Positions 1 through 64,000 of a DNA stretch of 64,000 bases are shown piece after piece. The position numbers and the translations under genes are program-made. This DNA comes from an uncultured bacterium (lineage in GTDB: Bacteria; Actinomycetota; Acidimicrobiia; Spongiisociales; ZC4RG35): assembly GCA_963825585.1 (NCBI GenBank), contig CAWGTX010000001.1, positions 669,613 through 733,612 on the forward strand, in the 5' to 3' direction. Numbering within the stretch: the stretch's first letter is position 1; the number at the start of each line of letters is the position of its first letter. A model generated the notes under the pieces. The model did no database searches. It was given only the letters and a program-made list of their open reading frames with translations, and was not told the origin of the DNA.

Positions 1-1173
1 CGGCTGCGAGTGGCTCCGGGTGCCGGTTCGGTGCTCGATGGCCAAGAGACGCCGATCGACATCAGGGACATCGAGTTCCAGGACCTCCTTCCCCGGCCCG
101 AGATCGCCACCGACCTCGGCTCCGTCGAGGAACTGGTGCGGGGTCGTCGGGTGATGGTGACCGGTGCCGGCGGTTCGATCGGCTCTGAGATCGTGAACCA
201 GGTGCTCGCCTTCGAGCCGGCGGCGGTCATCGCCCTCGACAACGACGAGACCCACCTGCATGAGACCGTCCTCAGAGTGGGAGCCAAGGGAAGCCTGGTG
301 AAGTCGGTGCTCTGCGACATCCGCGACGCCGCCAAGCTCAACAAGGTGATGGCCGCCAACGCACCCGAGGTGGTGTTCCACGCTGCCGCCCTCAAACACG
401 TGCCCGTGCTCGAGCACTTCCCCGAAGAAGCAGTCTTCACCAACGTGCTCGGCACCAAGAACGTGATCGACGCCGTCTCCCGGGTGGGAGCCGACCGCTT
501 CGTGCTCATCTCGACCGACAAGGCAGTGGAGCCGTCCTCGGTGATGGGTGCAACCAAACGCATCGCCGAGATGCTCACCCAGGTCGCCAATCAGCGGCGC
601 GACGGATGCGTGTACACCTGCGTGCGGTTCGGCAACGTGTTGGGTTCCCGTGGCAGCGTGGTGCCGACCTTCGTGCACCAGATCCACTCCGGTGGTCCTG
701 TCACGATCACCGACCCGGCCATGACCCGGTTCTTCATGACGGTCCCCGAGGCGGTGCAGCTGGTGTTGCAGGCAGCCACCTTGGCGCAGGGCGGGGAAGT
801 CTTCGTGCTCGACATGGGTGAGCCCGTGAAGGTGATGGACCTTGCCCGTCGCATGATCCGGCTGGCGGGCCTGGTGCCCGGTCGTGACATCGAGGTCGCC
901 GTCACCGGCATCCGCCCCGGAGAGAAGCTCTACGAGATCCTCGCCGAGGTCCCGCTGCAGCCGAGCAGCCACCCCAAGATCAACCTCGCCCGGCCGCCGG
1001 CCCCGGGTGCGGTCTCGCTGCTCGATGCGATCCGCACGCTCGAGACGCTCGCCCGCAACGAGGCGTCCGAGGACCTGATCGGGATCGTGAAGGGTGTGGC
1101 CGCCATGACCACCGCCGACCAGGTCGTCGACCTACGCGAGCTCGACTCCGAAGAAGTCGTCACGTTGAAGTGA
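1..1173 (+). CDS. Polysaccharide biosynthesis protein, CapD/WbpM/PglF-like NAD-dependent nucleotide-sugar 4,6-dehydratase (C-terminal catalytic part; 5' end outside window)
   Basis: ORF 10..1173 has no upstream stop before the window edge. Rossmann motif VTGAGGSIGSE, SDR-type dehydratase body, and the acidic C-terminal tail typical of CapD-family proteins. Confidence 0.8.
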   Translation, partial: RLRVAPGAGSVLDGQETPIDIRDIEFQDLLPRPEIATDLGSVEELVRGRRVMVTGAGGSIGSEIVNQVLAFEPAAVIALDNDETHLHETVLRVGAKGSLVKSVLCDIRDAAKLNKVMAANAPEVVFHAAALKHVPVLEHFPEEAVFTNVLGTKNVIDAVSRVGADRFVLISTDKAVEPSSVMGATKRIAEMLTQVANQRRDGCVYTCVRFGNVLGSRGSVVPTFVHQIHSGGPVTITDPAMTRFFMTVPEAVQLVLQAATLAQGGEVFVLDMGEPVKVMDLARRMIRLAGLVPGRDIEVAVTGIRPGEKLYEILAEVPLQPSSHPKINLARPPAPGAVSLLDAIRTLETLARNEASEDLIGIVKGVAAMTTADQVVDLRELDSEEVVTLK

Positions 1174-1279
1174 TCGGTTGCGCCCGGGTCGTCCAGACCC
1201 GGGCACACCGCCGCTTGCGTGTTCTCCGCCAGCGGCTTCACTGTCCCGTGCACGTCCATCCTGCGAAGAGGCCGAACGT

Positions 1280-2074
1280 ATGAGCCTGCCCGCCACGATC
1301 GCCCGGAGATCGCTCAAGACCGCCTCGATGGTGTTCGACCGGTTCGGGCCTCCGCTGCGGGGGCCACGTCTTCTCATCTATCACCAGGTGGGTGCCGGTA
1401 ACGGCCAGGAGATGGATCTGGCGCTGGATGACTTCCGTCGGCAGATGACCTGGCTGGCGTCGACCGGTGGAGTTGTTTCGCTCGAGGATGCCCTCGTGAC
1501 CCCGGACGATCCCTCGGACCGCTACGTCATCACCTTCGACGACGGGTACGACGACATGTACCGCAACGGCTTTCCGATTCTCCGCGACCTGGGTCTGCCC
1601 TTCGTGCTGTATCTGACCACCCAACCGATCGAGAGCAGAGCGCCGCTCCGCGACGACGGGCTCTCCACTCCGTGCACCTGGGATCAGGTGGGCGACATGA
1701 TGGGCAGCGGTCTCGTGACCCTCGGAGCTCACACCCATTCCCATCCCGACTTCCGTCACATCTCCTCTGCTCACATCGAAGACGAGGTGGGAGTCTCGAA
1801 CCGTCTGATCACCGAACGGACCGGCCACGCTCCGCGTCACTTCACCTACACCTGGGGCTACTGGTCCGAGCAGGCCGACCCCATCGTGCGCGCCGCCTAC
1901 GACACGGCCACCGTTGCCGGCTGCAGGACGGCGCTGGGCGCTCCGGCCAACGCCATCCCACGCCTGCCGGTGCAGCTCACCGACGGGTTCGGCTTCTTCC
2001 GGGCCAGGATGCGGGGAGGGTTCCGTCTCGAGGACACGATCCGTCGTCGCCTCTCCGGGTACAACGGTCCCTGA
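1280..2074 (+). CDS. Polysaccharide deacetylase (NodB homology domain)
   Basis: ITFDDGY and HTHSH NodB motifs. ATG at 1280 (MSLPATIA) chosen over the longer Arg/Pro-rich ORF start at 1178. Confidence 0.75.
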   Translation: MSLPATIARRSLKTASMVFDRFGPPLRGPRLLIYHQVGAGNGQEMDLALDDFRRQMTWLASTGGVVSLEDALVTPDDPSDRYVITFDDGYDDMYRNGFPILRDLGLPFVLYLTTQPIESRAPLRDDGLSTPCTWDQVGDMMGSGLVTLGAHTHSHPDFRHISSAHIEDEVGVSNRLITERTGHAPRHFTYTWGYWSEQADPIVRAAYDTATVAGCRTALGAPANAIPRLPVQLTDGFGFFRARMRGGFRLEDTIRRRLSGYNGP

Positions 2075-2075
2075 C

Positions 2076-3236
2076 GTGGCGCACGTACTCCATGTGATCA
2101 ACCGTTTCGGTACGTCCGGCGGTGCCGAGAATCAGCTCTTCAACAATCTCCGGAGGTTCTCGCATCCGGACCTCACCCACAGCGTGGTTCATGTGTTCCG
2201 AGGTACCGGCGACGATCCGCTTCCCGAGATCCCCAAACACGCCCTGTTCGGTGTGGGGGAGTCCCCCGGCCGGCTGGCGATCATCCGGGCCCTCGACCGC
2301 TACGTGATGGACACCCGACCCGACATCCTGCACTGTTCGCTGGCGGACGCGGCCCTGGCCGCCCGCGTGGTCGGTCGGCGCAGACACATTCCGGTGGTCG
2401 AGAGCCTGGTCAACATCAGCCACGATCCGGTTCGCATCGTCGACAATCCCTCTGTGAGCCCGCTCAAGCTGGCCGGCCACCGGATGCTCGACCGCATCAC
2501 GATGCGGCATGTGACCCGCTTCCACGCCCTGACTCGGGCGGTGGCACGATCCTGGCAGGCGAACGTGGGTATCTCGGCCGACCGGACGGTGATCATCCCG
2601 CGTGGCATCGACGTCGAGGCCTTCGATCACCGTGCCGGCATCGATCGGGCCGCCCTGCGCCAGTCGATCGGCGTGGCGCCCGAGGTCCCGATGCTGCTGA
2701 ACGTCGCCCGACAGGAACCACAGAAAGGCCAGCGCTACCTGCTGGAGGCACTCCCCGCCATCATCGAGCGCCATCCGGAAGTCGTGGCCGTGTTCGCCGG
2801 CCGCGACGGCAACTCCTCACCGATGCTCCGCAAACTGGTGAGCGATCTGGGAATCGAGTCCCACATACGTTTCCTCGGCGTGCGGGACGACGTTCCGGCC
2901 CTGCTGATGGCGGCGGACGTGTTCGTGTTCCCGTCATTGTTCGAAGGGTTGGGGGTTTCGCTGCTGGAGGCGATGGCAGGCGGGGGTGCGGCCTGTGCGG
3001 TTTCGGACGCTCCGCCATTCGACGAGATCGTCGACCCGGGAACCACCGGGGTCATGTTCCGATCGGCAGACGCCAAGGCGTTGGCCGTCACCGTGTCGGC
3101 ACTGCTGGCCGACCCGGAGGCGAGGGCGAAGATGTCGGACGCGGCCCGAGCCGAGGTGATGGCCAACTACCGCATCGAGGCCGTCACCCGTCGACTCGAG
3201 GACATGTACCTGGGCGTGCTCGCCGAACGGCGCTGA
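2076..3236 (+). CDS. Glycosyltransferase family 4 (GT-B, group 1)
   Basis: HVINRFGTSGGAE N-terminus; C-terminal EGLGVSLLEAMAGG...D E-x7-E motif. GTG at 2076 sits 1 nt after the deacetylase stop, and the longer ORF start at 1914 overlaps the upstream gene. Confidence 0.8.
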   Translation: MAHVLHVINRFGTSGGAENQLFNNLRRFSHPDLTHSVVHVFRGTGDDPLPEIPKHALFGVGESPGRLAIIRALDRYVMDTRPDILHCSLADAALAARVVGRRRHIPVVESLVNISHDPVRIVDNPSVSPLKLAGHRMLDRITMRHVTRFHALTRAVARSWQANVGISADRTVIIPRGIDVEAFDHRAGIDRAALRQSIGVAPEVPMLLNVARQEPQKGQRYLLEALPAIIERHPEVVAVFAGRDGNSSPMLRKLVSDLGIESHIRFLGVRDDVPALLMAADVFVFPSLFEGLGVSLLEAMAGGGAACAVSDAPPFDEIVDPGTTGVMFRSADAKALAVTVSALLADPEARAKMSDAARAEVMANYRIEAVTRRLEDMYLGVLAERR

Positions 3237-3398
3237 ACCCGGATGTCTGTTGCCTTCCCGAGGGCGCCGCTGCCCTCGCACCGCCGGGATGGTGGCGGAC
3301 ATGACACATGTGAGCCGAACGTCCGAGGCTTCCACCGACACTCGCTTGCTTCGTGTTGCGGCTGCAGAGCACCACCTGGCTTGATGCGTCGTGCTGTT

Positions 3399-3908
3399 GG
3401 TCGATAGCAACGTCTGGCTGACTGCAGGGGATCGTCGTTCCCGAGACTTGTGCGGGATCGCTGCCTCCAGTCCGTCTGCCCTACCTGCTGCCTGTTTGTC
3501 GTGGCCGCTGAGTCGGGCGTCGCAACGTCCGGGCCCGGCGAGCGCTTCGGGAACGATGAGGTCGACTGGGATGATTTCGTCATGGCCGTCCACGATGATC
3601 GACGTCCCCCAGATTCCCGGACGATCGGGCTGGGTTCTCGCGAATCCGGCCGCGGTCATCAACTCGGCCTGATTCGGCTTATCGGCGAGGGTGGCAGGGT
3701 CGATGGCCAGGTCGGCATCTGTGGTGTAGCTGGCCGAGAACGACAGTGCGACCTCGTCGGTGCGCAGGTAAACGGCTTGTGCGCCCACCAGCACCAGCGA
3801 GCGGCGATGGTCGGCAAGAGCATCGAGCGCTTCCAGCAGGACCCGACGAGCCTCGACCATCAACCGAGGCGCGCTCGTCATGAGCAGGTACCCGAGGTGC
3901 GGCGCCAT
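3399..3908 (-). pseudogene. Possible Pol-beta/AbiEii-like nucleotidyltransferase remnant (N-terminal ~170 aa protein-like; remainder of ORF is antisense to the GT4 gene)
   Basis: ORF 2934..3908 has an N-terminus LVLVGAQAVYLRTDEVALSFSASYTTDADLAI resembling the G[SA]x9-13DxD nucleotidyltransferase motif. The region has lower GC than its flanks, and the ORF tail overlaps the GT4 gene on the other strand. Confidence 0.25.
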
Positions 3909-3984
3909 GCCGATGAGGCAGGGTTCACGGTCGATGGATTGCCGTTCGCCGGGAGGTCTCGGAGAAGGTGGGGCTGCGAGCGGT

Positions 3985-4833
3985 TCACGCCCAGTCAGCG
4001 ACCAGATCCCCGAAGCGTTCCTTCATGCGCTCGATTCGGGGCGCGTACATCGCTCTCAACTCGATTTCGAGTTCGGTTGGCATTGCGCTGCCACCGCCGC
4101 GGGATCCGACCAGGTCGGCGCCGGGTGCGCCGCGGTCGATCACGGTGTCGAGCGGGAAGGCATCCCAGTCGACATCGGTGCCGACGCCGAGGAAGTCGAA
4201 CAGCGAGATGAGCAGCGCCTTGGGGTCCGACACCATTCGGTCGTAGCTGTCGACCCACAGTCGCTCGGCCGGGTAGCGCTTCGTCCACCGGTCCACGATG
4301 CCCACGTAGTCGCCGCTGTCGAGGCTGTGGACCGAGCGGGCGTGGGCGATGTACTCGGACACCGGGACCGAGTCGACGGGGCGGTTGCGTTGGCGGGCCA
4401 CATTCATCTGGGCGTGTGACCAGGCACGGTCCACCGGGTGGCGGATCATCAGCAGCAGCCTGGCGTCGGGGAGCAGGTCGGCCACCACGTCGATCCGATC
4501 GGGGGTCAGCTCCGAGTAGTTCGGTGTGATCTCGCCGCGGAGGCGGTCCCTGGCGGCATCGAAGTGGGCGGCGTACCACCGCAACGAGTGGTGGTAGAAG
4601 TGGCAGAAGTAGTGCAGCTCCTTCTCGGGAGGAACGAACACGCCTGGATGTGCAGCCAGGCAATGGTGCAGCCAAGTGGAACCTGCCTTCGGGGCTCCCA
4701 GTCCGAGAAACTGCGGCAGCGCCAATTTGTCGCTGGACAGGACCCCCCGGCGTGTCAACGCCCGCTCCGGGGCCGAGATCGCGTACTCGGCCCTCTGCGC
4801 GGTCCGGACTACGCGCTTGACCGCCTGCTTCAT
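3985..4833 (-). CDS. PAPS-dependent sulfotransferase family protein
   Basis: 5'-PSB motif LGAPKAGSTWLHHCL (PKxGTTW-like). Start ATG (MKQAVKR) at 4833 is confirmed on the sequence and overlaps the stop of the upstream FemAB-like gene (ATGA). Confidence 0.8.
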   Translation of the reverse strand: MKQAVKRVVRTAQRAEYAISAPERALTRRGVLSSDKLALPQFLGLGAPKAGSTWLHHCLAAHPGVFVPPEKELHYFCHFYHHSLRWYAAHFDAARDRLRGEITPNYSELTPDRIDVVADLLPDARLLLMIRHPVDRAWSHAQMNVARQRNRPVDSVPVSEYIAHARSVHSLDSGDYVGIVDRWTKRYPAERLWVDSYDRMVSDPKALLISLFDFLGVGTDVDWDAFPLDTVIDRGAPGADLVGSRGGGSAMPTELEIELRAMYAPRIERMKERFGDLVADWA

Positions 4834-5879
4834 CGCACCCGTCCTTTCAACGCTTCGGCGGCTCTCCGTCGAAGTCCGACCGCCGCTCCCGCCATCCCAC
4901 GCTGCAACGACCAGGTGGTGTCGGCCGAGGGCACCGCCCCGAAGCGGCGTTTGTAGGCGTCGTCGCCACGCAGGAAGTCGAATGTGGTGGCGCCGGTCTC
5001 GGTGGCGTGGCGCATCGTCGTGCTCACCAACACCGACCCGAGGCTTTGTTTCACATAGTCCTGCGACCATCCGGTCTGGTAGTACGCGAACGTGGCGCCG
5101 AACCGAAACCCGTACAGCACCCCCACGATGTCGCCGTCGAGCCGCGCCACACACGCCATCGGCCCCCGGCCGTCCGAAGCCCCGTCGATGAGGTGTCGGT
5201 GGAACGCCTCGCGATCGCGGTCGAAGCTGGACCCCCATCCCATGCCCTCCGCCCGAACCGCATGCAGCTCGAGCAGACTACGGAAGACGGCCTCGTCGAT
5301 ACCGGAGGCCGGGACCATCGCAACGGAGATGCCGAGCTTGACGAGTTGCCGTTCGAAGTAGCGGAGTTTCTTGGCGAAATCCGCCGAACCGGGAAACCAT
5401 TCGTCGCCGGAACCGAGCGGAGCAACCAGGGTCGGGTTGTCCTCGATCTTGCTGAACCCGGCCTCGGCCAGGCCCTCGACGGACTCTGGCGCCATGTTGG
5501 ACAACACGATCGGGCCTGAGGTGGATTCGATCACCCAGCCTGCAACGTCCCGCCGCAAGCCCGGACGTGCCGGCCACCCGAGGTGGTCCCCGGCGCCGGC
5601 GCCACTGCCGGTGTTCACCCACATCCGTACCGCAGGTCCACCCGAGCGGAGGAGGGGCTGGTTCACGCGGGACACCGCGCAGACGGCCTCCAGAGCGCCC
5701 TCGGGGTCTCGCCACAGTCCGATCCGGGTCTCGGGGCGCCCCGCCAGACGGTCCCACCAGGCAACCGCCCAGGTCCCGGTCTGGAAGAACGAGCCGCCGG
5801 TGGACTCGGCGAGATCGTCCCATTCCGCCACCGGAAGCGCTTCGTCATCCGGTGCCACGACTGCGTCCGGACCTCTCAC
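4830..5879 (-). CDS. FemAB-like / BioF2-like GNAT acetyltransferase (Acetyltransf_6, CelD-like)
   Basis: 349-aa ORF with the FemAB/CelD-type architecture GSFFQTGTWA...VARLDGDIVGVLYGFRF...KRRFGA. Confidence 0.65.
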   Translation of the reverse strand: MRGPDAVVAPDDEALPVAEWDDLAESTGGSFFQTGTWAVAWWDRLAGRPETRIGLWRDPEGALEAVCAVSRVNQPLLRSGGPAVRMWVNTGSGAGAGDHLGWPARPGLRRDVAGWVIESTSGPIVLSNMAPESVEGLAEAGFSKIEDNPTLVAPLGSGDEWFPGSADFAKKLRYFERQLVKLGISVAMVPASGIDEAVFRSLLELHAVRAEGMGWGSSFDRDREAFHRHLIDGASDGRGPMACVARLDGDIVGVLYGFRFGATFAYYQTGWSQDYVKQSLGSVLVSTTMRHATETGATTFDFLRGDDAYKRRFGAVPSADTTWSLQRGMAGAAVGLRRRAAEALKGRVR

Positions 5880-5941
5880 GGAGCGAGTCCCGATGGATGG
5901 GTGGCGCTGGGAGGCATCGGCTCTATCCTGCTCGATCTCAC

Positions 5942-6460
5942 ATGGTCATCGGCCGCTATCACATCATCTCCTACGAGCGGGCTACCTCCATCGAGGGCTT
6001 CCGGGCGGACAAGGCGATCCGAATCGCGTCCGCCGCCGATCTCGATCTGCTCGCTCCGCTGCTGGCGCCGGGCGTGGATCACGCCGCCCGAATCGCCGCC
6101 GGCGGTGTCTGCGTGTGGGCGGCCACACCGGACGGTGCCCCGGCCGGGCTGCAGTGGGTCAACGTGTCCGGTCATCCCGACCGTCACTTCGGCGTCCTCA
6201 GCCGCCCCGGCAATGGCGTGGCCTACCTCAACCAGATCGTGGTGGACGACCGGTACCGGGTGCGGGGTTATGCCCCGCGGGTGATGATCGCTTCGATCGA
6301 GGCGGCCGGAAAGGCCGGATTCCCCAGGGTTCGGGGGTTGGTGGCGACCAGCAACACGACCATGCAGACGCTGGTGGAGGGGTTGGGGTTCGAACGGGTC
6401 GGGTCCCAGCGCGGCGTGCGGATCGGCCGCGACCTGACCGTCCGGGTGCCCGGGAACTGA
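5942..6460 (+). CDS. GNAT family N-acetyltransferase
   Basis: MVIGRYHII...; acetyl-CoA binding segment QIVVDDRYRVRGYAPRVMIASIEAAGKAGF. Start ATG at 5942 is in frame with ORF 5567..6460. Confidence 0.7.
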   Translation: MVIGRYHIISYERATSIEGFRADKAIRIASAADLDLLAPLLAPGVDHAARIAAGGVCVWAATPDGAPAGLQWVNVSGHPDRHFGVLSRPGNGVAYLNQIVVDDRYRVRGYAPRVMIASIEAAGKAGFPRVRGLVATSNTTMQTLVEGLGFERVGSQRGVRIGRDLTVRVPGN

Positions 6461-6732
6461 GCGACGCTCCGTGCCGGCCCGAGTATTGGTCTTGACCCAG
6501 GCCTGAATCAGCGCCCCGTGTTCGTAACTCCCCACCCGGAGCACTCTATTACCACCGGACCCGAGGGGAAGTAGGCCGCCCCAAAACCCAACGGGTTCAG
6601 TCCGAGACGGTTATCCAGCCCTTATCGCTCCGTTGGTGAATGTTGCCAAGCCCCTCCGGTAACGTCTCGAAGGCACCATCCTCTGGGTAACGGTGTTGCG
6701 TGGTGTGGGATCGCTGAGGCGAAGGTGGAAGC

Positions 6733-7389
6733 ATGAACAGGTTTTCGAGTACGTTCGAACGCCCGAAGCGGCGAAATCCGTCGGGTGCGGTCTTTTGGGT
6801 CTTCGTTTTCCTGGCGATTTCGATCCAGCCGCAGGTCCCGGCCTTCGCCCAGGTGTCGCCGTTCGACGACACCGCAGGATCGGTCCATGAGGCCGACATC
6901 GCCCTCCTCGCCGAGTGGGGGATCACCAAGGGTTGCACCGACTCCTCGTACTGCCCGGAGGTTTCGGTGACTCGAGGTCAGATGGCAGCATTCATGCGGC
7001 GATCGTTCGTGACACCCACCAGCCAATACGACTACTTCGGTGACGACGAAGACTCGGTGTTCGAAGCCGACATCAACTCGATCACGGGTGTGGGCATCAC
7101 CCAAGGATGCAATCCGCCCACCAGTTCGCAGTACTGCACCGACGACGTGCTCACCCGGGGTCAGATGGCTGCCTTCCTCCGTCGCACGCTGAGCCTCCCG
7201 GCAGGGCCCGACGTGTTCTCCGACGACGAGAACTCGGTGTTCGAGGCGGACATCAACGCTCTCGCCGCCGCCGGCATCGCCAAGGGGTGCTCCGATGGCC
7301 GGTTCTGCCCCGATGACGTGATCACGCGAGCACAGATGGCCAGCTTCCTGGTCAGGGCACTCGACCACCTCGGATGCCGGGGGGCATGA
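6733..7389 (+). CDS. Small secreted protein made of three SLH (S-layer homology)-like repeats
   Basis: Signal-like N-terminus. Three ~55-aa repeats F-DD--SVFEADI--L---GI--GC-----CP---VTRGQMAAFL-R-L match the SLH consensus (F.D....w...aI..L...GI..G.....F.P...iTRaE.A..L.ral), with an added conserved Cys pair. Confidence 0.7.
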   Translation: MNRFSSTFERPKRRNPSGAVFWVFVFLAISIQPQVPAFAQVSPFDDTAGSVHEADIALLAEWGITKGCTDSSYCPEVSVTRGQMAAFMRRSFVTPTSQYDYFGDDEDSVFEADINSITGVGITQGCNPPTSSQYCTDDVLTRGQMAAFLRRTLSLPAGPDVFSDDENSVFEADINALAAAGIAKGCSDGRFCPDDVITRAQMASFLVRALDHLGCRGA

Positions 7390-9077
7390 CCATGACAGAA
7401 CTCAACCGTCGACAGTTCCTCCGCCGCGCCGGGCTGGTGGCCGTCGCCACCGGAGTCCCTGCGGTGGCATCCGTCACCCGTCCGCAGGCCGCCCAGGCCG
7501 CCACGCTCACCACCGACACCACCGTGTCGACCCTCACCGTCGCAGCGGGCGAGGTGTACGAGTTCGACCCGAACCGATCGGTCACGCTCACCGTCACGGG
7601 CGGTGGCGACGCCGCGTTGATGGTGCTCGGCACGCTGCGGATGCGCCCGGCCAGCGCCGGCATCGTCCACAAGATCCGGTTCACCGGCGGCGGCGAGATC
7701 ATGGTGATGGACAATGGTCGTCTCGACATCCAAGGGACGACGAAACAGGCGTGGAACCGTACCGGCGACCATGCCACGTGGACCTCCCAGGATCAGCTGA
7801 TCGTCGCTCCCATCAACCCCGGCGACTACACGTTCCGCTCCTTCACCAAGGGTGGGACGGTTCAGCAGGTCAGCAACCGCCACGGTGTGTTCAAGGCCGA
7901 GGTGATGAACCTGACCCGCAACGTCGTGATCGAGGGCACCACCTCGGTTCCGATGCGGCGCATCATGCTCATGTCCAATGTCGCCCAGACCATCAACTAC
8001 GCCGAGGTCCGGTACGTGGGCGACCCCGACGAGATCGGCTTCTACCCGATCCACTTCCACCTGATGGGGGAGGGTGCCAGGGGGAGCGTGGTCGAGGGCA
8101 CCGTCGTGCACCACGCCTACCACCACGCGTTCGTCGTGCACGGCAGCCACGGCGTCACGCTGCGCGACTGTGTCGCCTACGACGTCGAGGCCGACGCCTA
8201 CTGGTGGGATCTGCCGCCCGAGAACGACTTCGACAACGACATCAACAACACCCACGACGTCGTGTACGAGAACTGCATCGCCGCCGACGTGCATCGGGCC
8301 GACCTCAACGATCCGGTTTCCCGGCCCAACGAGTTGTCCGGATTCCTCATGGGTGCGGGTGTCAACAACACGGTCCGTGGCTGCGTGGCCGTCGGGGTGG
8401 GCGGCGGGGTTCGGACATCCGGCTACCACTGGCCCTCGAAGGCGAACTCGCAGACCAGTCCCTGGGTGTTCGAGGACTGCATGACCCACAACAGCCGTGA
8501 GTACGGCATCTTCGTGTGGCAGAACACTGCATCCGAGCGTCACAACATCGATCGGTTCGTCTCGTTCAACAACGGGTTGGGACCGGTGAAGCACGGCGCA
8601 TACAACAACCGGGGATACCACTACCGCGACTGTGTGTTCTTCGGGAACGGCGGGGGCCTGGAACAGAACGCCCAGACCACCGTTCCCGAGAGCAACCAGA
8701 CCAAGGAGCGGCTGTCGTTCGAACGCACCGTTTTCGACGATGCGCCGGTTTCGCTGCTCATGGTCGACCACAACCTCGACCCGTCACAGCCAACGCTGTA
8801 CCTCGACTGTGAGTTCGCCGGACAGTTGGTCGTGAACAACGATCGCCGTCACGGCTGGTACGACTTCGTTCGGTGCAACGTCTCGGAGTCGGACTTCGAC
8901 CTCTCCGACATGAAGCCTGAGTCGATCATCCGGATCCAGGACGCCAACGGCGACGCCGTCGAGATCACCACGTCCGGCTCGCGATCGATCCCGGCGTTCT
9001 GGGACGGCTGGTCCTCGACGGTGCCCAAGCCCGGCCAGGAGTTCCCCGACTGGGATCCCTCCTGTGGTAATCGCTGA
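7383..9077 (+). CDS. Tat-signal secreted protein, probable right-handed beta-helix carbohydrate-active enzyme (function unknown)
   Basis: Twin-arginine motif NRRQFLRRAGLVAVATG...AQAA. Gly/Asn/Thr/Val-rich sequence with His clusters (IHFHLMGEG, HHAYHHAF). Its start overlaps the end of the SLH-repeat gene. Confidence 0.6.
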   Translation, partial: GMTMTELNRRQFLRRAGLVAVATGVPAVASVTRPQAAQAATLTTDTTVSTLTVAAGEVYEFDPNRSVTLTVTGGGDAALMVLGTLRMRPASAGIVHKIRFTGGGEIMVMDNGRLDIQGTTKQAWNRTGDHATWTSQDQLIVAPINPGDYTFRSFTKGGTVQQVSNRHGVFKAEVMNLTRNVVIEGTTSVPMRRIMLMSNVAQTINYAEVRYVGDPDEIGFYPIHFHLMGEGARGSVVEGTVVHHAYHHAFVVHGSHGVTLRDCVAYDVEADAYWWDLPPENDFDNDINNTHDVVYENCIAADVHRADLNDPVSRPNELSGFLMGAGVNNTVRGCVAVGVGGGVRTSGYHWPSKANSQTSPWVFEDCMTHNSREYGIFVWQNTASERHNIDRFVSFNNGLGPVKHGAYNNRGYHYRDCVFFGNGGGLEQNAQTTVPESNQTKERLSFERTVFDDAPVSLLMVDHNLDPSQPTLYLDCEFAGQLVVNNDRRHGWYDFVRCNVSESDFDLSDMKPESIIRIQDANGDAVEITTSGSRSIPAFWDGWSSTVPKPGQEFPDWDPSCGNR

Positions 9078-9210
9078 ACCCCATTGAGGCGACGGCCACC
9101 CGTGTTAGCCTGCTCAGCGGGGCGGCGGTAGAGCGCGGATTCCGGGACAAGTACCAATCGACGATCGGTGCGACGCGTTCCGGTTCTCCGCACCCGACAG
9201 GGGAAGGGCC

Positions 9211-10251
9211 ATGACGAGCGGAGATGTGATGACGGGTCCGGCGGTCGCCGGCAACGCAGAGACCAGGGGTGTGGTCGTTCGCGACGTCACCAAGGTCTAC
9301 AAGCCATCCTCGAAGGTGCTCAGCTTCCTGCTCCGTTCGCCCATCAAGAACGACGTTCACGCCCTCAACGGAATCAGCTTCTCGGTGCCCGCCGGGGAGA
9401 TCTGTGCTGTCGTCGGCCCCAACGGTGCCGGGAAGTCGACCACGTTCCGGATCCTGATCGGGCTGACCACCCCCACCACCGGCTCGGCCACCATCATGGG
9501 AATGAGCTGTGTGACCGAGTCGATGGAGGTCCGAAAGGTCATCGGATGGATGCCTTCGGAGGATCGAAGCCTGCTCATGCGCCTCAGCTGCGCCGACAAC
9601 CTGGTGTTCCACGGTCAGTTGCAGGGTCTCAACGGCAACAAGCTCAAGCAGCGCATCCAGGAGTCGCTCGATCTGGTGGGCATCGGGCACCGGGCCCGGG
9701 ACTCGGTGTTCTCGTTGTCATCCGGAATGCGGGCGCGGCTCCAGCTGGCCCGTTCGCTCCTGCATCAGCCCAAGGTGCTCATCCTCGACGAGCCCACCGC
9801 CACCGTCGACCCGATCGCCTCGTACGAACTCATCAACACCCTGCAGCGGGTTGCGGCTGAACGCAACATGTCGGTGCTCATCAGCTCGCACCGCCTCGAC
9901 GAGATCGAAGCGCTCAGCTCGCACGTGATCCTGCTCGACGGCGGCGCCATCAAGTACGACGGTGATCTCGAATCGCTCCGGGACCTGTGGACCCGGCCCA
10001 GGGTCGTCGCCGAGTTCCGGGATCCCGATGCGGCCCGGACCGCCGAGAAAGCCCTGTCGTCGGGTCAGGTGGTGGAAGTCGACACCACCGAGAGCATGGG
10101 AGTGGGCGGCCTTCTGGTCGCAGGGGCCACCATCGGAGACGTGGTGTCGTCGCTGCCGCCCGAATCCACTCGGGCGCTCATCACCATCCGGGAGGACCGA
10201 ATGCCCCTCCGTGACCTGCTCGCCGCCGTCTACCGGGGTGACCAGGTATGA
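9211..10251 (+). CDS. ABC transporter ATP-binding protein, ABC-2/Wzt/TagH-like polysaccharide exporter, with ~95-aa C-terminal extension
   Basis: Walker A GPNGAGKST, signature LSSGMRARL, Walker B LILDEPTATVD. Its stop overlaps the start of the downstream permease. Confidence 0.85.
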   Translation: MTSGDVMTGPAVAGNAETRGVVVRDVTKVYKPSSKVLSFLLRSPIKNDVHALNGISFSVPAGEICAVVGPNGAGKSTTFRILIGLTTPTTGSATIMGMSCVTESMEVRKVIGWMPSEDRSLLMRLSCADNLVFHGQLQGLNGNKLKQRIQESLDLVGIGHRARDSVFSLSSGMRARLQLARSLLHQPKVLILDEPTATVDPIASYELINTLQRVAAERNMSVLISSHRLDEIEALSSHVILLDGGAIKYDGDLESLRDLWTRPRVVAEFRDPDAARTAEKALSSGQVVEVDTTESMGVGGLLVAGATIGDVVSSLPPESTRALITIREDRMPLRDLLAAVYRGDQV

Positions 10252-11072
10252 AGCGCATCAAGGCGAAGCTGTGGAGGATGAAACAGACCTCTATGGCCTT
10301 CCTCCGTGCCGACATCGTCGAAGAGGCGAGTTATCCGATGTCGCTGGTGCTCGGCCAGGCCGGCATCGTTGTGCCGATCTTCGTGTCGTTCTTCATCGCC
10401 GACCTCGTCGGTGACTCCAGGGAGGTGGGTGGCGACTACCTCACGTTCGCCACCGTCGGGCTGGCCATGAGTGCCGCCCTCCAGGCCACCCTGCAGGGGT
10501 TCGGAACCCGGCTCCAACAGATCCAGGACCGCGGTCTGTTCGAGTCGATCCTGGTGGAGCCGATCAAATGGTTGTGGATGCCGGTCGCCATGAACCAGTG
10601 GAACATGTTCCGGGGGTTCATCAACGCCATCTTGTTGCTGCTCATCGGCAGTGCCCTCGGCGCCGACATCCGGCTGGCGGGCATCGGCGCCACTGTGGTG
10701 ATCGTGTTGGCGGGGATGGCGGCGGTCAGTTCGATCGGCATCCTTTCTGCCAGCCTGATGGTGCTCGCCAAACGTTCCCAGCCGGTGGTGGTGCTGTACG
10801 GCCTGGCCGCATCGATCTTCGGTGGCGCCCTGTTCTCGTTGTCGCAGCTGCCCACCTGGCTGCAACCGATCAGCTACCTCTTCCCGCACACCTACGTGCT
10901 CAACGGCGTCCGTTCGGCGTTGATGGACGATCCGGGCACCTTCGTGATGCCGGTTCCGGATGCGCTGCTCGGACTCGGCATCACAACCCTGGTGGTGGGC
11001 GGCATCGGGCTGTTCCTGTTCCAGAAGTCGTTGCAGACCGCCCGCGAACTCGGCCTGCTCAGCGGGTACTGA
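10248..11072 (+). CDS. ABC-2 type transporter permease (Wzm-like)
   Basis: Six-TM hydrophobic profile typical of ABC-2 permeases. ATGA overlap with the ATPase gene. Confidence 0.8.
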   Translation: MKRIKAKLWRMKQTSMAFLRADIVEEASYPMSLVLGQAGIVVPIFVSFFIADLVGDSREVGGDYLTFATVGLAMSAALQATLQGFGTRLQQIQDRGLFESILVEPIKWLWMPVAMNQWNMFRGFINAILLLLIGSALGADIRLAGIGATVVIVLAGMAAVSSIGILSASLMVLAKRSQPVVVLYGLAASIFGGALFSLSQLPTWLQPISYLFPHTYVLNGVRSALMDDPGTFVMPVPDALLGLGITTLVVGGIGLFLFQKSLQTARELGLLSGY

Positions 11073-11073
11073 C

Positions 11074-11940
11074 ATGACGGCCGTCAAGGAGCTCGCCCGC
11101 CAGAAGCTCTCGGTCAACGCCCGGCACCAGATCTCGCTCCTCCGGGTGAAATCACGGATGGCATGGCCGTCCATGGGCATGCTCCCGAACGTGCTCGTGA
11201 TCGGAGCCCAGCGGGCCGGCACGTCGTCGATCTACCGCTACCTCGGATCACATCCCGACGTGTTCGCCTCACTCCGCAAGGAGGTCGAGTACTTCTCGAC
11301 GCGGATGTCGATGGGGGAGCGCTGGTACCGGGCCCATTTCCCGTTGATCACCCGCCCCAAGCTGGCGTTCGAGGCAACCCCCGACTATCTGCTGCATCCA
11401 AGGGCGGCCGAACGTGCCGCCGCACGCATCCCCGACCTCAAAGCGGTGGCGCTCCTCCGAAGCCCCGTCACCCGGGCCTTCAGCCAGTACGGCCATCAGC
11501 GTCGTTTGAACAAGGAGCCGCTGAGCTTCATCGATGCGCTCCGGGCCGAGCCCGAGCGCATCGCCGGCGACCTGGATCGACTGGCCGCTGATCAGGACCA
11601 CCCCGGCATCGAAGTCCGCGTCCACGGCTACATGGAACGGGGCCGCTACGCCCCGCAACTCCAACGCTGGGTCGACGCCCTGGGACGCGAGCGCATCCAC
11701 GTGATCCGCACCGAAGACCTGTGGGCCGACCCGGCCGGCACGTACACCGGCCTGCTCGACTTCCTCGGCCTGCGCCACGTGATGCCCTCTTCCCTCGGCG
11801 AGAACTACAGCTACGTGAGGGACACCCCCAAACCCGAGAAGGCGATGCCGCCAGAAGCCGAGGCCCACCTCCGCCAGCAACTCCAGCCCGAGATCGAAGC
11901 GATCGAGGCGATGCTCGGGCGGCAGATGGGGTGGCTCTAG
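11074..11940 (+). CDS. PAPS-dependent sulfotransferase family protein
   Basis: LPNVLVIGAQRAGTSSIYRYL 5'-PSB motif. ATG at 11074 lies 2 nt after the permease stop. The longer ORF start at 10960 would overlap the permease. Confidence 0.8.
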   Translation: MTAVKELARQKLSVNARHQISLLRVKSRMAWPSMGMLPNVLVIGAQRAGTSSIYRYLGSHPDVFASLRKEVEYFSTRMSMGERWYRAHFPLITRPKLAFEATPDYLLHPRAAERAAARIPDLKAVALLRSPVTRAFSQYGHQRRLNKEPLSFIDALRAEPERIAGDLDRLAADQDHPGIEVRVHGYMERGRYAPQLQRWVDALGRERIHVIRTEDLWADPAGTYTGLLDFLGLRHVMPSSLGENYSYVRDTPKPEKAMPPEAEAHLRQQLQPEIEAIEAMLGRQMGWL

Positions 11941-11954
11941 TAGGCCGTTGACCC

Positions 11955-12194
11955 TTCACGGTTCACGGTTCGCCGTTCGGAGGTCACCGATCTGCGGCAC
12001 AACGTAGAACGTTCAACGTAGAACGTACGGGTCAGAGCGGTTCGGACGCCCAGCTACGAGTGATCGCCAGGCGGCGACTCCTCGGTTGACTTGGGCCAAG
12101 GCAGAACGTATCGACAATGCAGCGGATCAACAGGCCGACCTACCCGCCGGGCGGTCTCTTGCGTTTTGAGTTCAACGGTGAACGGTGAACGGTG
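11955..12194. repeat. Low-GC intergenic segment bracketed by imperfect inverted direct-repeat arrays (TTCACGGTTCACGGTT ... AACGGTGAACGGTGAA) with an internal AACGTAGAACGT x2 repeat
   Basis: Tandem heptamers at 11955-11980 and 12171-12194 are near reverse complements of each other. AACGTAGAACGTTCAACGTAGAACGT lies at 12001-12028. GC is clearly below the local average. Confidence 0.4.
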
Positions 12195-12195
12195 C

Positions 12196-12335
12196 TCAAC
12201 CCACCTTCCCGCTCGAGCATTGTGTCATCTTGGCGATGGACTCAAAGCTCTCGGGGACGAGCTCTGCGTCGTCGATCGCCAAGTCCGCCGAGCGAGAGCC
12301 GCCCTCGGCCAGGTCATCGAAAGGGCCACGGAGCA
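12196..12335 (-). pseudogene. Acyl carrier protein 3'-end fragment (paralogous to ACP gene at 17526..17771), lacks the Ser attachment site
   Basis: About 85 nt (12196-12285) are ~80% identical to the last codons of the ACP gene (17523-17610), translating DLAIDDAELVPESFESIAKMTQCSSGKVG versus DIEIDDEELVPENFESIAKITGLVSGKVG. No DSL motif upstream. It abuts the YciI gene. Confidence 0.5.
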
Positions 12336-12629
12336 CTAGCTGCGGGCGGCGAAGTCGCCGATGCCGAGGATCTGGTGGAGGTCCCAGTCGATCAGCTCGA
12401 AGCGGCATTCACCGCCGTCGGTGAACGGGTCGGCGGCTGCGATCCTGTGCGCCTCCTCCGCTGTGTCGGCCCTGATCAGGTAGAGGCTGACTGAGCGGTC
12501 TCGACTGGGACCCGACATCAGGACCGTGCCGGCCAGGTGCTGGTCTCTCATCCAGTCGAGATGCTCTTGCAGGGTCACCGTCCATTCGGAACGAGGGCGC
12601 AACGGACGACGCAGGCAAAGGAAGTACAC
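12336..12629 (-). CDS. YciI-like (YCII-related) domain protein
   Basis: 97-aa ORF with a typical YciI stretch, ...HLAGTVLMSGP...ADTAEEAHRIAAADPF... Confidence 0.65.
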   Translation of the reverse strand: MYFLCLRRPLRPRSEWTVTLQEHLDWMRDQHLAGTVLMSGPSRDRSVSLYLIRADTAEEAHRIAAADPFTDGGECRFELIDWDLHQILGIGDFAARS

Positions 12630-13155
12630 GGTCTCTCCATCCTCGTGGGCTAGCGATTGTTGCCGCTGTCGCCCGGTGGTGTCGGGAAACGGCGATGGCT
12701 GGGGAGCGAGGCACCGCAGTCAGCGGTGAGGTTCAGGAGAGCGGTCCGGGTGCCGGGGCGGCCTCGCCCAGCCAGATCGAAGGTCGCCGCCGCCGTCGAT
12801 CGAGAAGGTGTGATCCCGCTGTTGTCGGCAAGATGTTCGGCTCCGGCCTCGAGCTTCGTGCCTCGCCGAGCACGTACCAGCGGGAGATGCCCGGGTAGCG
12901 GCTGACCTCTCGAGGCAACACCCCGCTGGATCCTCCCCGGGCTCGAGCCGGATCGTCGCCTCCGCCCAGCCGCTGACCGACGGGAAGGGCGGTGAGCGCC
13001 CGTCGTACGAACCGCAGGACCTGCGTTCGAACGCGATCGGTCAACAAGGCTCAGGCGTGACCTCCCGTTCGCCTGCCGGCTCCCGACTCCCCGTCATGCC
13101 CGTGCTCACCGGGCGCAACAGTGCGTCTTCTCCCGGCGGTCTCGCCCCGTCGGGA

Positions 13156-13695
13156 TCACTGCCCGTCGTCCGGGCCGCTTGGGTCGGCCGATGTCGCCGG
13201 CAGGTCTCGAGCGTCGCCCGTCCGGTCGGCAAGGACGGGAGCAGTGAACGGGAGGGCGGGTGCCAGCGCGAGGCCGATCGGGGTGGCGAACCGGATGAGG
13301 GCGGCCACCACGACGACGGCGCCGAGTGCGAACCACAACCGACGCCCCACCGATGTGCCGGCATCCTCGCGGACGGTCACGGCCGCTCCCACGGCGTAGG
13401 CACCGATCAGTGCAGTGGCAGGGTCCGCCACCAGGAGGACACCGCCGATGCCGAGAGAGAGGACCAACGCCCACACGACGGCGCCCGCCGCACGGTCGTG
13501 ACCCGAGCCGAAAGCGGCAACCATGAACGCAGCCGGAATCAGTGCCAGCCCCAGCGCCCAGGCGGCAGCGATCGGCTCCTCGCTCGCGCCGGCCGCCACC
13601 CCTATGACGAGCGCCCAGAATGAGATCGTGACGACAGCTGTGGCGCCGGCGACACCGAGCAGAAGCCGACGCGGCGTCGTCGGATCGCCGAACAT
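13156..13695 (-). CDS. Hypothetical integral membrane protein
   Basis: 179-aa ORF with 4-5 hydrophobic helices, lying directly downstream of the ABC permease genes on the same strand. Confidence 0.45.
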   Translation of the reverse strand: MFGDPTTPRRLLLGVAGATAVVTISFWALVIGVAAGASEEPIAAAWALGLALIPAAFMVAAFGSGHDRAAGAVVWALVLSLGIGGVLLVADPATALIGAYAVGAAVTVREDAGTSVGRRLWFALGAVVVVAALIRFATPIGLALAPALPFTAPVLADRTGDARDLPATSADPSGPDDGQ

Positions 13696-13708
13696 CTCAG
13701 CCAGGTGA

Positions 13709-14653
13709 CTACCCCTTGACCGATCCGGCGGTGAGGCCCCTGACGAAGTATCGCTGCAACCCGAAGAACACCACGAGCGGCAGCGCCATGGTCAGGAATG
13801 CCCCGGCCGTCAGTAGGTGCCACGCCTCCCCACGCGAGCCGTTCAACTGGTTCAACGCGATCGTCAGGACCTCGACGTCGGCCGACGAGCCGAGGAACAC
13901 GAAGGCGACGAGGAAGTCGTTGAAGACCCAGAGGAACTGGAAGATGGCGAAGGCCGCCAAAGCCGGTACCGACAACGGGACGATCAGCCTCGTGAATATC
14001 GCAAAGTGATCGGCCCCGTCGATCTCCGCGGATTCGATCAGCGACGACGGCAGTGAACCGATGTAGTTCCTGAGGAGGTAGATCGCCAGGGGCAGCCCGA
14101 ACCCTGTGTGGGCGATCCAGACGCCGAGGAAGGTACCGTTCAGGTTCAGCGCCGGAAACAGCGTGAAGTCGCCGAACGAGATCCCGGACGTGTAGAGCCG
14201 GAGGATCGGGATGAGCGCCATCTGGAGCGGCACCACCAGCAACGCCACGACGACGACGAATATCGTCTGCCGACCCGGGAAATCCATCCAGGAGAACGCA
14301 TAGGCTGCGAACGCCGCGATCGTGATCGGGATCACCGTGGCGGGCACGGCCACCGTCACCGTGTTCACGAAAGCGTTCCCGAAGCCCTCGTCGAGGACGG
14401 TCCGATAGTTCGAGAGGGTCCACTGCGACGTGTCGGCGAACGTCGTGAACACGGTCCACCAACCCGTAGTGTTGATCGCTTGTGCCTCGCGGAACGAGCT
14501 CACGAGCAGTCCGAAGGTGGGAACCAACCAGATCAGCACCACCAGGGCGACGATGATGCGGATCAGCCACAGGCCACTCTCGGCTCCGACGTTCCCCTGT
14601 TCGCCGCGTGTTGGTGACGCCACTCTCTTTGCCGTTGCCGTGGTCGCCGTCAT
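13709..14653 (-). CDS. Carbohydrate ABC transporter permease (MalG-like)
   Basis: EAA-type loop [21 protein letters not shown] (MTATTATAK) confirmed at 14653, in an ATGA overlap with the upstream permease. The N-terminal 143 aa of track ORF 13709..15082 is an artefact. Confidence 0.85.
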
Positions 14654-15795
14654 CGCATCGCCTCCTCTGCCCGGAACCGTCTCACGTTGAGGATCATCAC
14701 CGGGATGACGGCCACGAACATGAACACGGCGACCGCAGCCCCTCGTCCGAAGTGTCTGAGTACGAAGAACTCGTCGATCATCTTCTGGGCGATGATCTCT
14801 GTGCCGAACTGTCCGCCTGTCATGACCCAGACGATGTCGAAGATCTTGAGGACATTGATCACCATCGTCGTGAGTACGACCACGATGGTCGACATGATGC
14901 TCGGCACGGTGACTCTCCAGAACACTGCCACCTCGGAGGCACCGTCGATCCGGGCCGCCTCGAGGATGTCGGTCGGGACGGCCTTGATGGCCGACGACAG
15001 GATCACCATGGCGAATCCGGTTTGCAGCCAGATCATGATGACCATCAGCAGCAGGTTGTTCCACGGCTGCTCCTGAAGCCACGGCACCGGGTCGGCGCCC
15101 ACACCGACCATGATGCCGTTGAACAGTCCGATCTGCTCACCGAACCCCTCCGGTCGGAAGTTGTAGACGAAGCGCCACACGATCGCCGCTCCGACGAACG
15201 AGATGGCCATCGGGAGGAAGATCATGGACTTCGAGATCGACTCAGCCCGCTTGAGCCTGTCGGCGAGCACCGCGAACCCGAGCCCGATCGCGGTGGCCAC
15301 CATCGGCACGACGATCACCCATCCGACGGTGTTGCGGATCGCCCGCAGCATCCGCTCGTTGGTGAACACGTATGCGTAGTTGTCGAGCCCGACGAAGGCG
15401 TCACCGGTGGGACCCGTGAAGCTCAGCCACAGGGTGTTGAACGCCGGATAGACGAGATAGATCGTGAGCACGACGATCGCCGGGCCCACGAAGGCAAACG
15501 GACGGACCTTCCGCCCGAGGCTGTCGGGCAGCAGCTTGATGAGCAGGTCCATGCCCCAGTAGAGGCCGAACACCCCGAACACGCCGACAACGAGCGCCAC
15601 CAGGATCACCATCGTGCGGGGAGCGTCCTGATTGCGAAGGAACAGGAACGACTGCCACAGCAGGATGAAAGCAACGATCGGGACCGCCAACGAGACGACG
15701 ATCCGCAGGACGCCGGCGGTCAGGCCGGCCTGTTCACGACTCGGAGAAGGCGGGGGCGGCGAGGCCGCGGGCTCTTGGATCGTGGGTGTGCTCAT
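14650..15795 (-). CDS. Carbohydrate ABC transporter permease (MalF-like)
   Basis: [21 protein letters not shown] loop with multiple TM segments. Start MSTPTIQEP at 15795. Confidence 0.85.
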
Positions 15796-15901
15796 CGCAG
15801 GTCTCTCCTCCTCCGGTCGGCTCCAATCGTGAGCCTCGGAGGGGGTGGCGGTGACCGCCACCCCCTCCGAGCATCTGGTTGTCCGGTGCTACCGGCTCAG
15901 C

Positions 15902-17131
15902 TCAGCCCGCCGGCCAAGCGGCATCGATCTCCTGCATCACCTGCTGGACGTTGTCGGGTCCACCGGTTGCGAAGTCGATCATGCCCTGCCACTCGGAACC
16001 GGATCCCACCTCGGGGGGCATCAGGTCCGAAGCGTCGAAGCGGGCCTCGCCACTGGCGATGGCGGCGATAAGTGTCTCGCTCGCCTGAGAGATCAACTCG
16101 TTGGTGTAGCAATCGGCGCCGACGTTGACGTTCGGCGAGATACGAGAGATCCCCTCGATCGAGCCCTGAGCACACTGCACATCGTCGGAGACGAATCGCT
16201 GCAGGAAATCCAGGACCTCCGGCCGATTGTTCAGCACGGCTGCCATCTCACCGGCGAACAACGCCCCCTCAGTACCGTCGATCGACGGGAACGGGAAGAA
16301 GTTGTAGTCCGTGATGGGGGTCAGGCCGTCCGGGAAGGCCTCGGGGTTCGCATCGAAGAAGTTCGTGATGAACGTCGCCTGCCGGTGCATGTAGCAGTTC
16401 GGCTTCTCGCGGTCACTGAACATGGGGTCCGGCGCATCGCGGAAGTCGATCGACGGAGTCTGACCCGCCCCGCCGAGCACGTAGCCCTCGCCGAACAGCA
16501 CCTCACCGAAGGTCTCGGCGGCTGCGATGATCTCGGGGCTGTCGAACTTGACCTCGTTGGTCACCCACTGGTCATAGACGTCGGTGCCGGCCTGGCGAAG
16601 GACGATGTCCTCCATCCAGTCGGTGGCCGGCCACCCGGTGGCGGCCTCCGAACCCAGTCCGATGCACCACGGGGTGCCACCGTCGGCGACGATCTGATCC
16701 GACAGCGCCAGCAATTCGTCCCAGGTCGTCGGCGGTGTGTAGCTGTTCGCCTCGAAGGCGTGGACGTTGTACCAGACCGCGCTCTTGAAGTTGACGTTGG
16801 TCGGGATCCCGTAGTGCTTCCCTTCCACCTCGCCCAGCGAGATGAGGTACTCACCGAAGACCGATTCGAGCTCGGCGATGTCGTACCCGAGATCCTCGAG
16901 CGCCACCAGGTTCCCCTGCTGGGCCTGGGACACCACCGCACCTGGCTGCGGCCAGATGGCGATGTCCGGCGGATCGCCGCCCTCGATGCGGATGACGATG
17001 TCCTGCTCGAAGCTGTCGGACCCCTCGAAGGTGGCGGTGTAGTCGACACCGTCGGCCCCGTTGATTCTCTCGTCGATCACCTGGCTGATGGCGGCGGCCT
17101 CGTCTCCGGTGGGTGCGCCGGTCACTTCCAC
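15902..17131 (-). CDS. Carbohydrate ABC transporter substrate-binding protein (family 1 SBP); no signal peptide in frame
   Basis: Homologous along its length to the lipoprotein SBP at 55332..56732. The track ORF starts at GTG 17131. The upstream in-frame stretch reads a GDADGGTDGGGSGENTGA linker but reaches a stop at about 17219 with no start codon or lipobox. Confidence 0.75.
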   Translation of the reverse strand: MEVTGAPTGDEAAAISQVIDERINGADGVDYTATFEGSDSFEQDIVIRIEGGDPPDIAIWPQPGAVVSQAQQGNLVALEDLGYDIAELESVFGEYLISLGEVEGKHYGIPTNVNFKSAVWYNVHAFEANSYTPPTTWDELLALSDQIVADGGTPWCIGLGSEAATGWPATDWMEDIVLRQAGTDVYDQWVTNEVKFDSPEIIAAAETFGEVLFGEGYVLGGAGQTPSIDFRDAPDPMFSDREKPNCYMHRQATFITNFFDANPEAFPDGLTPITDYNFFPFPSIDGTEGALFAGEMAAVLNNRPEVLDFLQRFVSDDVQCAQGSIEGISRISPNVNVGADCYTNELISQASETLIAAIASGEARFDASDLMPPEVGSGSEWQGMIDFATGGPDNVQQVMQEIDAAWPAG

Positions 17132-17201
17132 GGCCCCGGTGTTCTCGCCGGATCCTCCGCCATCGGTACCACCATCGGCGTCGCCTACTGGCGACCTGGG
17201 G

Positions 17202-17215
17202 TGTAAGCGCTTACA
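17202..17215. promoter_or_regulatory. Perfect 14-bp palindrome TGTAAGCGCTTACA (LacI-family operator-like, AGCGCT core) upstream of SBP gene
   Basis: Exact palindrome; shares the AGCGCT core with the CebR boxes at 56783 and 56884. Confidence 0.4.
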
Positions 17216-17525
17216 AGGCTAACCACAAGTCGATACGCACCGCAACCGATCGTTGGTCACTTTCTTGTGGGCCGATGGCCATCGAGATCGGGTGCGGACA
17301 ACGGGTGATCGGCGGGATCCGACCCGACCAACGATTCGGCCGACCTTCACCGACGGACTCTGGCGGTTGTCCTCGCCATGGTGACCCTCGCCGATACTTG
17401 GTCCCGTGTTCGGCTGGCCGGCCTCGAAGTGGTTTCCACTGCCGGCATTGGGGCGCGGTCGGTGCTCCTCGCCCTGTTCGGGTTGGTGTTCGGGGTCGCC
17501 CTGCTCGGGCGCGATTCCAACCGCG

Positions 17526-17771
17526 CTATCCGACCTTCCCGCTGACGAGTCCCGTGATCTTGGCGATGGATTCGAAGTTCTCGGGGACCAGCTCCTCATC
17601 GTCGATCTCGATGTCGTATTCGGTCTCGAGGAACGAGATGATTTTGAAGATGCCGAGGGAGTCCACCACTTCCTTCTCGAGGAGGGGATAGTCGGCGGTC
17701 AGGTCCTCGGGGGCGCCGTCCCAGCTCAGCTCGCCGGCGATGAAGTCACGGATCCCGATCTCGATGCTCAT
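17526..17771 (-). CDS. Acyl/peptidyl carrier protein (standalone)
   Basis: 81-aa ORF with the phosphopantetheine attachment motif VVDSLGIFKIISFLE. ATGA overlap with the upstream adenylation gene. Confidence 0.75.
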   Translation of the reverse strand: MSIEIGIRDFIAGELSWDGAPEDLTADYPLLEKEVVDSLGIFKIISFLETEYDIEIDDEELVPENFESIAKITGLVSGKVG

Positions 17772-19342
17772 AGGTGAACTCCTTCTGCTGATTGCTTCAG
17801 TTCTTGACGGTTGATCTTGCCGGTGGATGTCTTGGGGAGCACCTCGAGCAGTTCGAAGTGCTCGGGAATCATGTATGGCGGTACGGCTTCCTTGCAGTGG
17901 TGCAGCAGGTCGGCGACGGTGACGCCGTCCTTGACCGTAGCGAACCCGAACAGGCGATTCGTGACCAGATCGTCGGGTACCGCCACCACCGCGAACTCGA
18001 CCACTCCGGGGTGCCGGTACATCGCCGTTTCGATCTCGCCCAACTCGATGCGGTAGCCGCGGCTCTTGATCTGGTTGTCGCGGCGACCCAGGAAGGTGTA
18101 GTCGCCGTTCTCGTCTTCTCTGACCAGGTCGCCGGTCTTGTAGACCGGGTCGACGATCTCACCGGCGAACGGGTCGGGTGCGAGCCGTTCGGCCGTGCGG
18201 GCGGGGTCTCCCCAGTACCCGGCCATGACGGTGCCGGATCTGATCCACAGCTCACCAACCTCGCCCTTCGGCACCAAGGCCCCGTCTTCACTCACCACGT
18301 ACCCGTCGGTGTTGGGGATGGGACGACCGATGGGGATGTCGCCACCCTCCGGGTCCGGGATCGTCGGCACGTTGTAGAAGGTGCACACGTTGGTTTCGGT
18401 CGGCCCGTACAGATTCGAGAAATGCACGTGGGGGAGGAGGCTCATGAGCTGGCTCAGATACTTGGTGGGGAACACCTCGCCGGCGAACAGCATCCAACGC
18501 AAATCGGGGAAGGCGTCCTGCTCGAGCTTGCCCCGCTGCAACACCATCGACAGGATCGACGGCACCGAATACCACACCGTGATGCGGTGCTCTGAGATGA
18601 AGCGGTTGATCTTGACCGGGAACACCGACGCCATCGCCGGCACCAGGAACAGCGTCGCCCCGGCGTGGGCGCTCGAGTAGAGGTCGAGGATCGACAGATC
18701 GAAGTGGAAGGGGGCGTGGCTCGACAACCGATCGTCGTGGGTGATGCCGTACTCGTCGACGGTCCAGTTCACGAACACGAGGGCGTTCCGGTGCGTCAGC
18801 TTCACGCCCTTCGGTGCCCCGGTGGACCCCGACGTGTAGATGATGTAGGCGAGATCCTGATCGATCGCCCTGGCGTCGGGATCCTCGGAGGAGGCCGCCT
18901 CCACCTCTGATGACGCGACGAGTGTCAGACCGTCGATCGGGTCGGCCTCCCCGTCCATGACGATCACCGTCGCCAGCTGTGACGGCTCGGCGAGCTCGCT
19001 CCACGCGTCCCGGCGATCTGCGGCGCTGACGAGGACCTCGATACCGCAGTTGCCGACGATGTAGCCGGAGCGAGTGGTGGGGGCCTTCACGTCGATGGAC
19101 ACGTAGGCGGCGCCTGTCTTGAGGACGCCGTACACGCCGATGACGGCTTCGAGCGACTTGTCGAGGTAGAGCCCGACGCGGCTGCCACGGCTGACGCCGT
19201 GTGCCCGCAACGTGTTCGCCAGCCGGTTGGCGGCGGCGTTCAGCTCGGCGTACGTGAGCGATCGATCGCCGTCCACCACGGCGGGGTGGTCCGGATACAT
19301 CCGGGCCGATCGTTCGAGAAGTCCGTGCAGCGTGAAGCTCAT
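17768..19342 (-). CDS. Standalone amino-acid adenylation (A-domain) enzyme, DltA-like
   Basis: A-domain core motifs YTSGSTGAPKGV (A3), NLYGPTE (A5), YKTGDLVR (A7), LGRRDNQIKSRGYRIELGEIE (A8) and LPKTSTGKINR (A10). ATGA overlap with the upstream ACAD gene. Confidence 0.85.
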   Translation of the reverse strand: MSFTLHGLLERSARMYPDHPAVVDGDRSLTYAELNAAANRLANTLRAHGVSRGSRVGLYLDKSLEAVIGVYGVLKTGAAYVSIDVKAPTTRSGYIVGNCGIEVLVSAADRRDAWSELAEPSQLATVIVMDGEADPIDGLTLVASSEVEAASSEDPDARAIDQDLAYIIYTSGSTGAPKGVKLTHRNALVFVNWTVDEYGITHDDRLSSHAPFHFDLSILDLYSSAHAGATLFLVPAMASVFPVKINRFISEHRITVWYSVPSILSMVLQRGKLEQDAFPDLRWMLFAGEVFPTKYLSQLMSLLPHVHFSNLYGPTETNVCTFYNVPTIPDPEGGDIPIGRPIPNTDGYVVSEDGALVPKGEVGELWIRSGTVMAGYWGDPARTAERLAPDPFAGEIVDPVYKTGDLVREDENGDYTFLGRRDNQIKSRGYRIELGEIETAMYRHPGVVEFAVVAVPDDLVTNRLFGFATVKDGVTVADLLHHCKEAVPPYMIPEHFELLEVLPKTSTGKINRQELKQSAEGVHL

Positions 19343-20505
19343 GCGTCCACCGGTAGTCCCTGGAGTTTGGCGATCGTGTTGCGCATCGTCTCCGACGTTC
19401 CGGCCCAGATGGTGGCGGCCAGGCTGTCGCGGACGTGCTGTTGGATCTCGTGGTCATACAAGAAGCCGCGGACGCCGAACGGCTGCATGGCGTCGAGCAT
19501 GAACTGCTTGTACGTCTCTGTGACGAACAGCTTGGTGGCGGCTATGTCCTGCATCAGCGGCTGGGTCGATCCTCCCACCGACAGGCGTCCGGCGACGTCG
19601 TAGACGGCCATGCGAGCCATCTTGTGGCTGGTCACCAGGTCGGCGACCCGGGACGACACCTGCTGGAACGAACCGATCGGAGCGTCGTAGGCGTGACGGG
19701 TGCGGGTCCAGTCGGTGACGAGCCCAAGAACCCGCCGCATCGGGCCCAACAGGGCGGCCAGCACGGCGGATCGCTCCCAGCCAACCGATTCGGTGAGCAC
19801 GTTGAGACCGGCACCGGGCCGACCCACCACATGGCTCTTCGGGATCCTGACATCCTCGAAGATCAGCTCACCCATACGGACCGTACGGAAGCCGACCTTC
19901 TCGAAGTCCCGTCCGTACGAGGCTCCGGCACTTCTCATGTCCACCACGAAGGCACTCAGAGCGAACGGAGAGCGTCCTTCGCCGGTGAGGGCGAACACGA
20001 GGGCGACGTCGGCCATCGGGGCGTTGGTGATGTAGGCCTTGGCGCCGTTCAACACCCAGCCCTCGCCGTCTTTCACCGCCCGGGTCGAGGTCGAGTAGAT
20101 GTCGCTACCGGAGGCCTCTTCGGTGAAGGCGTAGGCGAGCGAGAGGTCGCCCCCGATCGCCGGCCGGACGACCGTCTCACGGACCTCTTCGGAAGCCATC
20201 ATCAGCAGGGGCATCTGCACTCCAAACACCTGCGATGCCATGGCGTAGAGCATGCCGCTGTCGGTGATGGCGGTCCCGATGCCCTCGAACGCGGCGACGG
20301 CGTGGGCCACGGACAGGCCACGGCCGCCCATCGTCTCGGGCATACACACTCCGAGGGCACCGGCGGAGGCGGCCGCCTTCCAGGTCTCGGGGTCGTATCC
20401 GCTGGGGTCGTCCCAGTTCTGGCGGGGTGCCGCCAGGCGAGCGGCGGCGACGCCCTCGAATTCGTCCCGGATCTCGTCGAGGGATGAGTCCTGCCAGGGT
20501 TGCAC
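19339..20505 (-). CDS. Acyl-CoA dehydrogenase family protein (ACAD-like, 2nd of pair)
   Basis: ACAD fold throughout (...GWVLNGAKAYITNA...). GTG at 20505 lies immediately after the upstream ACAD stop at 20508-20510. The longer track start at 20610 would overlap the upstream gene by ~100 nt. Confidence 0.8.
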   Translation of the reverse strand: MQPWQDSSLDEIRDEFEGVAAARLAAPRQNWDDPSGYDPETWKAAASAGALGVCMPETMGGRGLSVAHAVAAFEGIGTAITDSGMLYAMASQVFGVQMPLLMMASEEVRETVVRPAIGGDLSLAYAFTEEASGSDIYSTSTRAVKDGEGWVLNGAKAYITNAPMADVALVFALTGEGRSPFALSAFVVDMRSAGASYGRDFEKVGFRTVRMGELIFEDVRIPKSHVVGRPGAGLNVLTESVGWERSAVLAALLGPMRRVLGLVTDWTRTRHAYDAPIGSFQQVSSRVADLVTSHKMARMAVYDVAGRLSVGGSTQPLMQDIAATKLFVTETYKQFMLDAMQPFGVRGFLYDHEIQQHVRDSLAATIWAGTSETMRNTIAKLQGLPVDA

Positions 20506-20507
20506 GG

Positions 20508-21725
20508 CTACCAGTAACTCTCTTCGAGTTTGGTCACGTCGGTGCCGAGTGAGGCCTTGCCGACGTAGCGCAGGCAGTCGTCGCTCTTGGCCGGCATGAG
20601 ACCGCCACATCGGGCGTCGCGGTAGAGCCGTTCGAGCGGCATCCGTTTGGAGATGGTCGAGCCACCGCAGATGCGAATCGCCATCGAGGCCAGCTCCGGG
20701 GCGACCTCGCCCACCAGGTACTTGGCCCGGTGGATGGCGACGTTGGCTTCAGGTGTGCCGGGGCGTTCGGTCACGAGACGGGCCGCCTCGTAGGTGACGG
20801 CCCGGGCGGAGGCGAGCTTGATGTCCATCTCCCCGATCTGATACTGGACCACCGGGTCGTCGGCTCCCGTCTTGTCGGTGCCGGCGATGGTCTTCTTGGC
20901 GAGATAGTCGGTCGTGAACTCCATGATGGCCGTGGAGATCCCCAGATAGGCGCCGTTGTAGCCGCCCACCTGCCAGTGCGGCTGGCTGAGGAGCTTGTAG
21001 AAGGCCATGCCCTCACTGCCCATGAACAGCAGCTCCTTGGGAACGAACACATCCTGCAGATAGACGGTGTTCGACGTGGTACCCCGCATGCCCAGTACGT
21101 CCCACACCTCTTCGATGGTGATGCCGGCGGAATCCTTGGCGACGCAGAAGTACGAGAGCGTGGGGACCGATCCGGTGGTGTCATTGGCGGGTCGGGCGGC
21201 CACAACGTAGTAGTCGGCGAAGCCGGCCATCGACACGAACGACTTGACCCCGTTGAGAACGTATCCGTCGGGGGTTCGTTCATAGGTGGTCTTGAGCTGG
21301 CTGTACTTGGCCCCGACGCCGGGTTCGGTGGTGGCCGATGCGAACACCTTCCCGCCCTCGACCGCCTGGGCGAACAGCCAGTCGGCAAAGCCCCGCATTC
21401 GGTCGCCGTGGCGACCGGGGATCTCGGCCAGGTCGAGTTCGGCGACGCCACCCATCACGATGTTGTGCATGTTGTAGGTGAGGGCGGTGGCGGCGTGACC
21501 CTTGCCGATCTGTTCCAGCACCTTGGTGTAGGTCAGGAAGTCGGCGCCCATGCCACCTTTCGAGGCGGGGACCATGATGCCGAGCAGGCCGGCGGCTCTG
21601 AGGTCATCGAAGTCCTGGACCGGGAAGGAACCTTCCCGGTCGTGTTTCCCTGCTCGGGTCGCGAATACCTGACCCAGCTCTGAAGCGAGGTTGATAACGT
21701 GTCCCGGGTCAAGTGTCGTTTCCAT
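20508..21725 (-). CDS. Acyl-CoA dehydrogenase family protein (ACAD-like, 1st of pair)
   Basis: ACAD fold (YVLNGVKSFVSMAGFADYYVV..., C-terminal helical domain). ATG METTLDPG confirmed at 21725. Confidence 0.8.
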   Translation of the reverse strand: METTLDPGHVINLASELGQVFATRAGKHDREGSFPVQDFDDLRAAGLLGIMVPASKGGMGADFLTYTKVLEQIGKGHAATALTYNMHNIVMGGVAELDLAEIPGRHGDRMRGFADWLFAQAVEGGKVFASATTEPGVGAKYSQLKTTYERTPDGYVLNGVKSFVSMAGFADYYVVAARPANDTTGSVPTLSYFCVAKDSAGITIEEVWDVLGMRGTTSNTVYLQDVFVPKELLFMGSEGMAFYKLLSQPHWQVGGYNGAYLGISTAIMEFTTDYLAKKTIAGTDKTGADDPVVQYQIGEMDIKLASARAVTYEAARLVTERPGTPEANVAIHRAKYLVGEVAPELASMAIRICGGSTISKRMPLERLYRDARCGGLMPAKSDDCLRYVGKASLGTDVTKLEESYW

Positions 21726-21851
21726 GTGGACCTCCCCATCTACCGGTTGTCTGGTCCGCCCCCGAACCGTCCGCACCCATTCCTCACCCTGCCCGGCAGA
21801 CAGCGTAGTTGCTACCCGGTCGAGGCCAAGGGGGAAGGTTCCGACCGCGGG

Positions 21852-22769
21852 TCAGCGGTGTCGGATCGATGCGGTGACCCTGTCGATCCACTCGAACGAC
21901 AGGGAAAGGAACGCCTCCTGGCCGTCGACGGCCGGGAACCCGTGAATGGTGCCAGGGAGATCGCGAATGACCTCGACGGTGTCGCCGGCGCGGTCGAGGA
22001 TCGTTCCGAGCCGGCCTTCGGCGGCCCGATCGAACTCCCGAAGCAGGGGGTCGTCGAGTCCGTAGGCAACGAGCACCGGCACTCCACGGTCGACCATCTG
22101 GTCGAGTGGGTCGAGCAGCTGCTTGCTCACCCACCACAGCGGATCGCGTGCGCCAGCCGGCTTCACCCCGCCGGTGAGCTTGCGGGTGACCTGCTTCAGC
22201 TTGCTCCTGGCGAGCTTGACGTAGAAGGCCCGTCTGACCGGGTCCGTGAGGCCCTTGAAGGTCTTGGCCCTCAATGCGAGTGAGGCGTACTCACCGATCG
22301 AACGGTCCCGCGCCATCCGCTCCGCCACCGCTTCGGTGCGTTCGTAGCTACCCACAGGCGGCGTGGCCATCAGGACACCGACGACGTCGTCGAGGAGCGG
22401 CGCAGTGGACAGTGCCGTCCGTGAAGAGAAGCACGCACCGGCGAGCACGATCGGTCCGGCCCCGTGTTGGCGCAACACCTCGGCGGCGGCCACGGCGTCC
22501 TCGGTGAACGGGGCGCTCAGGCGAAGCTCGCCCACGGTACCGGTTGACTCGCCCAGCCCGTGGTAGTCGAATCTCAAACAGGTGTAGCCACGTGACGCCA
22601 GGTCTCGGGATATCCGAACCGCCAGTCGGTTACGTTGCAGCGAGACGTTGACTGTGTCGCCGCCCTGGATCACGAGCACGCCCACACCGTTGGACTGTTC
22701 GGGGTGCGAAATGATCCCGAACAGTCGCGCACCAACGGCGTCGAAGAAGACCGGCGTTTCGTTGATCAT
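21852..22769 (-). CDS. Alpha/beta-hydrolase fold protein (paralog 1; candidate Cys nucleophile in LAGACFSS elbow)
   Basis: VLVIQGGDTVN...RFDYHGLGESTG resembles the HGxGxS region of alpha/beta hydrolases. ATG MINETPVFF at 22769 is in an ATGA overlap with paralog 2. Confidence 0.55.
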   Translation of the reverse strand: MINETPVFFDAVGARLFGIISHPEQSNGVGVLVIQGGDTVNVSLQRNRLAVRISRDLASRGYTCLRFDYHGLGESTGTVGELRLSAPFTEDAVAAAEVLRQHGAGPIVLAGACFSSRTALSTAPLLDDVVGVLMATPPVGSYERTEAVAERMARDRSIGEYASLALRAKTFKGLTDPVRRAFYVKLARSKLKQVTRKLTGGVKPAGARDPLWWVSKQLLDPLDQMVDRGVPVLVAYGLDDPLLREFDRAAEGRLGTILDRAGDTVEVIRDLPGTIHGFPAVDGQEAFLSLSFEWIDRVTASIRHR

Positions 22770-23620
22770 GGGCGAACCTCCGCCAGCCATCCGGCGGTGA
22801 GATCGACGAGAGCGTCGTCGAGCAGTGCACCCTCCTCCGGTCTGAGCAGGTTGACGTCCTGGTGGAACCACCACGCCTCTTCGAACTCGAGAGGGTGGAC
22901 TGTGGCATCCCGTCCAGCTGCCTCGGCGACAGTCGTCGCGGCGGTGATGTCCTTGCGGATGTCCGTGGAGCGGCCGAGTTGTGCAATCAACACCGGGCCG
23001 GTTCCGGCGCCGACTTCCAGGGACCTGGTCAACGAACTATCGCGCAGTCCTTTTGTCACGGAGAATCCGGCGATGTCGAGGGAGCCGCCGGTGGAGAACT
23101 CATCCTCGAGATCGGCGGCTGTCCTGTTGCCCCCGTGTTTCACTCCGAGGATCAGCACCGCCCGGGTCAGCTCGCGGAAATAGCGTTTGCCTTCGTTGAC
23201 CGGCTCCCAGAACACGAGGCGCGACTCGGGAGCGGTGACCGGTGTGGTGGCGAGGGCAGCGAGGCGGGTGGCCACCACGTCGATGGTGCCGACCCCGGCC
23301 ACCTCGAGCAGGCGGTCGATGGCGGTTGACGCATCGGCGGCCATGGAGTCGATGGTGAGATCGGATGCCTCGCCTGAGCTGTTGCCGGTCCCGCGGTAGT
23401 GGAACCGTTGGGCGGCGAAACCCAGCGACGCCAGCCGCCGGCCGAGCATCACCTCCCGGCGGTTGTTCTTGAGGAACTCCGAGTGGAGCGGGGAGCAAAT
23501 GAGCACCCGGCCGATCGGATCCGATGCCGGAAGATGGGTGACGCCGAATAGATCACCGAAGAAGCCCACCTGTTCGGTGGTGCCGTCACCCAGCTCCAAT
23601 GTCGTCACTCGTGCCCCCAT
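22766..23620 (-). CDS. Alpha/beta-hydrolase fold protein (paralog 2; nucleophile position replaced, VATRLAA)
   Basis: Alignable with paralog 1 (VLICSPLHSEFLKNNRREVMLGRRLASLGFAAQRFHYRGTGNSSG versus VLVIQGGDTVNVSLQRNRLAVRISRDLASRGYTCLRFDYHGLGESTG), but lacks the G-x-Nu-x-G elbow. Confidence 0.5.
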   Translation of the reverse strand: MGARVTTLELGDGTTEQVGFFGDLFGVTHLPASDPIGRVLICSPLHSEFLKNNRREVMLGRRLASLGFAAQRFHYRGTGNSSGEASDLTIDSMAADASTAIDRLLEVAGVGTIDVVATRLAALATTPVTAPESRLVFWEPVNEGKRYFRELTRAVLILGVKHGGNRTAADLEDEFSTGGSLDIAGFSVTKGLRDSSLTRSLEVGAGTGPVLIAQLGRSTDIRKDITAATTVAEAAGRDATVHPLEFEEAWWFHQDVNLLRPEEGALLDDALVDLTAGWLAEVRP

Positions 23621-23818
23621 CGGTGAGCAGCATAGAGGTAGTGGGTCCTACGGGAAGTGGTTCCTCCGGGAGGAGACTTGGACTGGTCTTGGTGTTCGCT
23701 TCACCTTCCGACCCGCACAATGTTGGCTCCTCGGCCAGGGACGTGGGGGGACCACGATGAAGCCGGCGGGGAAGCCTTGGGTCACCGGGGTTGGGGCGAA
23801 CGCTCGACGGGAGATGCC

Positions 23819-25009
23819 ATGTGGAAGCGGTTTCGACGGTTCGGCGGCGCGGCGGGGATGGTGGGTCTCGCCGCTCTGGTGGTGCTCGGAGTGACGCCGG
23901 TTCCGGCCACGGCCGCACCGGGTGACGTCGGTGTGCTGGGTTGCTCGAACACTGCCATCGCTGCCATCGGGTACAACCAGGTCTCGGATGTCGGTCGGTT
24001 GTGGCCCGCGTCCACCGACGACAACCCCTTTGCCGATTACTGGGGCAACGACATCGTGAAGTGGGCTGACGTGAACGGTCAGGGTCGCAGCGCTTGGGCA
24101 GCGTTCGATGCCGAGCTCGGTGCCAACCCCTCCACAACCGCCGTGTGGTTCCAGGTGTGCGTCCGGGCCGAGACTCCGGGCTCGACCGTCACCGTCGACA
24201 CGATCGTCGCCGAGATCCGGCGACGGCTCCCGCAAGTCACCGTCTACGCCAGTCCTCTCGACGACACTCCCTCGTGCCTGATCGGTGATCCGGACCTTTC
24301 GCTCGAGTACGTGGACCATCTCGTGGACACCGGTCAGGCCTTGCGCGGTCCGACTTTGAGTCCTCTTCCGCCCGACCAGGTGAAGGGTTGCCACGCCTCC
24401 GGCGACGGCATCGACCTGCACGGTGCCGATCTGGCGGCCTTCTTCGACGATGGTGCACTACCCCAGCCCGGCCCTGAACCGAGCGGATTCGTCGACGTCG
24501 GATCGGACCACGTGTTCTCGGCCGATATCGCCTGGCTGGCCGCCCGGGGGATCACCGTTGGATGCAACCCCCCCTCCAACGACCGCTTCTGTCCGGAAGA
24601 ACCGGTGTCACGCGGCCAGATGGCGGCGTTCCTCGCACGTGCGCTCTCGCTGCCCCCATCCGAAGTCGACGCATTCGCAGACGACGCCGGCTCTGTGTTC
24701 GAAGCCGAGATCGACGCCCTCGCCGCAGCCGGCATCACGTCCGGATGCTCGTCGCAGGGCTTCTGTCCCGACGATCCGGTCACGCGGGCGCAGATGGCGA
24801 CGTTCCTCGTCAACGCCTTCGACCTGACCGGGGGCGAGGGGACCGACCTCTTCAGCGACGACAGCGGCGTCCACGAGTTGGACATCGACACGCTCGGAAC
24901 CTCGGGCGTGACCCAGGGCTGCAACCCGCCGCTCAACGATCGCTACTGCCCCGACGATCCCGTCACGAGAGGCCAGATGGCCGCATTCCTGCATCGCGCC
25001 GAGGGGTGA
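23819..25009 (+). CDS. Secreted protein with unknown ~200-aa N-terminal domain and four C-terminal SLH-like repeats
   Basis: Signal peptide MWKRFRRFGGAAGMVGLAALVVLGVTPVPATAAPGD, then four repeats of the type FVDVGSDHVFSADIAWLAARGITVGCNPPSNDRFCPEEPVSRGQMAAFLARAL. Confidence 0.7.
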   Translation: MWKRFRRFGGAAGMVGLAALVVLGVTPVPATAAPGDVGVLGCSNTAIAAIGYNQVSDVGRLWPASTDDNPFADYWGNDIVKWADVNGQGRSAWAAFDAELGANPSTTAVWFQVCVRAETPGSTVTVDTIVAEIRRRLPQVTVYASPLDDTPSCLIGDPDLSLEYVDHLVDTGQALRGPTLSPLPPDQVKGCHASGDGIDLHGADLAAFFDDGALPQPGPEPSGFVDVGSDHVFSADIAWLAARGITVGCNPPSNDRFCPEEPVSRGQMAAFLARALSLPPSEVDAFADDAGSVFEAEIDALAAAGITSGCSSQGFCPDDPVTRAQMATFLVNAFDLTGGEGTDLFSDDSGVHELDIDTLGTSGVTQGCNPPLNDRYCPDDPVTRGQMAAFLHRAEG

Positions 25010-25074
25010 CGCCGAAGGCAGAACGCTGAACGCCCAGAGGAGCGAGGGAGTGGCACGCTGCGAACACCTGCTCG

Positions 25075-25102
25075 CAGCCAGCAGCCAGCAGCCAGCAGCC
25101 AG
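25075..25102. repeat. (CAGCCAG)4 heptamer tandem array, member of dispersed GCTGGCT-repeat family
   Basis: Exact 4x heptamer in the convergent intergenic region. Confidence 0.6.
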
Positions 25103-25116
25103 ATCCTTCCCTGGCG

Positions 25117-25956
25117 CTACTCCGGCGCTATTCCCCGATCGGCCGAGACCGCCAGGATGGCTCCGGCCACTGCGAGAGCGATGAAGGACACGCCTGCCGC
25201 AGCCTGACCGGAGCCGGCTACTGCCACGATCTGGGTGCCGGCGCCCACCACGACCAGTTGGGCGATCAGCCAGGCCCCCATCGGCGCCTTGGAGAAACGG
25301 TCGATCCCGAGGACTGACATGAGCGCCAGTCCCGACCAGGCGCCGAACACCGACACCACTCGGGGGGATCCGCCGTCCAGCGTTGCCCAGGCGGCGAGAC
25401 CGGCGAACGCACCCAGGGCGGGGCCGGTGAAGATCGGCTTTTCGCCGACGACTGCGGCGAGTGACAAGACGAGTGTGGCTCCGAGGAGGGCCCTGGCGAT
25501 CTCGGTGTCGGGAACGCTCGCCCACACGGCGAAGGCGGCGCCGCCGATGACGACACCGACCGTTCTCGGATCGGCTCTCCCGAATCTCCGAGGTCCCCAA
25601 ATCGCGGCGGTGGTGAACAGGGTCGATACGGCCACCGGCCAAACCACGGCGGGCCGCCAGGAGGTGTCGGCGATCACGAACGAGATCGACGCCGTGGACA
25701 CCTCGGACAGGACGGGACGGGCGAGCAGACCCGTGGTCAGGGCGAGGCCGACCGAGGCCAGTACCGGCAACGGATCGAACCTGCCGACGATGAACGTGGA
25801 ACCGCCCACGCCGACCAGCAGCGCGGCAGCACCAGTCCAGCCGATCCTGATCCGCGCCACGAGACCCACCACCAGGCAACCGATCGCCAGACCGAGGCCG
25901 AAGAGGAACCACCTGTCCGACGTGAGCGAAAGGAGGGTTGCGACTTCGTCGCTCAC
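25117..25956 (-). CDS. Hypothetical polytopic membrane protein
   Basis: Only the C-terminal ~280 aa of track ORF 25117..26784 is hydrophobic and protein-like; the remainder is antisense to lpdA. Proposed GTG start at 25956 (VSDEVATLL). Confidence 0.45.
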   Translation of the reverse strand: MSDEVATLLSLTSDRWFLFGLGLAIGCLVVGLVARIRIGWTGAAALLVGVGGSTFIVGRFDPLPVLASVGLALTTGLLARPVLSEVSTASISFVIADTSWRPAVVWPVAVSTLFTTAAIWGPRRFGRADPRTVGVVIGGAAFAVWASVPDTEIARALLGATLVLSLAAVVGEKPIFTGPALGAFAGLAAWATLDGGSPRVVSVFGAWSGLALMSVLGIDRFSKAPMGAWLIAQLVVVGAGTQIVAVAGSGQAAAGVSFIALAVAGAILAVSADRGIAPE

Positions 25957-26196
25957 GAGAACCCGACCAGGAACCAGATGGCTCCGGCGGCGAGGATCAC
26001 CAACGCCACGGCCGCGGCGGCCATCAAAAGGTATCGCGTCTGCACGCCGGGAGGCTACACGTCGTCTGCACAGCAGCCAGGTATCGGCTGCGGAGAGTGG
26101 TCGCTGCATTCGATTGCAGCGTTCGGATGGAAGGGTCACGATCGGCCCGTGACCCACTACCCTCTGGTGGGTAGTTCCCGAAAGGACGGATCGAGG

Positions 26197-27567
26197 GTGT
26201 ACGACATCGTGGTCGTCGGAGGTGGCCCTGGCGGGTACGCCTCGGCGCTGTACGCGCACAATTTCGGCTTGTCGGTCGCCCTCGTCGATGAGGAGCGTCC
26301 CGGTGGCACCTGCCTCATCCGAGGATGTATCCCCGCCAAACAGTGGATTCAGATCGCCGAGGTGTTCGCAACGGTTCGGCATGCCTCCGACTTCGGGGTG
26401 ATCACCTCCGAGCCCCAACTCGACTGGGATGCTGCCATCGCCAGGAAGAACCAGACGGTCGAGGGGCTGCTCAAAGGTCTGTCCGGTCTGCTGAAGCAAC
26501 GCAAGGTGGACGTGATCGACGGGTTCGGTCGCCTCGACGGTCCCGGCAAGGTGGTCGTTTCCGGGGCCGAGGGCGAGCGGACCGTGGCGGGTCGGGCGAT
26601 CATCATGGCCACCGGTTCGCATGCCCGCTCGATCCCGCCATATCCGGTGGACGGCGTTCGGATCGTGACGTCCGATCACGCCCTCGACTGGCCGGCCCGA
26701 CCCGACCGGGTCGCCATCGTCGGCGGCGGTGTGATCGGGTGTGAGTTCGCCAGTCTGCTCACAGACCTCGGCTCCGAGGTCCACGTGTTCGAGGTGATGG
26801 ACCAGATCCTGCCCGGCGGTGACCCCGATGCTGCGAAGCAGCTCGAGCGCCAGCTCTCACGCCGCGGCGTGAAGTTCCACGTCGGGATCGGGGTCGGCGA
26901 ACCGAAGGTCGGCGCCGGAGCTGTGGTGGTGCCGTTCGGCGACTCCTCGGTGGAGGTCGATGTCGTCCTCATGGCGGTCGGGCGTGGCCCCAACACCGCC
27001 AACGTGGGCTTCGATACCACCAAGGCGGTTGTCGACCGTGGCTTCGTCGTCGTCGATCTGGCGACCATGCAGACCGCCGAGCCGGGCGTCTACGCGGTGG
27101 GCGACATCGTGGCCGGCTCGCCCCAGCTCGCCCACGTCGCCTTCGCGGAGGCCATCGCCGCCGTGACCCACATCGCCACCGGGCGGCTGGCGTCGGTCGA
27201 TTACCGGGCGATCCCCCGGGTCACCTACACCCATCCCGAAGTCGCGGAGGTGGGCCTCACCGAGGCGCAGGCGCGCGAGTCGGGTGTCGAGGTGGAGGTC
27301 ACCAAACATGCCTTCAACGGTGTGGGCAGGGCGATCATCATCGGACAGAACCAGGGCTTCGTGAAGGTCATTGCCGAGAAGGATGGACCGATTCTCGGTG
27401 CTGCGGTGGTCGGCCCCCAGGCGGGGGAGATGATCCACGAGCTGATGTACTCGGTCGGGTGGGAGGCCCTCCCCTCCGAGGCCGCGGCATTCATCCACGC
27501 TCATCCCACCCTCTCGGAGGCCGTGGGGGAGACACTCATGGGCGCGGCCGGCAGGGCCCTGCACTGA
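26197..27567 (+). CDS. lpdA: Dihydrolipoyl dehydrogenase (E3)
   Basis: FAD motif DIVVVGGGPGGYASAL, redox disulfide GGTCLIRGCIPAK, C-terminal HAHPTLSEA dimerisation motif. GTG at 26197 preceded by AAAGGACGGA. Confidence 0.85.
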   Translation: MYDIVVVGGGPGGYASALYAHNFGLSVALVDEERPGGTCLIRGCIPAKQWIQIAEVFATVRHASDFGVITSEPQLDWDAAIARKNQTVEGLLKGLSGLLKQRKVDVIDGFGRLDGPGKVVVSGAEGERTVAGRAIIMATGSHARSIPPYPVDGVRIVTSDHALDWPARPDRVAIVGGGVIGCEFASLLTDLGSEVHVFEVMDQILPGGDPDAAKQLERQLSRRGVKFHVGIGVGEPKVGAGAVVVPFGDSSVEVDVVLMAVGRGPNTANVGFDTTKAVVDRGFVVVDLATMQTAEPGVYAVGDIVAGSPQLAHVAFAEAIAAVTHIATGRLASVDYRAIPRVTYTHPEVAEVGLTEAQARESGVEVEVTKHAFNGVGRAIIIGQNQGFVKVIAEKDGPILGAAVVGPQAGEMIHELMYSVGWEALPSEAAAFIHAHPTLSEAVGETLMGAAGRALH

Positions 27568-27586
27568 TTTCCAGGAGAGGTAGGCG

Positions 27587-29502
27587 ATGGCGACAACGGT
27601 GAGCATGCCCCAGTTGGGTGAGACGGTGACCGAAGGGACGATCCTTCGGTGGGCGAAGCAGGTCGGCGACACGATTTCGGCCGACGAGGTGCTGGTGGAG
27701 ATCTCGACCGACAAGGTCGACACCGAGGTGCCTTCGCCGGCGTCCGGTGTGGTGTTGGAGATCCTGGTCGCCGAAGGTGACACGGTGGCTGTGGGCACTG
27801 CCCTCGCCCTGATCGGTGAGGCCTCCGATGCGACCGGTGGCTATCCGAGTCCTGAACCCGAGCCCGCGAAGGCGCCCGCCCCGGCAGAGTCCGCCGCCCA
27901 GCCTGCCCCCGATTCGGCAGCAGCCACCGCTGCCGAGCCGGCGGCGCCGGCCCCCGCCCCGGAACCCCAACCCGCCGCTCAACCGGCCGCCTCAGCCCCC
28001 GCCGCCACCGTGACGATGCCCCAGTTGGGTGAGACGGTGACCGAAGGGACGATCCTTCGGTGGGCGAAGCAGGTCGGCGACACGATTTCGGCCGACGAGG
28101 TGCTGGTGGAGATCTCGACCGACAAGGTCGACACCGAGGTGCCTTCGCCGGCGTCCGGTGTGGTGTTGGAGATCCTGGTCGCCGAAGGTGACACGGTGGC
28201 TGTGGGCACTGCCCTCGCCCTGATCGGAGAGGCCTCGGGCTCGACCGGAGCTGCCCCCCAGCCGGCGCCCCCTGCCCCTGAGACAGCCCCCCAGCCGGCC
28301 TCCGAGCCGGCTCCCCAGGAGGCAGGGCCGACGCCCCCGTTCAGGGGGAGGGCCAGTCGTCGTCCCAGGCGGCGCCGTCAACCGAACCCTCGCCCGCCCC
28401 CGCCGCCGCATCAGGGGAAGGATCCGCTCCTGGGGGCCGTCTGCTGTCGCCGGTTGTCCGCCGACTCGTTCGCGAGAACGGCCTCGACGTCGATCGCATC
28501 CCCGGAACCGGCGAGGGTGGTCGCATCACCCGGAAGGACGTCGAGTCCTTCGTCGCTGCCGCCGCTTCCGCACCGGCGGCCTCGGCACCGGCAACTCAGA
28601 CTCCCGCCGCCGAGACCACCCAGCCTCCACCGGCCGAGGCGCCGGCTGCTGCTCCCGCCGCTCCTGCCGCCGAGTCGACTCCGGCAGCCGCTCCCGTAGC
28701 CTCTGTGTCTGCCCCGGCCTCGGTGCCGGCTCCGACGCCGGCCGCTCGCCCCACCCCGCCCACACCGGTGGCCGCATCGGGTGGCGACGAGACGGTCGAG
28801 TTGGACAGACTCCGGGTGCGTATCGGCGAGAACATGATCCGGGCCAAGCAGACCGCGGCCCACGTGTGGACCTCGGTGGAAGTCGACTACGAGCGGGTCG
28901 AGCGAGTTCGGCAGCGTCACAAGGACGCGTTCAAGGCCGCCGAGGGCTTCTCGCTCACGTACCTCCCGTTCATCGCCCGGGCCACCGTCGACGCCCTTCA
29001 GGAGTTCCCGGTGGTCAACTCGTCGTTCTACCTCGAAGAACGCAAGGCCGTGTTCCACAGGGCCGTGAATCTCGGCATCGCCATCGACCTCAACCAGAAG
29101 GGCCTGGTGGTGGCCTCGGTCAGGTCGTCCGACGGTCTCCGGCTCGTCGGGATCGCCCGCCAGATTCGCGCTCTGGCCGACAAGGCACGGGACGGGAAGC
29201 TCGACCCCGACGATGTGTCCGGCTCCACCTTCACCATCACCAACCCGGGGCCGTTCGGATCGTTCATGTCGGCGCCGATCATCAACGTCCCCAACACCGG
29301 CATTCTGTCGACCGAGACGGTCACCAAGCGACCGGCGGTCGTGACGGGCGCAGACGGTGAGGACGTGATCGCCATCCGTCACATCGGCTACCTGGGCCTC
29401 ACCTGGGATCACCGGGCCTTCGACGGCTCCACCGCCGTCCTGTTCCTACAGCGCATCAAGCAGAACCTGGAGAGTTGGGACTGGGAGCAAGAACTCGCCT
29501 GA
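27587..29502 (+). CDS. 2-oxoacid dehydrogenase E2 acyltransferase (two lipoyl domains, PSBD, catalytic domain), reading frame interrupted near 28330
   Basis: Lipoyl domains ([11 protein letters not shown]) in the 27587 frame. PSBD ([39 protein letters not shown]) and catalytic domain (DHRAFDG) continue in the frame of ORF 28705..29502. The frame change sits at a C5 run (gacgcccccgtt) and is repaired by one extra C. Confidence 0.8.
27605..28227 (+). repeat. Perfect 212-nt tandem duplication (27605-27816 and 28016-28227) encoding identical lipoyl domains
   Basis: 100% nucleotide identity between the two copies, offset 411 nt. The mirrored antisense ORFs 26857..27798 and 27979..28209 share an identical N-terminal peptide. 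Confidence 0.85.
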
Positions 29503-30060
29503 TGGCGAAGAGCTCCTATGTGGCCGAGATCCGATCGTTGGTCGGATCTGGCCCCTCATGCTGTCGTCTGCGGCGGCAGTGGTGCTGGACGAGGCCGGTC
29601 GCATCCTGCTGAGCCGCCATGAGGTCGGTGACCGATGAGTGATCCCGGGCGGCATCATCGATCCCGAGGAGAATCCGGCGCAGGGCCATGGTGCGAGAGG
29701 TGAAGGAGGAGACCGGCCTGGACGTGGTACCAGTCCGGCTGGTGGGTGTGGGGCGGCACACCGGAGCAATGGTCAGCTCGAGGCGATTCCCAAGTCGATG
29801 GCGGTGATCGCAGTCGTACTCGACGGAACCATCATCACCGCCTGTGGATCAACGCCACCTACAACGCCATCTCCGACGCCGATGGCAAGCCGTACCAGGT
29901 CGTCAAGTTCGCCTCGATCGAGTCCGCCAGGGAGGGCGACGCCGGGCGGCCTCGACCGCTGCATCGGCGGTCGACGATTCCTCCCAGGACACGACGGCAG
30001 AGGGCGCCGAGTTGCGGGCGATGGCAGACTGACGCTGTCATCCGGAGCGCCCCCTCCTGC
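29502..30060 (+). pseudogene. NUDIX hydrolase pseudogene (at least 3 frameshifts)
   Basis: Nudix-box pieces spread across three frames: [17 protein letters not shown] / PLMLSSAAAVVLDEAGRILLSRHEVGDR / VIPGGIIDPEENPAQ / MVREVKEETGLDVVPVRLVGVWGG. The ATG overlaps the E2 stop (TGATG). Confidence 0.5.
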
Positions 30061-30194
30061 GACGTAGTACCCGCCCGGGTCCTGATGAGGTGTCGAGTTC
30101 CTGGGCTTCGCGTTCCCTGCTGAGACCGTCTGGGGTCCCGACCGACGATTGCACGCTGCCTTCCCATGTGACCGCAGTCGGGCATAGTGACGGG

Positions 30195-31559
30195 GTGCGC
30201 GTCGTTCTGGCTTCACTCACAGTGCTGTCGCTCATGTCCGTTGCAGGTCAGGCGGCCGCTGACGACTACCCGTCCGGCCGTTTCGATGATGACGACCGCC
30301 ACCCGGCCGAGGTGGCGATGAACGTCCTCGCCGACTGGGGCGTCGTCGACGGGTGCAACCCGCCGGCCAACACCCACTCGTGTCCGGACTCGTCGGTCAC
30401 CAGGGCCGAGGCGGCCAAGATCGTGGTCGAGATCGGTGAGTTCACCGGAGGGCTACTGGAGGGCGGTGGCGGCGAGACTGATCGTTTCGTCGACGACGGA
30501 GAGGCGCTCGGTGGCGGTGCGGAGCGATACTTCGAAACACTGGCCGGCATCGCTGCGCTCCATGGTTGCGATCCGCCCACCAACAGACGCGTCTGCCCCG
30601 ATCGAGGGGTCACACGGGGCCAGATCGCCAAGATTCTCGTCGCCGCCTACGGACTCGAAGCACCCGCCGACCACGACGCTCCCTGGGCCGACATCAACGG
30701 GGAGTTCTACGCCGATGCCGCTCGCATCGCCTCCTACCACGGGATGTGGGACGAGCGTTCCCGCTTCGACGGTCACCAGCGTGCGACCCGCGGCGAGCTG
30801 GCGACGGCAGCGCTCGAGGCCTCCGGGACGACGGTGTGCCGCCCAGACCCGTTCACCCAGGCCCACGTGGCCGAATTGGAGGATCGGTATCCGGGAAAGC
30901 TGATCACCGCCCACGTCTACGACACCAGGACCGGATGCCACTACCGGCTCTCGCACGACAATCGCCAGCGCACGGCATCGGTGTTCAAGGTGATGGTGAT
31001 GGCGGGCACGCTCCTGGAAGCACAGGACGACGGACGTGCCGTGTCCACCTGGGAGCTGAGCCAACTGGATCCCATGATCACCGAATCGGCCAACGGTCCG
31101 GTCCGCTCGCTTTGGTACTCGTTCGGTGCGGCACCCTGGTACCGCAATCAGGGTCGAATCTTCGGACTGGAGGACACCACGGTCCGCGGCGACGACGGCA
31201 GCGCCTGGGGCCTCACCACCACGTCGGCTGCCGATCAGGTCGACCTGATCCGGCAGGTTCTCCTCGGAGACTGGGGTCCTCTTTCCGCCGAGTCGCAGGC
31301 CCTTGCGATCGACCTCATGACCGACGTGGTGCCCAGCCAGACCTGGGGCGTGACCGCCGGAGTCCCAGACGGATGGACCGTCGCCCAGAAGAACGGCTTT
31401 GCGGGCATCACCATCAACTCGGTCGGCTGGGTCGACGAACCGGGGTCCAGCAACGGTTACGTGGTCGCCATCCTGAGCCAGGGATGGCCCGATCACCCCA
31501 GCGGCATCGCGGCTGTGGAGCGAGTCAACCGGTGGGTGGCGGAGGCGATGACGGAGTGA
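30195..31559 (+). CDS. Secreted protein: N-terminal SLH-like repeats fused to class A beta-lactamase-like / serine-hydrolase (PBP-like) domain
   Basis: Signal VRVVLASLTVLSLMSVAGQAAA (GTG 30195, uncertain). SLH-like repeats (GVVDGCNPPANTHSCPDSSVTRAEAAKIVV; ALHGCDPPTNRRVCPDRGVTRGQIAKILV). Serine-hydrolase motifs SVFK (SxxK), SAN (SxN) and KNG (KTG-like). Confidence 0.6.
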   Translation: MRVVLASLTVLSLMSVAGQAAADDYPSGRFDDDDRHPAEVAMNVLADWGVVDGCNPPANTHSCPDSSVTRAEAAKIVVEIGEFTGGLLEGGGGETDRFVDDGEALGGGAERYFETLAGIAALHGCDPPTNRRVCPDRGVTRGQIAKILVAAYGLEAPADHDAPWADINGEFYADAARIASYHGMWDERSRFDGHQRATRGELATAALEASGTTVCRPDPFTQAHVAELEDRYPGKLITAHVYDTRTGCHYRLSHDNRQRTASVFKVMVMAGTLLEAQDDGRAVSTWELSQLDPMITESANGPVRSLWYSFGAAPWYRNQGRIFGLEDTTVRGDDGSAWGLTTTSAADQVDLIRQVLLGDWGPLSAESQALAIDLMTDVVPSQTWGVTAGVPDGWTVAQKNGFAGITINSVGWVDEPGSSNGYVVAILSQGWPDHPSGIAAVERVNRWVAEAMTE

Positions 31560-31560
31560 A

Positions 31561-31679
31561 GCTGCTGGCTACTGGCTTCTAGCTGCTGGCCCGGACTCAC
31601 AACGAGAGAAGGTGCTCTAGCGGCCAGCTCGTCGCTCGTCGTGCAAAACCCAGGAGCCAGCAGCCAGCAGCCAGTAGCC
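31561..31679. repeat. Intergenic repeat element with inverted (GCTGGCT)n-type arms (GCTGCTGGCTACTGGCTTCTAGCTGCTGGC ... CCAGGAGCCAGCAGCCAGCAGCCAGTAGCC)
   Basis: The two arms are near reverse complements of each other, placed between the beta-lactamase-like gene and lipB. Confidence 0.5.
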
Positions 31680-31719
31680 GATTCGCCGCTATCTCTCGCA
31701 TCGTGGTACCAATCGGGCT

Positions 31720-33396
31720 GTGAGTACCACTCTGAGGGTTCGTTGGCTGGGTCGGCTTCCGTACAAGGAGGCGTGGGATCTCCAACGCGCCATTCACGAA
31801 GGGCGGGTAGGCGGCCGGACCGCTGACGACTACCTGCTACTGCTCGAACATCCGCATGTCTACACCATCGGGCGCAACGGCAACGGGTCGAACCTCCTGA
31901 TCGACGAGGCGGACCTTGGTGACATCGGCGCCGAGATCCACCGGGTGGATCGTGGGGGTGACATCACCTATCACGGTCCCGGTCAGCTGGTCGGATACCC
32001 GATCATCCAACTCGACAATCCGATGCAGGTGGTGCCGCACGTCCGGCGGCTGGAAGAGGTGCTGATCGCCACCCTGGCCGAGTGGGGGATAGCGGGCTGG
32101 CGGGAAGAGGGACTGACCGGAGTGTGGACCGAGCGTGGAAAGGTCGCCGCCATCGGCGTGCGCGTGGCCCGCCAGGTCACGATGCACGGGTTCGCGCTCA
32201 ACCTCGATCCCGACATGGCGTACTTCCAGCGGATGAACCCATGCGGGATCGCAGATCGACCCGTGACCTCCGTCGCGGAGCTGCTGGGGAGCCGGATCTC
32301 ACTCGAGGAGGCCACCGAGACGCTCATCCCGCAGTTCGCCCGGGTCTTCGGTGCCGGACAGCCCGAGGTCCAGAAGGCCGCGTTCGTACGCGGCCAGGGC
32401 CGCCAGCGTGAGTTCGAGGTCGACCGCCTCCTGGCCGACGGGACGTTCTCGCTCGAGAAGCGAACGGCCGAACCGGTGCTCATCAGCGGTCGGCTCCCGG
32501 GAGAGCCGGCGAGGCCGGATTGGATGAAGGTGACCGCCCGGATGGACGGCGACTATCTCGAGCTCAAGAAGATGATGCGGGGCATGGAGCTGCACACCGT
32601 CTGCGAGGAGGCGGGTTGTCCGAACATCTTCGAGTGCTGGGGGATGGGCACCGCCACGCTCATGATCCTCGGGGACAAGTGCACCCGGGCCTGTTCGTTC
32701 TGCAATGTCACCACGGGGCGGCCCACCGAACTCGACGTGATGGAGCCGTTCCGGGCCGCCGGTGCCGTCGCCTCGATGAACCTCAAACATGCCGTCATCA
32801 CCTCGGTCAACCGTGACGACCTCGACGACGGCGGTTCAGGCATCTTCGCCCAGACCATCGCAGAGAGTCGTCGGCGTTCTCCGGGAACCGACATCGAGGT
32901 CCTCATCCCCGACTTCAAGGGGGAAGTCGAGCCGCTCGAGACGTTGATGGCGGCCCGACCGGACGTCCTCAACCACAACACCGAGACGGTGTTGCGACTC
33001 CAGCGCGACATCCGGACGTCGGCCAACTATGGGCGATCGTTGGCGCTGCTGGCGAGGGCGCGCTGGCTCAATCCCGACGGCCTGACCAAGTCGGGGCTGA
33101 TCGTCGGGATGGGTGAAAGCGACGAGGAGGTCCTGGGGACTCTGGCCGATCTGAGGGCGGTGGGGGTCGACATCATCACCATCGGGCAGTACCTGCGGCC
33201 GACAGCACGTCACCGTCCCATCCACCGGTACGTCCACCCGGATCAGTTCGCCCGGTTCAAGGAGTACGGCGAGGCGATCGGTATTCCCCACGTCGAGTCG
33301 GGCCCATTGGTCCGGTCCAGTTATCACGCCAAGGACTCGGTCGAGCGGCTGACACCCGACCGACAATTCACACCAGTGACCATCGGAAGGCGCTGA
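31720..33396 (+). CDS. lipB-lipA: Octanoyltransferase LipB fused in-frame to lipoyl synthase LipA (single 558-aa ORF)
   Basis: The N-terminal ~220 aa is LipB (RVDRGGDITYHGPGQLVGYPI). The C-terminal ~320 aa is LipA (CEEAGCPNIFEC and radical-SAM CTRACSFC). About 50 aa of linker joins them, with no in-frame stop between. Confidence 0.75.
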   Translation: MSTTLRVRWLGRLPYKEAWDLQRAIHEGRVGGRTADDYLLLLEHPHVYTIGRNGNGSNLLIDEADLGDIGAEIHRVDRGGDITYHGPGQLVGYPIIQLDNPMQVVPHVRRLEEVLIATLAEWGIAGWREEGLTGVWTERGKVAAIGVRVARQVTMHGFALNLDPDMAYFQRMNPCGIADRPVTSVAELLGSRISLEEATETLIPQFARVFGAGQPEVQKAAFVRGQGRQREFEVDRLLADGTFSLEKRTAEPVLISGRLPGEPARPDWMKVTARMDGDYLELKKMMRGMELHTVCEEAGCPNIFECWGMGTATLMILGDKCTRACSFCNVTTGRPTELDVMEPFRAAGAVASMNLKHAVITSVNRDDLDDGGSGIFAQTIAESRRRSPGTDIEVLIPDFKGEVEPLETLMAARPDVLNHNTETVLRLQRDIRTSANYGRSLALLARARWLNPDGLTKSGLIVGMGESDEEVLGTLADLRAVGVDIITIGQYLRPTARHRPIHRYVHPDQFARFKEYGEAIGIPHVESGPLVRSSYHAKDSVERLTPDRQFTPVTIGRR

Positions 33397-33450
33397 TGGT
33401 TGACGATCCGGGCACACGATGAGGTGGCGAACAGTGGAAGGAGCGACAGA

Positions 33451-33480
33451 GGTCCTGTCGTCGGAGCGGTCGACAGGACC
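33451..33480 (+). terminator. Candidate stem-loop terminator downstream of lipB-lipA (10-bp perfect stem GGTCCTGTCG/CGACAGGACC)
   Basis: Perfect inverted repeat with a 10-nt loop, 55 nt after the lipA stop; no U-tract. Confidence 0.35.
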
Positions 33481-33716
33481 AGCAGGGGCAGGTCCGACAT
33501 CCCTGTCCGCTGAACCTCGATGAACAGGCGGTGACAGAGCGCACGGAATGATTCTCGGCGGACCGAAGGGCGTGGAACATCCGCCCATCGTGGATGTGTC
33601 GTATACGACGTATCGACCTATTGTCGAGCCGTCGCGGCGTCGCCTGGGTGGAGGGTTGGCACCAGGTTCTACCAGCGGTTTGAGGTCATTTGAGAAGGGG
33701 GAGAGGGGCTCATCGG

Positions 33717-34880
33717 ATGAGGGTGCTACACGTTGTGGACAGCCTGGCGGGGTCGGGGGGCGCAGAGCATGGGCTCGTGCGTGAGATCACCCGCTTCTCA
33801 CCGCATGTAGAGCAGCGTGTGGTCCGTCTGTACGAACGGGCCGAGCTGGAGCCACTCCTCACCGATGCCGGGATCGAGGTGACGGCGCTGGGGTTCGCCG
33901 CGACCTCCGGCTCGCGTACCTTTCCGCAGGCCGCACTGAAACTCCGGCCGATCGTGAAGGCGTACCGTCCGGAGGTCATCCACACCAGTCTGTTTCTCGG
34001 CAATCTGGTCGGCCAGATGGCGGCGAGGTCGACGGGAATTCCAGTGCTTTCGACGTTCGTGCTGTCGGGAGACCTGGCGTTGCTCAAGGCAACCCAGCCG
34101 GGAGCGGCGTCCCTGAAAGCAGCGGGTATCCGGCGGATCGCCGCACTGTCGGCCCGCCTCAGTGGCGCCAGTTTCCGCGCTCTGTCCAACGATGCCCGCA
34201 TCACCAACTGCCGGCTTCTCGGCGTGCCCTTCGACCGGGTCGAAGTGATTCCGCGGGGTGTCCCGGAACCGGTGGGCCAGCTCATGACGCGTGCCGATCT
34301 GGGCCTGCCCGACGATGTTCCACTCATCGTCAACGTGGCCCGCGTTGCCGCCCAGAAGGGGCAGGTCCATCTGCTCAGGAGCTTCGCTTCCCTGCGCCTG
34401 CAGCGGCCCGATGCCCATCTCGTCATCGTGGGCAGGGCGGGTGACGCCGAACGGAGCGTCGACGGCGAGATCGCCCGGCTCGGTCTGACGGGTCATGTGA
34501 CGATGCTCGGGTACACGCCGTACGCCCGTCACGTGGTCTCGCACGCCTCGGTGTTCGCCTTCAGTTCGCTGATGGAAGGTCTGGGCACCGCGGTGATCGA
34601 GGCACTGGTGGCGAAAGTGCCGGTGGTGGCGTTCGACATCCCCCCGGTTCGAGACGCGACCGACAACGGACGTGGGGCGAGGCTGGTGCCTCTGGGCGAT
34701 GAAGCGGGATTCACCGCCGGGCTCCTCGCCGGTCTTCAAGGTGAACTCGCCACGGTCGCCGATCACGGTGCGACCTTTGCGGCCGAGCACGGCAACCTCG
34801 ACGACATCTCTGCCCGGCTCGAGCGACTGCTGACATCGGTCGCCGCGCGCAAACCGGTGGGTGCGTCTCTGGACCACTGA
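33717..34880 (+). CDS. Glycosyltransferase family 4
   Basis: MRVLHVVDSLAGSGGAEHG N-terminus and EGLGTAVIEALVAKVPVVAFD E-x7-E region. ATG preceded by GAAGGGGGAGAGGGG. Confidence 0.8.
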   Translation: MRVLHVVDSLAGSGGAEHGLVREITRFSPHVEQRVVRLYERAELEPLLTDAGIEVTALGFAATSGSRTFPQAALKLRPIVKAYRPEVIHTSLFLGNLVGQMAARSTGIPVLSTFVLSGDLALLKATQPGAASLKAAGIRRIAALSARLSGASFRALSNDARITNCRLLGVPFDRVEVIPRGVPEPVGQLMTRADLGLPDDVPLIVNVARVAAQKGQVHLLRSFASLRLQRPDAHLVIVGRAGDAERSVDGEIARLGLTGHVTMLGYTPYARHVVSHASVFAFSSLMEGLGTAVIEALVAKVPVVAFDIPPVRDATDNGRGARLVPLGDEAGFTAGLLAGLQGELATVADHGATFAAEHGNLDDISARLERLLTSVAARKPVGASLDH

Positions 34881-35829
34881 CCTTCCGTTTGGGCGGTCTC
34901 CGGCTACATTCTTCGCCGTGGTGGGTAGCGGAAACGCCGGCAGTCCGGTTCGGGGTCCCCGAACAGAGGCCCTCTTCGATCGCGCCCTCGGTCTCGGAAT
35001 GGTGGGCCGGCTGGCTCGAATCACCGTCAACGCCCCGCTGCGGGTACTGGCCTATCACGACATCAAGGACGCGGATGGGTTCGCAGCGCAGATGGAACAC
35101 ATCGCAGAGCGATACCGACCCGTCTCGGTAGCCGATGTCGTCGAGTGGCTGGACGGTGGCACGTTGCCCCCGGCGGCGGTGTGGGTGACCTTCGATGACG
35201 CAGACCCCACCGTCGTGGAAGATGGATTGCCCGTGCTCGAGCACTACGACGTGCCCGCCACCATGTTCATCTGTCCGGGCGTGATCGACACCGACCGGCC
35301 GTACTGGTGGCAGATCGTGGAGCGGACTGCGCCCACCGAGGTGGGGGGATTGAAACTGGCGGAGGATGGCCGACGCCTGGAACGGGTGGCCGAACTCTCC
35401 GATACCTACGTCGAGCGCCATGGCGCCCGTCCCACCCACGAACAGCTGACTCGTATCCAGCTGGAACGCTGGCTCGAGTCGGGGAGAGACATCGGCAACC
35501 ACACGTGGGACCACCCGCTCCTCGACCGCTGTGACGACGCAGAGCAGGAGCGCCAGATCGTGATGGCGCACGACTGGATCCTCGATCGTTTCGCCCCCGA
35601 ACATCTGGTGTTCGCCTACCCCAACGGGAATCGGTCACCCCACGCAGAGGTGGTGCTGAACCGGCTCGGCTACCGGGTGAGCGTTCTGTTCGACCATCGT
35701 CTGACCTCGTTGGCCGCGAGCGGGAGGTTGTCCCGGCTCCGGACGAACGCCGACGGGGACCTTGCCCGCTTCCGCTCGATCGTGTCGGGTGTGCATCCCA
35801 CCATCCACCGCCTACGCGGCGGGCGATGA
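34861..35829 (+). CDS. Polysaccharide deacetylase (NodB homology)
   Basis: VTFDDADP and HTWDHP NodB motifs. GTG at 34861 overlaps the GT4 stop by 20 nt; alternative ATG at 34999. Confidence 0.75.
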   Translation: MRLWTTDLPFGRSPATFFAVVGSGNAGSPVRGPRTEALFDRALGLGMVGRLARITVNAPLRVLAYHDIKDADGFAAQMEHIAERYRPVSVADVVEWLDGGTLPPAAVWVTFDDADPTVVEDGLPVLEHYDVPATMFICPGVIDTDRPYWWQIVERTAPTEVGGLKLAEDGRRLERVAELSDTYVERHGARPTHEQLTRIQLERWLESGRDIGNHTWDHPLLDRCDDAEQERQIVMAHDWILDRFAPEHLVFAYPNGNRSPHAEVVLNRLGYRVSVLFDHRLTSLAASGRLSRLRTNADGDLARFRSIVSGVHPTIHRLRGGR

Positions 35830-35906
35830 TCGCGGTCGGGAGCCTGGTCGGCAGCCCCACAGATTCCCAGACGAGTCATCGTGCTCGGTCCACCTAGGAT
35901 CGAGGA

Positions 35907-36995
35907 ATGTTCGACTACCACCAGCGGATCCGGCGGGCCCGTGGAGTCATGGATCGACTGGGCATCGACTGCCTGCTCGTTTCCGTCGGGCCCGACCTCC
36001 CGTACCTGACCGGGTACGAGGCCATGGCTTCCGAACGCCTCACGATGCTCGTCGTGGGACGGGAGGACGAAGCGACCCTGGTGATACCCGAGCTCGAGGC
36101 TCCCCGGGTTGCACCAGGACCGTTCCGGATCAGGGCGTGGTCGGAGACCGACGACCCAACAGGCATCGTTGCGTCGCTCGCCGGCAGACCCGCGGTCGCC
36201 GCCGTGGGTGACCACATGAGGGCGGTGTTCCTGCTCGGTCTCCTGCCGCTGCTGCCGGCCACCACCTTCGTCCCGGCTTCGGTGCTCACCCGGGTGCTGA
36301 GGGAGGTGAAGGAGCCCGCCGAAGTCGAGGCTCTTCGGGCGGCGGCGCAGGCGGTCGACCGGATCGCCGGAAGCATCCCCAGCGAGGTGCGGTTCGGGGG
36401 ACGGAGCGAGCAGGCGGTGGCGCGTGACATCGTCGAGATGACGCTGGGCGAAGGCCACGAAACCGCTTCGTTCTGGATCGTGGCGACAGGACCCAACTCC
36501 GCTTCGCCGCACCACGAACCGGGAGACCGGGTCATCGCCCGGGGCGATTCGGTGGTGGTGGACTTCGGGGGGCGGATGAGCGGCTACTGCTCGGACATCA
36601 CCCGCACGTTCGTGGTGGGGGAGCCGTCGGCGGAGCTGTCCGAGGTGCATTCCGTGGTCGCGGCCGCCCAGGCGGCGGCCCGATCGCATGCTCGGACAGG
36701 TGTGACGGCTGCTTCGGTGGACGCCGCCGCGCGTGAGGTGATCACCGATGCCGGCTACGGCGCGTACTTCGTCCACCGACTGGGGCACGGTATCGGGTTG
36801 GAAGGGCACGAACATCCCTATCTGGTGGCGGGCAACCAGCAGATCCTCCAACCCGGCAATGCGTTCTCGATCGAACCGGGCATCTACCTACCGGATCGGT
36901 TCGGCGTGAGGATCGAGGACATCGCCGTGATCGCCTCGGACGGCAGTCTCGACGTCCTCAACCGGTCGGATCGGTCGCTGCGTACGGTGGATTGA
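35907..36995 (+). CDS. M24 family Xaa-Pro aminopeptidase / creatinase-fold metallopeptidase
   Basis: Metal-ligand pattern DFGGRMSGYCSDITRT ... HRLGHGIGLEGHE ... SIEPGIY ... RIEDIAV. Confidence 0.8.
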   Translation: MFDYHQRIRRARGVMDRLGIDCLLVSVGPDLPYLTGYEAMASERLTMLVVGREDEATLVIPELEAPRVAPGPFRIRAWSETDDPTGIVASLAGRPAVAAVGDHMRAVFLLGLLPLLPATTFVPASVLTRVLREVKEPAEVEALRAAAQAVDRIAGSIPSEVRFGGRSEQAVARDIVEMTLGEGHETASFWIVATGPNSASPHHEPGDRVIARGDSVVVDFGGRMSGYCSDITRTFVVGEPSAELSEVHSVVAAAQAAARSHARTGVTAASVDAAAREVITDAGYGAYFVHRLGHGIGLEGHEHPYLVAGNQQILQPGNAFSIEPGIYLPDRFGVRIEDIAVIASDGSLDVLNRSDRSLRTVD

Positions 36996-37007
36996 CGCCC
37001 TTGGCGT

Positions 37008-38000
37008 TCAGCTGATCGTGACCACGATGCGGGTTCGGCGAATCAGCACATCCTGGTGGTACCAGCGGCCCTCGATCGAGAAGCTACCCGACGCCGGCGT
37101 GACGACCGTGTGGTTCCAGTTTCTCGTCACAACGGCTCCTGTCGACGTCTCGACCGGGGCCGGTCTCGGCCGTTGGGTGCCGTCGATGAGCAGATCGAAA
37201 CGGGTCGTCGAGGATCGGAAAGCCCCTTCCTCGCCTCCGACGAACGGAAGGACGTGGTCCCATCCCTCCGCCACCGAGATGCGCCGGTTTGGTCCACTGG
37301 TGGCGCTCCCGGAGCATGCGGTGCCGTCTTTCGAGCAGAACCAGCCTCGCGCCAGGTCGACCAACGGGGGCCGTTGGGGAAGCGCCAGCGCGCGTGCGAG
37401 AAACGATGCCATCTGTTCCCGTGTGACCGAGTTGGATGGGCAGTAGCGATCGTTGTCTGGTGGATTGCAGCCGACCGTGATCCCCGCCGTGGCGAGTCGT
37501 TCGATGTCGGCCTCGAACACCGAGCCGTTGTCGTCGACGAAGTCCACGTCGCCGCGGTCGGTGAGATCGAGAGCCCGCACCAGAAACGACGCCATCTGGC
37601 CTCTCGTGACCGGGGCATTCGGGCAGAACAGGGTGTTGCCGGGCGGGTTGCATCCCCGCGAGATGCCGGTGGCTGCGAGCCACTCGATGTCCCCCTCGAA
37701 CACGGTCCCCGTCGCGTCCGAGAACGAGGCGTCAGGCCCGATTGCGACACTGCCCTCGAATCCGCGTCGGAGGAAGGCTGCCATCTGTCCCCTCGTGACC
37801 GTCGCCTGCGGACAGAACCTGTCGGAGGTGGGTGGATTGCAGCCGACCGTGACACCGGCCGCGGCGATCGCCTCGATTGCCGACTCGTGCACCGAGGTGT
37901 CGTCGTCGGTGAAGCGTCCGGACAGGCGAGCGGCGCCGGCCGGTGCCACCGACCAGAGGAGTGCACTCACGACCACCAACGCGAGAGTCCGGGACTTCAC
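37008..38000 (-). CDS. Secreted protein with three SLH-like repeats and ~110-aa C-terminal domain of unknown function
   Basis: GTG at 38000 (VKSRTLALVVVSALLWSVAPAGAA signal), in a GTGA overlap with the upstream gene. Repeats as in 6733..7389. The N-terminal 237 aa of track ORF 37008..38711 is Arg-rich artefact. Confidence 0.65.
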   Translation of the reverse strand: MKSRTLALVVVSALLWSVAPAGAARLSGRFTDDDTSVHESAIEAIAAAGVTVGCNPPTSDRFCPQATVTRGQMAAFLRRGFEGSVAIGPDASFSDATGTVFEGDIEWLAATGISRGCNPPGNTLFCPNAPVTRGQMASFLVRALDLTDRGDVDFVDDNGSVFEADIERLATAGITVGCNPPDNDRYCPSNSVTREQMASFLARALALPQRPPLVDLARGWFCSKDGTACSGSATSGPNRRISVAEGWDHVLPFVGGEEGAFRSSTTRFDLLIDGTQRPRPAPVETSTGAVVTRNWNHTVVTPASGSFSIEGRWYHQDVLIRRTRIVVTIS

Positions 38001-38452
38001 GGAGCGATCTCCAGTCCCGCCAGCACAGTGTTGATCTGGCCGATCACGTCGGCGCGGTCGACATGCGACCCGACCACGATGTAGAGGCAGAAGGCACGCC
38101 CGGCATGAGTGAAGAACCGTTGCACGCCCGACATACCGGTAACGCGTGTGTGGAGGACGTCGCGGTCGAAGTCGTCGGTCGACACGAACCGGGGAGCCCC
38201 CTCGGTTGCGAACAGGGCCGTGCCCACGCTCTCGGGCCCGTACTCGTAGAGCACGACGAGCGCGTCGCCGGGTTCCATCACCATGATGGCACCACCACCG
38301 AAATCGCCCCGCCCGGGGGGTAGCGGGAAGTTGGCCAGATGGGCCACCGTCGGTCTGACCGCACCGTCCTCGAGCAGGTTGAGGCCCTCGTCGAGCTGGC
38401 CCTCCCAGCCGGCAGGGAGGTCGGCGCCGATGCCGCGTCCGTTGAGTCTCAT
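37997..38452 (-). CDS. Hypothetical protein (152 aa)
   Basis: ATG MRLNGRG confirmed at 38452. 4-nt overlaps with both neighbours, so it is embedded in the operon. Confidence 0.4.
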   Translation of the reverse strand: MRLNGRGIGADLPAGWEGQLDEGLNLLEDGAVRPTVAHLANFPLPPGRGDFGGGAIMVMEPGDALVVLYEYGPESVGTALFATEGAPRFVSTDDFDRDVLHTRVTGMSGVQRFFTHAGRAFCLYIVVGSHVDRADVIGQINTVLAGLEIAP

Positions 38453-39021
38453 GATCCGACCAGCCCGATGACTGACCCGCCGGCGAGCAACGCAACCGCT
38501 GCCGTGAGTCGGGCGGGCGTGGTGAGACGGGCCATGGTCTCGTGGAATCGACCGAGGCGTGACGGTCGGTCGATCCAGCCGGCGGCGAGCAGTGGGATCG
38601 CCCGTCCTCCACCGAACAGCATCCCTGCGATCGCACCGACGATCGGGTCGCCCATGAGGGCAAGGGCAACCACGAGAGCCGGCACCGCCCACGTGACGAC
38701 ATAGGTCGCAAATCCGATCCCCAGTTGAGCGCCGAAGGAGATCCCGTACACCCAACCTCGGAAGGTGCCGATCCACCGCTCGTTGACCTGGCGATGGAGC
38801 CACGGAACGGGTACAGCGGCGAGGTCGGCGACCCCGGCGGCCACGACCACCGCGGCCACCCATACCGGTGACGGTCGTGTGGCCAGCACGGAACCTACGA
38901 GCGCGGAGGTGGTGCCAAGGACGGCACCGGAGGTCATCGAGCCGACCGTGAACGCCGTCACGGTGACCCACCATCGGTTGGAGCGTGCCCGCTCACCGAG
39001 CGGGTGGATGCTGGACAGCAT
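38449..39021 (-). CDS. Hypothetical integral membrane protein (operon member)
   Basis: 190-aa ORF with 4-5 TM helices and no CxxC. Confidence 0.45.
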   Translation of the reverse strand: MLSSIHPLGERARSNRWWVTVTAFTVGSMTSGAVLGTTSALVGSVLATRPSPVWVAAVVVAAGVADLAAVPVPWLHRQVNERWIGTFRGWVYGISFGAQLGIGFATYVVTWAVPALVVALALMGDPIVGAIAGMLFGGGRAIPLLAAGWIDRPSRLGRFHETMARLTTPARLTAAVALLAGGSVIGLVGS

Positions 39022-39089
39022 CGATTCTCCTCAGGGTGACCAGCTCGAGCGGAGTGCGGCGAAGACCGCTGCGATGTAGACGGCGGTGG

Positions 39090-39818
39090 TCATGTGACCT
39101 CACCGGTCGGGCGTTGGTACAACACGGGGTCCCCCGGGGCGATCCCGGCCCGACGGAGTTCTTCTTCGGAGTCGGCCAGCCGATCGGTCGTGGAGCGGTG
39201 CAGAGGAATGCTCTCGGCGACGTCGCCCAGAGCCCGGTCCACGAGGCCAACCAGTTGCTGCCAGCCGGCCGCCGCCCCGTCGCCCACCACGACACCGCGA
39301 TCGGAATCGACCAGTGCGAAGTAGGGCGTGAACGGCACCTTGAAGTCGTCCCACGCCTCCGACGACATGATGGTCAGCGGATCGGACGGAGCCAGGCGCC
39401 GAATGTCACCCAGCGACTCGTCCATCGCCGACTTGGTCACGATGACCGTCCGTACCCCGCCACGAGGGGACTCGTGTCCGTCCTTGGCGAACTCCGCCCA
39501 AAAGGTCTTGCAGGTGCTGCAGCCCGAGGAGAGGAAGGCGAGGAGCGTGTAGCCACGCGAACCCTGCAGCGCCACCGACACGGTTGCTCCCTGCGGGCTC
39601 ATCCCGGTGATTGCGGTCCCGGGTGCCTCCTGCAGGGCGCGTGGCCGGCGGGTGGGGGAGAGCGGAACGGCAGCGGGGGCGTGGGCCGACGTGTGGTCGT
39701 CTCCCGCCCCGAGCTCGTGAAGCCGGCGAAGGATCTCGGCGTGACTGCGCAGCAGTCCGGCGACCAGCACGGCGAGCAGGAGGATGACGACACCCTCGAT
39801 CACCACGATCGCCGTCAT
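39090..39818 (-). CDS. Membrane-anchored thioredoxin-like protein (TlpA/ResA/MauD-like, CxxC)
   Basis: ATG MTAIVVIEGVVILLLAVLVAGLL (TM anchor) confirmed at 39818. Thioredoxin-fold active site FLSSGCSTCKTFW. Confidence 0.7.
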   Translation of the reverse strand: MTAIVVIEGVVILLLAVLVAGLLRSHAEILRRLHELGAGDDHTSAHAPAAVPLSPTRRPRALQEAPGTAITGMSPQGATVSVALQGSRGYTLLAFLSSGCSTCKTFWAEFAKDGHESPRGGVRTVIVTKSAMDESLGDIRRLAPSDPLTIMSSEAWDDFKVPFTPYFALVDSDRGVVVGDGAAAGWQQLVGLVDRALGDVAESIPLHRSTTDRLADSEEELRRAGIAPGDPVLYQRPTGEVT

Positions 39819-41152
39819 TCGATCCTCCCCCACACGACCGGCGTGCCGGTTGCGTCGCCGAACGTGAAGCTCGAGTCCGCTCCACCAGTCGTCCAACTGT
39901 TGCGCAGCGACCACACGCCACCGGAGAACCATCCGGGCAGAGTCCGGCCCGAGCCCGTCCAGTCGCCGGCCACCGGGACACCGCCACCGCTGAAGGTGAT
40001 GTCGATCTCTGGAGAGCCACCGCTGTTGGTGTTGCGCAGCAGCCACCGCTCGCCGCGTACCATCCCGGGGGAGTCCACCCCGTCGCCGTTCCAGTCGCCG
40101 ACCACGGGAATGTCGCCGGCCTGCCCGAACGTGAACTCGATGTCGGCAGCGCCGGCGCTGTTCGAATTCCGCAACAGCCAGCGGTTGCCCCGCACCACGC
40201 CGATGGTCGCAACCCCGGTGCCGTTCCAGTCGCCCACAACGGGGATGTCGCCCAGGGTGCCGTAGCGAACGACGAGGTCGGGAAGACCCGACCCCGGAAC
40301 CTGGCGGATGTACCAGGTGAGGGTCTCGTCGCCATCGATGCCGAGGCGGGCGCCCCGTACCACCGCCGGGGTCTCCAAGCCGCTCCCCGAGAAGTCGGCC
40401 ATGAGTGGCACATCCCCCGGAAGGCCGTAGGTGAAGTCGGACTGGGAAGCGCCGCTGGTCAAACCGTCGCGCAACGCCCAGGCATTCGATGTCACCACAC
40501 CGGGCCGAGCCGGAACGGGAGGGTTGTCACCGGTGTCGAACGGATGCAGGCAAGCGGCGTCATGGGTGCGGGTGTTCTGGTCGACGGCGTCGGAGCGGGT
40601 GCAGGAGGAGTCCCATTCCCAGGGCGGTACGCAGGTGATGACCCGGCATTCGATCGGCCCCAGACACTCGATGTTCTGGTTGCACTGGCCGTACCTGAAT
40701 CGGGTGCAGCCGACCTTCCAGTTGCCGCAGTCGTTGTTGGCACAGCGACAGGAGGTGCCGGCACATTCGGGGCTGCACGTACCCGAACCCCCGCAGCCGC
40801 AACTCCCACAGGAGGACGAGTTGCAGTCCATGTAGTACCGGGACCCGCCACCGCAGTATCCCGACCCTTCGGCGCGCCACCAGCCGGCGATCATCGATCC
40901 GGGAGGACAGGTGTTGACGCCGGTCATCGTGCAGCAGAACTGGGTGTAGCCACCGTCGGCGCAACGGGTTCCACCCGGGCAGTTCGAGGGGGTGCGGACG
41001 ACCGCCGAATACGCCGAGCCGGGGCGGAGGATGTACACGGCGGGGGCGGTCGCCAGGGCCGAGCCGACGATGGCGCTCCGCCGCAGGAACCCCCGGCGAC
41101 TGGTGCGTTGCTCGAGGAAGCCCGCGGCCCTGTCGACGAACGATCCACTCAT
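39815..41152 (-). CDS. Tat-signal secreted protein: extremely Cys-rich N-terminal domain (about 26 Cys in about 150 aa) followed by FG-GAP-like beta-propeller repeats
   Basis: SRRGFLRRSAIVGSALATAPAVY twin-arginine signal. Cys-rich run CPGGTRCADGGYTQFCCTMTGVNTCPP...CGSCGCGGSGTCSPECAGTSCRCANNDCGNWKVGC. Repeats DIPVVGDWNGDGVDSPGMVRGERWLLRN x5. Confidence 0.65.
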   Translation of the reverse strand: MSGSFVDRAAGFLEQRTSRRGFLRRSAIVGSALATAPAVYILRPGSAYSAVVRTPSNCPGGTRCADGGYTQFCCTMTGVNTCPPGSMIAGWWRAEGSGYCGGGSRYYMDCNSSSCGSCGCGGSGTCSPECAGTSCRCANNDCGNWKVGCTRFRYGQCNQNIECLGPIECRVITCVPPWEWDSSCTRSDAVDQNTRTHDAACLHPFDTGDNPPVPARPGVVTSNAWALRDGLTSGASQSDFTYGLPGDVPLMADFSGSGLETPAVVRGARLGIDGDETLTWYIRQVPGSGLPDLVVRYGTLGDIPVVGDWNGTGVATIGVVRGNRWLLRNSNSAGAADIEFTFGQAGDIPVVGDWNGDGVDSPGMVRGERWLLRNTNSGGSPEIDITFSGGGVPVAGDWTGSGRTLPGWFSGGVWSLRNSWTTGGADSSFTFGDATGTPVVWGRIE

Positions 41153-41751
41153 GACCGCCCCGTCCGGGCTGCCGCAATCGTGGCGGGCATCTCGGCGAGG
41201 ATCAGATACAGGAGGTAGGTGGCCAACGCAGCGAAGACCATGACTCCGCCGGCTTCGAGGGCGTCGGAGCCGAAACGGTCGAACAGGCTGGCTCGGCCCG
41301 CCGCGCCGGCCGACCCGGCTGCAAGCGCGAGGTTCACGACGACATGGCTACGGGTGGGGGGCGTGTCCCGTTTCCCGAAGCACCCGCAGCTCTGGATCGG
41401 CAGGTCCCGACGAAGCGCCCAGGCGACGAAACCGGCGAACCCGACGTAGAGGGACGCCACCGCCAGGCCCGCCGCCGGATGTGGGGTGACCAGGGCCGAC
41501 GCGCCCGCCGCGATCTCGACGAGACCCAGCGCGGTGACAGCCGCGCGGTTCGCAGGCAGACGGGCAGCACGAAGCGCACCCGTGGTTGGGCCCCCGTCCG
41601 CCAGTTTGGCTCCCCCGCTCAGGATCAGCAGCAAGGCTGCGATCACGAGCATGCTTTCCAGCAGCATCGTGACGAGGCTAGTCCAAGCGGTGGGGGAAGC
41701 GACCACACGTTCAGAACGTCGCTGGGCGGTCGCTTCATCCTTCTGGCGCAT
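41149..41751 (-). CDS. MauE/DoxX-family redox-associated membrane protein (CGC motif)
   Basis: TM-rich protein with the SCGCFG motif. Candidate ATG starts at 41751, 41667 and 41652; the track start at 41955 is probably too long. Confidence 0.6.
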   Translation of the reverse strand: MRQKDEATAQRRSERVVASPTAWTSLVTMLLESMLVIAALLLILSGGAKLADGGPTTGALRAARLPANRAAVTALGLVEIAAGASALVTPHPAAGLAVASLYVGFAGFVAWALRRDLPIQSCGCFGKRDTPPTRSHVVVNLALAAGSAGAAGRASLFDRFGSDALEAGGVMVFAALATYLLYLILAEMPATIAAARTGRS

Positions 41752-41797
41752 CTCCGACGTTCGGATACTGTGTGGACCGGGAACAAGGGAGCGGATC

Positions 41798-42739
41798 ATG
41801 AAGACACTCGTCACCGGCGGCGCCGGTTTCATCGGATCGAACATCGCGCGCGCACTACTCGAACGGGGCGACGAGGTGCGGATCATCGACGACTTCGCCA
41901 CCGGGCGGCGCCAGAACGTCGAAGGGCTCGACGTCGAACTCATCGAGGCCACCATCGAGGACCCCGAGGCGGTGGCGCGAGCCGTCGAGGGAGTCGAGGT
42001 GGTGTTTCACCAGGCCGCCCTCCCCAGCGTGAAGCGAAGCGTGGACAACCCTGCTCGGACGCACTCGGTCAACGCCACCGGGTCGCTCAACGTCTTGAAC
42101 GCCGCCCGCATGGCCAACGTCAGGCGGGTCGTGTACGCCTCGTCATCGAGCGCATACGGCAACACCCCCACGCTCCCAAAGCACGAAGGTATGGTCACGG
42201 CCCCTCTCTCGCCGTACGCCGTCGCCAAGCTGGCAGGCGAGCAGTACTGCAAGGCATTCGCCCATGTCTACGATCTCGAGACGGTGGCTCTGCGCTACTT
42301 CAACGTGTTCGGGCCCCATCAGGACCCCACCAGCCACTATTCGGCGGTGATCCCGCTGTTCACCACCGCCCTCCTCGAGGGGCGAGCGCCAGTCATCCAC
42401 GGCGACGGCGAACAGACCCGCGACTTCACCTACGTCGACAACGTGATCCAGGCGAACTTGAAGGCGGCCGCCGCCGACTCCCGGTCCTCAGGCGAGGCAA
42501 TGAACATCGCCTGCGGTTACCGCGTCAGTCTCAACCAGCTGCTGGTGGCCATCGGCGAGACGCTCGGGAACACCGACTACCAGGTCACCCACACCGAGAC
42601 CCGTGCCGGCGACGTACGCGACTCACTCGCCGACATCTCCAAAGCCCGCGACCTCATCGGCTACGAACCCACCGTCCTGCTCGAAGAGGGTCTGAAGAAG
42701 ACGGTCGAGTGGTTCGTGGGAGCGGGCGCGAACGCGTAG
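41798..42739 (+). CDS. NAD-dependent nucleotide-sugar epimerase/dehydratase (UDP-GlcNAc/UDP-Glc 4-epimerase-like, extended SDR)
   Basis: MKTLVTGGAGFIGSNIA Rossmann motif and catalytic YAVAK (YxxxK). ATG at 41798 preceded by AAGGGA. Confidence 0.85.
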   Translation: MKTLVTGGAGFIGSNIARALLERGDEVRIIDDFATGRRQNVEGLDVELIEATIEDPEAVARAVEGVEVVFHQAALPSVKRSVDNPARTHSVNATGSLNVLNAARMANVRRVVYASSSSAYGNTPTLPKHEGMVTAPLSPYAVAKLAGEQYCKAFAHVYDLETVALRYFNVFGPHQDPTSHYSAVIPLFTTALLEGRAPVIHGDGEQTRDFTYVDNVIQANLKAAAADSRSSGEAMNIACGYRVSLNQLLVAIGETLGNTDYQVTHTETRAGDVRDSLADISKARDLIGYEPTVLLEEGLKKTVEWFVGAGANA

Positions 42740-42888
42740 TTGACCCAGGGGGGACGACCCCCCTGACCCCCCGCCGGTTGTGGTGGTGCGGCACTCGCGT
42801 GGTGGGCCGGGGTGTTCAACAGGCCGCGCATACGTTTGCCACGTGGAGCGACGAGCTGCGAGCTGCGAGCGAAACCTTGGCTGCTGGC

Positions 42889-43077
42889 TGCTGGCTGCTG
42901 GCTGCTGGCTGCTGGCTGCTGGCGAAGAGTCGTCCGAAGCAGCGCGAAAGGGGCTGGGTCGACCGCTCCGGCGTGAGGACCGCTGCCGCTCTGCCCCATC
43001 TGTCGCGGCTTCGCTGCGCTTCCGGGCGTTCTGCGTTCTGCGTCTGGCTGGCAGCTGGTAGCTGGTAGCTACCAGCT
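42889..43077. repeat. Intergenic repeat element: (CTGGCTG)4-5 array at 42889-42916 and 11-bp-stem palindrome AGCTGGTAGCT-GGT-AGCTACCAGCT at 43053-43077
   Basis: Exact heptamer array. Perfect hairpin overlapping the stop of the convergent CysQ gene. Confidence 0.6.
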
Positions 43078-43849
43078 ACTTCGTGATCTCCTGAACCGCT
43101 TCCATCAGCGCTCCATTCGTTGCGAGGAAGCCTGTCAGGAGTGGGTCGGGGCGGTTGAAGCGGGGTTGTGTTCCGTCGAGGAATCGCACCTGGCCGCCAC
43201 CGGCCACCACCAGGGCGGCACCGCCGACCACGTCCCACTCGTTCTTGGGGACCAGGGTCCAGGTGGCGTCGGCCAGGCCTGCAGCCACCAGGCCGAGTTT
43301 GTAGGCGACCGAGCCCATGTTGCGGACTGAGACCGGGGTACGGAAGAAGCGGTCCCACTCACCCCGCTTGACTTCGCTGCGGCTGGCGAGCACGAGTGCG
43401 CCGTCGATCGACCGGGTGGATGTGACGCCGGCCGGCTGACCGTTCAGCGTGACCCCGTGGCCAACCGCACCGAGGATGAGGTGGTTGGGCCCGGGCGCCA
43501 GGATGCCCCCGGCGACCGGGAGACCGTCCTCGACCAGCCCGATGGAGACGCACCACTCCGGGATGCCGTCGACGAACTCGCGGGTGCCGTCGAGCGGATC
43601 TACCACCCACACCCGGGAACACTCGAGGCGGCCCACGTCGTCGGCGGTCTCCTCGGAGAGCCATCCTTCTCCCGCCTCGAGCAGGGACTCCTTCATGATG
43701 GCGTCGATGAGGATGTCGGCCTCGGTCACCGGATCGCCCCCGGCCTTTGCGGAGGCGGCCACCGAACCCGCCGTGAACGACTGGAGGGCGGATCCGGCGC
43801 GCGTGAGCGCCGCCTCGATGCGGTCCAGATCCTTGGTGTACTTGCTCAT
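43076..43849 (-). CDS. cysQ: Inositol-monophosphatase family protein, probable 3'(2'),5'-bisphosphate nucleotidase (CysQ-like PAP phosphatase)
   Basis: WVVDPLDGT and WDVVGG motifs. Lies next to the cysDN-cysC genes and a sulfate-type transporter. Confidence 0.65.
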   Translation of the reverse strand: MSKYTKDLDRIEAALTRAGSALQSFTAGSVAASAKAGGDPVTEADILIDAIMKESLLEAGEGWLSEETADDVGRLECSRVWVVDPLDGTREFVDGIPEWCVSIGLVEDGLPVAGGILAPGPNHLILGAVGHGVTLNGQPAGVTSTRSIDGALVLASRSEVKRGEWDRFFRTPVSVRNMGSVAYKLGLVAAGLADATWTLVPKNEWDVVGGAALVVAGGGQVRFLDGTQPRFNRPDPLLTGFLATNGALMEAVQEITK

Positions 43850-43862
43850 CTCACTCCAGGTT

Positions 43863-45629
43863 TCACGAGGGCCAGAACAGTGGCACGGCCACCACGATCG
43901 TCGTGACCATCACGACGGTGAGTGGCGCGCCCAGACGGACGTAGTCGGAGAACCGGTAGCCGCCGGGGCCGTAGACCATCGTGTTGGTCTGGTACCCGAT
44001 CGGTGTGAGGAACGACGCAGATGCTGCCACGGCGACAGCGATGGCGGCGCCCCGTGCGTCCAGACCGGCCGGCCCCGCTGCCGCCATCGCAATGGGGAAC
44101 ATGAGGAGTGCGGCGGCGTTGTTGGTGACGAGCTCAGTGAGAACCACGGTCGCCAGCACCAACCCGAGCAGCACTCCGGTGGGACCGAGCGGATCGAAGA
44201 TCGACGTGAGGGCGCCGGCGAGCACCTCGGCCAAGCCCGACGATTCGACAGCGGCCGCCAACCCGAATGCGGCGGCGATGACGCCGATCACCTCGAGGTC
44301 GACGGCCCGTCGGGCCTCGTCGGGTGAGAGGATCCGGAGCGCGATCAGGAGCAGCGATGCCACCAACGAACCCTGCAGGATCGGGACGACCCCAAGCGCC
44401 GCCAGCGTCACGAGGCCCACGAGCAGCAGCCCCACGATCTTGGCGTTCCGCGACGTGATGGGAGGCGTGGCGTCCATCTCGGCAACCAGGATGAAGTCGA
44501 GACGGTGCCGCCACCGATCACGGAAACCCGGATCGGCGATCACGATGAGCGTATCACCCACGCGGAGTGGAACGGTGCCGAGCTTGGCGTCGACCAGTTG
44601 TCCGGATCGGGAGATGGCGAGCACCGCAGCCTGGTAGCGGCTCCGAAAACCGACGTCGACCAGTGTGCGTCCGACCAGGGGCGACTCGGCCCCGATCACC
44701 GCCTCGAAGTACCGCACCATCGGGTCGAGGCTGAGCACGTGTTTCTCCTCCGCCGAACGCAGCCCTTTCATCGACCGGAGGTCCAGCACTTCGTCGGCCC
44801 GACCCACGAATCTCAGGCGGTTCTCACCACGAAGAACCGTCTCCGGGCGGACCGGAGCGATGACCGTGTCGCCCCGGTCCACCGCGGCCAGGAACACTGC
44901 GTTCAGGTGGCGGAGTCCGGCTTCCTCGACGGTCGAGCCATCCATGGGGCCGCCGGTCTCGACGACCATTTCCACGGTGAAGCGGTTCGAGTCTTCGATC
45001 AGCCCCTCGCGCACCGAACGGCGGGGCGGAAGCACCCTCGGAGCCAGGGCAACAACGAGGATGGTCCCCACCACGGCCACGGGGAGACCGACCTTTCCGA
45101 TCTCGAAGAAACCGATCGGGTCGAGTCCGGCTGCATCCATCTGGCCGGAGATCACGAGGTTGGTGGAGGTGCCGATCACGGTCATGACCCCGCCGAGGAT
45201 GGCCGCGAACGACAGCGGCATGAGTAACTTCGACGGCGAGATACCGCGGCGTTCCGCCCACGCCGAAACCTGGGGCGCCAGCATCGCCACGATCGGCGTG
45301 TTGTTGAGGAATCCCGACACGAGAACCGTGGGTGTCAGCAGCCTGAGAAGCGGTCTCCGGAGCACGCCCCGCTCCCCGAGCGTCTTTCGCACGAGCGGTG
45401 ACAGGGCCCCGGTCTTGTCGACCGACGCGGCGAGCACGTAGAGAGCCGCCACCGTGATCGGCCCCGGATTCGAGAACCCCGAGAATGCCTGCCCGACATC
45501 GATGACTCCGATGACGAGCAATGTGACCGTGCCGGCGAAAACGGCCGTGGCGGGAGACGTCAGATCACGCACCAGTGCCACGAGCACGGCGGCGACGACG
45601 AGAAGGGTGAACCAGGCATCAGGAGTCAT
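43863..45629 (-). CDS. SLC13/DASS family anion transporter with two central TrkA-C (RCK_C) domains; putative sulfate permease
   Basis: 588-aa ORF with N- and C-terminal TM repeats flanking two RCK_C-like domains (...GRTLVDVGFRSRYQAAVLAISRSG...). Confidence 0.75.
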   Translation of the reverse strand: MTPDAWFTLLVVAAVLVALVRDLTSPATAVFAGTVTLLVIGVIDVGQAFSGFSNPGPITVAALYVLAASVDKTGALSPLVRKTLGERGVLRRPLLRLLTPTVLVSGFLNNTPIVAMLAPQVSAWAERRGISPSKLLMPLSFAAILGGVMTVIGTSTNLVISGQMDAAGLDPIGFFEIGKVGLPVAVVGTILVVALAPRVLPPRRSVREGLIEDSNRFTVEMVVETGGPMDGSTVEEAGLRHLNAVFLAAVDRGDTVIAPVRPETVLRGENRLRFVGRADEVLDLRSMKGLRSAEEKHVLSLDPMVRYFEAVIGAESPLVGRTLVDVGFRSRYQAAVLAISRSGQLVDAKLGTVPLRVGDTLIVIADPGFRDRWRHRLDFILVAEMDATPPITSRNAKIVGLLLVGLVTLAALGVVPILQGSLVASLLLIALRILSPDEARRAVDLEVIGVIAAAFGLAAAVESSGLAEVLAGALTSIFDPLGPTGVLLGLVLATVVLTELVTNNAAALLMFPIAMAAAGPAGLDARGAAIAVAVAASASFLTPIGYQTNTMVYGPGGYRFSDYVRLGAPLTVVMVTTIVVAVPLFWPS

Positions 45630-45683
45630 GAGACGAAGCTACGGTCTAGCAGCTCTCGCCATTTCGGATATCCTGTGCTGCTC

Positions 45684-46589
45684 ATGTCGTACCAGCTGGA
45701 CCACCTGCGCGCGCTCGAAGCCGAGTCGATCCACATCATCAGGGAAGCAGTGGCCGAGGGCGAACGCCCCGTGCTGCTGTTCTCCGGGGGCAAGGACTCG
45801 GCTGTCGTTCTGCGCCTCGCCGTCAAGGCGTTTCACCCTGCCCGCCTTCCGTTTCCGGTCATGCACGTCGATACCGGGCACAACTTCCCCGAGGTGATCG
45901 AGTTCCGCGACCGAACCGTCGCCGAGCTCGGCTGCACCCTCATCGTCGCCTCCGTACAGGAGTCGATCGATGCGGGTCGTGTCGTCGAGGAGACCGGCCC
46001 CCGGGCCAGTCGCAATCGACTCCAAACCGAGTCGCTGCTCTCGGCGATCGAGGAGAACCAGTTCGACGTCGTGTTCGGGGGTGCCCGGCGTGACGAGGAG
46101 AAGGCCCGTGCCAAGGAGCGGGTGTTCAGCTTCCGGGACGACTTCGGTCAGTGGGATCCGAAGAACCAGCGGCCCGAGCTTTGGAATCTCTACAACGCCC
46201 GCCATCGCAAGGGTGAGCATCTCCGGGTGTTCCCGATCTCGAACTGGACCGAGATGGACATCTACCAGTACATCCTCGACGAGCAGATCGACCTTCCGTC
46301 GGTGTACTTCTCCCACACCCGCCGTGTGTTCGAGCGGGACGGCATGCTCATGGCCGAGAACCCCCATCTCACCCTCATGGACAGCGAAGAGATCTTCGAG
46401 CGGGTGGTGCGGTTCCGCACGGTTGGCGACATGACCTGCACCGGCGCATTCGAATCGGTCGCCGCCAACATCGAGGACATCATCATCGAGGTGGCGGCCA
46501 GCCGTGTCACCGAACGTGGCGCCAGCCGGGCCGATGACAAGACGACCGAGGCCGCCATGGAGGATCGCAAGCGTGAGGGGTATTTCTAG
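45684..46589 (+). CDS. cysD: Sulfate adenylyltransferase subunit 2
   Basis: PAPS-reductase-fold PP-loop LFSGGKDSAVVL. Alternative GTG start at 45675. Confidence 0.9.
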   Translation: MSYQLDHLRALEAESIHIIREAVAEGERPVLLFSGGKDSAVVLRLAVKAFHPARLPFPVMHVDTGHNFPEVIEFRDRTVAELGCTLIVASVQESIDAGRVVEETGPRASRNRLQTESLLSAIEENQFDVVFGGARRDEEKARAKERVFSFRDDFGQWDPKNQRPELWNLYNARHRKGEHLRVFPISNWTEMDIYQYILDEQIDLPSVYFSHTRRVFERDGMLMAENPHLTLMDSEEIFERVVRFRTVGDMTCTGAFESVAANIEDIIIEVAASRVTERGASRADDKTTEAAMEDRKREGYF

Positions 46590-47870
46590 ATGACGCCCGA
46601 GATCTCCCAGCGGATGGAACTCGTCCGCCTCGCCACCACCGGCTCGGTGGACGACGGCAAGTCGACTCTCATCGGTCGACTGCTGTACGACACCAAACAG
46701 ATCTTCGAAGACCAGATGGAGGCGATCGAAGAGGCCTCCAGGCGACGGGGCACCGACTACGTCGACCTGGCGCTGCTCACCGACGGACTCCGGGCCGAAC
46801 GCGAACAGGGCATCACCATCGATGTCGCCTACCGGTACTTCGCCACGCCCAAACGGAAGTTCGTGCTGGCCGACACCCCCGGACACGTCCAGTACACCCG
46901 CAACATGGTGACGGGTGCATCGACGGCCGATATCGCCCTCATCCTCATCGACGCTCGCAAGGGCATCCTCGAGCAGACGCGTCGCCATTCGTTCATCGCC
47001 TCGCTCCTCCAGGTGCCCCACCTGGTGCTGTGCGTGAACAAGATGGACCTGGTCGATTACAGCGAGGAGCGGTACGACGAGTTGGTGGAGGAGTTCCGCC
47101 AGTTCGCCACCCGCCTCGACATCACCGACCTGCGTTTCGTGCCGGTGTCGGCGCTGGTGGGTGACAACATCGTCGACGAGAGCCTCAACACCCCGTGGTA
47201 CAAGGGCCCATCGGTCCTCCACCTTCTCGAGGACATCCACGTGGGTAGCGACCGAAACATGATCGACTGCCGGTTCCCGGTGCAATATGTGATCCGTCCC
47301 CACACGATGGAGCATCAGGACTACCGGGGCTATGCCGGGCAGATCCAGGGTGGGGTCTTCAAGAAGGGCGACGAGGTCATCGTGCTGCCCGCCGGATTCA
47401 CCACCAGGATCGCATCGATCGACACGTTCGACGGTCCTGTCGAAGAGGCGGCGCCGCCGGCCTCGGTGGTGATCCGGCTCGAGGACGAGATCGACATCAG
47501 CCGCGGCGACATGATCTGTCGCCCCCACAACCAGCCGCACGTCGGCCAGGATCTCGACGCCATGGTCTGCTGGCTGTCGGACACGGCAACGCTGCGTCCT
47601 GGCGCCAAGTACGCCATCAAGCACACGAGCCGTTGGGCCCGTGCGATGGTCAAGGACGTCCAGTACCGGCTGAACATCAACACGCTGCATCGCGACGAGG
47701 AGGCCGATTCGATCGGGCTCAACGAGATCGGCCGGATCCGTCTCCGGACCACCGTGCCGATGTTCTTCGACGAGTACCGCCGCAACCGTGACACCGGATC
47801 GTTCATCCTCGTCGACGAGGCCACCAACAACACGGTGGGAGCGGGCATGATCACCGGGCCAGCGGTCTGA
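46590..47870 (+). CDS. cysN: Sulfate adenylyltransferase subunit 1 (GTPase), not fused to APS kinase
   Basis: G1 GSVDDGKSTL, G3 DTPGH, G4 NKMD. Starts 1 nt after the cysD stop. Confidence 0.9.
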   Translation: MTPEISQRMELVRLATTGSVDDGKSTLIGRLLYDTKQIFEDQMEAIEEASRRRGTDYVDLALLTDGLRAEREQGITIDVAYRYFATPKRKFVLADTPGHVQYTRNMVTGASTADIALILIDARKGILEQTRRHSFIASLLQVPHLVLCVNKMDLVDYSEERYDELVEEFRQFATRLDITDLRFVPVSALVGDNIVDESLNTPWYKGPSVLHLLEDIHVGSDRNMIDCRFPVQYVIRPHTMEHQDYRGYAGQIQGGVFKKGDEVIVLPAGFTTRIASIDTFDGPVEEAAPPASVVIRLEDEIDISRGDMICRPHNQPHVGQDLDAMVCWLSDTATLRPGAKYAIKHTSRWARAMVKDVQYRLNINTLHRDEEADSIGLNEIGRIRLRTTVPMFFDEYRRNRDTGSFILVDEATNNTVGAGMITGPAV

Positions 47871-47878
47871 GAATGCAG

Positions 47879-47966
47879 GCTGCTAGCTGCTGGCTTCTGG
47901 CTGCTGGCTGGAAGCCAGGGGCGGCGAGCAGGAGCGTCTCTGGCTGGTAGCTGGTAGCCAGTAGCT
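47879..47966. repeat. Intergenic repeat element of the GCTGGCT family (arms GCTGCTAGCTGCTGGCTTCTGGCTGCTGGCTGG ... CTGGCTGGTAGCTGGTAGCCAGTAGC) between cysN and cysC
   Basis: Same motifs as the elements at 25075, 31561 and 42889. Confidence 0.5.
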
Positions 47967-47989
47967 CGCCGCTGAGTATTGGAGTCTTC

Positions 47990-48580
47990 ATGTCTGTGAC
48001 CGAGAACGTGGTTTGGCATCCGGGGGCGGTGTCGCGCGAGGAGCGGGCTGCCGTCACGGGTGGTCTGGGCGCCACGGTGTGGCTGACCGGGCTGTCGGGC
48101 TCGGGTAAGTCGACGATCGCCCACCGTACCGAGCAGGCGTTGGTGGCGATGGGGCGGGCCGCCTACGTGTTGGACGGCGACAACCTCCGTCACGGGCTCA
48201 ACGGCGATCTCGGGTTCACGTCGGGTGACCGAACAGAAAACGTACGACGGGTGGGCGAGGTGGCCCGGTTGATGGCCGACTCGGGTCTCGTGGTGCTGGT
48301 ACCGGTGATCAGCCCGTACCGGGCAGACCGGGACCGGGTTCGACGAATCCACCAGGTCGCCGACGTGCCGTTCCACGAGGCATTCGTCGACACGCCGATC
48401 GAGGTGTGCGAGCAGCGTGACCCCAAAGGCCTCTACAAGAAGGCCCGGGCAGGCGAGATCAAGGGTTTCACCGGGATCGACGATCCGTACGAGGCGCCGT
48501 TGCAGCCCGAGTTGGTGCTTCGCACTGCCGAGCTGAGCGTCGACGAAGCCGTCCGGGCGATCATCGACCATCTGGCATGA
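47990..48580 (+). CDS. cysC: Adenylylsulfate (APS) kinase
   Basis: Walker A LTGLSGSGKSTIA and the APS-kinase fold. Confidence 0.9.
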   Translation: MSVTENVVWHPGAVSREERAAVTGGLGATVWLTGLSGSGKSTIAHRTEQALVAMGRAAYVLDGDNLRHGLNGDLGFTSGDRTENVRRVGEVARLMADSGLVVLVPVISPYRADRDRVRRIHQVADVPFHEAFVDTPIEVCEQRDPKGLYKKARAGEIKGFTGIDDPYEAPLQPELVLRTAELSVDEAVRAIIDHLA

Positions 48581-48716
48581 CCTCCCGAATCGACAGGACT
48601 CCTTGACTCCCGCCGCGGTCGTGGGACAGTGTTCGGGCGGGTAGAGGCGGGGGCGTTTCACCATGACCGGTCGGTCGTACACTCACCCGTTCGAGTCGTG
48701 AGGATGGAAGGTCGAG

Positions 48717-50399
48717 ATGGGGAACACGCTTCAGTCGAGCATCTACGAACTGGCCCAGGCCGACCCGGATGCCAGGGCACTCGGGTTCTACGCGGCTGAC
48801 CGGACCTGTGATTGGATCAGTCGCGGTGAGCTGCTCTCCGGCGCCGAGGCTGCCGCCGCCCGGCTTTCGGAGATGGGTCTGGTCGAGGGCGCCGTCTGCG
48901 TCCAGGTGCCCTACAACGATCGGTTCGCCGCCGAAGTACTACTGGGCACGCTCGCACTGGGAGCGCTGCCCCTACTGGTGGCACCTCCGGCCATCCAGGG
49001 CCTGAACTCGAGCCTGCCCGACATCCTTCACGGCATCATCGAACGTACATCGGCACCCGTCGTGGTGGCGGCCGACACCGTCTCCGGGATGCGCGAAGAC
49101 CTCATGGCCCGGCACCCCGGCACCACGTTCGCGTTCGGAGCCGGCGAGTTCGATTCGGCCGGCGGCAGCGTCGACTGGGTGATGCGGGGTAGCGACGATC
49201 TGGCCGGCCTCCAGCTCACATCCGGCACCACCGGCTTCCCCCGGATCTGTATGTGGCGTCAGGAGAACGTGATGGCGGCCCTCGACGGGATGGCCACCGC
49301 CATGGACGTGAGCAGCGAGGACACCTACCTGAACTGGACCCCGCTCTATCACGACATGGGACTCATGAACAACTTCATGCTGTGCCTCACACGGGGTATC
49401 CCGCTGGTCATGATGAGCCCGTTCGACTTCGTCAAGCGTCCCGTCTCGTGGATGCGCGGTGTGTTCGACACCGGCGCCACCATCACCTGGTCGCCCAACT
49501 TCGGGTTCGCCCTGGCCGCCCAGCGGGTCCGGAGCGCCGAGATGGACGGCATCAGCCTCGACCACGTCCGTGGTTTCTGGAACGCCGCCGAGCGCATCCA
49601 CTACGAGACCATCGTCGCCTTCAAGGAGCGGTTCGCCCCGTTCGGACTTCGGCCCGACGCCGTGAAGACCAACTTCGGCTGCGCCGAGAATGTCGGTGGC
49701 GCCACTTTCACGCCACCGAACGAGGAGGTGCCGGTCGAGCACATCGACGCCAACACACTCCACGAGGATCAGGTGGCGAACGTGGTCGCCAAAGGCGAGT
49801 TCTCGGTGCCGACGGTCGGCTGTGGGAAGGCCCACCCCGGCATCACGATCCACATCCTCGACGACATCGGCAAAGACCTGCCCGACGGTCACGTGGGGTA
49901 CCTCGCCCTCGACACGGCCTCCCGGATGGAGGGCTACCTGCACGACCCCGAGGCCACCGCCGCCGCTTTCCACGGTGATCTGCTCAAGACCGGCGACCTC
50001 GGCTACCTCCGCGACGGAGAGTTCTTCTGGACGGGCCGGGCCAAGGAACGGATCGCCGTCCGAGGCCGCAAGATCGATCCCTCCGACTTCGAGGCGGCGC
50101 TCCTCAAGATCCCCGACCTCCGGACCGGCTCGTTCGCAGCGTTCGGGACCGACGACGCCAAGCTCGGTACACAGCGGGTCGTGATCATCAGCGAGGTGCG
50201 CGACGAACGCGAACAGACCGCAGACGAGATCAGGGCCGCCGTGAAGCAGGCCGTGTTCGAGCGTCTCGGTGTGGGTGTCGACGACGTCGTCCTCGTCGCG
50301 CAGGGAACACTGACCAAGACGTCTTCGGGCAAACGTCGTCACCGGCACTTCGCCGAGATGTACGAGCGTGGCGGACTGGCGGAGTACGAGATCGCCTGA
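48717..50399 (+). CDS. Fatty-acyl-AMP ligase (FAAL)-like adenylating enzyme
   Basis: LQLTSGTTGFPRICM, TGDLGY and GRAKERIAVRGRKID motifs, with the FAAL-type insertion region; 560 aa. Confidence 0.75.
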   Translation: MGNTLQSSIYELAQADPDARALGFYAADRTCDWISRGELLSGAEAAAARLSEMGLVEGAVCVQVPYNDRFAAEVLLGTLALGALPLLVAPPAIQGLNSSLPDILHGIIERTSAPVVVAADTVSGMREDLMARHPGTTFAFGAGEFDSAGGSVDWVMRGSDDLAGLQLTSGTTGFPRICMWRQENVMAALDGMATAMDVSSEDTYLNWTPLYHDMGLMNNFMLCLTRGIPLVMMSPFDFVKRPVSWMRGVFDTGATITWSPNFGFALAAQRVRSAEMDGISLDHVRGFWNAAERIHYETIVAFKERFAPFGLRPDAVKTNFGCAENVGGATFTPPNEEVPVEHIDANTLHEDQVANVVAKGEFSVPTVGCGKAHPGITIHILDDIGKDLPDGHVGYLALDTASRMEGYLHDPEATAAAFHGDLLKTGDLGYLRDGEFFWTGRAKERIAVRGRKIDPSDFEAALLKIPDLRTGSFAAFGTDDAKLGTQRVVIISEVRDEREQTADEIRAAVKQAVFERLGVGVDDVVLVAQGTLTKTSSGKRRHRHFAEMYERGGLAEYEIA

Positions 50400-50986
50400 T
50401 GGCTGCCTTCGACCCGGCTGATGGGCTGTTCGTGGCCCAGTTCGATCGGCCCTCCGATCTGGAGCCGGTGAATCTACGGGCACTTTCACCCATGCAGCGG
50501 GCGCTCATGGTCATCGACGGGACCGTCACCAAATTCCTCGAGGCGTACTGCATGGAGCCGATCGAGGTCACAACGCTCGGCCAGGCCGAGCAGACGCTCG
50601 AAGTCGGCCAGGAGTGGCTCGATGTGAAGGCGGGGCGCGAGGTGCTCGCTCGTCACGTGACGCTCACCGGCGGATACAGCGGTGACCTGTACGCCTATGC
50701 CATCTCGCTCACCAACCCCGCCGCCATCCCCCGCGACATTCGTGCCGCCATGGAGATCCAGGGGGGCAGCGTCGGACGCATCCTCCTGTCGTCGCGCGTG
50801 GAGCAGCGTCGAGAAGTGCTGTGGTACGGCAAGGAATCGGCCGACGGCCTTCCCGACGCGCTCCGTGACCAGTACGACGGCGACCTGCTGAGCCGGGCCT
50901 ACCGCATCATGATGGGTGGGCGGCCGGTGATCATGATCATCGAGAAGTTCCCGTTCCGGGCCGACACCGCCCCGAACCACGACTGA
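50399..50986 (+). CDS. Chorismate-lyase-like (UbiC/UTRA fold) protein
   Basis: 195-aa ORF. DGTVTKFLEAY resembles the UbiC DSMTKRFEQ motif, and RREVLWYG resembles its WLREILL region. TGATG overlap with the FAAL gene. Confidence 0.4.
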   Translation: MAAFDPADGLFVAQFDRPSDLEPVNLRALSPMQRALMVIDGTVTKFLEAYCMEPIEVTTLGQAEQTLEVGQEWLDVKAGREVLARHVTLTGGYSGDLYAYAISLTNPAAIPRDIRAAMEIQGGSVGRILLSSRVEQRREVLWYGKESADGLPDALRDQYDGDLLSRAYRIMMGGRPVIMIIEKFPFRADTAPNHD

Positions 50987-51000
50987 GAAGGAAGGCACAC

Positions 51001-52290
51001 GTGGACGCTCGCCAGATCGGCTCGCTCATGGAGACGTTGGGCCGGGACGCCCTCGGTCAACTGCAACTCCGCAAGTTCCAGCTGGTGCTCGATCAGATGC
51101 TCGGCACCAACGCCTTCTACGCCGCCAAGTTCGGCGCAGTCGGAGTCCACAACTCGCGCGACATCACCGGTTGGGAGGACTTCCGGCGGCTCCCCTTCAC
51201 CACGAAGAAGGAGCTGTCGGCTGACCAGGCGGACAACCCGCCGTACGGCTCGAACCTGAGCTTCCCCCGCGACGCCTACGTGAAGATCCACCAGACGTCC
51301 GGGACCACCGGTGAGCCGTTGCGATGCCTCGACACGGCCGAGTCGTGGGACTGGTGGGCCGAGTGCTGGGCGTCGGTGTTCCGCGCTGCCGGCGTGACGG
51401 CTTCGGATCGCGTGTTCTACGGGTTCTCGTTCGGGCCGTTCATCGGTTTCTGGAGCTCCTACGAGGGTGCACGGAAGGTGGGTGCGCTCGCCTTTCCCGG
51501 TGGGGGCATGTCGTCGTTTCAGCGGCTCAAGGCGATCCTGACCAACGAGATCACCGTGCTGGTGTGCACCCCCACCTACGCCCTGCACCTGGCCGAGGTG
51601 GCCGAACAGGAAGGCATCGACCTGTCGAAGTCATCGGTCACCACCACCATTCATGCCGGCGAGCCGGGGGCGGGCCTTCCCGCCACCCGTGCCCGCATCC
51701 AGAAGGCGTGGGGGGCGCGGACCTTCGATCACGCCGGTGCCACCGAGGTGGGGGCGTGGGGCTTCGAATGCATCGAACAGTCAGGCCTGCACGTCAACGA
51801 GGGTGAATTCATCGTCGAGATCATCGATCCGGCGACCGGAGACCCCGCCGAGGAAGGTGAGGTCGTGATCACGAACCTCGGCCGTCCCGGCTACCCCGTA
51901 TTCCGGTACCGCACCGGAGACCGCGCCAAGATCGACACCAGCCCATGCTCATGCGGTCGCACATACGCCCGCCTCGAAGGCGGCGTGATCGGTCGGGTCG
52001 ACGACGTGCTCATCGTCCGTGGCATCAACGTGTTCCCGTCGGCCATCGAGAACATCCTCCGTTCGATCCCGGAGATCGGCGAGTTCGCCGTCGACGTGTA
52101 CCGAACCCATGAGCTCGACGACATGGTGATCCGGGTCGAGGTCACCTCCGGCGACACCACCGAAGTGGTAGCCGCCGCCGACAACGCCATCCGCAACGCC
52201 CTCAGCCTGCGGGCCAGAGTCGAATCGGTCGAGTTCGGGACGTTGCCCCGCTTCGATCTCAAGGCCCGGCGGTTCACCGACCATCGGTGA
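51001..52290 (+). CDS. PaaK/CapK-family adenylate-forming enzyme (phenylacetate-CoA ligase / F390 synthetase-like)
   Basis: QTSGTTGEPL and YRTGD motifs with the PaaK-family C-terminal domain. Confidence 0.75.
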   Translation: MDARQIGSLMETLGRDALGQLQLRKFQLVLDQMLGTNAFYAAKFGAVGVHNSRDITGWEDFRRLPFTTKKELSADQADNPPYGSNLSFPRDAYVKIHQTSGTTGEPLRCLDTAESWDWWAECWASVFRAAGVTASDRVFYGFSFGPFIGFWSSYEGARKVGALAFPGGGMSSFQRLKAILTNEITVLVCTPTYALHLAEVAEQEGIDLSKSSVTTTIHAGEPGAGLPATRARIQKAWGARTFDHAGATEVGAWGFECIEQSGLHVNEGEFIVEIIDPATGDPAEEGEVVITNLGRPGYPVFRYRTGDRAKIDTSPCSCGRTYARLEGGVIGRVDDVLIVRGINVFPSAIENILRSIPEIGEFAVDVYRTHELDDMVIRVEVTSGDTTEVVAAADNAIRNALSLRARVESVEFGTLPRFDLKARRFTDHR

Positions 52291-52412
52291 CAGGTCCGTC
52301 GGAAGAGGGGACCCACACGCCCGCACCGGTTTGGTGGAACTGCATGGGCGGCTGGTGTGGATCGCCCCCGTCCCTCGGGGATCCCGTGGTCACGGGCGGG
52401 CGGCCAAGCAGC

Positions 52413-53378
52413 TCACGATCGCTGATACACCCTTACATAGTCGACGTACATGTGCTGGGGGAACTCGGTGTCGAGAGGGATCGGCCCTCCCAGGGTGCCG
52501 CCGAGGGCCAGGTTGAGAATGATGAAGAACGGTTGATCGAAGACCCATTCGCGGCCGCCCAACGACTCCGGGCCGAGGTCGTAGTACTCCTCGCCGTCGT
52601 AGAACCAGCGAATGCCTTCCTCGTCCCAGTCGATGGCGAAGGTGTGGAAGTCGTCACCGACGATGTAGTCCCGGCGGTTCCACCGGGTGAGCCCTCCGGC
52701 TCCGGCGTAGCCAGGTCCGTGCAGCGTGCCGAGCACCAGGTCCGGCTCCCGCCCCATGTACTCCATGATGTCGATCTCGCCGATGTCAGGCCAGTTGCTC
52801 TGAATCGGGTCGGCGGGGTCGCGCTCGAAGTCTGCCCCGAGCATCCAGAACGCCGGCCACGTGCCCACGCCGGTCGGCGGCTTGATGCGTGCCTCGATCC
52901 GCCCGTACTGGAACTCCCGCAGGTCCTGGGTGATGAGGCGGGCGGAGGTGTAATACGACTCCTCGAACCGTTCGAAACGCCCTTCGATCACCAGCAGACC
53001 GTTCTGGACCCGGGCGTTCTCCGGGCGGTCGGTGTAGTACTGAGCCTCGCCGTTGCCCCATCCCCAGCCGCCGATGTCGTAAGTCCAATTGGACGGATCG
53101 ATGGCGTCGCCATCGAACTCGTCGCTCCACACCAGCTCCATGCCCTCCGGTGGCTCGATCGGAATGGGCTCCGGTGCCGGGATCGTGGTGGTCGTCGTCT
53201 CCGGCACCGTCGTGGATGTCGTGGTCGGCTCGGGTGCCATCGTGGTGGTTGTCTCGACCTGGGGCGTCCCCATGGTCGTGGTGCCGGTACCTGCGGTCGA
53301 CTGGCAGGCGCCCATCGCCAGTAGAACGAACGCCATGACCAGGTACGCCGGTCGTCGAACCGTCGTCACTCGACCCAC
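52413..53378 (-). CDS. GH16 family beta-1,3(4)-glucanase lipoprotein with Thr/Pro-rich linker
   Basis: Lipobox LLAMGAC. GH16 catalytic motif EIDIME and the jelly-roll fold. Last gene of the ABC import operon. Confidence 0.8.
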   Translation of the reverse strand: MGRVTTVRRPAYLVMAFVLLAMGACQSTAGTGTTTMGTPQVETTTTMAPEPTTTSTTVPETTTTTIPAPEPIPIEPPEGMELVWSDEFDGDAIDPSNWTYDIGGWGWGNGEAQYYTDRPENARVQNGLLVIEGRFERFEESYYTSARLITQDLREFQYGRIEARIKPPTGVGTWPAFWMLGADFERDPADPIQSNWPDIGEIDIMEYMGREPDLVLGTLHGPGYAGAGGLTRWNRRDYIVGDDFHTFAIDWDEEGIRWFYDGEEYYDLGPESLGGREWVFDQPFFIILNLALGGTLGGPIPLDTEFPQHMYVDYVRVYQRS

Positions 53379-53397
53379 CTCTCGTGATTGCGGGGAC

Positions 53398-54297
53398 TCA
53401 GCCCTTGACGGCTCCTGCGGTGAGGCCGCCGATGATGTAGCGCTGCAGGAACATGAACAGAATGAGCATCGGGAGCATCAACATGAGCACCGCCGAGGCG
53501 ATACCCGGCCAGTTGCTCCCGTACACGCCCTCGAACACGATCAATCCCCTCGTGATCGGGAAGTAGTCCTGGTTCGTGAGGTAGATCGTTGGGAGAATCA
53601 GCTCGTTCCAGATACCGATCGCATGGAGCACGGTGACCGTCGCCACCGCCGGCCTGATCAACGGGAAGATCACCGTGAGCACATACCGGATGTAGCCCGA
53701 GCCATCGACAGCCGCCGATTCGTCGAGCTCGCGGGGAATCGACTTCATGTAGTTGACCAGGATGATCATGCCGATCGGGTTGATGAGGAACAACAGGATG
53801 TAGCCGGGACGAGTGTTGTACAGGCCCAGATTCAGGATCAACTGGAACTGTGGAATCAGTGCCGGGGGAAGGAACAGGGCCACGACGTACATGGTCAGGA
53901 TCGCACCGCTGCCCTTGAAGTACCCCCGGGCGATCGGAAACGCCACGAAGAGCGACGTCGCAATGAAGACGGCGGTGGCGATGGCGGTGTACAGGGCCGA
54001 GTTGAGCATGTACTGCGGGAAGTTGGCGAGCTCCCAGGCCTCGCCGAAGTTTGCCAGGCTCGGATCGGTCACGATGGCGGCCGGGTCCTTCAGGTACTGC
54101 GGCAGGGTCTTCAGCGCCGTGTTGACCAGCATGAAGAGCGGCCACAGGTAGAACACGGCAACCAGACCGAGCATGACATACGAGAAGATCTTCAGGAGCC
54201 GTGATCGCGCCGTGACGCTGGCCGGTTCCTTCTCGGTGAGATCCATCACCTGGTCGAGGGTCTTGGTGACCCCGTGTTGTTCGAGGGCGTCACTCAT
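53398..54297 (-). CDS. Carbohydrate ABC transporter permease (MalG-like)
   Basis: EAA loop AAVDGSGYIRYVLTVIFP with six TM segments. ATGA overlap with the upstream permease. Confidence 0.85.
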   Translation of the reverse strand: MSDALEQHGVTKTLDQVMDLTEKEPASVTARSRLLKIFSYVMLGLVAVFYLWPLFMLVNTALKTLPQYLKDPAAIVTDPSLANFGEAWELANFPQYMLNSALYTAIATAVFIATSLFVAFPIARGYFKGSGAILTMYVVALFLPPALIPQFQLILNLGLYNTRPGYILLFLINPIGMIILVNYMKSIPRELDESAAVDGSGYIRYVLTVIFPLIRPAVATVTVLHAIGIWNELILPTIYLTNQDYFPITRGLIVFEGVYGSNWPGIASAVLMLMLPMLILFMFLQRYIIGGLTAGAVKG

Positions 54298-55232
54298 CCC
54301 ATGTACCTCGCTTCTCTCCAGCTGACGTACTTGTTGGCCAAGAATCCGATGATCAGGACCAGGAAGAACAGCACGATTGACGCTGCGGCGGCGAAGCCCT
54401 GGCGGAACGCCGGGGAGTCACCTTGTCCGAAACCCTCCGCAAAGACCAGGTAGCCGAGCACCTGGGTTCCGGGCTTGTAGCCGATCAGCACCAGGAACAG
54501 CTGCCAGGCCTGCAGCGACCCGATGATGTTCAAGAGGAAGTTCGTGTTGATCGCCGGCGTGAGCTGTGGCCAAGTGATGCTGCGGAACAGCGACCATCCG
54601 CTCGCGCCGTCGATTCGAGCCGCCTCGTAGAGGTCGGTGTTGATGGTCTGCATGCCGGCCAGGAAGATGACCATGGTGACGCCGACATTGGCCCAGATCT
54701 GGACCACGATCACCCAGCCAAAGGCTTCACCGGGCTGCCCGCCCAGGAACTCAGAGGAAAGCCCGAACCAATCGAACATCATTGCCATGGGCCCTCCCCG
54801 CGGCTGGAGAAAGAGCTTCCACATGAGGCCCTGGATCACCACGCCGAGGATCACCGGCAGGAAGAAGAGGGTACGGAAGAACGTCCGACCCTTCAGCTTC
54901 TGGTTCACCAGGAGCGCCAGGATCAGACCAATGGTGAACTGAACGAAGGTGACGATCACGGAGAACTGGAGTGTTCTCAACGTGGCGTCGAGGTTGTCTC
55001 TGGAGGCAAGGCCCCGGAACAGGAACTCGTCGTAGTTGTCGAGTCCGATCCAGTTGACCGGCGCCCCCCTGAGTCCGCTTGCGTCGGTGAAGGAGTACCC
55101 CACCGTCGCCAGCGAGGGGCCGAGGGCGATCAGTACGTACAGGAGAACGCCGGGGATCAGGAGCATGAGGGGCGTGAAGCGCCGCCCCCTGCCGGCACTG
55201 CCGAACAGATAGTTCTTGTTCATGATCGCCAT
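54294..55232 (-). CDS. Carbohydrate ABC transporter permease (MalF-like)
   Basis: EAA loop [19 protein letters not shown] with TM segments. Confidence 0.85.
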   Translation of the reverse strand: MAIMNKNYLFGSAGRGRRFTPLMLLIPGVLLYVLIALGPSLATVGYSFTDASGLRGAPVNWIGLDNYDEFLFRGLASRDNLDATLRTLQFSVIVTFVQFTIGLILALLVNQKLKGRTFFRTLFFLPVILGVVIQGLMWKLFLQPRGGPMAMMFDWFGLSSEFLGGQPGEAFGWVIVVQIWANVGVTMVIFLAGMQTINTDLYEAARIDGASGWSLFRSITWPQLTPAINTNFLLNIIGSLQAWQLFLVLIGYKPGTQVLGYLVFAEGFGQGDSPAFRQGFAAAASIVLFFLVLIIGFLANKYVSWREARYMG

Positions 55233-55331
55233 CGAATCATGCCTCCCCGGTCTGTTGCCTCTTCCGGAGGGTCCTCGCCGCTGTGGCGAGGACCCTCCGT
55301 CGGAGGTGTGCTATTCGGTGTCTACTCGGTG

Positions 55332-56732
55332 CTACCCGGCGCTGAGGCCGGCCTCGAGGTCTGCTTGCGCCTGATCGGCGAGGGCTTTCGCATCGTCCCA
55401 CTCGTTGTACGGTGTGAACCACGACGCTCCCTGCCAGGCATTCGCCCACTGCCCGGCACCGGTCGGTGCGACCCAGATCTGCTCGAAGGCGGTGCGATAG
55501 TTGGCGAGAAGCGGCGCAACCGCGTCACCAACCGTGCTGTCGAGCGTCGCCGTGGGCTGCGTGGGAATGAAGCCCGTTGCGTCCACGAATGCCTGGTAGT
55601 TGTCGGGGTCCGAGATGGCTGCGAGATACGCCTTTGCCACATCCGGGTTCGGCGTGTCCTCGGCGATCATGAAGCTGAGGTCGTACTTGCCGAACAAGTA
55701 TTGGTTGTCGGCCGGATCATCGGATCCCGGGACGGGAACGTAGGTCCAGGCGAAGTCGGGCTCGAAGCCTTCGAGGTTGGCGCCCTGCCACGTGCCGGTG
55801 GGCAAGAAAGCCACATCGCCGGCCGCGTACCGGGCCGTGGCCTCGTCGTGGCTGAGACCTGTCACACCCGGTTCGAGCATGTCCTGAGCATACACCTGGA
55901 GCTTCTCCATGAGCTCGAGGCCCTCACCCTCGTTCCACTTGATCTCGCCGGTCCACAGGCCTTCGGACAGCGCGGCCTGGTCGGGGAACTGTGCCCCGAG
56001 AATGCCGTAGGAACCCACGAAGATCGGCCACACGTCGCCGCCGCCCTGCGTCATGCAGGCGTAGTCGGCAGCGATGATGGTCTCACATGCGGCGACCAGT
56101 TCGCTCCACGTCGTCGGGATCTCCACTCCGACCTCGGCCAACAGATCGGTGTTCGTGAACATACCGCTGAAGGCGCTGCGACCCATGTTGATGGCGTACA
56201 CGCTCCCATTGAACGAACCGGCATCCTGGATGGTCGGCTCGTCGAAGTTCTGGACGAATGGCTCATCGGTGATGTCCATGATCAGCCCGGCCTCGATCAG
56301 CTGCTGCCACGTTGGGGGGGAGCTGATGCCCGACATGTACGGCTGGATGCCGTTGGTGAACCCAGCACATGGCGCCACGCAGTAGTCGATCACATCGACG
56401 TCTGACGCCGAGAGCCGGGTCTGGATCGAGGTGGGCATGTCCTCGGGAGTCACGACCGACATGTCGACGGTGACCCCGGGGTTCGCGGCCTCGAAGTCGG
56501 CGTTGAACGAATCCATGTACTCGGTGAACGCCGGGTTCTGGTGGATCAGCACCCGCAGGGTGACATCCTCGCCGGGGCTCGCGGCACCTGTGGTGTCGGT
56601 GCCGGCGGAGGTCGTCGCCGTTTCCCCACCGGTGGCCGCGGTCGTGTCTGCGCTGTCGTCGCCACCACAGGCCGCGATGACCAGCGCTAGAACGACGAGA
56701 AGCGCTGTCGCCAGGCTTCGTCTTTTCCTCAT
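55332..56732 (-). CDS. Carbohydrate ABC transporter substrate-binding lipoprotein
   Basis: Lipoprotein signal LVVLALVIAAC+G followed by a low-complexity linker and the SBP family 1 fold. Confidence 0.85.
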   Translation of the reverse strand: MRKRRSLATALLVVLALVIAACGGDDSADTTAATGGETATTSAGTDTTGAASPGEDVTLRVLIHQNPAFTEYMDSFNADFEAANPGVTVDMSVVTPEDMPTSIQTRLSASDVDVIDYCVAPCAGFTNGIQPYMSGISSPPTWQQLIEAGLIMDITDEPFVQNFDEPTIQDAGSFNGSVYAINMGRSAFSGMFTNTDLLAEVGVEIPTTWSELVAACETIIAADYACMTQGGGDVWPIFVGSYGILGAQFPDQAALSEGLWTGEIKWNEGEGLELMEKLQVYAQDMLEPGVTGLSHDEATARYAAGDVAFLPTGTWQGANLEGFEPDFAWTYVPVPGSDDPADNQYLFGKYDLSFMIAEDTPNPDVAKAYLAAISDPDNYQAFVDATGFIPTQPTATLDSTVGDAVAPLLANYRTAFEQIWVAPTGAGQWANAWQGASWFTPYNEWDDAKALADQAQADLEAGLSAG

Positions 56733-56782
56733 GATCAGTCCTCCTCGTACGAATCCGGGTTGCGCCCTCTTCTGCGACGCTA

Positions 56783-56796
56783 TGGGAGCGCTCCCA
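56783..56796. promoter_or_regulatory. CebR/CelR-type LacI-family operator, perfect 14-bp palindrome TGGGAGCGCTCCCA
   Basis: Exact match to the CebR box known from Streptomyces/Thermobifida cellulolytic regulons. About 50 nt upstream of the SBP operon start. Confidence 0.6.
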
Positions 56797-56883
56797 TTCG
56801 ATGGGATCGCTGGTTCGACTATACGCTAGGCAAGCTATGAACGTCAAGGGATTGACCCGGCCGTCACAACTCGATAACTTCCC

Positions 56884-56897
56884 TGGGAGCGCTCCTA
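56884..56897. promoter_or_regulatory. Second CebR-type box TGGGAGCGCTCCTA (1 mismatch), upstream of LacI gene
   Basis: 13 of 14 positions match, in the divergent promoter region. A GGCAGAACGA x2 direct repeat lies nearby at 56955-56975. Confidence 0.5.
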
Positions 56898-57007
56898 CCG
56901 AAAGGGCTCCTCGAAGAGTGTCCTCTCCTCGAAGAGCGTTCTCATGGCGAACTAGGCAGAACGAGGCAGAACGAGATGGGAAGAGACCCGAGGACGAGGA
57001 AAGTGCG

Positions 57008-58135
57008 ATGAACCTCACGCTCGAAGACATCGGTCGACTGGCTGGGGTGTCGCGTTCGACCGTGTCTCGGGTCATCAACCACCATCCCAGCGTGAAGCCG
57101 TCGGTTCGCGAGCGGGTCGAGGAGGTGATTCGACGGACCGGTTACACGCCCAATGTGGCGGCGCGATCGCTCGTTTCCGGCCGCAGCGGCGTCATCGGCC
57201 TCGTCATCCCCAGTCGGGTGCACGCCCTCTTCGAAGATCCATACTTCTCTCGACTCATCCAAGGGATCAGCACCGCGTGCAACCAGGCGGGAAACACGCT
57301 GTCGCTGTTCCTGTTCCAGAACGAAGAGGAGGAGGGCGCCCTCTACCCGCGGGTGGTCACCTCCGGGTTCCTCGACGGTCTCATCATCACAGCCACCCGG
57401 ATGGCCGATCCTCTCCTGGCGAGGATGGCCGGGGGTGAGCTCCCGGTGGTGATGATCGGCCGTCCCGATGTGGGGGGGCTCAGCTATGTCGATGCCGACA
57501 ACCGTGGCGGTGCCCGGATGGCTGCGACGCATCTGATCGAACTCGGGTACGAGAGGATCGCTCTCCTCGGCGCCCCGGTTTCGACGACCGCCGGCGTCGA
57601 CCGGCTGAACGGCTTCATCGAAGGATTGGCGCTGCACGGACGAGCGCTCCACCCGAGCCTGCGAGTCGACGGCGACTATTCGGAGGCGAGCGGTTACCGG
57701 GGGATGTTGGAACTGATTCCCCGGAAGCCGAATGCCGTGTTCGTCGCCTCCGACACCATGGCGGTCGGCGCGCTCAGGGCGTTGCGCGAAGCGGCGGTAC
57801 GTGTCCCCGACGACATGGCGGTGGTGAGCTTCGATGGCCTTCCCGCATCGGAGAAGGCCGTGCCGCCACTCACCACCATCCGCCAGCCGGTCGCCGACAC
57901 CGGCGCCCGGGCGGTCGGAATGCTGAACAACCTCGTGATCGGGGCGGCCAGGGCGCCGATGGTCGAGATCATGCCGGTCGAACTGGTGATTCGGGAGTCC
58001 TCCGGAGGGACGAGATCGCCCGCCCAGCGCGAGGCCGGTGATCCGAGCCGGATGGACGGCGCGGGCGGCGAGCCGCTCCGGGATCCAGGAGATGTCGAAG
58101 GGGACGAAACGGACGAGGGAGAGAGGGAGCAATGA
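57008..58135 (+). CDS. LacI-family transcriptional regulator (CebR-like)
   Basis: HTH LEDIGRLAGVSRSTVSRVIN followed by a periplasmic-binding-protein-fold sugar-binding domain. ATG at 57008; acidic C-terminal tail. Confidence 0.85.
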   Translation: MNLTLEDIGRLAGVSRSTVSRVINHHPSVKPSVRERVEEVIRRTGYTPNVAARSLVSGRSGVIGLVIPSRVHALFEDPYFSRLIQGISTACNQAGNTLSLFLFQNEEEEGALYPRVVTSGFLDGLIITATRMADPLLARMAGGELPVVMIGRPDVGGLSYVDADNRGGARMAATHLIELGYERIALLGAPVSTTAGVDRLNGFIEGLALHGRALHPSLRVDGDYSEASGYRGMLELIPRKPNAVFVASDTMAVGALRALREAAVRVPDDMAVVSFDGLPASEKAVPPLTTIRQPVADTGARAVGMLNNLVIGAARAPMVEIMPVELVIRESSGGTRSPAQREAGDPSRMDGAGGEPLRDPGDVEGDETDEGEREQ

Positions 58136-61100
58136 TGAGCGGATCGATCTTCACGAAGAAACGGCGGGGCACGGCCGCCGTGGCGGTGCTGCTCGTGACG
58201 TCGCTGCTGGTGGCGGGGCCGGCGGTGCCGCCGGCAGCTCAGGCGGCCACCACCACGGTCGTCTTCGACGACATGGAGCACGGCGACCCCTTTGCAAACG
58301 GGTGGTTCAGCTTCGGCGGGGACGTCGGAGGGGGCGGCATCGCGGCCAACTCGACCGACCTGCCCCCCTTCGACGGCGGTGCGTTCTCGCTCGAGACCGG
58401 GTGGGGGTCGGGCGGTGTTCCGGGCTTCTACGGGGGATTCGGCCGAACCAGCCCGACCGATCTGACCGGGCTCGACCACCTGAACCTCTGGATCAACCCC
58501 GATCCCGGTCAGGACTACACCCTGGAGATCAATCTGCAGGACGACGACGACGCCGACACAGCCCCCGACGACGAGTTCCAGTACAACTGCGTCGTGGCGG
58601 CGGCGGGACCGTGCGCGATGGCTGGCGGCGGATGGCAGCTCGTCTCGATCCCCTTGGCAGACTTCCTCGACGACAACTCCTTCCTCACGGGCGGCAACGG
58701 TGTTCTCGGACCCGACCTGCTCAACGTGGTGATCGCCGTGATCGGCAACTCCGGGAGCGACGCCACGTTCCGCACCGACTACTGGGCGTTCTCGACCGGC
58801 CCCCTCTCGGGTGGGTCGACCGTCATCGACGACTTCGAGTCGCCCCTGACCGAAGGCTTCTTGACATTCAGCGACGGCAGCGCGATCTCGATCGCCCTGA
58901 CCGACGCCCCACCTGCTCCCGTTCCCGGATCGATCGCCGGCAACACCGTGCTCGACATGTCGGGTGACGTCGCCTCGTTCGCCGGGTTCGTTCACGCCTT
59001 CGACAGCGCCGATCCGGCCACCTGGGTCAGCCAGGACTGGAGCGGGTCGGAGGGCTTCCGGTTCTGGGTCTACGGGCAGAGCAGCGGGAACACCCTCTTC
59101 GTCGACATCCTCGACAATCGCAACCCGGGGTCGGCGGTCGACGACGCCGAGCGGTTCTCGGTCAGCTTCGTCGACGACTTCTCCGGATGGCAGCAACTCG
59201 AGTTCCCGTTCTCGGACTTCGTGCGCAAGGACATCGGCAACGGTGCTCCCAACGATGGCCTCACCCTCACCCAGGTCCACGGGTACGCCTTCGGCCTGCT
59301 CAACACGGGTGGGGCCCGGACCTACTACTTCGACGACGTCGAGCGGTACGGGGTAGCGGAGATCCCGCCGTTGGCCGTGACCTTCTCCAACGCCAACTTC
59401 GACGTGACGGAGGGCGACAGCGGATCGTTCACCATCAAGCTGAACCGGCCGATGAACGCCGACGACCCTGCCGAGGCGACGGTGCAGTACACGTCCGAGC
59501 CCTCCTCGGCGACGGCCGACCGCGACTACCTGCCGGTCGCAGGCAGCGTCACCTTCCTCAACGGTGGTCCGTCCGAGGTCGCCGTGGCGTTCACAACCAT
59601 CGAGGACAGCAAATGGGAGGGCAATGAGCGGGCGATCCTCCGGCTCTCCAACCCCCAGGGGGCCGAAGCCGGGTTCCTCATGCAGGCGGCGGCGACCGTC
59701 GTCGACGACGATCCGTACGAGCCGTTCCTGCTCGATGACTTCGAGCGGTCCCCCGACCTGTGGGACTCGACCGACAACGTCGAACTCAGCCGGATCGAAC
59801 TCGCCGCCGGCGACACCCTCGCCCGCCCCGGGCAGGACGACTTCGAGGGCGTCCTCCAGGTCGAGGGGCCGCTCGCGGTCGACATCCTGATCGAGGGCAA
59901 CCCCTGCTCCGCCGGCAACGGTGTGGTACCGGTGGCGCTGCTGAGCACCGCCGACTTCGACGCCACCACCGTCGACCACGCGACGGTGACCGTCGGCGAC
60001 GCCACCGAGACGCACACCAGCGGACGCAACAAGACCCCGACCCGCCACGAGGAGGACGTCAACGGTGACGGACTCACCGACCTCCTCTTCCACGTCCGCG
60101 CCAACGAGATCGGCGTCGAGTGCGGCGAGCCGATCCCGTTCAACGGCTGGACCTACGACGGCCGGCCGGTCACGGCGGGCGGGTCCGACGCCGGTCTCAT
60201 GCGGGACTTCCCGATCGGCCAGGACTGGACCGACGGCGAATCGCTGACCTTCTGGTACCACGGCACCGGAACCGGCGACACCGTCACCGTCCATCTCGCC
60301 GACAACCGCGCTCCCGATCCGGGGCCTGCGGGCTGGACGCTCGCCTGGGCCGATGAGTTCGGCGACCCCGCCGGCACGCCCCCGAGCGCCGCCAATTGGG
60401 GATATGAGATCGGCGACGGGACGGTGAACGGGATCCCCGGTTGGGGCAACGACGAGTTCCAGTACTACACCGACGATCCCGCCAACGCCTCGACCGACGG
60501 ATCGGGCAACCTGGTCATCACGCTCGACGAGGCGGACGGATCGCTCCTGTGCTACTACGGCGAGTGCTCGTACACCTCGGCGCGGCTGGTCACCAAGCAC
60601 AAGGCCGAGTTCGCCTACGGTCGGATCGAAGCCCGCATCCAGGTTCCCGACGGTGAGGCGGGTCTGTGGCCGGCCTTCTGGAGTCTCGGGACCGACATCG
60701 ACGTCGTCGACTGGCCCCAGACCGGTGAGATCGACTTCATGGAGTACGTGAGCCGTCTGCCGAACGAGATATTCGGCACCATCCACGGCCCGGGCTACGC
60801 AGGAGGCCAGAGCTTCGGCAACGTCTACGACTTCGACGGGCCGGTCGCCGACCAGTTCCACACCTTCACGATCGAATGGCAACCGGATCGGATCGACTGG
60901 TTCGTCGACGGCATCCAATACCACTCGGCGACCCCGACCGACGTCGCCCCCAATCAGTGGGTCTTCAACGACGCCGTCTACCTACTGCTCAACATGGCGA
61001 TCGGAGGCAACTTCGGAGGGACCATCAGCGAGGACCTGACGCTCCCGCAATCGATGAAGGTCGATTACGTGCGGGTGTACCAGGGCCCCGACACCGCCGA

Positions 61101-61446
61101 GCGGTTCGAGGCGAGCTTCGCCGACGACACCGAGGGTTGGCGTCTGGTCGAGGTGCCGTTCGATGCCTTCACCCGGTCCGCCGACCAGCCCGAGGGTGCG
61201 CCCAACGACGGTCTCGGACTGGACGAGGTGTGGGGCTACGGGTTCACCCTGCCCGACTCGGGTCTGCCCGAGGGTGTCACCTGGTTCGACCAGGTGCGCG
61301 TGAAGGAACTGCCTCCCCCCACCGAGCTGGTGGTGACCAGCCTCGCCAACGATGGCGCCGGCTCGCTGCGCGAGGCGGTGGCCCGGGTCGCCACCGGCGG
61401 AACCGTCACCTTCGATCCGGCGCTGGCCGGGGGAGGATCGAACTGA
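58132..61446 (+). CDS. Secreted multidomain GH16 beta-glucanase (signal peptide, CBM-like beta-sandwich modules, Calx-beta domain, GH16 catalytic domain EIDFME, C-terminal CBM-like module)
   Basis: Signal KKRRGTAAVAVLLVTSLLVAGPAVPPAAQAA. GH16 motif GEIDFMEY. Calx-beta-like segment VTFSNANFDVTEGDSGSFTIKLNRP. ATGA overlap with the LacI gene. Confidence 0.8.
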   Translation: MMSGSIFTKKRRGTAAVAVLLVTSLLVAGPAVPPAAQAATTTVVFDDMEHGDPFANGWFSFGGDVGGGGIAANSTDLPPFDGGAFSLETGWGSGGVPGFYGGFGRTSPTDLTGLDHLNLWINPDPGQDYTLEINLQDDDDADTAPDDEFQYNCVVAAAGPCAMAGGGWQLVSIPLADFLDDNSFLTGGNGVLGPDLLNVVIAVIGNSGSDATFRTDYWAFSTGPLSGGSTVIDDFESPLTEGFLTFSDGSAISIALTDAPPAPVPGSIAGNTVLDMSGDVASFAGFVHAFDSADPATWVSQDWSGSEGFRFWVYGQSSGNTLFVDILDNRNPGSAVDDAERFSVSFVDDFSGWQQLEFPFSDFVRKDIGNGAPNDGLTLTQVHGYAFGLLNTGGARTYYFDDVERYGVAEIPPLAVTFSNANFDVTEGDSGSFTIKLNRPMNADDPAEATVQYTSEPSSATADRDYLPVAGSVTFLNGGPSEVAVAFTTIEDSKWEGNERAILRLSNPQGAEAGFLMQAAATVVDDDPYEPFLLDDFERSPDLWDSTDNVELSRIELAAGDTLARPGQDDFEGVLQVEGPLAVDILIEGNPCSAGNGVVPVALLSTADFDATTVDHATVTVGDATETHTSGRNKTPTRHEEDVNGDGLTDLLFHVRANEIGVECGEPIPFNGWTYDGRPVTAGGSDAGLMRDFPIGQDWTDGESLTFWYHGTGTGDTVTVHLADNRAPDPGPAGWTLAWADEFGDPAGTPPSAANWGYEIGDGTVNGIPGWGNDEFQYYTDDPANASTDGSGNLVITLDEADGSLLCYYGECSYTSARLVTKHKAEFAYGRIEARIQVPDGEAGLWPAFWSLGTDIDVVDWPQTGEIDFMEYVSRLPNEIFGTIHGPGYAGGQSFGNVYDFDGPVADQFHTFTIEWQPDRIDWFVDGIQYHSATPTDVAPNQWVFNDAVYLLLNMAIGGNFGGTISEDLTLPQSMKVDYVRVYQGPDTAERFEASFADDTEGWRLVEVPFDAFTRSADQPEGAPNDGLGLDEVWGYGFTLPDSGLPEGVTWFDQVRVKELPPPTELVVTSLANDGAGSLREAVARVATGGTVTFDPALAGGGSN

Positions 61447-62399
61447 GCGGGCCGATCGTCGCCACCCGCGACATCACGGTCGACGCATCGAATGCTTCCG
61501 GCCTCACCCTCGACGGGCGGGGCATCGACCGGGTGCTCATTGTCGAAGCCGGGGCAACCGTGGCCGTGAGCCACCTCACGATGGCCGACGGCTACGGCTT
61601 CCAATTGGCGGGTTGCGTGCTCAACAACGGGGCGTTGACCCTCGACACGGTGACGGTCACCGACTGCGAGATGACGACCGACGCAGGCGACTTCTGGCAG
61701 GGTGGCGGCGGGATCTACAACGGTGAGAACTCGGCCCTGCACCTGATCGACAGCACCGTGTCGAACAACTCCAGCGGCTGGGCCGGAGGCGGCGTGTACT
61801 CCTTCTTCGGCTCGTCGACCACGCTCGAGCGGAGCACGATCAGCGGCAACACCGCCCAGGACGTCGGTGGTGGACTGCGGCTTCTCTCAGGCGCCACGGT
61901 CGTCAACTCGACGGTCAGCGGCAACACGTCGACCGGCTGGCACGGCGGGGCGATGTTCATCACCGACGGTGTGGTCGACATCACCAACGGCACCATCGCC
62001 GGCAACGGCGCCCCGGCCGGCACGGCCGGTGGCCTCTTCGTCGGCACGTTCGGCGCTTCGGCGGCGGCACTCAACCTGCAGAACACGATCGTCGCCGGCA
62101 ACGGCGACCTCGGATGTTTCCAGGGGTTCTTCGGCGCCGGCGCAGTGACGCTGACCTCGCTCGGGAACAACGTGTTCACCGACGGCACCTGCAACTCGGT
62201 GGCAAGCGATCAGGTGGTGGCGGATGTCGGGCTCGGGGTTCTCGCCGACAACGGCGGCCCGACTCGGACCCATTCACTGCTCGAAGCCAGCCCCGCCCTC
62301 GACGAAGCCGATGCCGCGGCCTGCCCCGTGACGGATCAACGGGGCGTGCCCCGTCCGCAACGGGCGGGGTGTGATGTCGGAGCGTTCGAGTTGGAGTGA
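61440..62399 (+). CDS. Right-handed parallel beta-helix repeat domain; probable out-of-frame C-terminal continuation of the GH16 protein
   Basis: Read in the frame of ORF 60876..62399, the sequence continues IELSGPIVATRDITVDASNASGLTLDGRG and then the beta-helix repeats. The upstream ORF ends ...TVTFDPALAGGGSN* at a GGGGG run. Confidence 0.5.
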   Translation, partial: ELSGPIVATRDITVDASNASGLTLDGRGIDRVLIVEAGATVAVSHLTMADGYGFQLAGCVLNNGALTLDTVTVTDCEMTTDAGDFWQGGGGIYNGENSALHLIDSTVSNNSSGWAGGGVYSFFGSSTTLERSTISGNTAQDVGGGLRLLSGATVVNSTVSGNTSTGWHGGAMFITDGVVDITNGTIAGNGAPAGTAGGLFVGTFGASAAALNLQNTIVAGNGDLGCFQGFFGAGAVTLTSLGNNVFTDGTCNSVASDQVVADVGLGVLADNGGPTRTHSLLEASPALDEADAAACPVTDQRGVPRPQRAGCDVGAFELE

Positions 62400-62415
62400 C
62401 AACCTCCCGATTCGT

Positions 62416-62439
62416 GGGTTCCGGCCTCGGCCGGAACCC
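62416..62439 (+). terminator. Candidate hairpin GGGTTCCGGCC-TCG-GCCGGAACCC between beta-helix ORF and GH3 gene
   Basis: Perfect 11-bp stem with a 3-nt loop; no U-tract. Confidence 0.4.
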
Positions 62440-62470
62440 ACGCACCCACCTACTCCAGGATCAACCACCA

Positions 62471-64000
62471 TGACCGCCAGCTCCGTGAACATCGATCTTC
62501 TCGTCGACGCGATGACCGTCGCCGAGAAGATCGGGCAGATGACACAGGTCTCCAACGACAGCATCACCCCGGCCGAGGTGGCCGACCATTTCATCGGGTC
62601 GGTGCTCAGCGGTGGGGAGGGCAACCCGACGCCGAACACTCCCGCGAACTGGGTCGACATGGTGGGCGGCTTCGTCGACGCCGCCGCCGGCAGCCGCCTG
62701 GGGGTTCCTCTCGTCTACGGGATCGACGCCGTGCATGGGCACAGCAACGTCCGGGGTGCCACGATCTTTCCCCACAACATCGGCCTTGGCTCGGTCGCCG
62801 ACCCGGACCTGGTCGAGCGGATCGGGCGGGCAACCGCCACCGAGATGCTGGCGACCGGCGTGCGGTGGGCCTTCGCTCCTACGGTGGCGGTACCTCAGGA
62901 CCTGCGCTGGGGCCGCACGTACGAGGGATATGGGAGAGACCCGGGGCTGGTGGCGACGCTGGGCGCCGCACTGGTCCGCGGGCTCCAGGGCTCGGAGATC
63001 GGCACGGCGAGAGTACTGGCATGTCCCAAGCACTTCGTGGCGGATGGAGCCACCTCATGGGATACCGCACCCCACTTCGACTGGACCGATTGGTGGGACG
63101 GTTGGGGGGATGGCTGGCGAATCGATCAGGGCGATGCACGGATCACCGAGGACGAGTTGCGTGCCGTTCACCTCCCGCCCTATCGGGCCGCCATCGATGC
63201 CGGCGCCATGACCGTGATGGCGTCGTACAGCTCCTGGAATGGTGTCAGGCTCCACGAGCATCAGCGGCTGCTCACCGATGTCCTCAAAGGCGAGTTGGGC
63301 TTCGGTGGATTCGTCGTGACCGACTGGATGGGAATCGACCAGATCGGGCCGAACTACGACGAGGCGGTGGTGAAGGCCATCAATGCCGGCATCGACATGG
63401 TCATGGTTCCGATCGACTACCAGCGCTTCCTGAACGCCATGAAGCGAGCAGTCGCCGACGGCGACATCGCCATGGGGCGGATCGACGATGCGGTGCGACG
63501 CATCCTCACGGCCAAGGCGGCCGCCGGACTGTTCGACCCAGTCCCCGATGCCCCACCGTTGAGCATGATCGGCTCAGCGGCACATCGAAGCCTCGCATCC
63601 GAGGCCGTGCGACGAAGCGCCACCCTGCTCAAGAACGACCGTGCCCTGCCCCTCGCCCCCACCACTCGAACGATCCGGGTGGCCGGGCCCGCCGCCGATG
63701 ACATCGGCCTCCAATGCGGAGGGTGGACCGTCGGTTGGCAGGGCGGAATCGGTTCGACGACCGAAGGCAGCACCCTGCTCGAGGGCCTGCGCAGCTCCGT
63801 CCCGTGCGAGGTGGCATACGACCCGTCCGGCGTCTTCCCCGATGGCGGTGGGGCCGACGTGGGTGTCCTCTGCATCGCCGAGCCGCCCTACGCCGAGGGC
63901 CCCGGCGACTGCGCCTCGCCCGAACCGAGCAGCGAGGATCGGGCGATCTTCTCCCGGATGCGAGCTTCGAGCCACATCCTCATCCTGGTGGTGTATTCGG
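62471..64000 (+). CDS. GH3 family beta-glucosidase (BglX-like), 3' end beyond window
   Basis: Manually translated open frame from the ATG at 62471 to the window end. It is absent from the ORF track because it has no stop. GH3 motifs KHFVADG and GFVVTDW (catalytic Asp). Confidence 0.85.

What the first reader, a model, noticed from the sequence alone, without database searches (positions are those of the whole stretch)
52413..64000. Beta-glucan (laminarin-type) utilisation locus under CebR-box control
Two operons diverge from a promoter region carrying a perfect CebR/CelR box (TGGGAGCGCTCCCA, 56783) and a one-mismatch copy (56884). One operon is SBP-permease-permease-GH16 lipoprotein. The other is LacI/CebR-like regulator, 1104-aa multimodular GH16 (+beta-helix) and GH3 beta-glucosidase.

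In Streptomyces and Thermobifida this box governs cellulose/cellobiose genes. Here the regulated enzymes are GH16 (typically beta-1,3 or mixed-linkage glucanases) and GH3, which suggests that the CebR regulon has been rewired to laminarin-like glucans. A related AGCGCT-core palindrome (TGTAAGCGCTTACA, 17202) precedes the other sugar-ABC operon, hinting at a second LacI-family regulon with a diverged half-site.
Basis: partly seen in the sequence, partly recalled or inferred. Interest (0 to 1): 0.55.

Follow-up and report, generated by a model that had tools for sequence, protein, structure and literature searches.

The report
Repressor-controlled beta-1,3-glucan (laminarin) utilisation locus
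An uncultured Acidimicrobiia bacterium carries a conserved gene cluster for digesting and importing beta-1,3-glucans such as laminarin, apparently switched by a neighbouring LacI-type repressor whose DNA sites look like the cellulose regulator CebR's box; it is a well-supported but fairly ordinary sugar-utilisation locus.

Summary
TGGGAGCGCTCCCA (56783-56796) and TGGGAGCGCTCCTA (56884-56897) lie in the 275-bp gap between two divergent operons:
- SBP, two permeases and a GH16 gene on the minus strand.
- LacI, a multimodular GH16 and GH3 on the plus strand.

Each box sits just downstream of a promoter -10 element. This layout recurs in nine other non-redundant Acidimicrobiia loci. In 236.6 kb, 26 of 27 matches to TGRGAGCGCTCYCA fall within 260 bp upstream of lacI.

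Both GH16 domains are laminarinase-like, with best solved relatives at E about 1e-67 and an intact ExDxxE motif. The GH3 resembles exo-1,3/1,4-beta-glucanases. Every relative with enough flank also encodes a GH149 beta-1,3-glucan phosphorylase, which would lie just past the window end.

"Rewired CebR regulon" is not supported as orthology:
- The repressor is only 38% identical to a Thermobifida CelR-type protein.
- About 70 other LacI clusters score closer to it than the CelR family does.
- Its binding protein has no detectable similarity to the cellobiose one, and the permeases are only 27-28% identical.

It is a separate LacI subfamily using a CebR-type operator.

The 17202 palindrome is real but has no supporting evidence as an operator.

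Verdict: new member of a known kind, modest interest.

The parts
52413..53378 (-). Secreted or lipid-anchored GH16 laminarinase. It has an N-terminal signal sequence and a Thr/Pro-rich linker, and is the last gene of the minus-strand operon.
   Evidence: Pfam GH16 at 6e-19. The best solved relatives are beta-1,3-glucanases and laminarinases 2HYK, 3ATG, 4DFS and 3AZX, at E 7e-68 to 1e-63. The catalytic motif GEIDIME is intact at residue 201.
53398..54297 (-). ABC permease 2 (CUT1-type)
   Evidence: Pfam BPD_transp_1. Conserved in every orthologous locus.
54294..55232 (-). ABC permease 1 (CUT1-type). It overlaps permease 2 by 4 bases.
   Evidence: Pfam BPD_transp_1. Conserved in orthologous loci.
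55332..56732 (-). Solute-binding lipoprotein (lipobox VIAAC). First gene of the minus-strand operon.
   Evidence: Pfam SBP_bac_8 at 4e-21. N-terminus MRKRRSLATALLVVLALVIAACGG. No BLASTP hit to the Thermobifida cellobiose SBP. Solved relatives are only distant.
56783..56796 (.). Operator O1: a perfect palindrome, TGGGAGCGCTCCCA. It lies 21 nt downstream of the -10 of the minus-strand promoter and 51 bp upstream of the SBP start codon.
   Evidence: One or two boxes occupy this position in all ten non-redundant orthologous loci.
56802..56815 (.). Decayed box TGGGATCGCTGGTT (9 of 14). It occupies the position where several relatives have a second intact box next to the -10.
   Evidence: Read from the sequence. 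L004, L028, L029, L032 and L034 have two tandem boxes here.
56818..56847 (-). Promoter of the SBP operon: -35 TTGACG (56847-56842), an 18-nt spacer, then -10 TATAGT (56823-56818).
   Evidence: This is the only promoter-like site the scan called in 56650-57100, at 10 of 12 matches, against 0.1 expected. The reverse complement of TATAGT/TATATT (ACTATA/AATATA) was found in 8 of the 10 loci, and GTCAA(G/A), the reverse complement of TTGAC, in all ten.
56852..56880 (+). Putative promoter of the lacI-GH16-GH3 operon: -35 TTGACC (56852-56857), a 17-nt spacer, then -10 TAACTT (56875-56880). It is back-to-back with the minus-strand -35.
   Evidence: Read from the sequence. The same layout, TTGAC(A/G/T/C) + 17-18 nt + TAnnnT followed within 1-7 nt by a box, can be read in L004, L028, L029 and L034 (and 40 sequences). 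The consensus scan did not call it, so it is an inference.
56884..56897 (.). Operator O2: TGGGAGCGCTCCTA, with one mismatch. It starts 3 nt after the plus-strand -10, so it overlaps the expected transcription start.
   Evidence: A box lies 27-65 bp upstream of lacI in all nine other orthologous loci; in the window it is 124 bp upstream because the leader is longer.
57008..58135 (+). LacI-family repressor, the first gene of the plus-strand operon and therefore autoregulated. Its stop codon overlaps the next gene's start (ATGA).
   Evidence: Pfam LacI HTH plus Peripla_BP_3/1. It is the only LacI gene in the window. The best solved relative is 5YSZ at 8.5e-57, 38% identity. No NCBIfam equivalog reached its cut-off.
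58132..62399 (+). Secreted multimodular beta-1,3-glucanase. Order of parts: signal peptide, CBM11-like modules, Calx-beta, GH16 catalytic domain, CBM11-like module, then a beta-helix / choice-of-anchor Q tail. It is interrupted by a 1-base frameshift at about 61422-61434.
   Evidence: Pfam CBM_11 (5.6e-33), Calx-beta and GH16. The GH16 domain's best solved relatives are 2HYK and 3ATG at E about 1e-67. The motif GEIDFME is at residue 866. The frameshift was mapped with tblastn against the L028 and L035 homologues. Choice_anch_Q scores 88 bits against a cut-off of 25.
62470..64000 (+). Cytoplasmic GH3 beta-glucan exohydrolase with no signal peptide. The gene is truncated by the window end.
   Evidence: Pfam Glyco_hydro_3 at 2.5e-73, plus the C-terminal domain. 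Best solved relatives are 5M6G, barley ExoI (1EX1) and exo-1,3/1,4-beta-glucanase 3RRX/3USZ, at E 3e-132 to 7e-103.

Best explanation
This is a beta-1,3-glucan (laminarin, curdlan or callose type) utilisation locus of an Acidimicrobiia bacterium. A local LacI-family repressor appears to control it.

Proposed pathway (inferred from the gene functions):
1. Two exported GH16 laminarinases, one cell-anchored and one large with CBM11-like modules, cut the polymer outside the cell.
2. A lipoprotein SBP and two CUT1 permeases import the oligosaccharides. The ATPase is encoded elsewhere.
3. A cytoplasmic GH3 exo-glucanase finishes degradation to glucose.
4. A GH149 beta-1,3-oligoglucan phosphorylase, expected just beyond the window end, produces glucose-1-phosphate.

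Proposed regulation (inferred from the layout):
- The repressor gene is the first gene of the plus-strand operon.
- The repressor binds the palindromes TGRGAGCGCTCYCA, which lie immediately downstream of the -10 elements of two back-to-back divergent promoters. This would shut off both operons and the repressor's own gene.
- An imported beta-gluco-oligosaccharide, most likely laminaribiose or laminaritriose, releases it.

What is shown: gene identities, the positions of the boxes, and their conservation. What is inferred: repressor binding, the identity of the inducer, and the transcription start sites.

The operator has the same sequence type as the CebR/CelR box of cellulolytic actinomycetes, but the regulator belongs to a different LacI subfamily.
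For: Gene functions.

GH149:
- The gene after GH3 in L028 matches the solved GH149 phosphorylase 6HQ6 at 1e-299.
- It passes the NCBIfam GH149 equivalog cut-off, 1373 bits against 1150.
- A GH149 homologue is present in all ten orthologous loci with enough flank (L001, L002, L004, L027, L028, L029, L031, L032, L034, L035; L035 duplicates L001). This includes L027, whose LacI is 96% identical to the window's.

Operators:
- Significance within the window.
- 26 of 27 matches at 12 or more of 14 positions, in 236.6 kb from ten non-redundant loci, lie within 260 bp upstream of lacI.
- The boxes flank conserved back-to-back promoter elements: a -35 in all ten loci and a recognisable minus-strand -10 in eight.

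Operon structure: lacI and GH16 overlap at ATGA, and the permease genes overlap by 4 bases.

Export signals: signal or lipoprotein N-termini on the SBP and both GH16 proteins, none on GH3.

Positive control: a Thermobifida CelR-type locus shows the same logic, with a box right after a promoter upstream of an SBP operon.

Precedents: the laminaribiose-responsive LacI repressor GlyR3 (PMC5483248), and GH149 clusters with an ABC transporter and LacI (PMC5827456).
Against: - No binding, induction or enzyme data exist for this system.
- The inducer is a guess. CebR-type proteins respond to cellobiose (PMC4358012).
- Pfam's CBM_11 family matched the large enzyme. From my own knowledge, not checked here, characterised CBM11 modules bind beta-1,4 and mixed-linkage glucans, and some GH16 laminarinases cut both beta-1,3 and mixed-linkage substrates; one relative in the hit lists is named a beta-1,3(4)-glucanase (7WWC). 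Mixed-linkage glucan therefore cannot be excluded as a substrate.
- The large GH16 gene is frameshifted in this assembly.
- GH149 itself is not inside the window.
- The plus-strand -10 (TAACTT) is weak and the scan did not call it.
- A regulator encoded elsewhere could be the protein that binds the boxes.
Confidence: 0.75

Rival explanations
1. The regulator is a true CebR/CelR orthologue that senses cellobiose. Its regulon has been rewired in Acidimicrobiia from cellulose genes to GH16/GH3 genes.
For: - The operator is identical to the CebR consensus (PMC4358012, PMC3538285).
- A CelR-type protein is the best solved relative by 14 orders of magnitude.
- The Arg in the recognition helix is shared: VSRSTVSRV against VGRGTVSRV.
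- Rewiring of CebR onto non-cellulose targets has a precedent in the thaxtomin genes (PMC4358012).
Against: - Identity to the CelR-type protein is only 38%, whereas CelR orthologues across Streptosporangiales are 60% or more identical to it.
- The best CelR-family representative ranks about 75th among 50%-identity clusters.
- In a 143-sequence neighbour-joining tree the window family and the CelR family are separate clades whose smallest common clade is the whole tree.
- The SBP gave no BLASTP hit to the cellobiose SBP, and the permeases are 27-28% identical.
- There is no GH1 or cellulase gene in the locus.
Confidence: 0.15
2. The main substrate is mixed-linkage beta-1,3-1,4-glucan (lichenan or cereal glucan), or beta-glucosides in general, rather than laminarin-type beta-1,3-glucan.
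For: - The big enzyme carries CBM11-like modules.
- The GH3 is closest to exo-1,3/1,4-beta-glucanases.
- A beta-1,3(4)-glucanase (7WWC) is among the good GH16 hits.
- The nearest LacI relative in another phylum (L003) sits with GH3 and GH1 only.
Against: - The top GH16 hits are beta-1,3-glucanases and laminarinases. Lichenase-type GH16 enzymes score only about 1e-6.
- The active-site motif is the ExDxxE form rather than ExDxE.
- A GH149 beta-1,3-glucan phosphorylase is the most constant partner of the regulator across loci.
Confidence: 0.15
3. The palindromes are bound by a regulator encoded elsewhere in the genome, for example a global CebR-like protein, and the adjacent LacI recognises some other site.
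For: Nothing here shows directly which protein binds the boxes. The VSR[SA]TVSRV-type recognition helix is shared by many LacI clusters, so cross-recognition is conceivable.
Against: - Boxes and this lacI gene co-occur in all ten non-redundant loci, and essentially nowhere else in about 237 kb.
- No other conserved palindrome stood out when I read the intergenic sequences; I did not scan them for other palindromes.
- Operators placed in the regulator's own divergent promoter are the standard arrangement for the LacI family.
Confidence: 0.07
4. The boxes are chance palindromes with no regulatory role.
For: The window holds nine perfect 14-bp palindromes with a central CG, so GC-rich DNA does produce such palindromes.
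Against: - None of 100 shuffles reached the observed count.
- Position and sequence are conserved across loci whose regulators are only 64-96% identical, while the surrounding intergenic DNA diverges.
Confidence: 0.02

Closest known systems
CebR (Streptomyces) / CelR (Thermobifida fusca) cellobiose-responsive LacI repressors and their 14-bp box TGGGAGCGCTCCCA
   Same: - The operator sequence is the same, perfect at 56783.
- Both are LacI-family repressors.
- The operator lies just downstream of the promoter of an SBP-permease-permease operon next to the regulator gene. A Thermobifida locus (L054) checked here shows the same logic.
- CelR-type 5YSZ is the nearest solved structure.
   Different: - Identity is only 38%.
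- It is not the reciprocal closest family.
- The SBP has no BLASTP hit to the cellobiose SBP, and the permeases are only 27-28% identical.
- The linked enzymes are GH16, GH3 and GH149 (beta-1,3-glucan) rather than GH1 and cellulases.
- The family consensus is TGRGAGCGCTCYCA.
- The effector is unknown.
GH149-containing beta-1,3-glucan utilisation gene clusters (Kuhaudomlarp et al. 2018, PMC5827456)
   Same: In the orthologous loci, a GH149 phosphorylase is clustered with an ABC transporter and a LacI regulator (their type I). GH16 and GH3 are also present, as in their type II clusters and the Bacteroidetes PULs.
   Different: - The described clusters are from Proteobacteria and Bacteroidetes, and their ABC cassette is a different type (COG0747 SBP with its own ATPases).
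- This one is actinobacterial, uses a CUT1-type transporter without an ATPase gene, adds two exported GH16 enzymes, and has defined operators.
- The GH149 gene itself lies beyond the window end.
GlyR3 of Clostridium thermocellum (celC-glyR3-licA), a laminaribiose-responsive LacI repressor (PMC5483248)
   Same: A LacI-family repressor sits inside an operon of beta-1,3-glucan-active enzymes and is autoregulated. Laminaribiose is the demonstrated inducer there, which gives a mechanistic precedent for the proposed effector.
   Different: The phylum, operator sequence and gene set are all different, and there is no transporter or phosphorylase. Similarity between the two regulators was not tested here.
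Thermotoga maritima beta-glucoside/laminarin operon bglREFGKL-bglB-lamA (PMC3750489)
   Same: One regulated unit combines a GH16 laminarinase, a GH3 beta-glucosidase and an oligosaccharide ABC transporter.
   Different: The regulator there (BglR) is ROK-family, not LacI. The transporter is a different type and responds to cellobiose and glucose.

Membership tests
CebR/CelR regulators | LacI-family architecture: N-terminal HTH plus a periplasmic-binding-protein-like sugar domain | tested here: met
   Pfam LacI, Peripla_BP_1 and Peripla_BP_3.
CebR/CelR regulators | Cognate operator is the 14-bp palindrome TGGGAGCGCTCCCA | tested here: inconclusive
   Boxes are present and conserved in the regulator's own divergent promoter. 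Physical binding cannot be tested with these tools.
CebR/CelR regulators | Orthology to characterised CelR/CebR: closest family, reciprocally | tested here: not met
   38% identity. CelR-family representatives rank about 75th to 120th. The two families form separate clades in a neighbour-joining tree. The tree is a simple distance tree without support values.
CebR/CelR regulators | Linked to the cebEFG/bglABC cellobiose transporter and a GH1 beta-glucosidase; controls cellulases | tested here: not met
   The locus has GH16, GH3 and (in relatives) GH149. The SBP gave no BLASTP hit to the Thermobifida cellobiose SBP, and the permeases are 27-28% identical. The rest of the genome is not available.
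CebR/CelR regulators | Released from DNA by cellobiose or cello-oligosaccharides | not testable with these tools
   Needs EMSA with ligands.
GH16 laminarinase group (CAZy subfamily GH16_3, assigned from my own knowledge of the reference enzymes) | Closest to characterised endo-beta-1,3-glucanases rather than to lichenases, agarases, carrageenases or xyloglucan-active enzymes | tested here: met
   Top solved relatives are 2HYK, 3ATG, 3AZX, 4DFS and 2VY0 at 1e-55 to 1e-68. Lichenases and carrageenases score about 1e-6. No dbCAN subfamily HMM was available.
GH16 laminarinase group (CAZy subfamily GH16_3, assigned from my own knowledge of the reference enzymes) | Intact catalytic ExDxxE motif | tested here: met
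   GEIDIME at residue 201 and GEIDFME at residue 866.
GH16 laminarinase group (CAZy subfamily GH16_3, assigned from my own knowledge of the reference enzymes) | Hydrolyses beta-1,3-glucan | not testable with these tools
   Needs an enzyme assay.
GH149-type beta-1,3-glucan utilisation cluster | GH149 beta-1,3-oligoglucan phosphorylase encoded in the cluster | tested here: inconclusive
   The window ends inside GH3. All ten orthologous loci with enough flank have GH149 (6HQ6 at 1e-299; NCBIfam equivalog above its cut-off). Attempts to read past the window end failed.
Local LacI repressor/operator switch | Palindromic operator with a central CG that overlaps or immediately follows the promoters of the regulated operons, conserved among orthologues | tested here: met
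GH3 ExoI-like beta-glucan exohydrolase | GH3 N- and C-terminal domains, closest to exo-1,3/1,4-beta-glucanases | tested here: met
   The gene is truncated by the window end.

The most novel reading that the evidence does not exclude
The TGRGAGCGCTCYCA 'CebR box' may not be a signature of the cellulose regulator. It may instead be an older operator type shared by several LacI subfamilies across Actinomycetota, and apparently Chloroflexota, each governing a different beta-gluco-oligosaccharide. On this reading the Acidimicrobiia subfamily would be a laminari-oligosaccharide sensor. Genome scans that equate this box with cellulose or cellobiose regulons would then mis-assign targets, and cross-talk between cellulose and laminarin regulons through a common operator would be possible.
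Probability: 0.4. Interest if true: 0.45.

Novelty: new member of a known kind. Interest (0 to 1): 0.3.

Why it matters
Laminarin-type beta-1,3-glucan is widely regarded as a major carbon source in aquatic and soil systems, and Acidimicrobiia are largely uncultured (both from my own knowledge, not checked here).

A conserved locus with defined enzymes, a transporter and operators gives three things:
- A concrete, testable model for how this class uses beta-1,3-glucan.
- A simple marker: lacI, the boxes, GH16 and GH149 together.
- A caution that the CebR box alone does not identify cellulose regulons outside the well-studied actinomycetes.

Mechanistically it is a standard local-repressor sugar locus.

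Tried and rejected
- **Source contig and sequence past 64000.** I looked up the exact LacI, SBP and permease proteins, and the 100%-identical SBP2 cluster P0391. None is on record, so GH149 could not be shown in the source genome itself.
- **Literature link between CebR/CelR and beta-1,3-glucanases.** 'CebR + laminaribiose' gave one paper that I did not open (BcpE2). 'Lam81A + CelR' gave nothing. From memory, T. fusca lam81A has a CelR site; this remains unverified.
- **'5YSZ' search.** It returned only ceramics papers. The identification of 5YSZ as T. fusca CelR rests on my memory, on its 92% identity to a Thermobifida halotolerans protein, and on that protein's classical locus.
- **SBP specificity.** Solved structures gave only distant maltose, xylo-oligosaccharide and chitin-oligosaccharide binders, which is uninformative.
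- **NCBIfam naming of the regulator.** No equivalog came near its cut-off.
- **Rfam scan of the whole window.** No hits.
- **Terminator scan after the GH16 gene.** None found.
- **Conservation of the 17202 palindrome.** It is absent, even at up to 3 mismatches, from the 13-kb locus around a 63%-identical SBP orthologue (L055).
- **Rejected: the boxes support DNA looping by a tetramer.** Box spacing clusters at about 77 and about 100 bp, which simply tracks the one-box or two-box layouts around fixed promoters. I saw no evidence of a tetramerisation helix.

Full report
**1. Observation**

The two boxes exist exactly where stated. TGGGAGCGCTCCCA lies at 56783-56796 and TGGGAGCGCTCCTA at 56884-56897. 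Allowing 2 mismatches, the window has 3 hits against 0.49 expected, and no shuffle out of 100 reached 3. The third hit (48958) lies inside an AMP-binding enzyme gene.

Pfam confirms the gene content:
- Minus strand: SBP (55332-56732), two permeases (54294-55232 and 53398-54297), GH16 (52413-53378).
- Plus strand: LacI regulator (57008-58135), a protein with CBM11, Calx-beta and GH16 (from 58132), and GH3 (from 62470, cut by the window end).

The LacI start is the ATG at 57008 (MNLTLEDI...), as in about 344-aa homologues. It is not the 56801 start of the raw ORF.

The lacI stop overlaps the GH16 start (ATGA), and the permease genes overlap by 4 bases. These are therefore two divergent operons separated by a 275-bp gap.

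One correction to the finding. The '1104-aa' ORF is truncated by a frameshift in a G run at about 61422-61434. The 1443- and 1448-aa homologues of L028 and L035 align in frame 3 up to about 61431-61434 and continue in frame 2 to 62396. The displaced tail carries a choice-of-anchor Q domain above the NCBIfam cut-off.

**2. What the enzymes are**

Both GH16 catalytic domains find characterised endo-beta-1,3-glucanases and laminarinases as their best solved relatives. These include 2HYK, 3ATG, 3AZX, 4DFS and 2VY0, at E 1e-55 to 1e-68. Lichenases and carrageenases score only about 1e-6.

Both keep the ExDxxE catalytic motif, as GEIDIME and GEIDFME. From my knowledge of CAZy, the reference enzymes belong to subfamily GH16_3. 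No subfamily HMM was available to test this directly.

The GH3 is closest to 5M6G, barley beta-glucan exohydrolase ExoI and the exo-1,3/1,4-beta-glucanase 3RRX/3USZ. It has no signal peptide, whereas the SBP has a lipobox (VIAAC) and both GH16 proteins have export signals.

No ABC ATPase is encoded in the window. From general knowledge, this is usual for actinobacterial CUT1 systems that share MsiK.

**3. Relatives**

The regulator's homologues are from Acidimicrobiia metagenome-assembled genomes. I collected ten non-redundant orthologous loci, counting the window: L001, L002, L004, L027, L028, L029, L031, L032 and L034 (L035 duplicates L001). Their regulators are 66-96% identical to the window's.

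All keep the divergent SBP-permease-permease and lacI arrangement. All except L034, whose contig ends inside the second permease gene, also show a GH16 lipoprotein gene in that operon.

Downstream of lacI the content varies, but a roughly 1150-aa protein is present in every locus with enough flank:
- It matches the solved GH149 beta-1,3-oligosaccharide phosphorylase 6HQ6 at 1e-299.
- It passes the NCBIfam GH149 equivalog cut-off, 1373 bits against 1150.

In L027 (LacI 96% identical), L028 and L029, the order is lacI, big GH16, GH3, GH149. The window therefore almost certainly stops about 250 bp before the end of GH3 and just short of a GH149 gene. I could not read past the end.

Some relatives insert short-chain dehydrogenase, MR_MLE-family, lactonase, PfkB-kinase and KDPG-aldolase genes, an Entner-Doudoroff-like set.

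**4. The switch**

The same architecture recurs across the ten loci:
- The two -35 elements are back-to-back, as GTCAAGTTGAC or variants. GTCAA(G/A) was found in all ten loci.
- On the SBP side, an intact -10 (TATAGT or TATATT, read as ACTATA/AATATA on the plus strand) was found in eight of the ten loci and is followed by one or two boxes.
- On the lacI side, a TAnnnT -10 lies 17-18 nt from the -35 and is followed within 1-7 nt by a box. I read this in the window, L004, L028, L029 and L034.

In the window:
- The SBP-side promoter is TTGACG, 18 nt, TATAGT (56847-56818). It is the only site the scan called in 56650-57100, against 0.1 expected.
- O1 follows that promoter 21 nt downstream. A decayed box (56802-56815) sits in between, where five relatives have an intact second box.
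- The lacI-side promoter is TTGACC, 17 nt, TAACTT (56852-56880). It is followed after 3 nt by O2.

Across 236.6 kb, 26 of 27 matches at 12 or more of 14 positions to TGRGAGCGCTCYCA lie within 260 bp upstream of lacI. The core GAGCGCTC is nearly invariant, and positions 3 and 12 alternate G/A and C/T.

This is a classical footprint of repressor operators that block initiation or early elongation at both promoters, including the repressor's own. Binding, transcription starts and the inducer are inferred, not shown.

**5. Is it CebR?**

The box is the published CebR/CelR consensus (PMC4358012, PMC3538285).

The best solved relative of the regulator is 5YSZ, at 8.5e-57 against 7.9e-43 for the next hit. 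I recall 5YSZ as T. fusca CelR with cellobiose. The depositors' name is only 'LacI family'. Its sequence is 92% identical to a Thermobifida halotolerans protein. That protein's locus is SBP-permease-permease-GH1-lacI, with a perfect box 75 bp upstream of the SBP gene. This is the classical CelR context and serves as a positive control.

Orthology, however, is not supported:
- Identity is 38%, while CelR orthologues across Streptosporangiales stay at 60% or more.
- In an exhaustive search of 1.84 billion cluster representatives, the window family collapses to one full-length representative (P0241) and two shorter fragment representatives (P0244, P0291). About 70 other 50%-identity clusters score higher to the window protein (up to 301 bits) than the best CelR-family representative does (P0315 at 213 bits; P0360 at 198 bits).
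- In a 143-sequence neighbour-joining tree the two families are separate clades, and their smallest common clade is the whole tree. CelR ranks 132nd of 142 by distance. This is a simple distance tree without support values.
- The window SBP has no BLASTP hit to the Thermobifida cellobiose SBP, and the permeases are 27-28% identical.

Recognition helices are VSRSTVSRV in the window family and VGRGTVSRV in the CelR family. The VSR[SA]TVSRV form is common among the closer clusters.

The nearest relative from another phylum is L003, an Anaerolineaceae genome (49% identity). It has a related box (TGAGATCGCTCCCA) next to a -10/-35 pair, and an operon of SBP, two permeases, GH3 and GH1.

The simplest reading is that a broad group of LacI subfamilies governing beta-gluco-oligosaccharide uptake uses this operator type. 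The Acidimicrobiia family is one of them and is dedicated to a beta-1,3-glucan locus.

**6. Known comparators**

- GH149 genes clustered with an ABC transporter and LacI, or with GH16 and GH3, have been described in Proteobacteria and Bacteroidetes (PMC5827456).
- A laminaribiose-responsive LacI repressor, GlyR3, is known in C. thermocellum (PMC5483248).
- T. maritima has a regulated laminarinase-GH3-ABC operon under a ROK regulator (PMC3750489).

The present locus is therefore a new, well-defined member of a known kind. Its one notable twist is a CebR-type operator outside the CebR family.

**7. The second palindrome**

TGTAAGCGCTTACA (17202-17215) is unique in the window. Among the nine perfect CG-centred 14-mers in the window, it is the only one besides the CebR-type box with the TG...CA and AGCGCT form.

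It lies 71 bp upstream of the annotated start of an SBP gene. Homologues of that SBP are labelled alpha-glucoside SBPs by JGI.

Three points count against it as a demonstrated operator:
- The window has no second LacI gene.
- The palindrome is absent from a 63%-identical orthologue's locus.
- Homologous SBPs are 440-485 aa with a lipoprotein signal peptide. The window ORF lacks one, and in-frame homology continues upstream of the annotated start, through the Gly/Asp-rich linker, until a stop codon next to the palindrome.

The palindrome therefore sits where the signal peptide should be encoded. The gene may be 5'-truncated or misassembled. The 'second regulon' remains a bare possibility.

**8. 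Verdict**

- The functional call (laminarin-type locus under box control) is well supported by comparative evidence.
- The evolutionary claim (rewired CebR regulon) is not supported.
- Novelty is modest.

Noticed in passing
window 61422-61434: There is a one-base frameshift in a G run (GGGGGAGG) inside the multimodular GH16 gene. Homologues are single ORFs of about 1443-1448 aa. It is either an assembly error or a recent pseudogenisation. The closest relative, L027, shows several split genes as well, which suggests indel-prone assemblies.
   Followed up: partly
window 17132-17221: The alpha-glucoside-type SBP gene (15902-17131, minus strand) lacks the lipoprotein signal peptide that all its homologues have. 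In-frame homology continues upstream of the annotated GTG through a Gly/Asp-rich linker and stops at a TAG (17219-17221) next to the TGTAAGCGCTTACA palindrome. The gene may be 5'-truncated or misassembled.
   Followed up: partly
window 56949-56975; L027 about 9950-9998: The lacI leader holds a 10-bp tandem repeat (GAACGAGGCA, 2.7 copies). The close relative L027 has a different tandem repeat (GAGATGACAC-like) at the same place. These two leaders are longer than in the other loci: O2 lies 124 and 65 bp upstream of lacI, against 27-54 bp elsewhere. The meaning is unknown.
   Followed up: no
L029 3368-6431; L031 1-6406; L032 1606-6411 and 14618-16230: Several orthologous loci insert short-chain dehydrogenase, MR_MLE-family dehydratase, SGL lactonase, PfkB kinase and KDPG aldolase genes into or beside the operons. 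This hints that the released glucose enters a semi-phosphorylative Entner-Doudoroff-type route. The window lacks these genes at this position.
   Followed up: no
L003 9803-19618: An Anaerolineaceae genome has a 49%-identical LacI with a related box (TGAGATCGCTCCCA) beside a TATAGT/TTGACA pair. It also has an operon of SBP, two permeases, an unknown 476-aa protein, GH3 and GH1, plus a second divergent LacI gene. The operator type seems to reach beyond Actinomycetota.
   Followed up: partly
window 58009-58135: The window's LacI has an acidic, low-complexity C-terminal extension of about 40 residues. It is absent from the roughly 344-aa homologues and runs into the overlapping start of the GH16 gene.
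   Followed up: no
window 48958-48971: TGGGAGCGCTGCCC is a two-mismatch copy of the box inside an AMP-binding enzyme gene (48717-50399). It is the only box-like site outside the lacI promoter regions in about 237 kb of related loci, and is probably chance.
   Followed up: partly
window 17768-21776 and 48717-52290: The sugar loci are flanked by acyl-CoA ligase and acyl-CoA dehydrogenase genes, and by a chorismate pyruvate-lyase-like gene (50399-50986). These are unrelated to the glucan locus, and they converge on the end of the GH16 operon.
   Followed up: no
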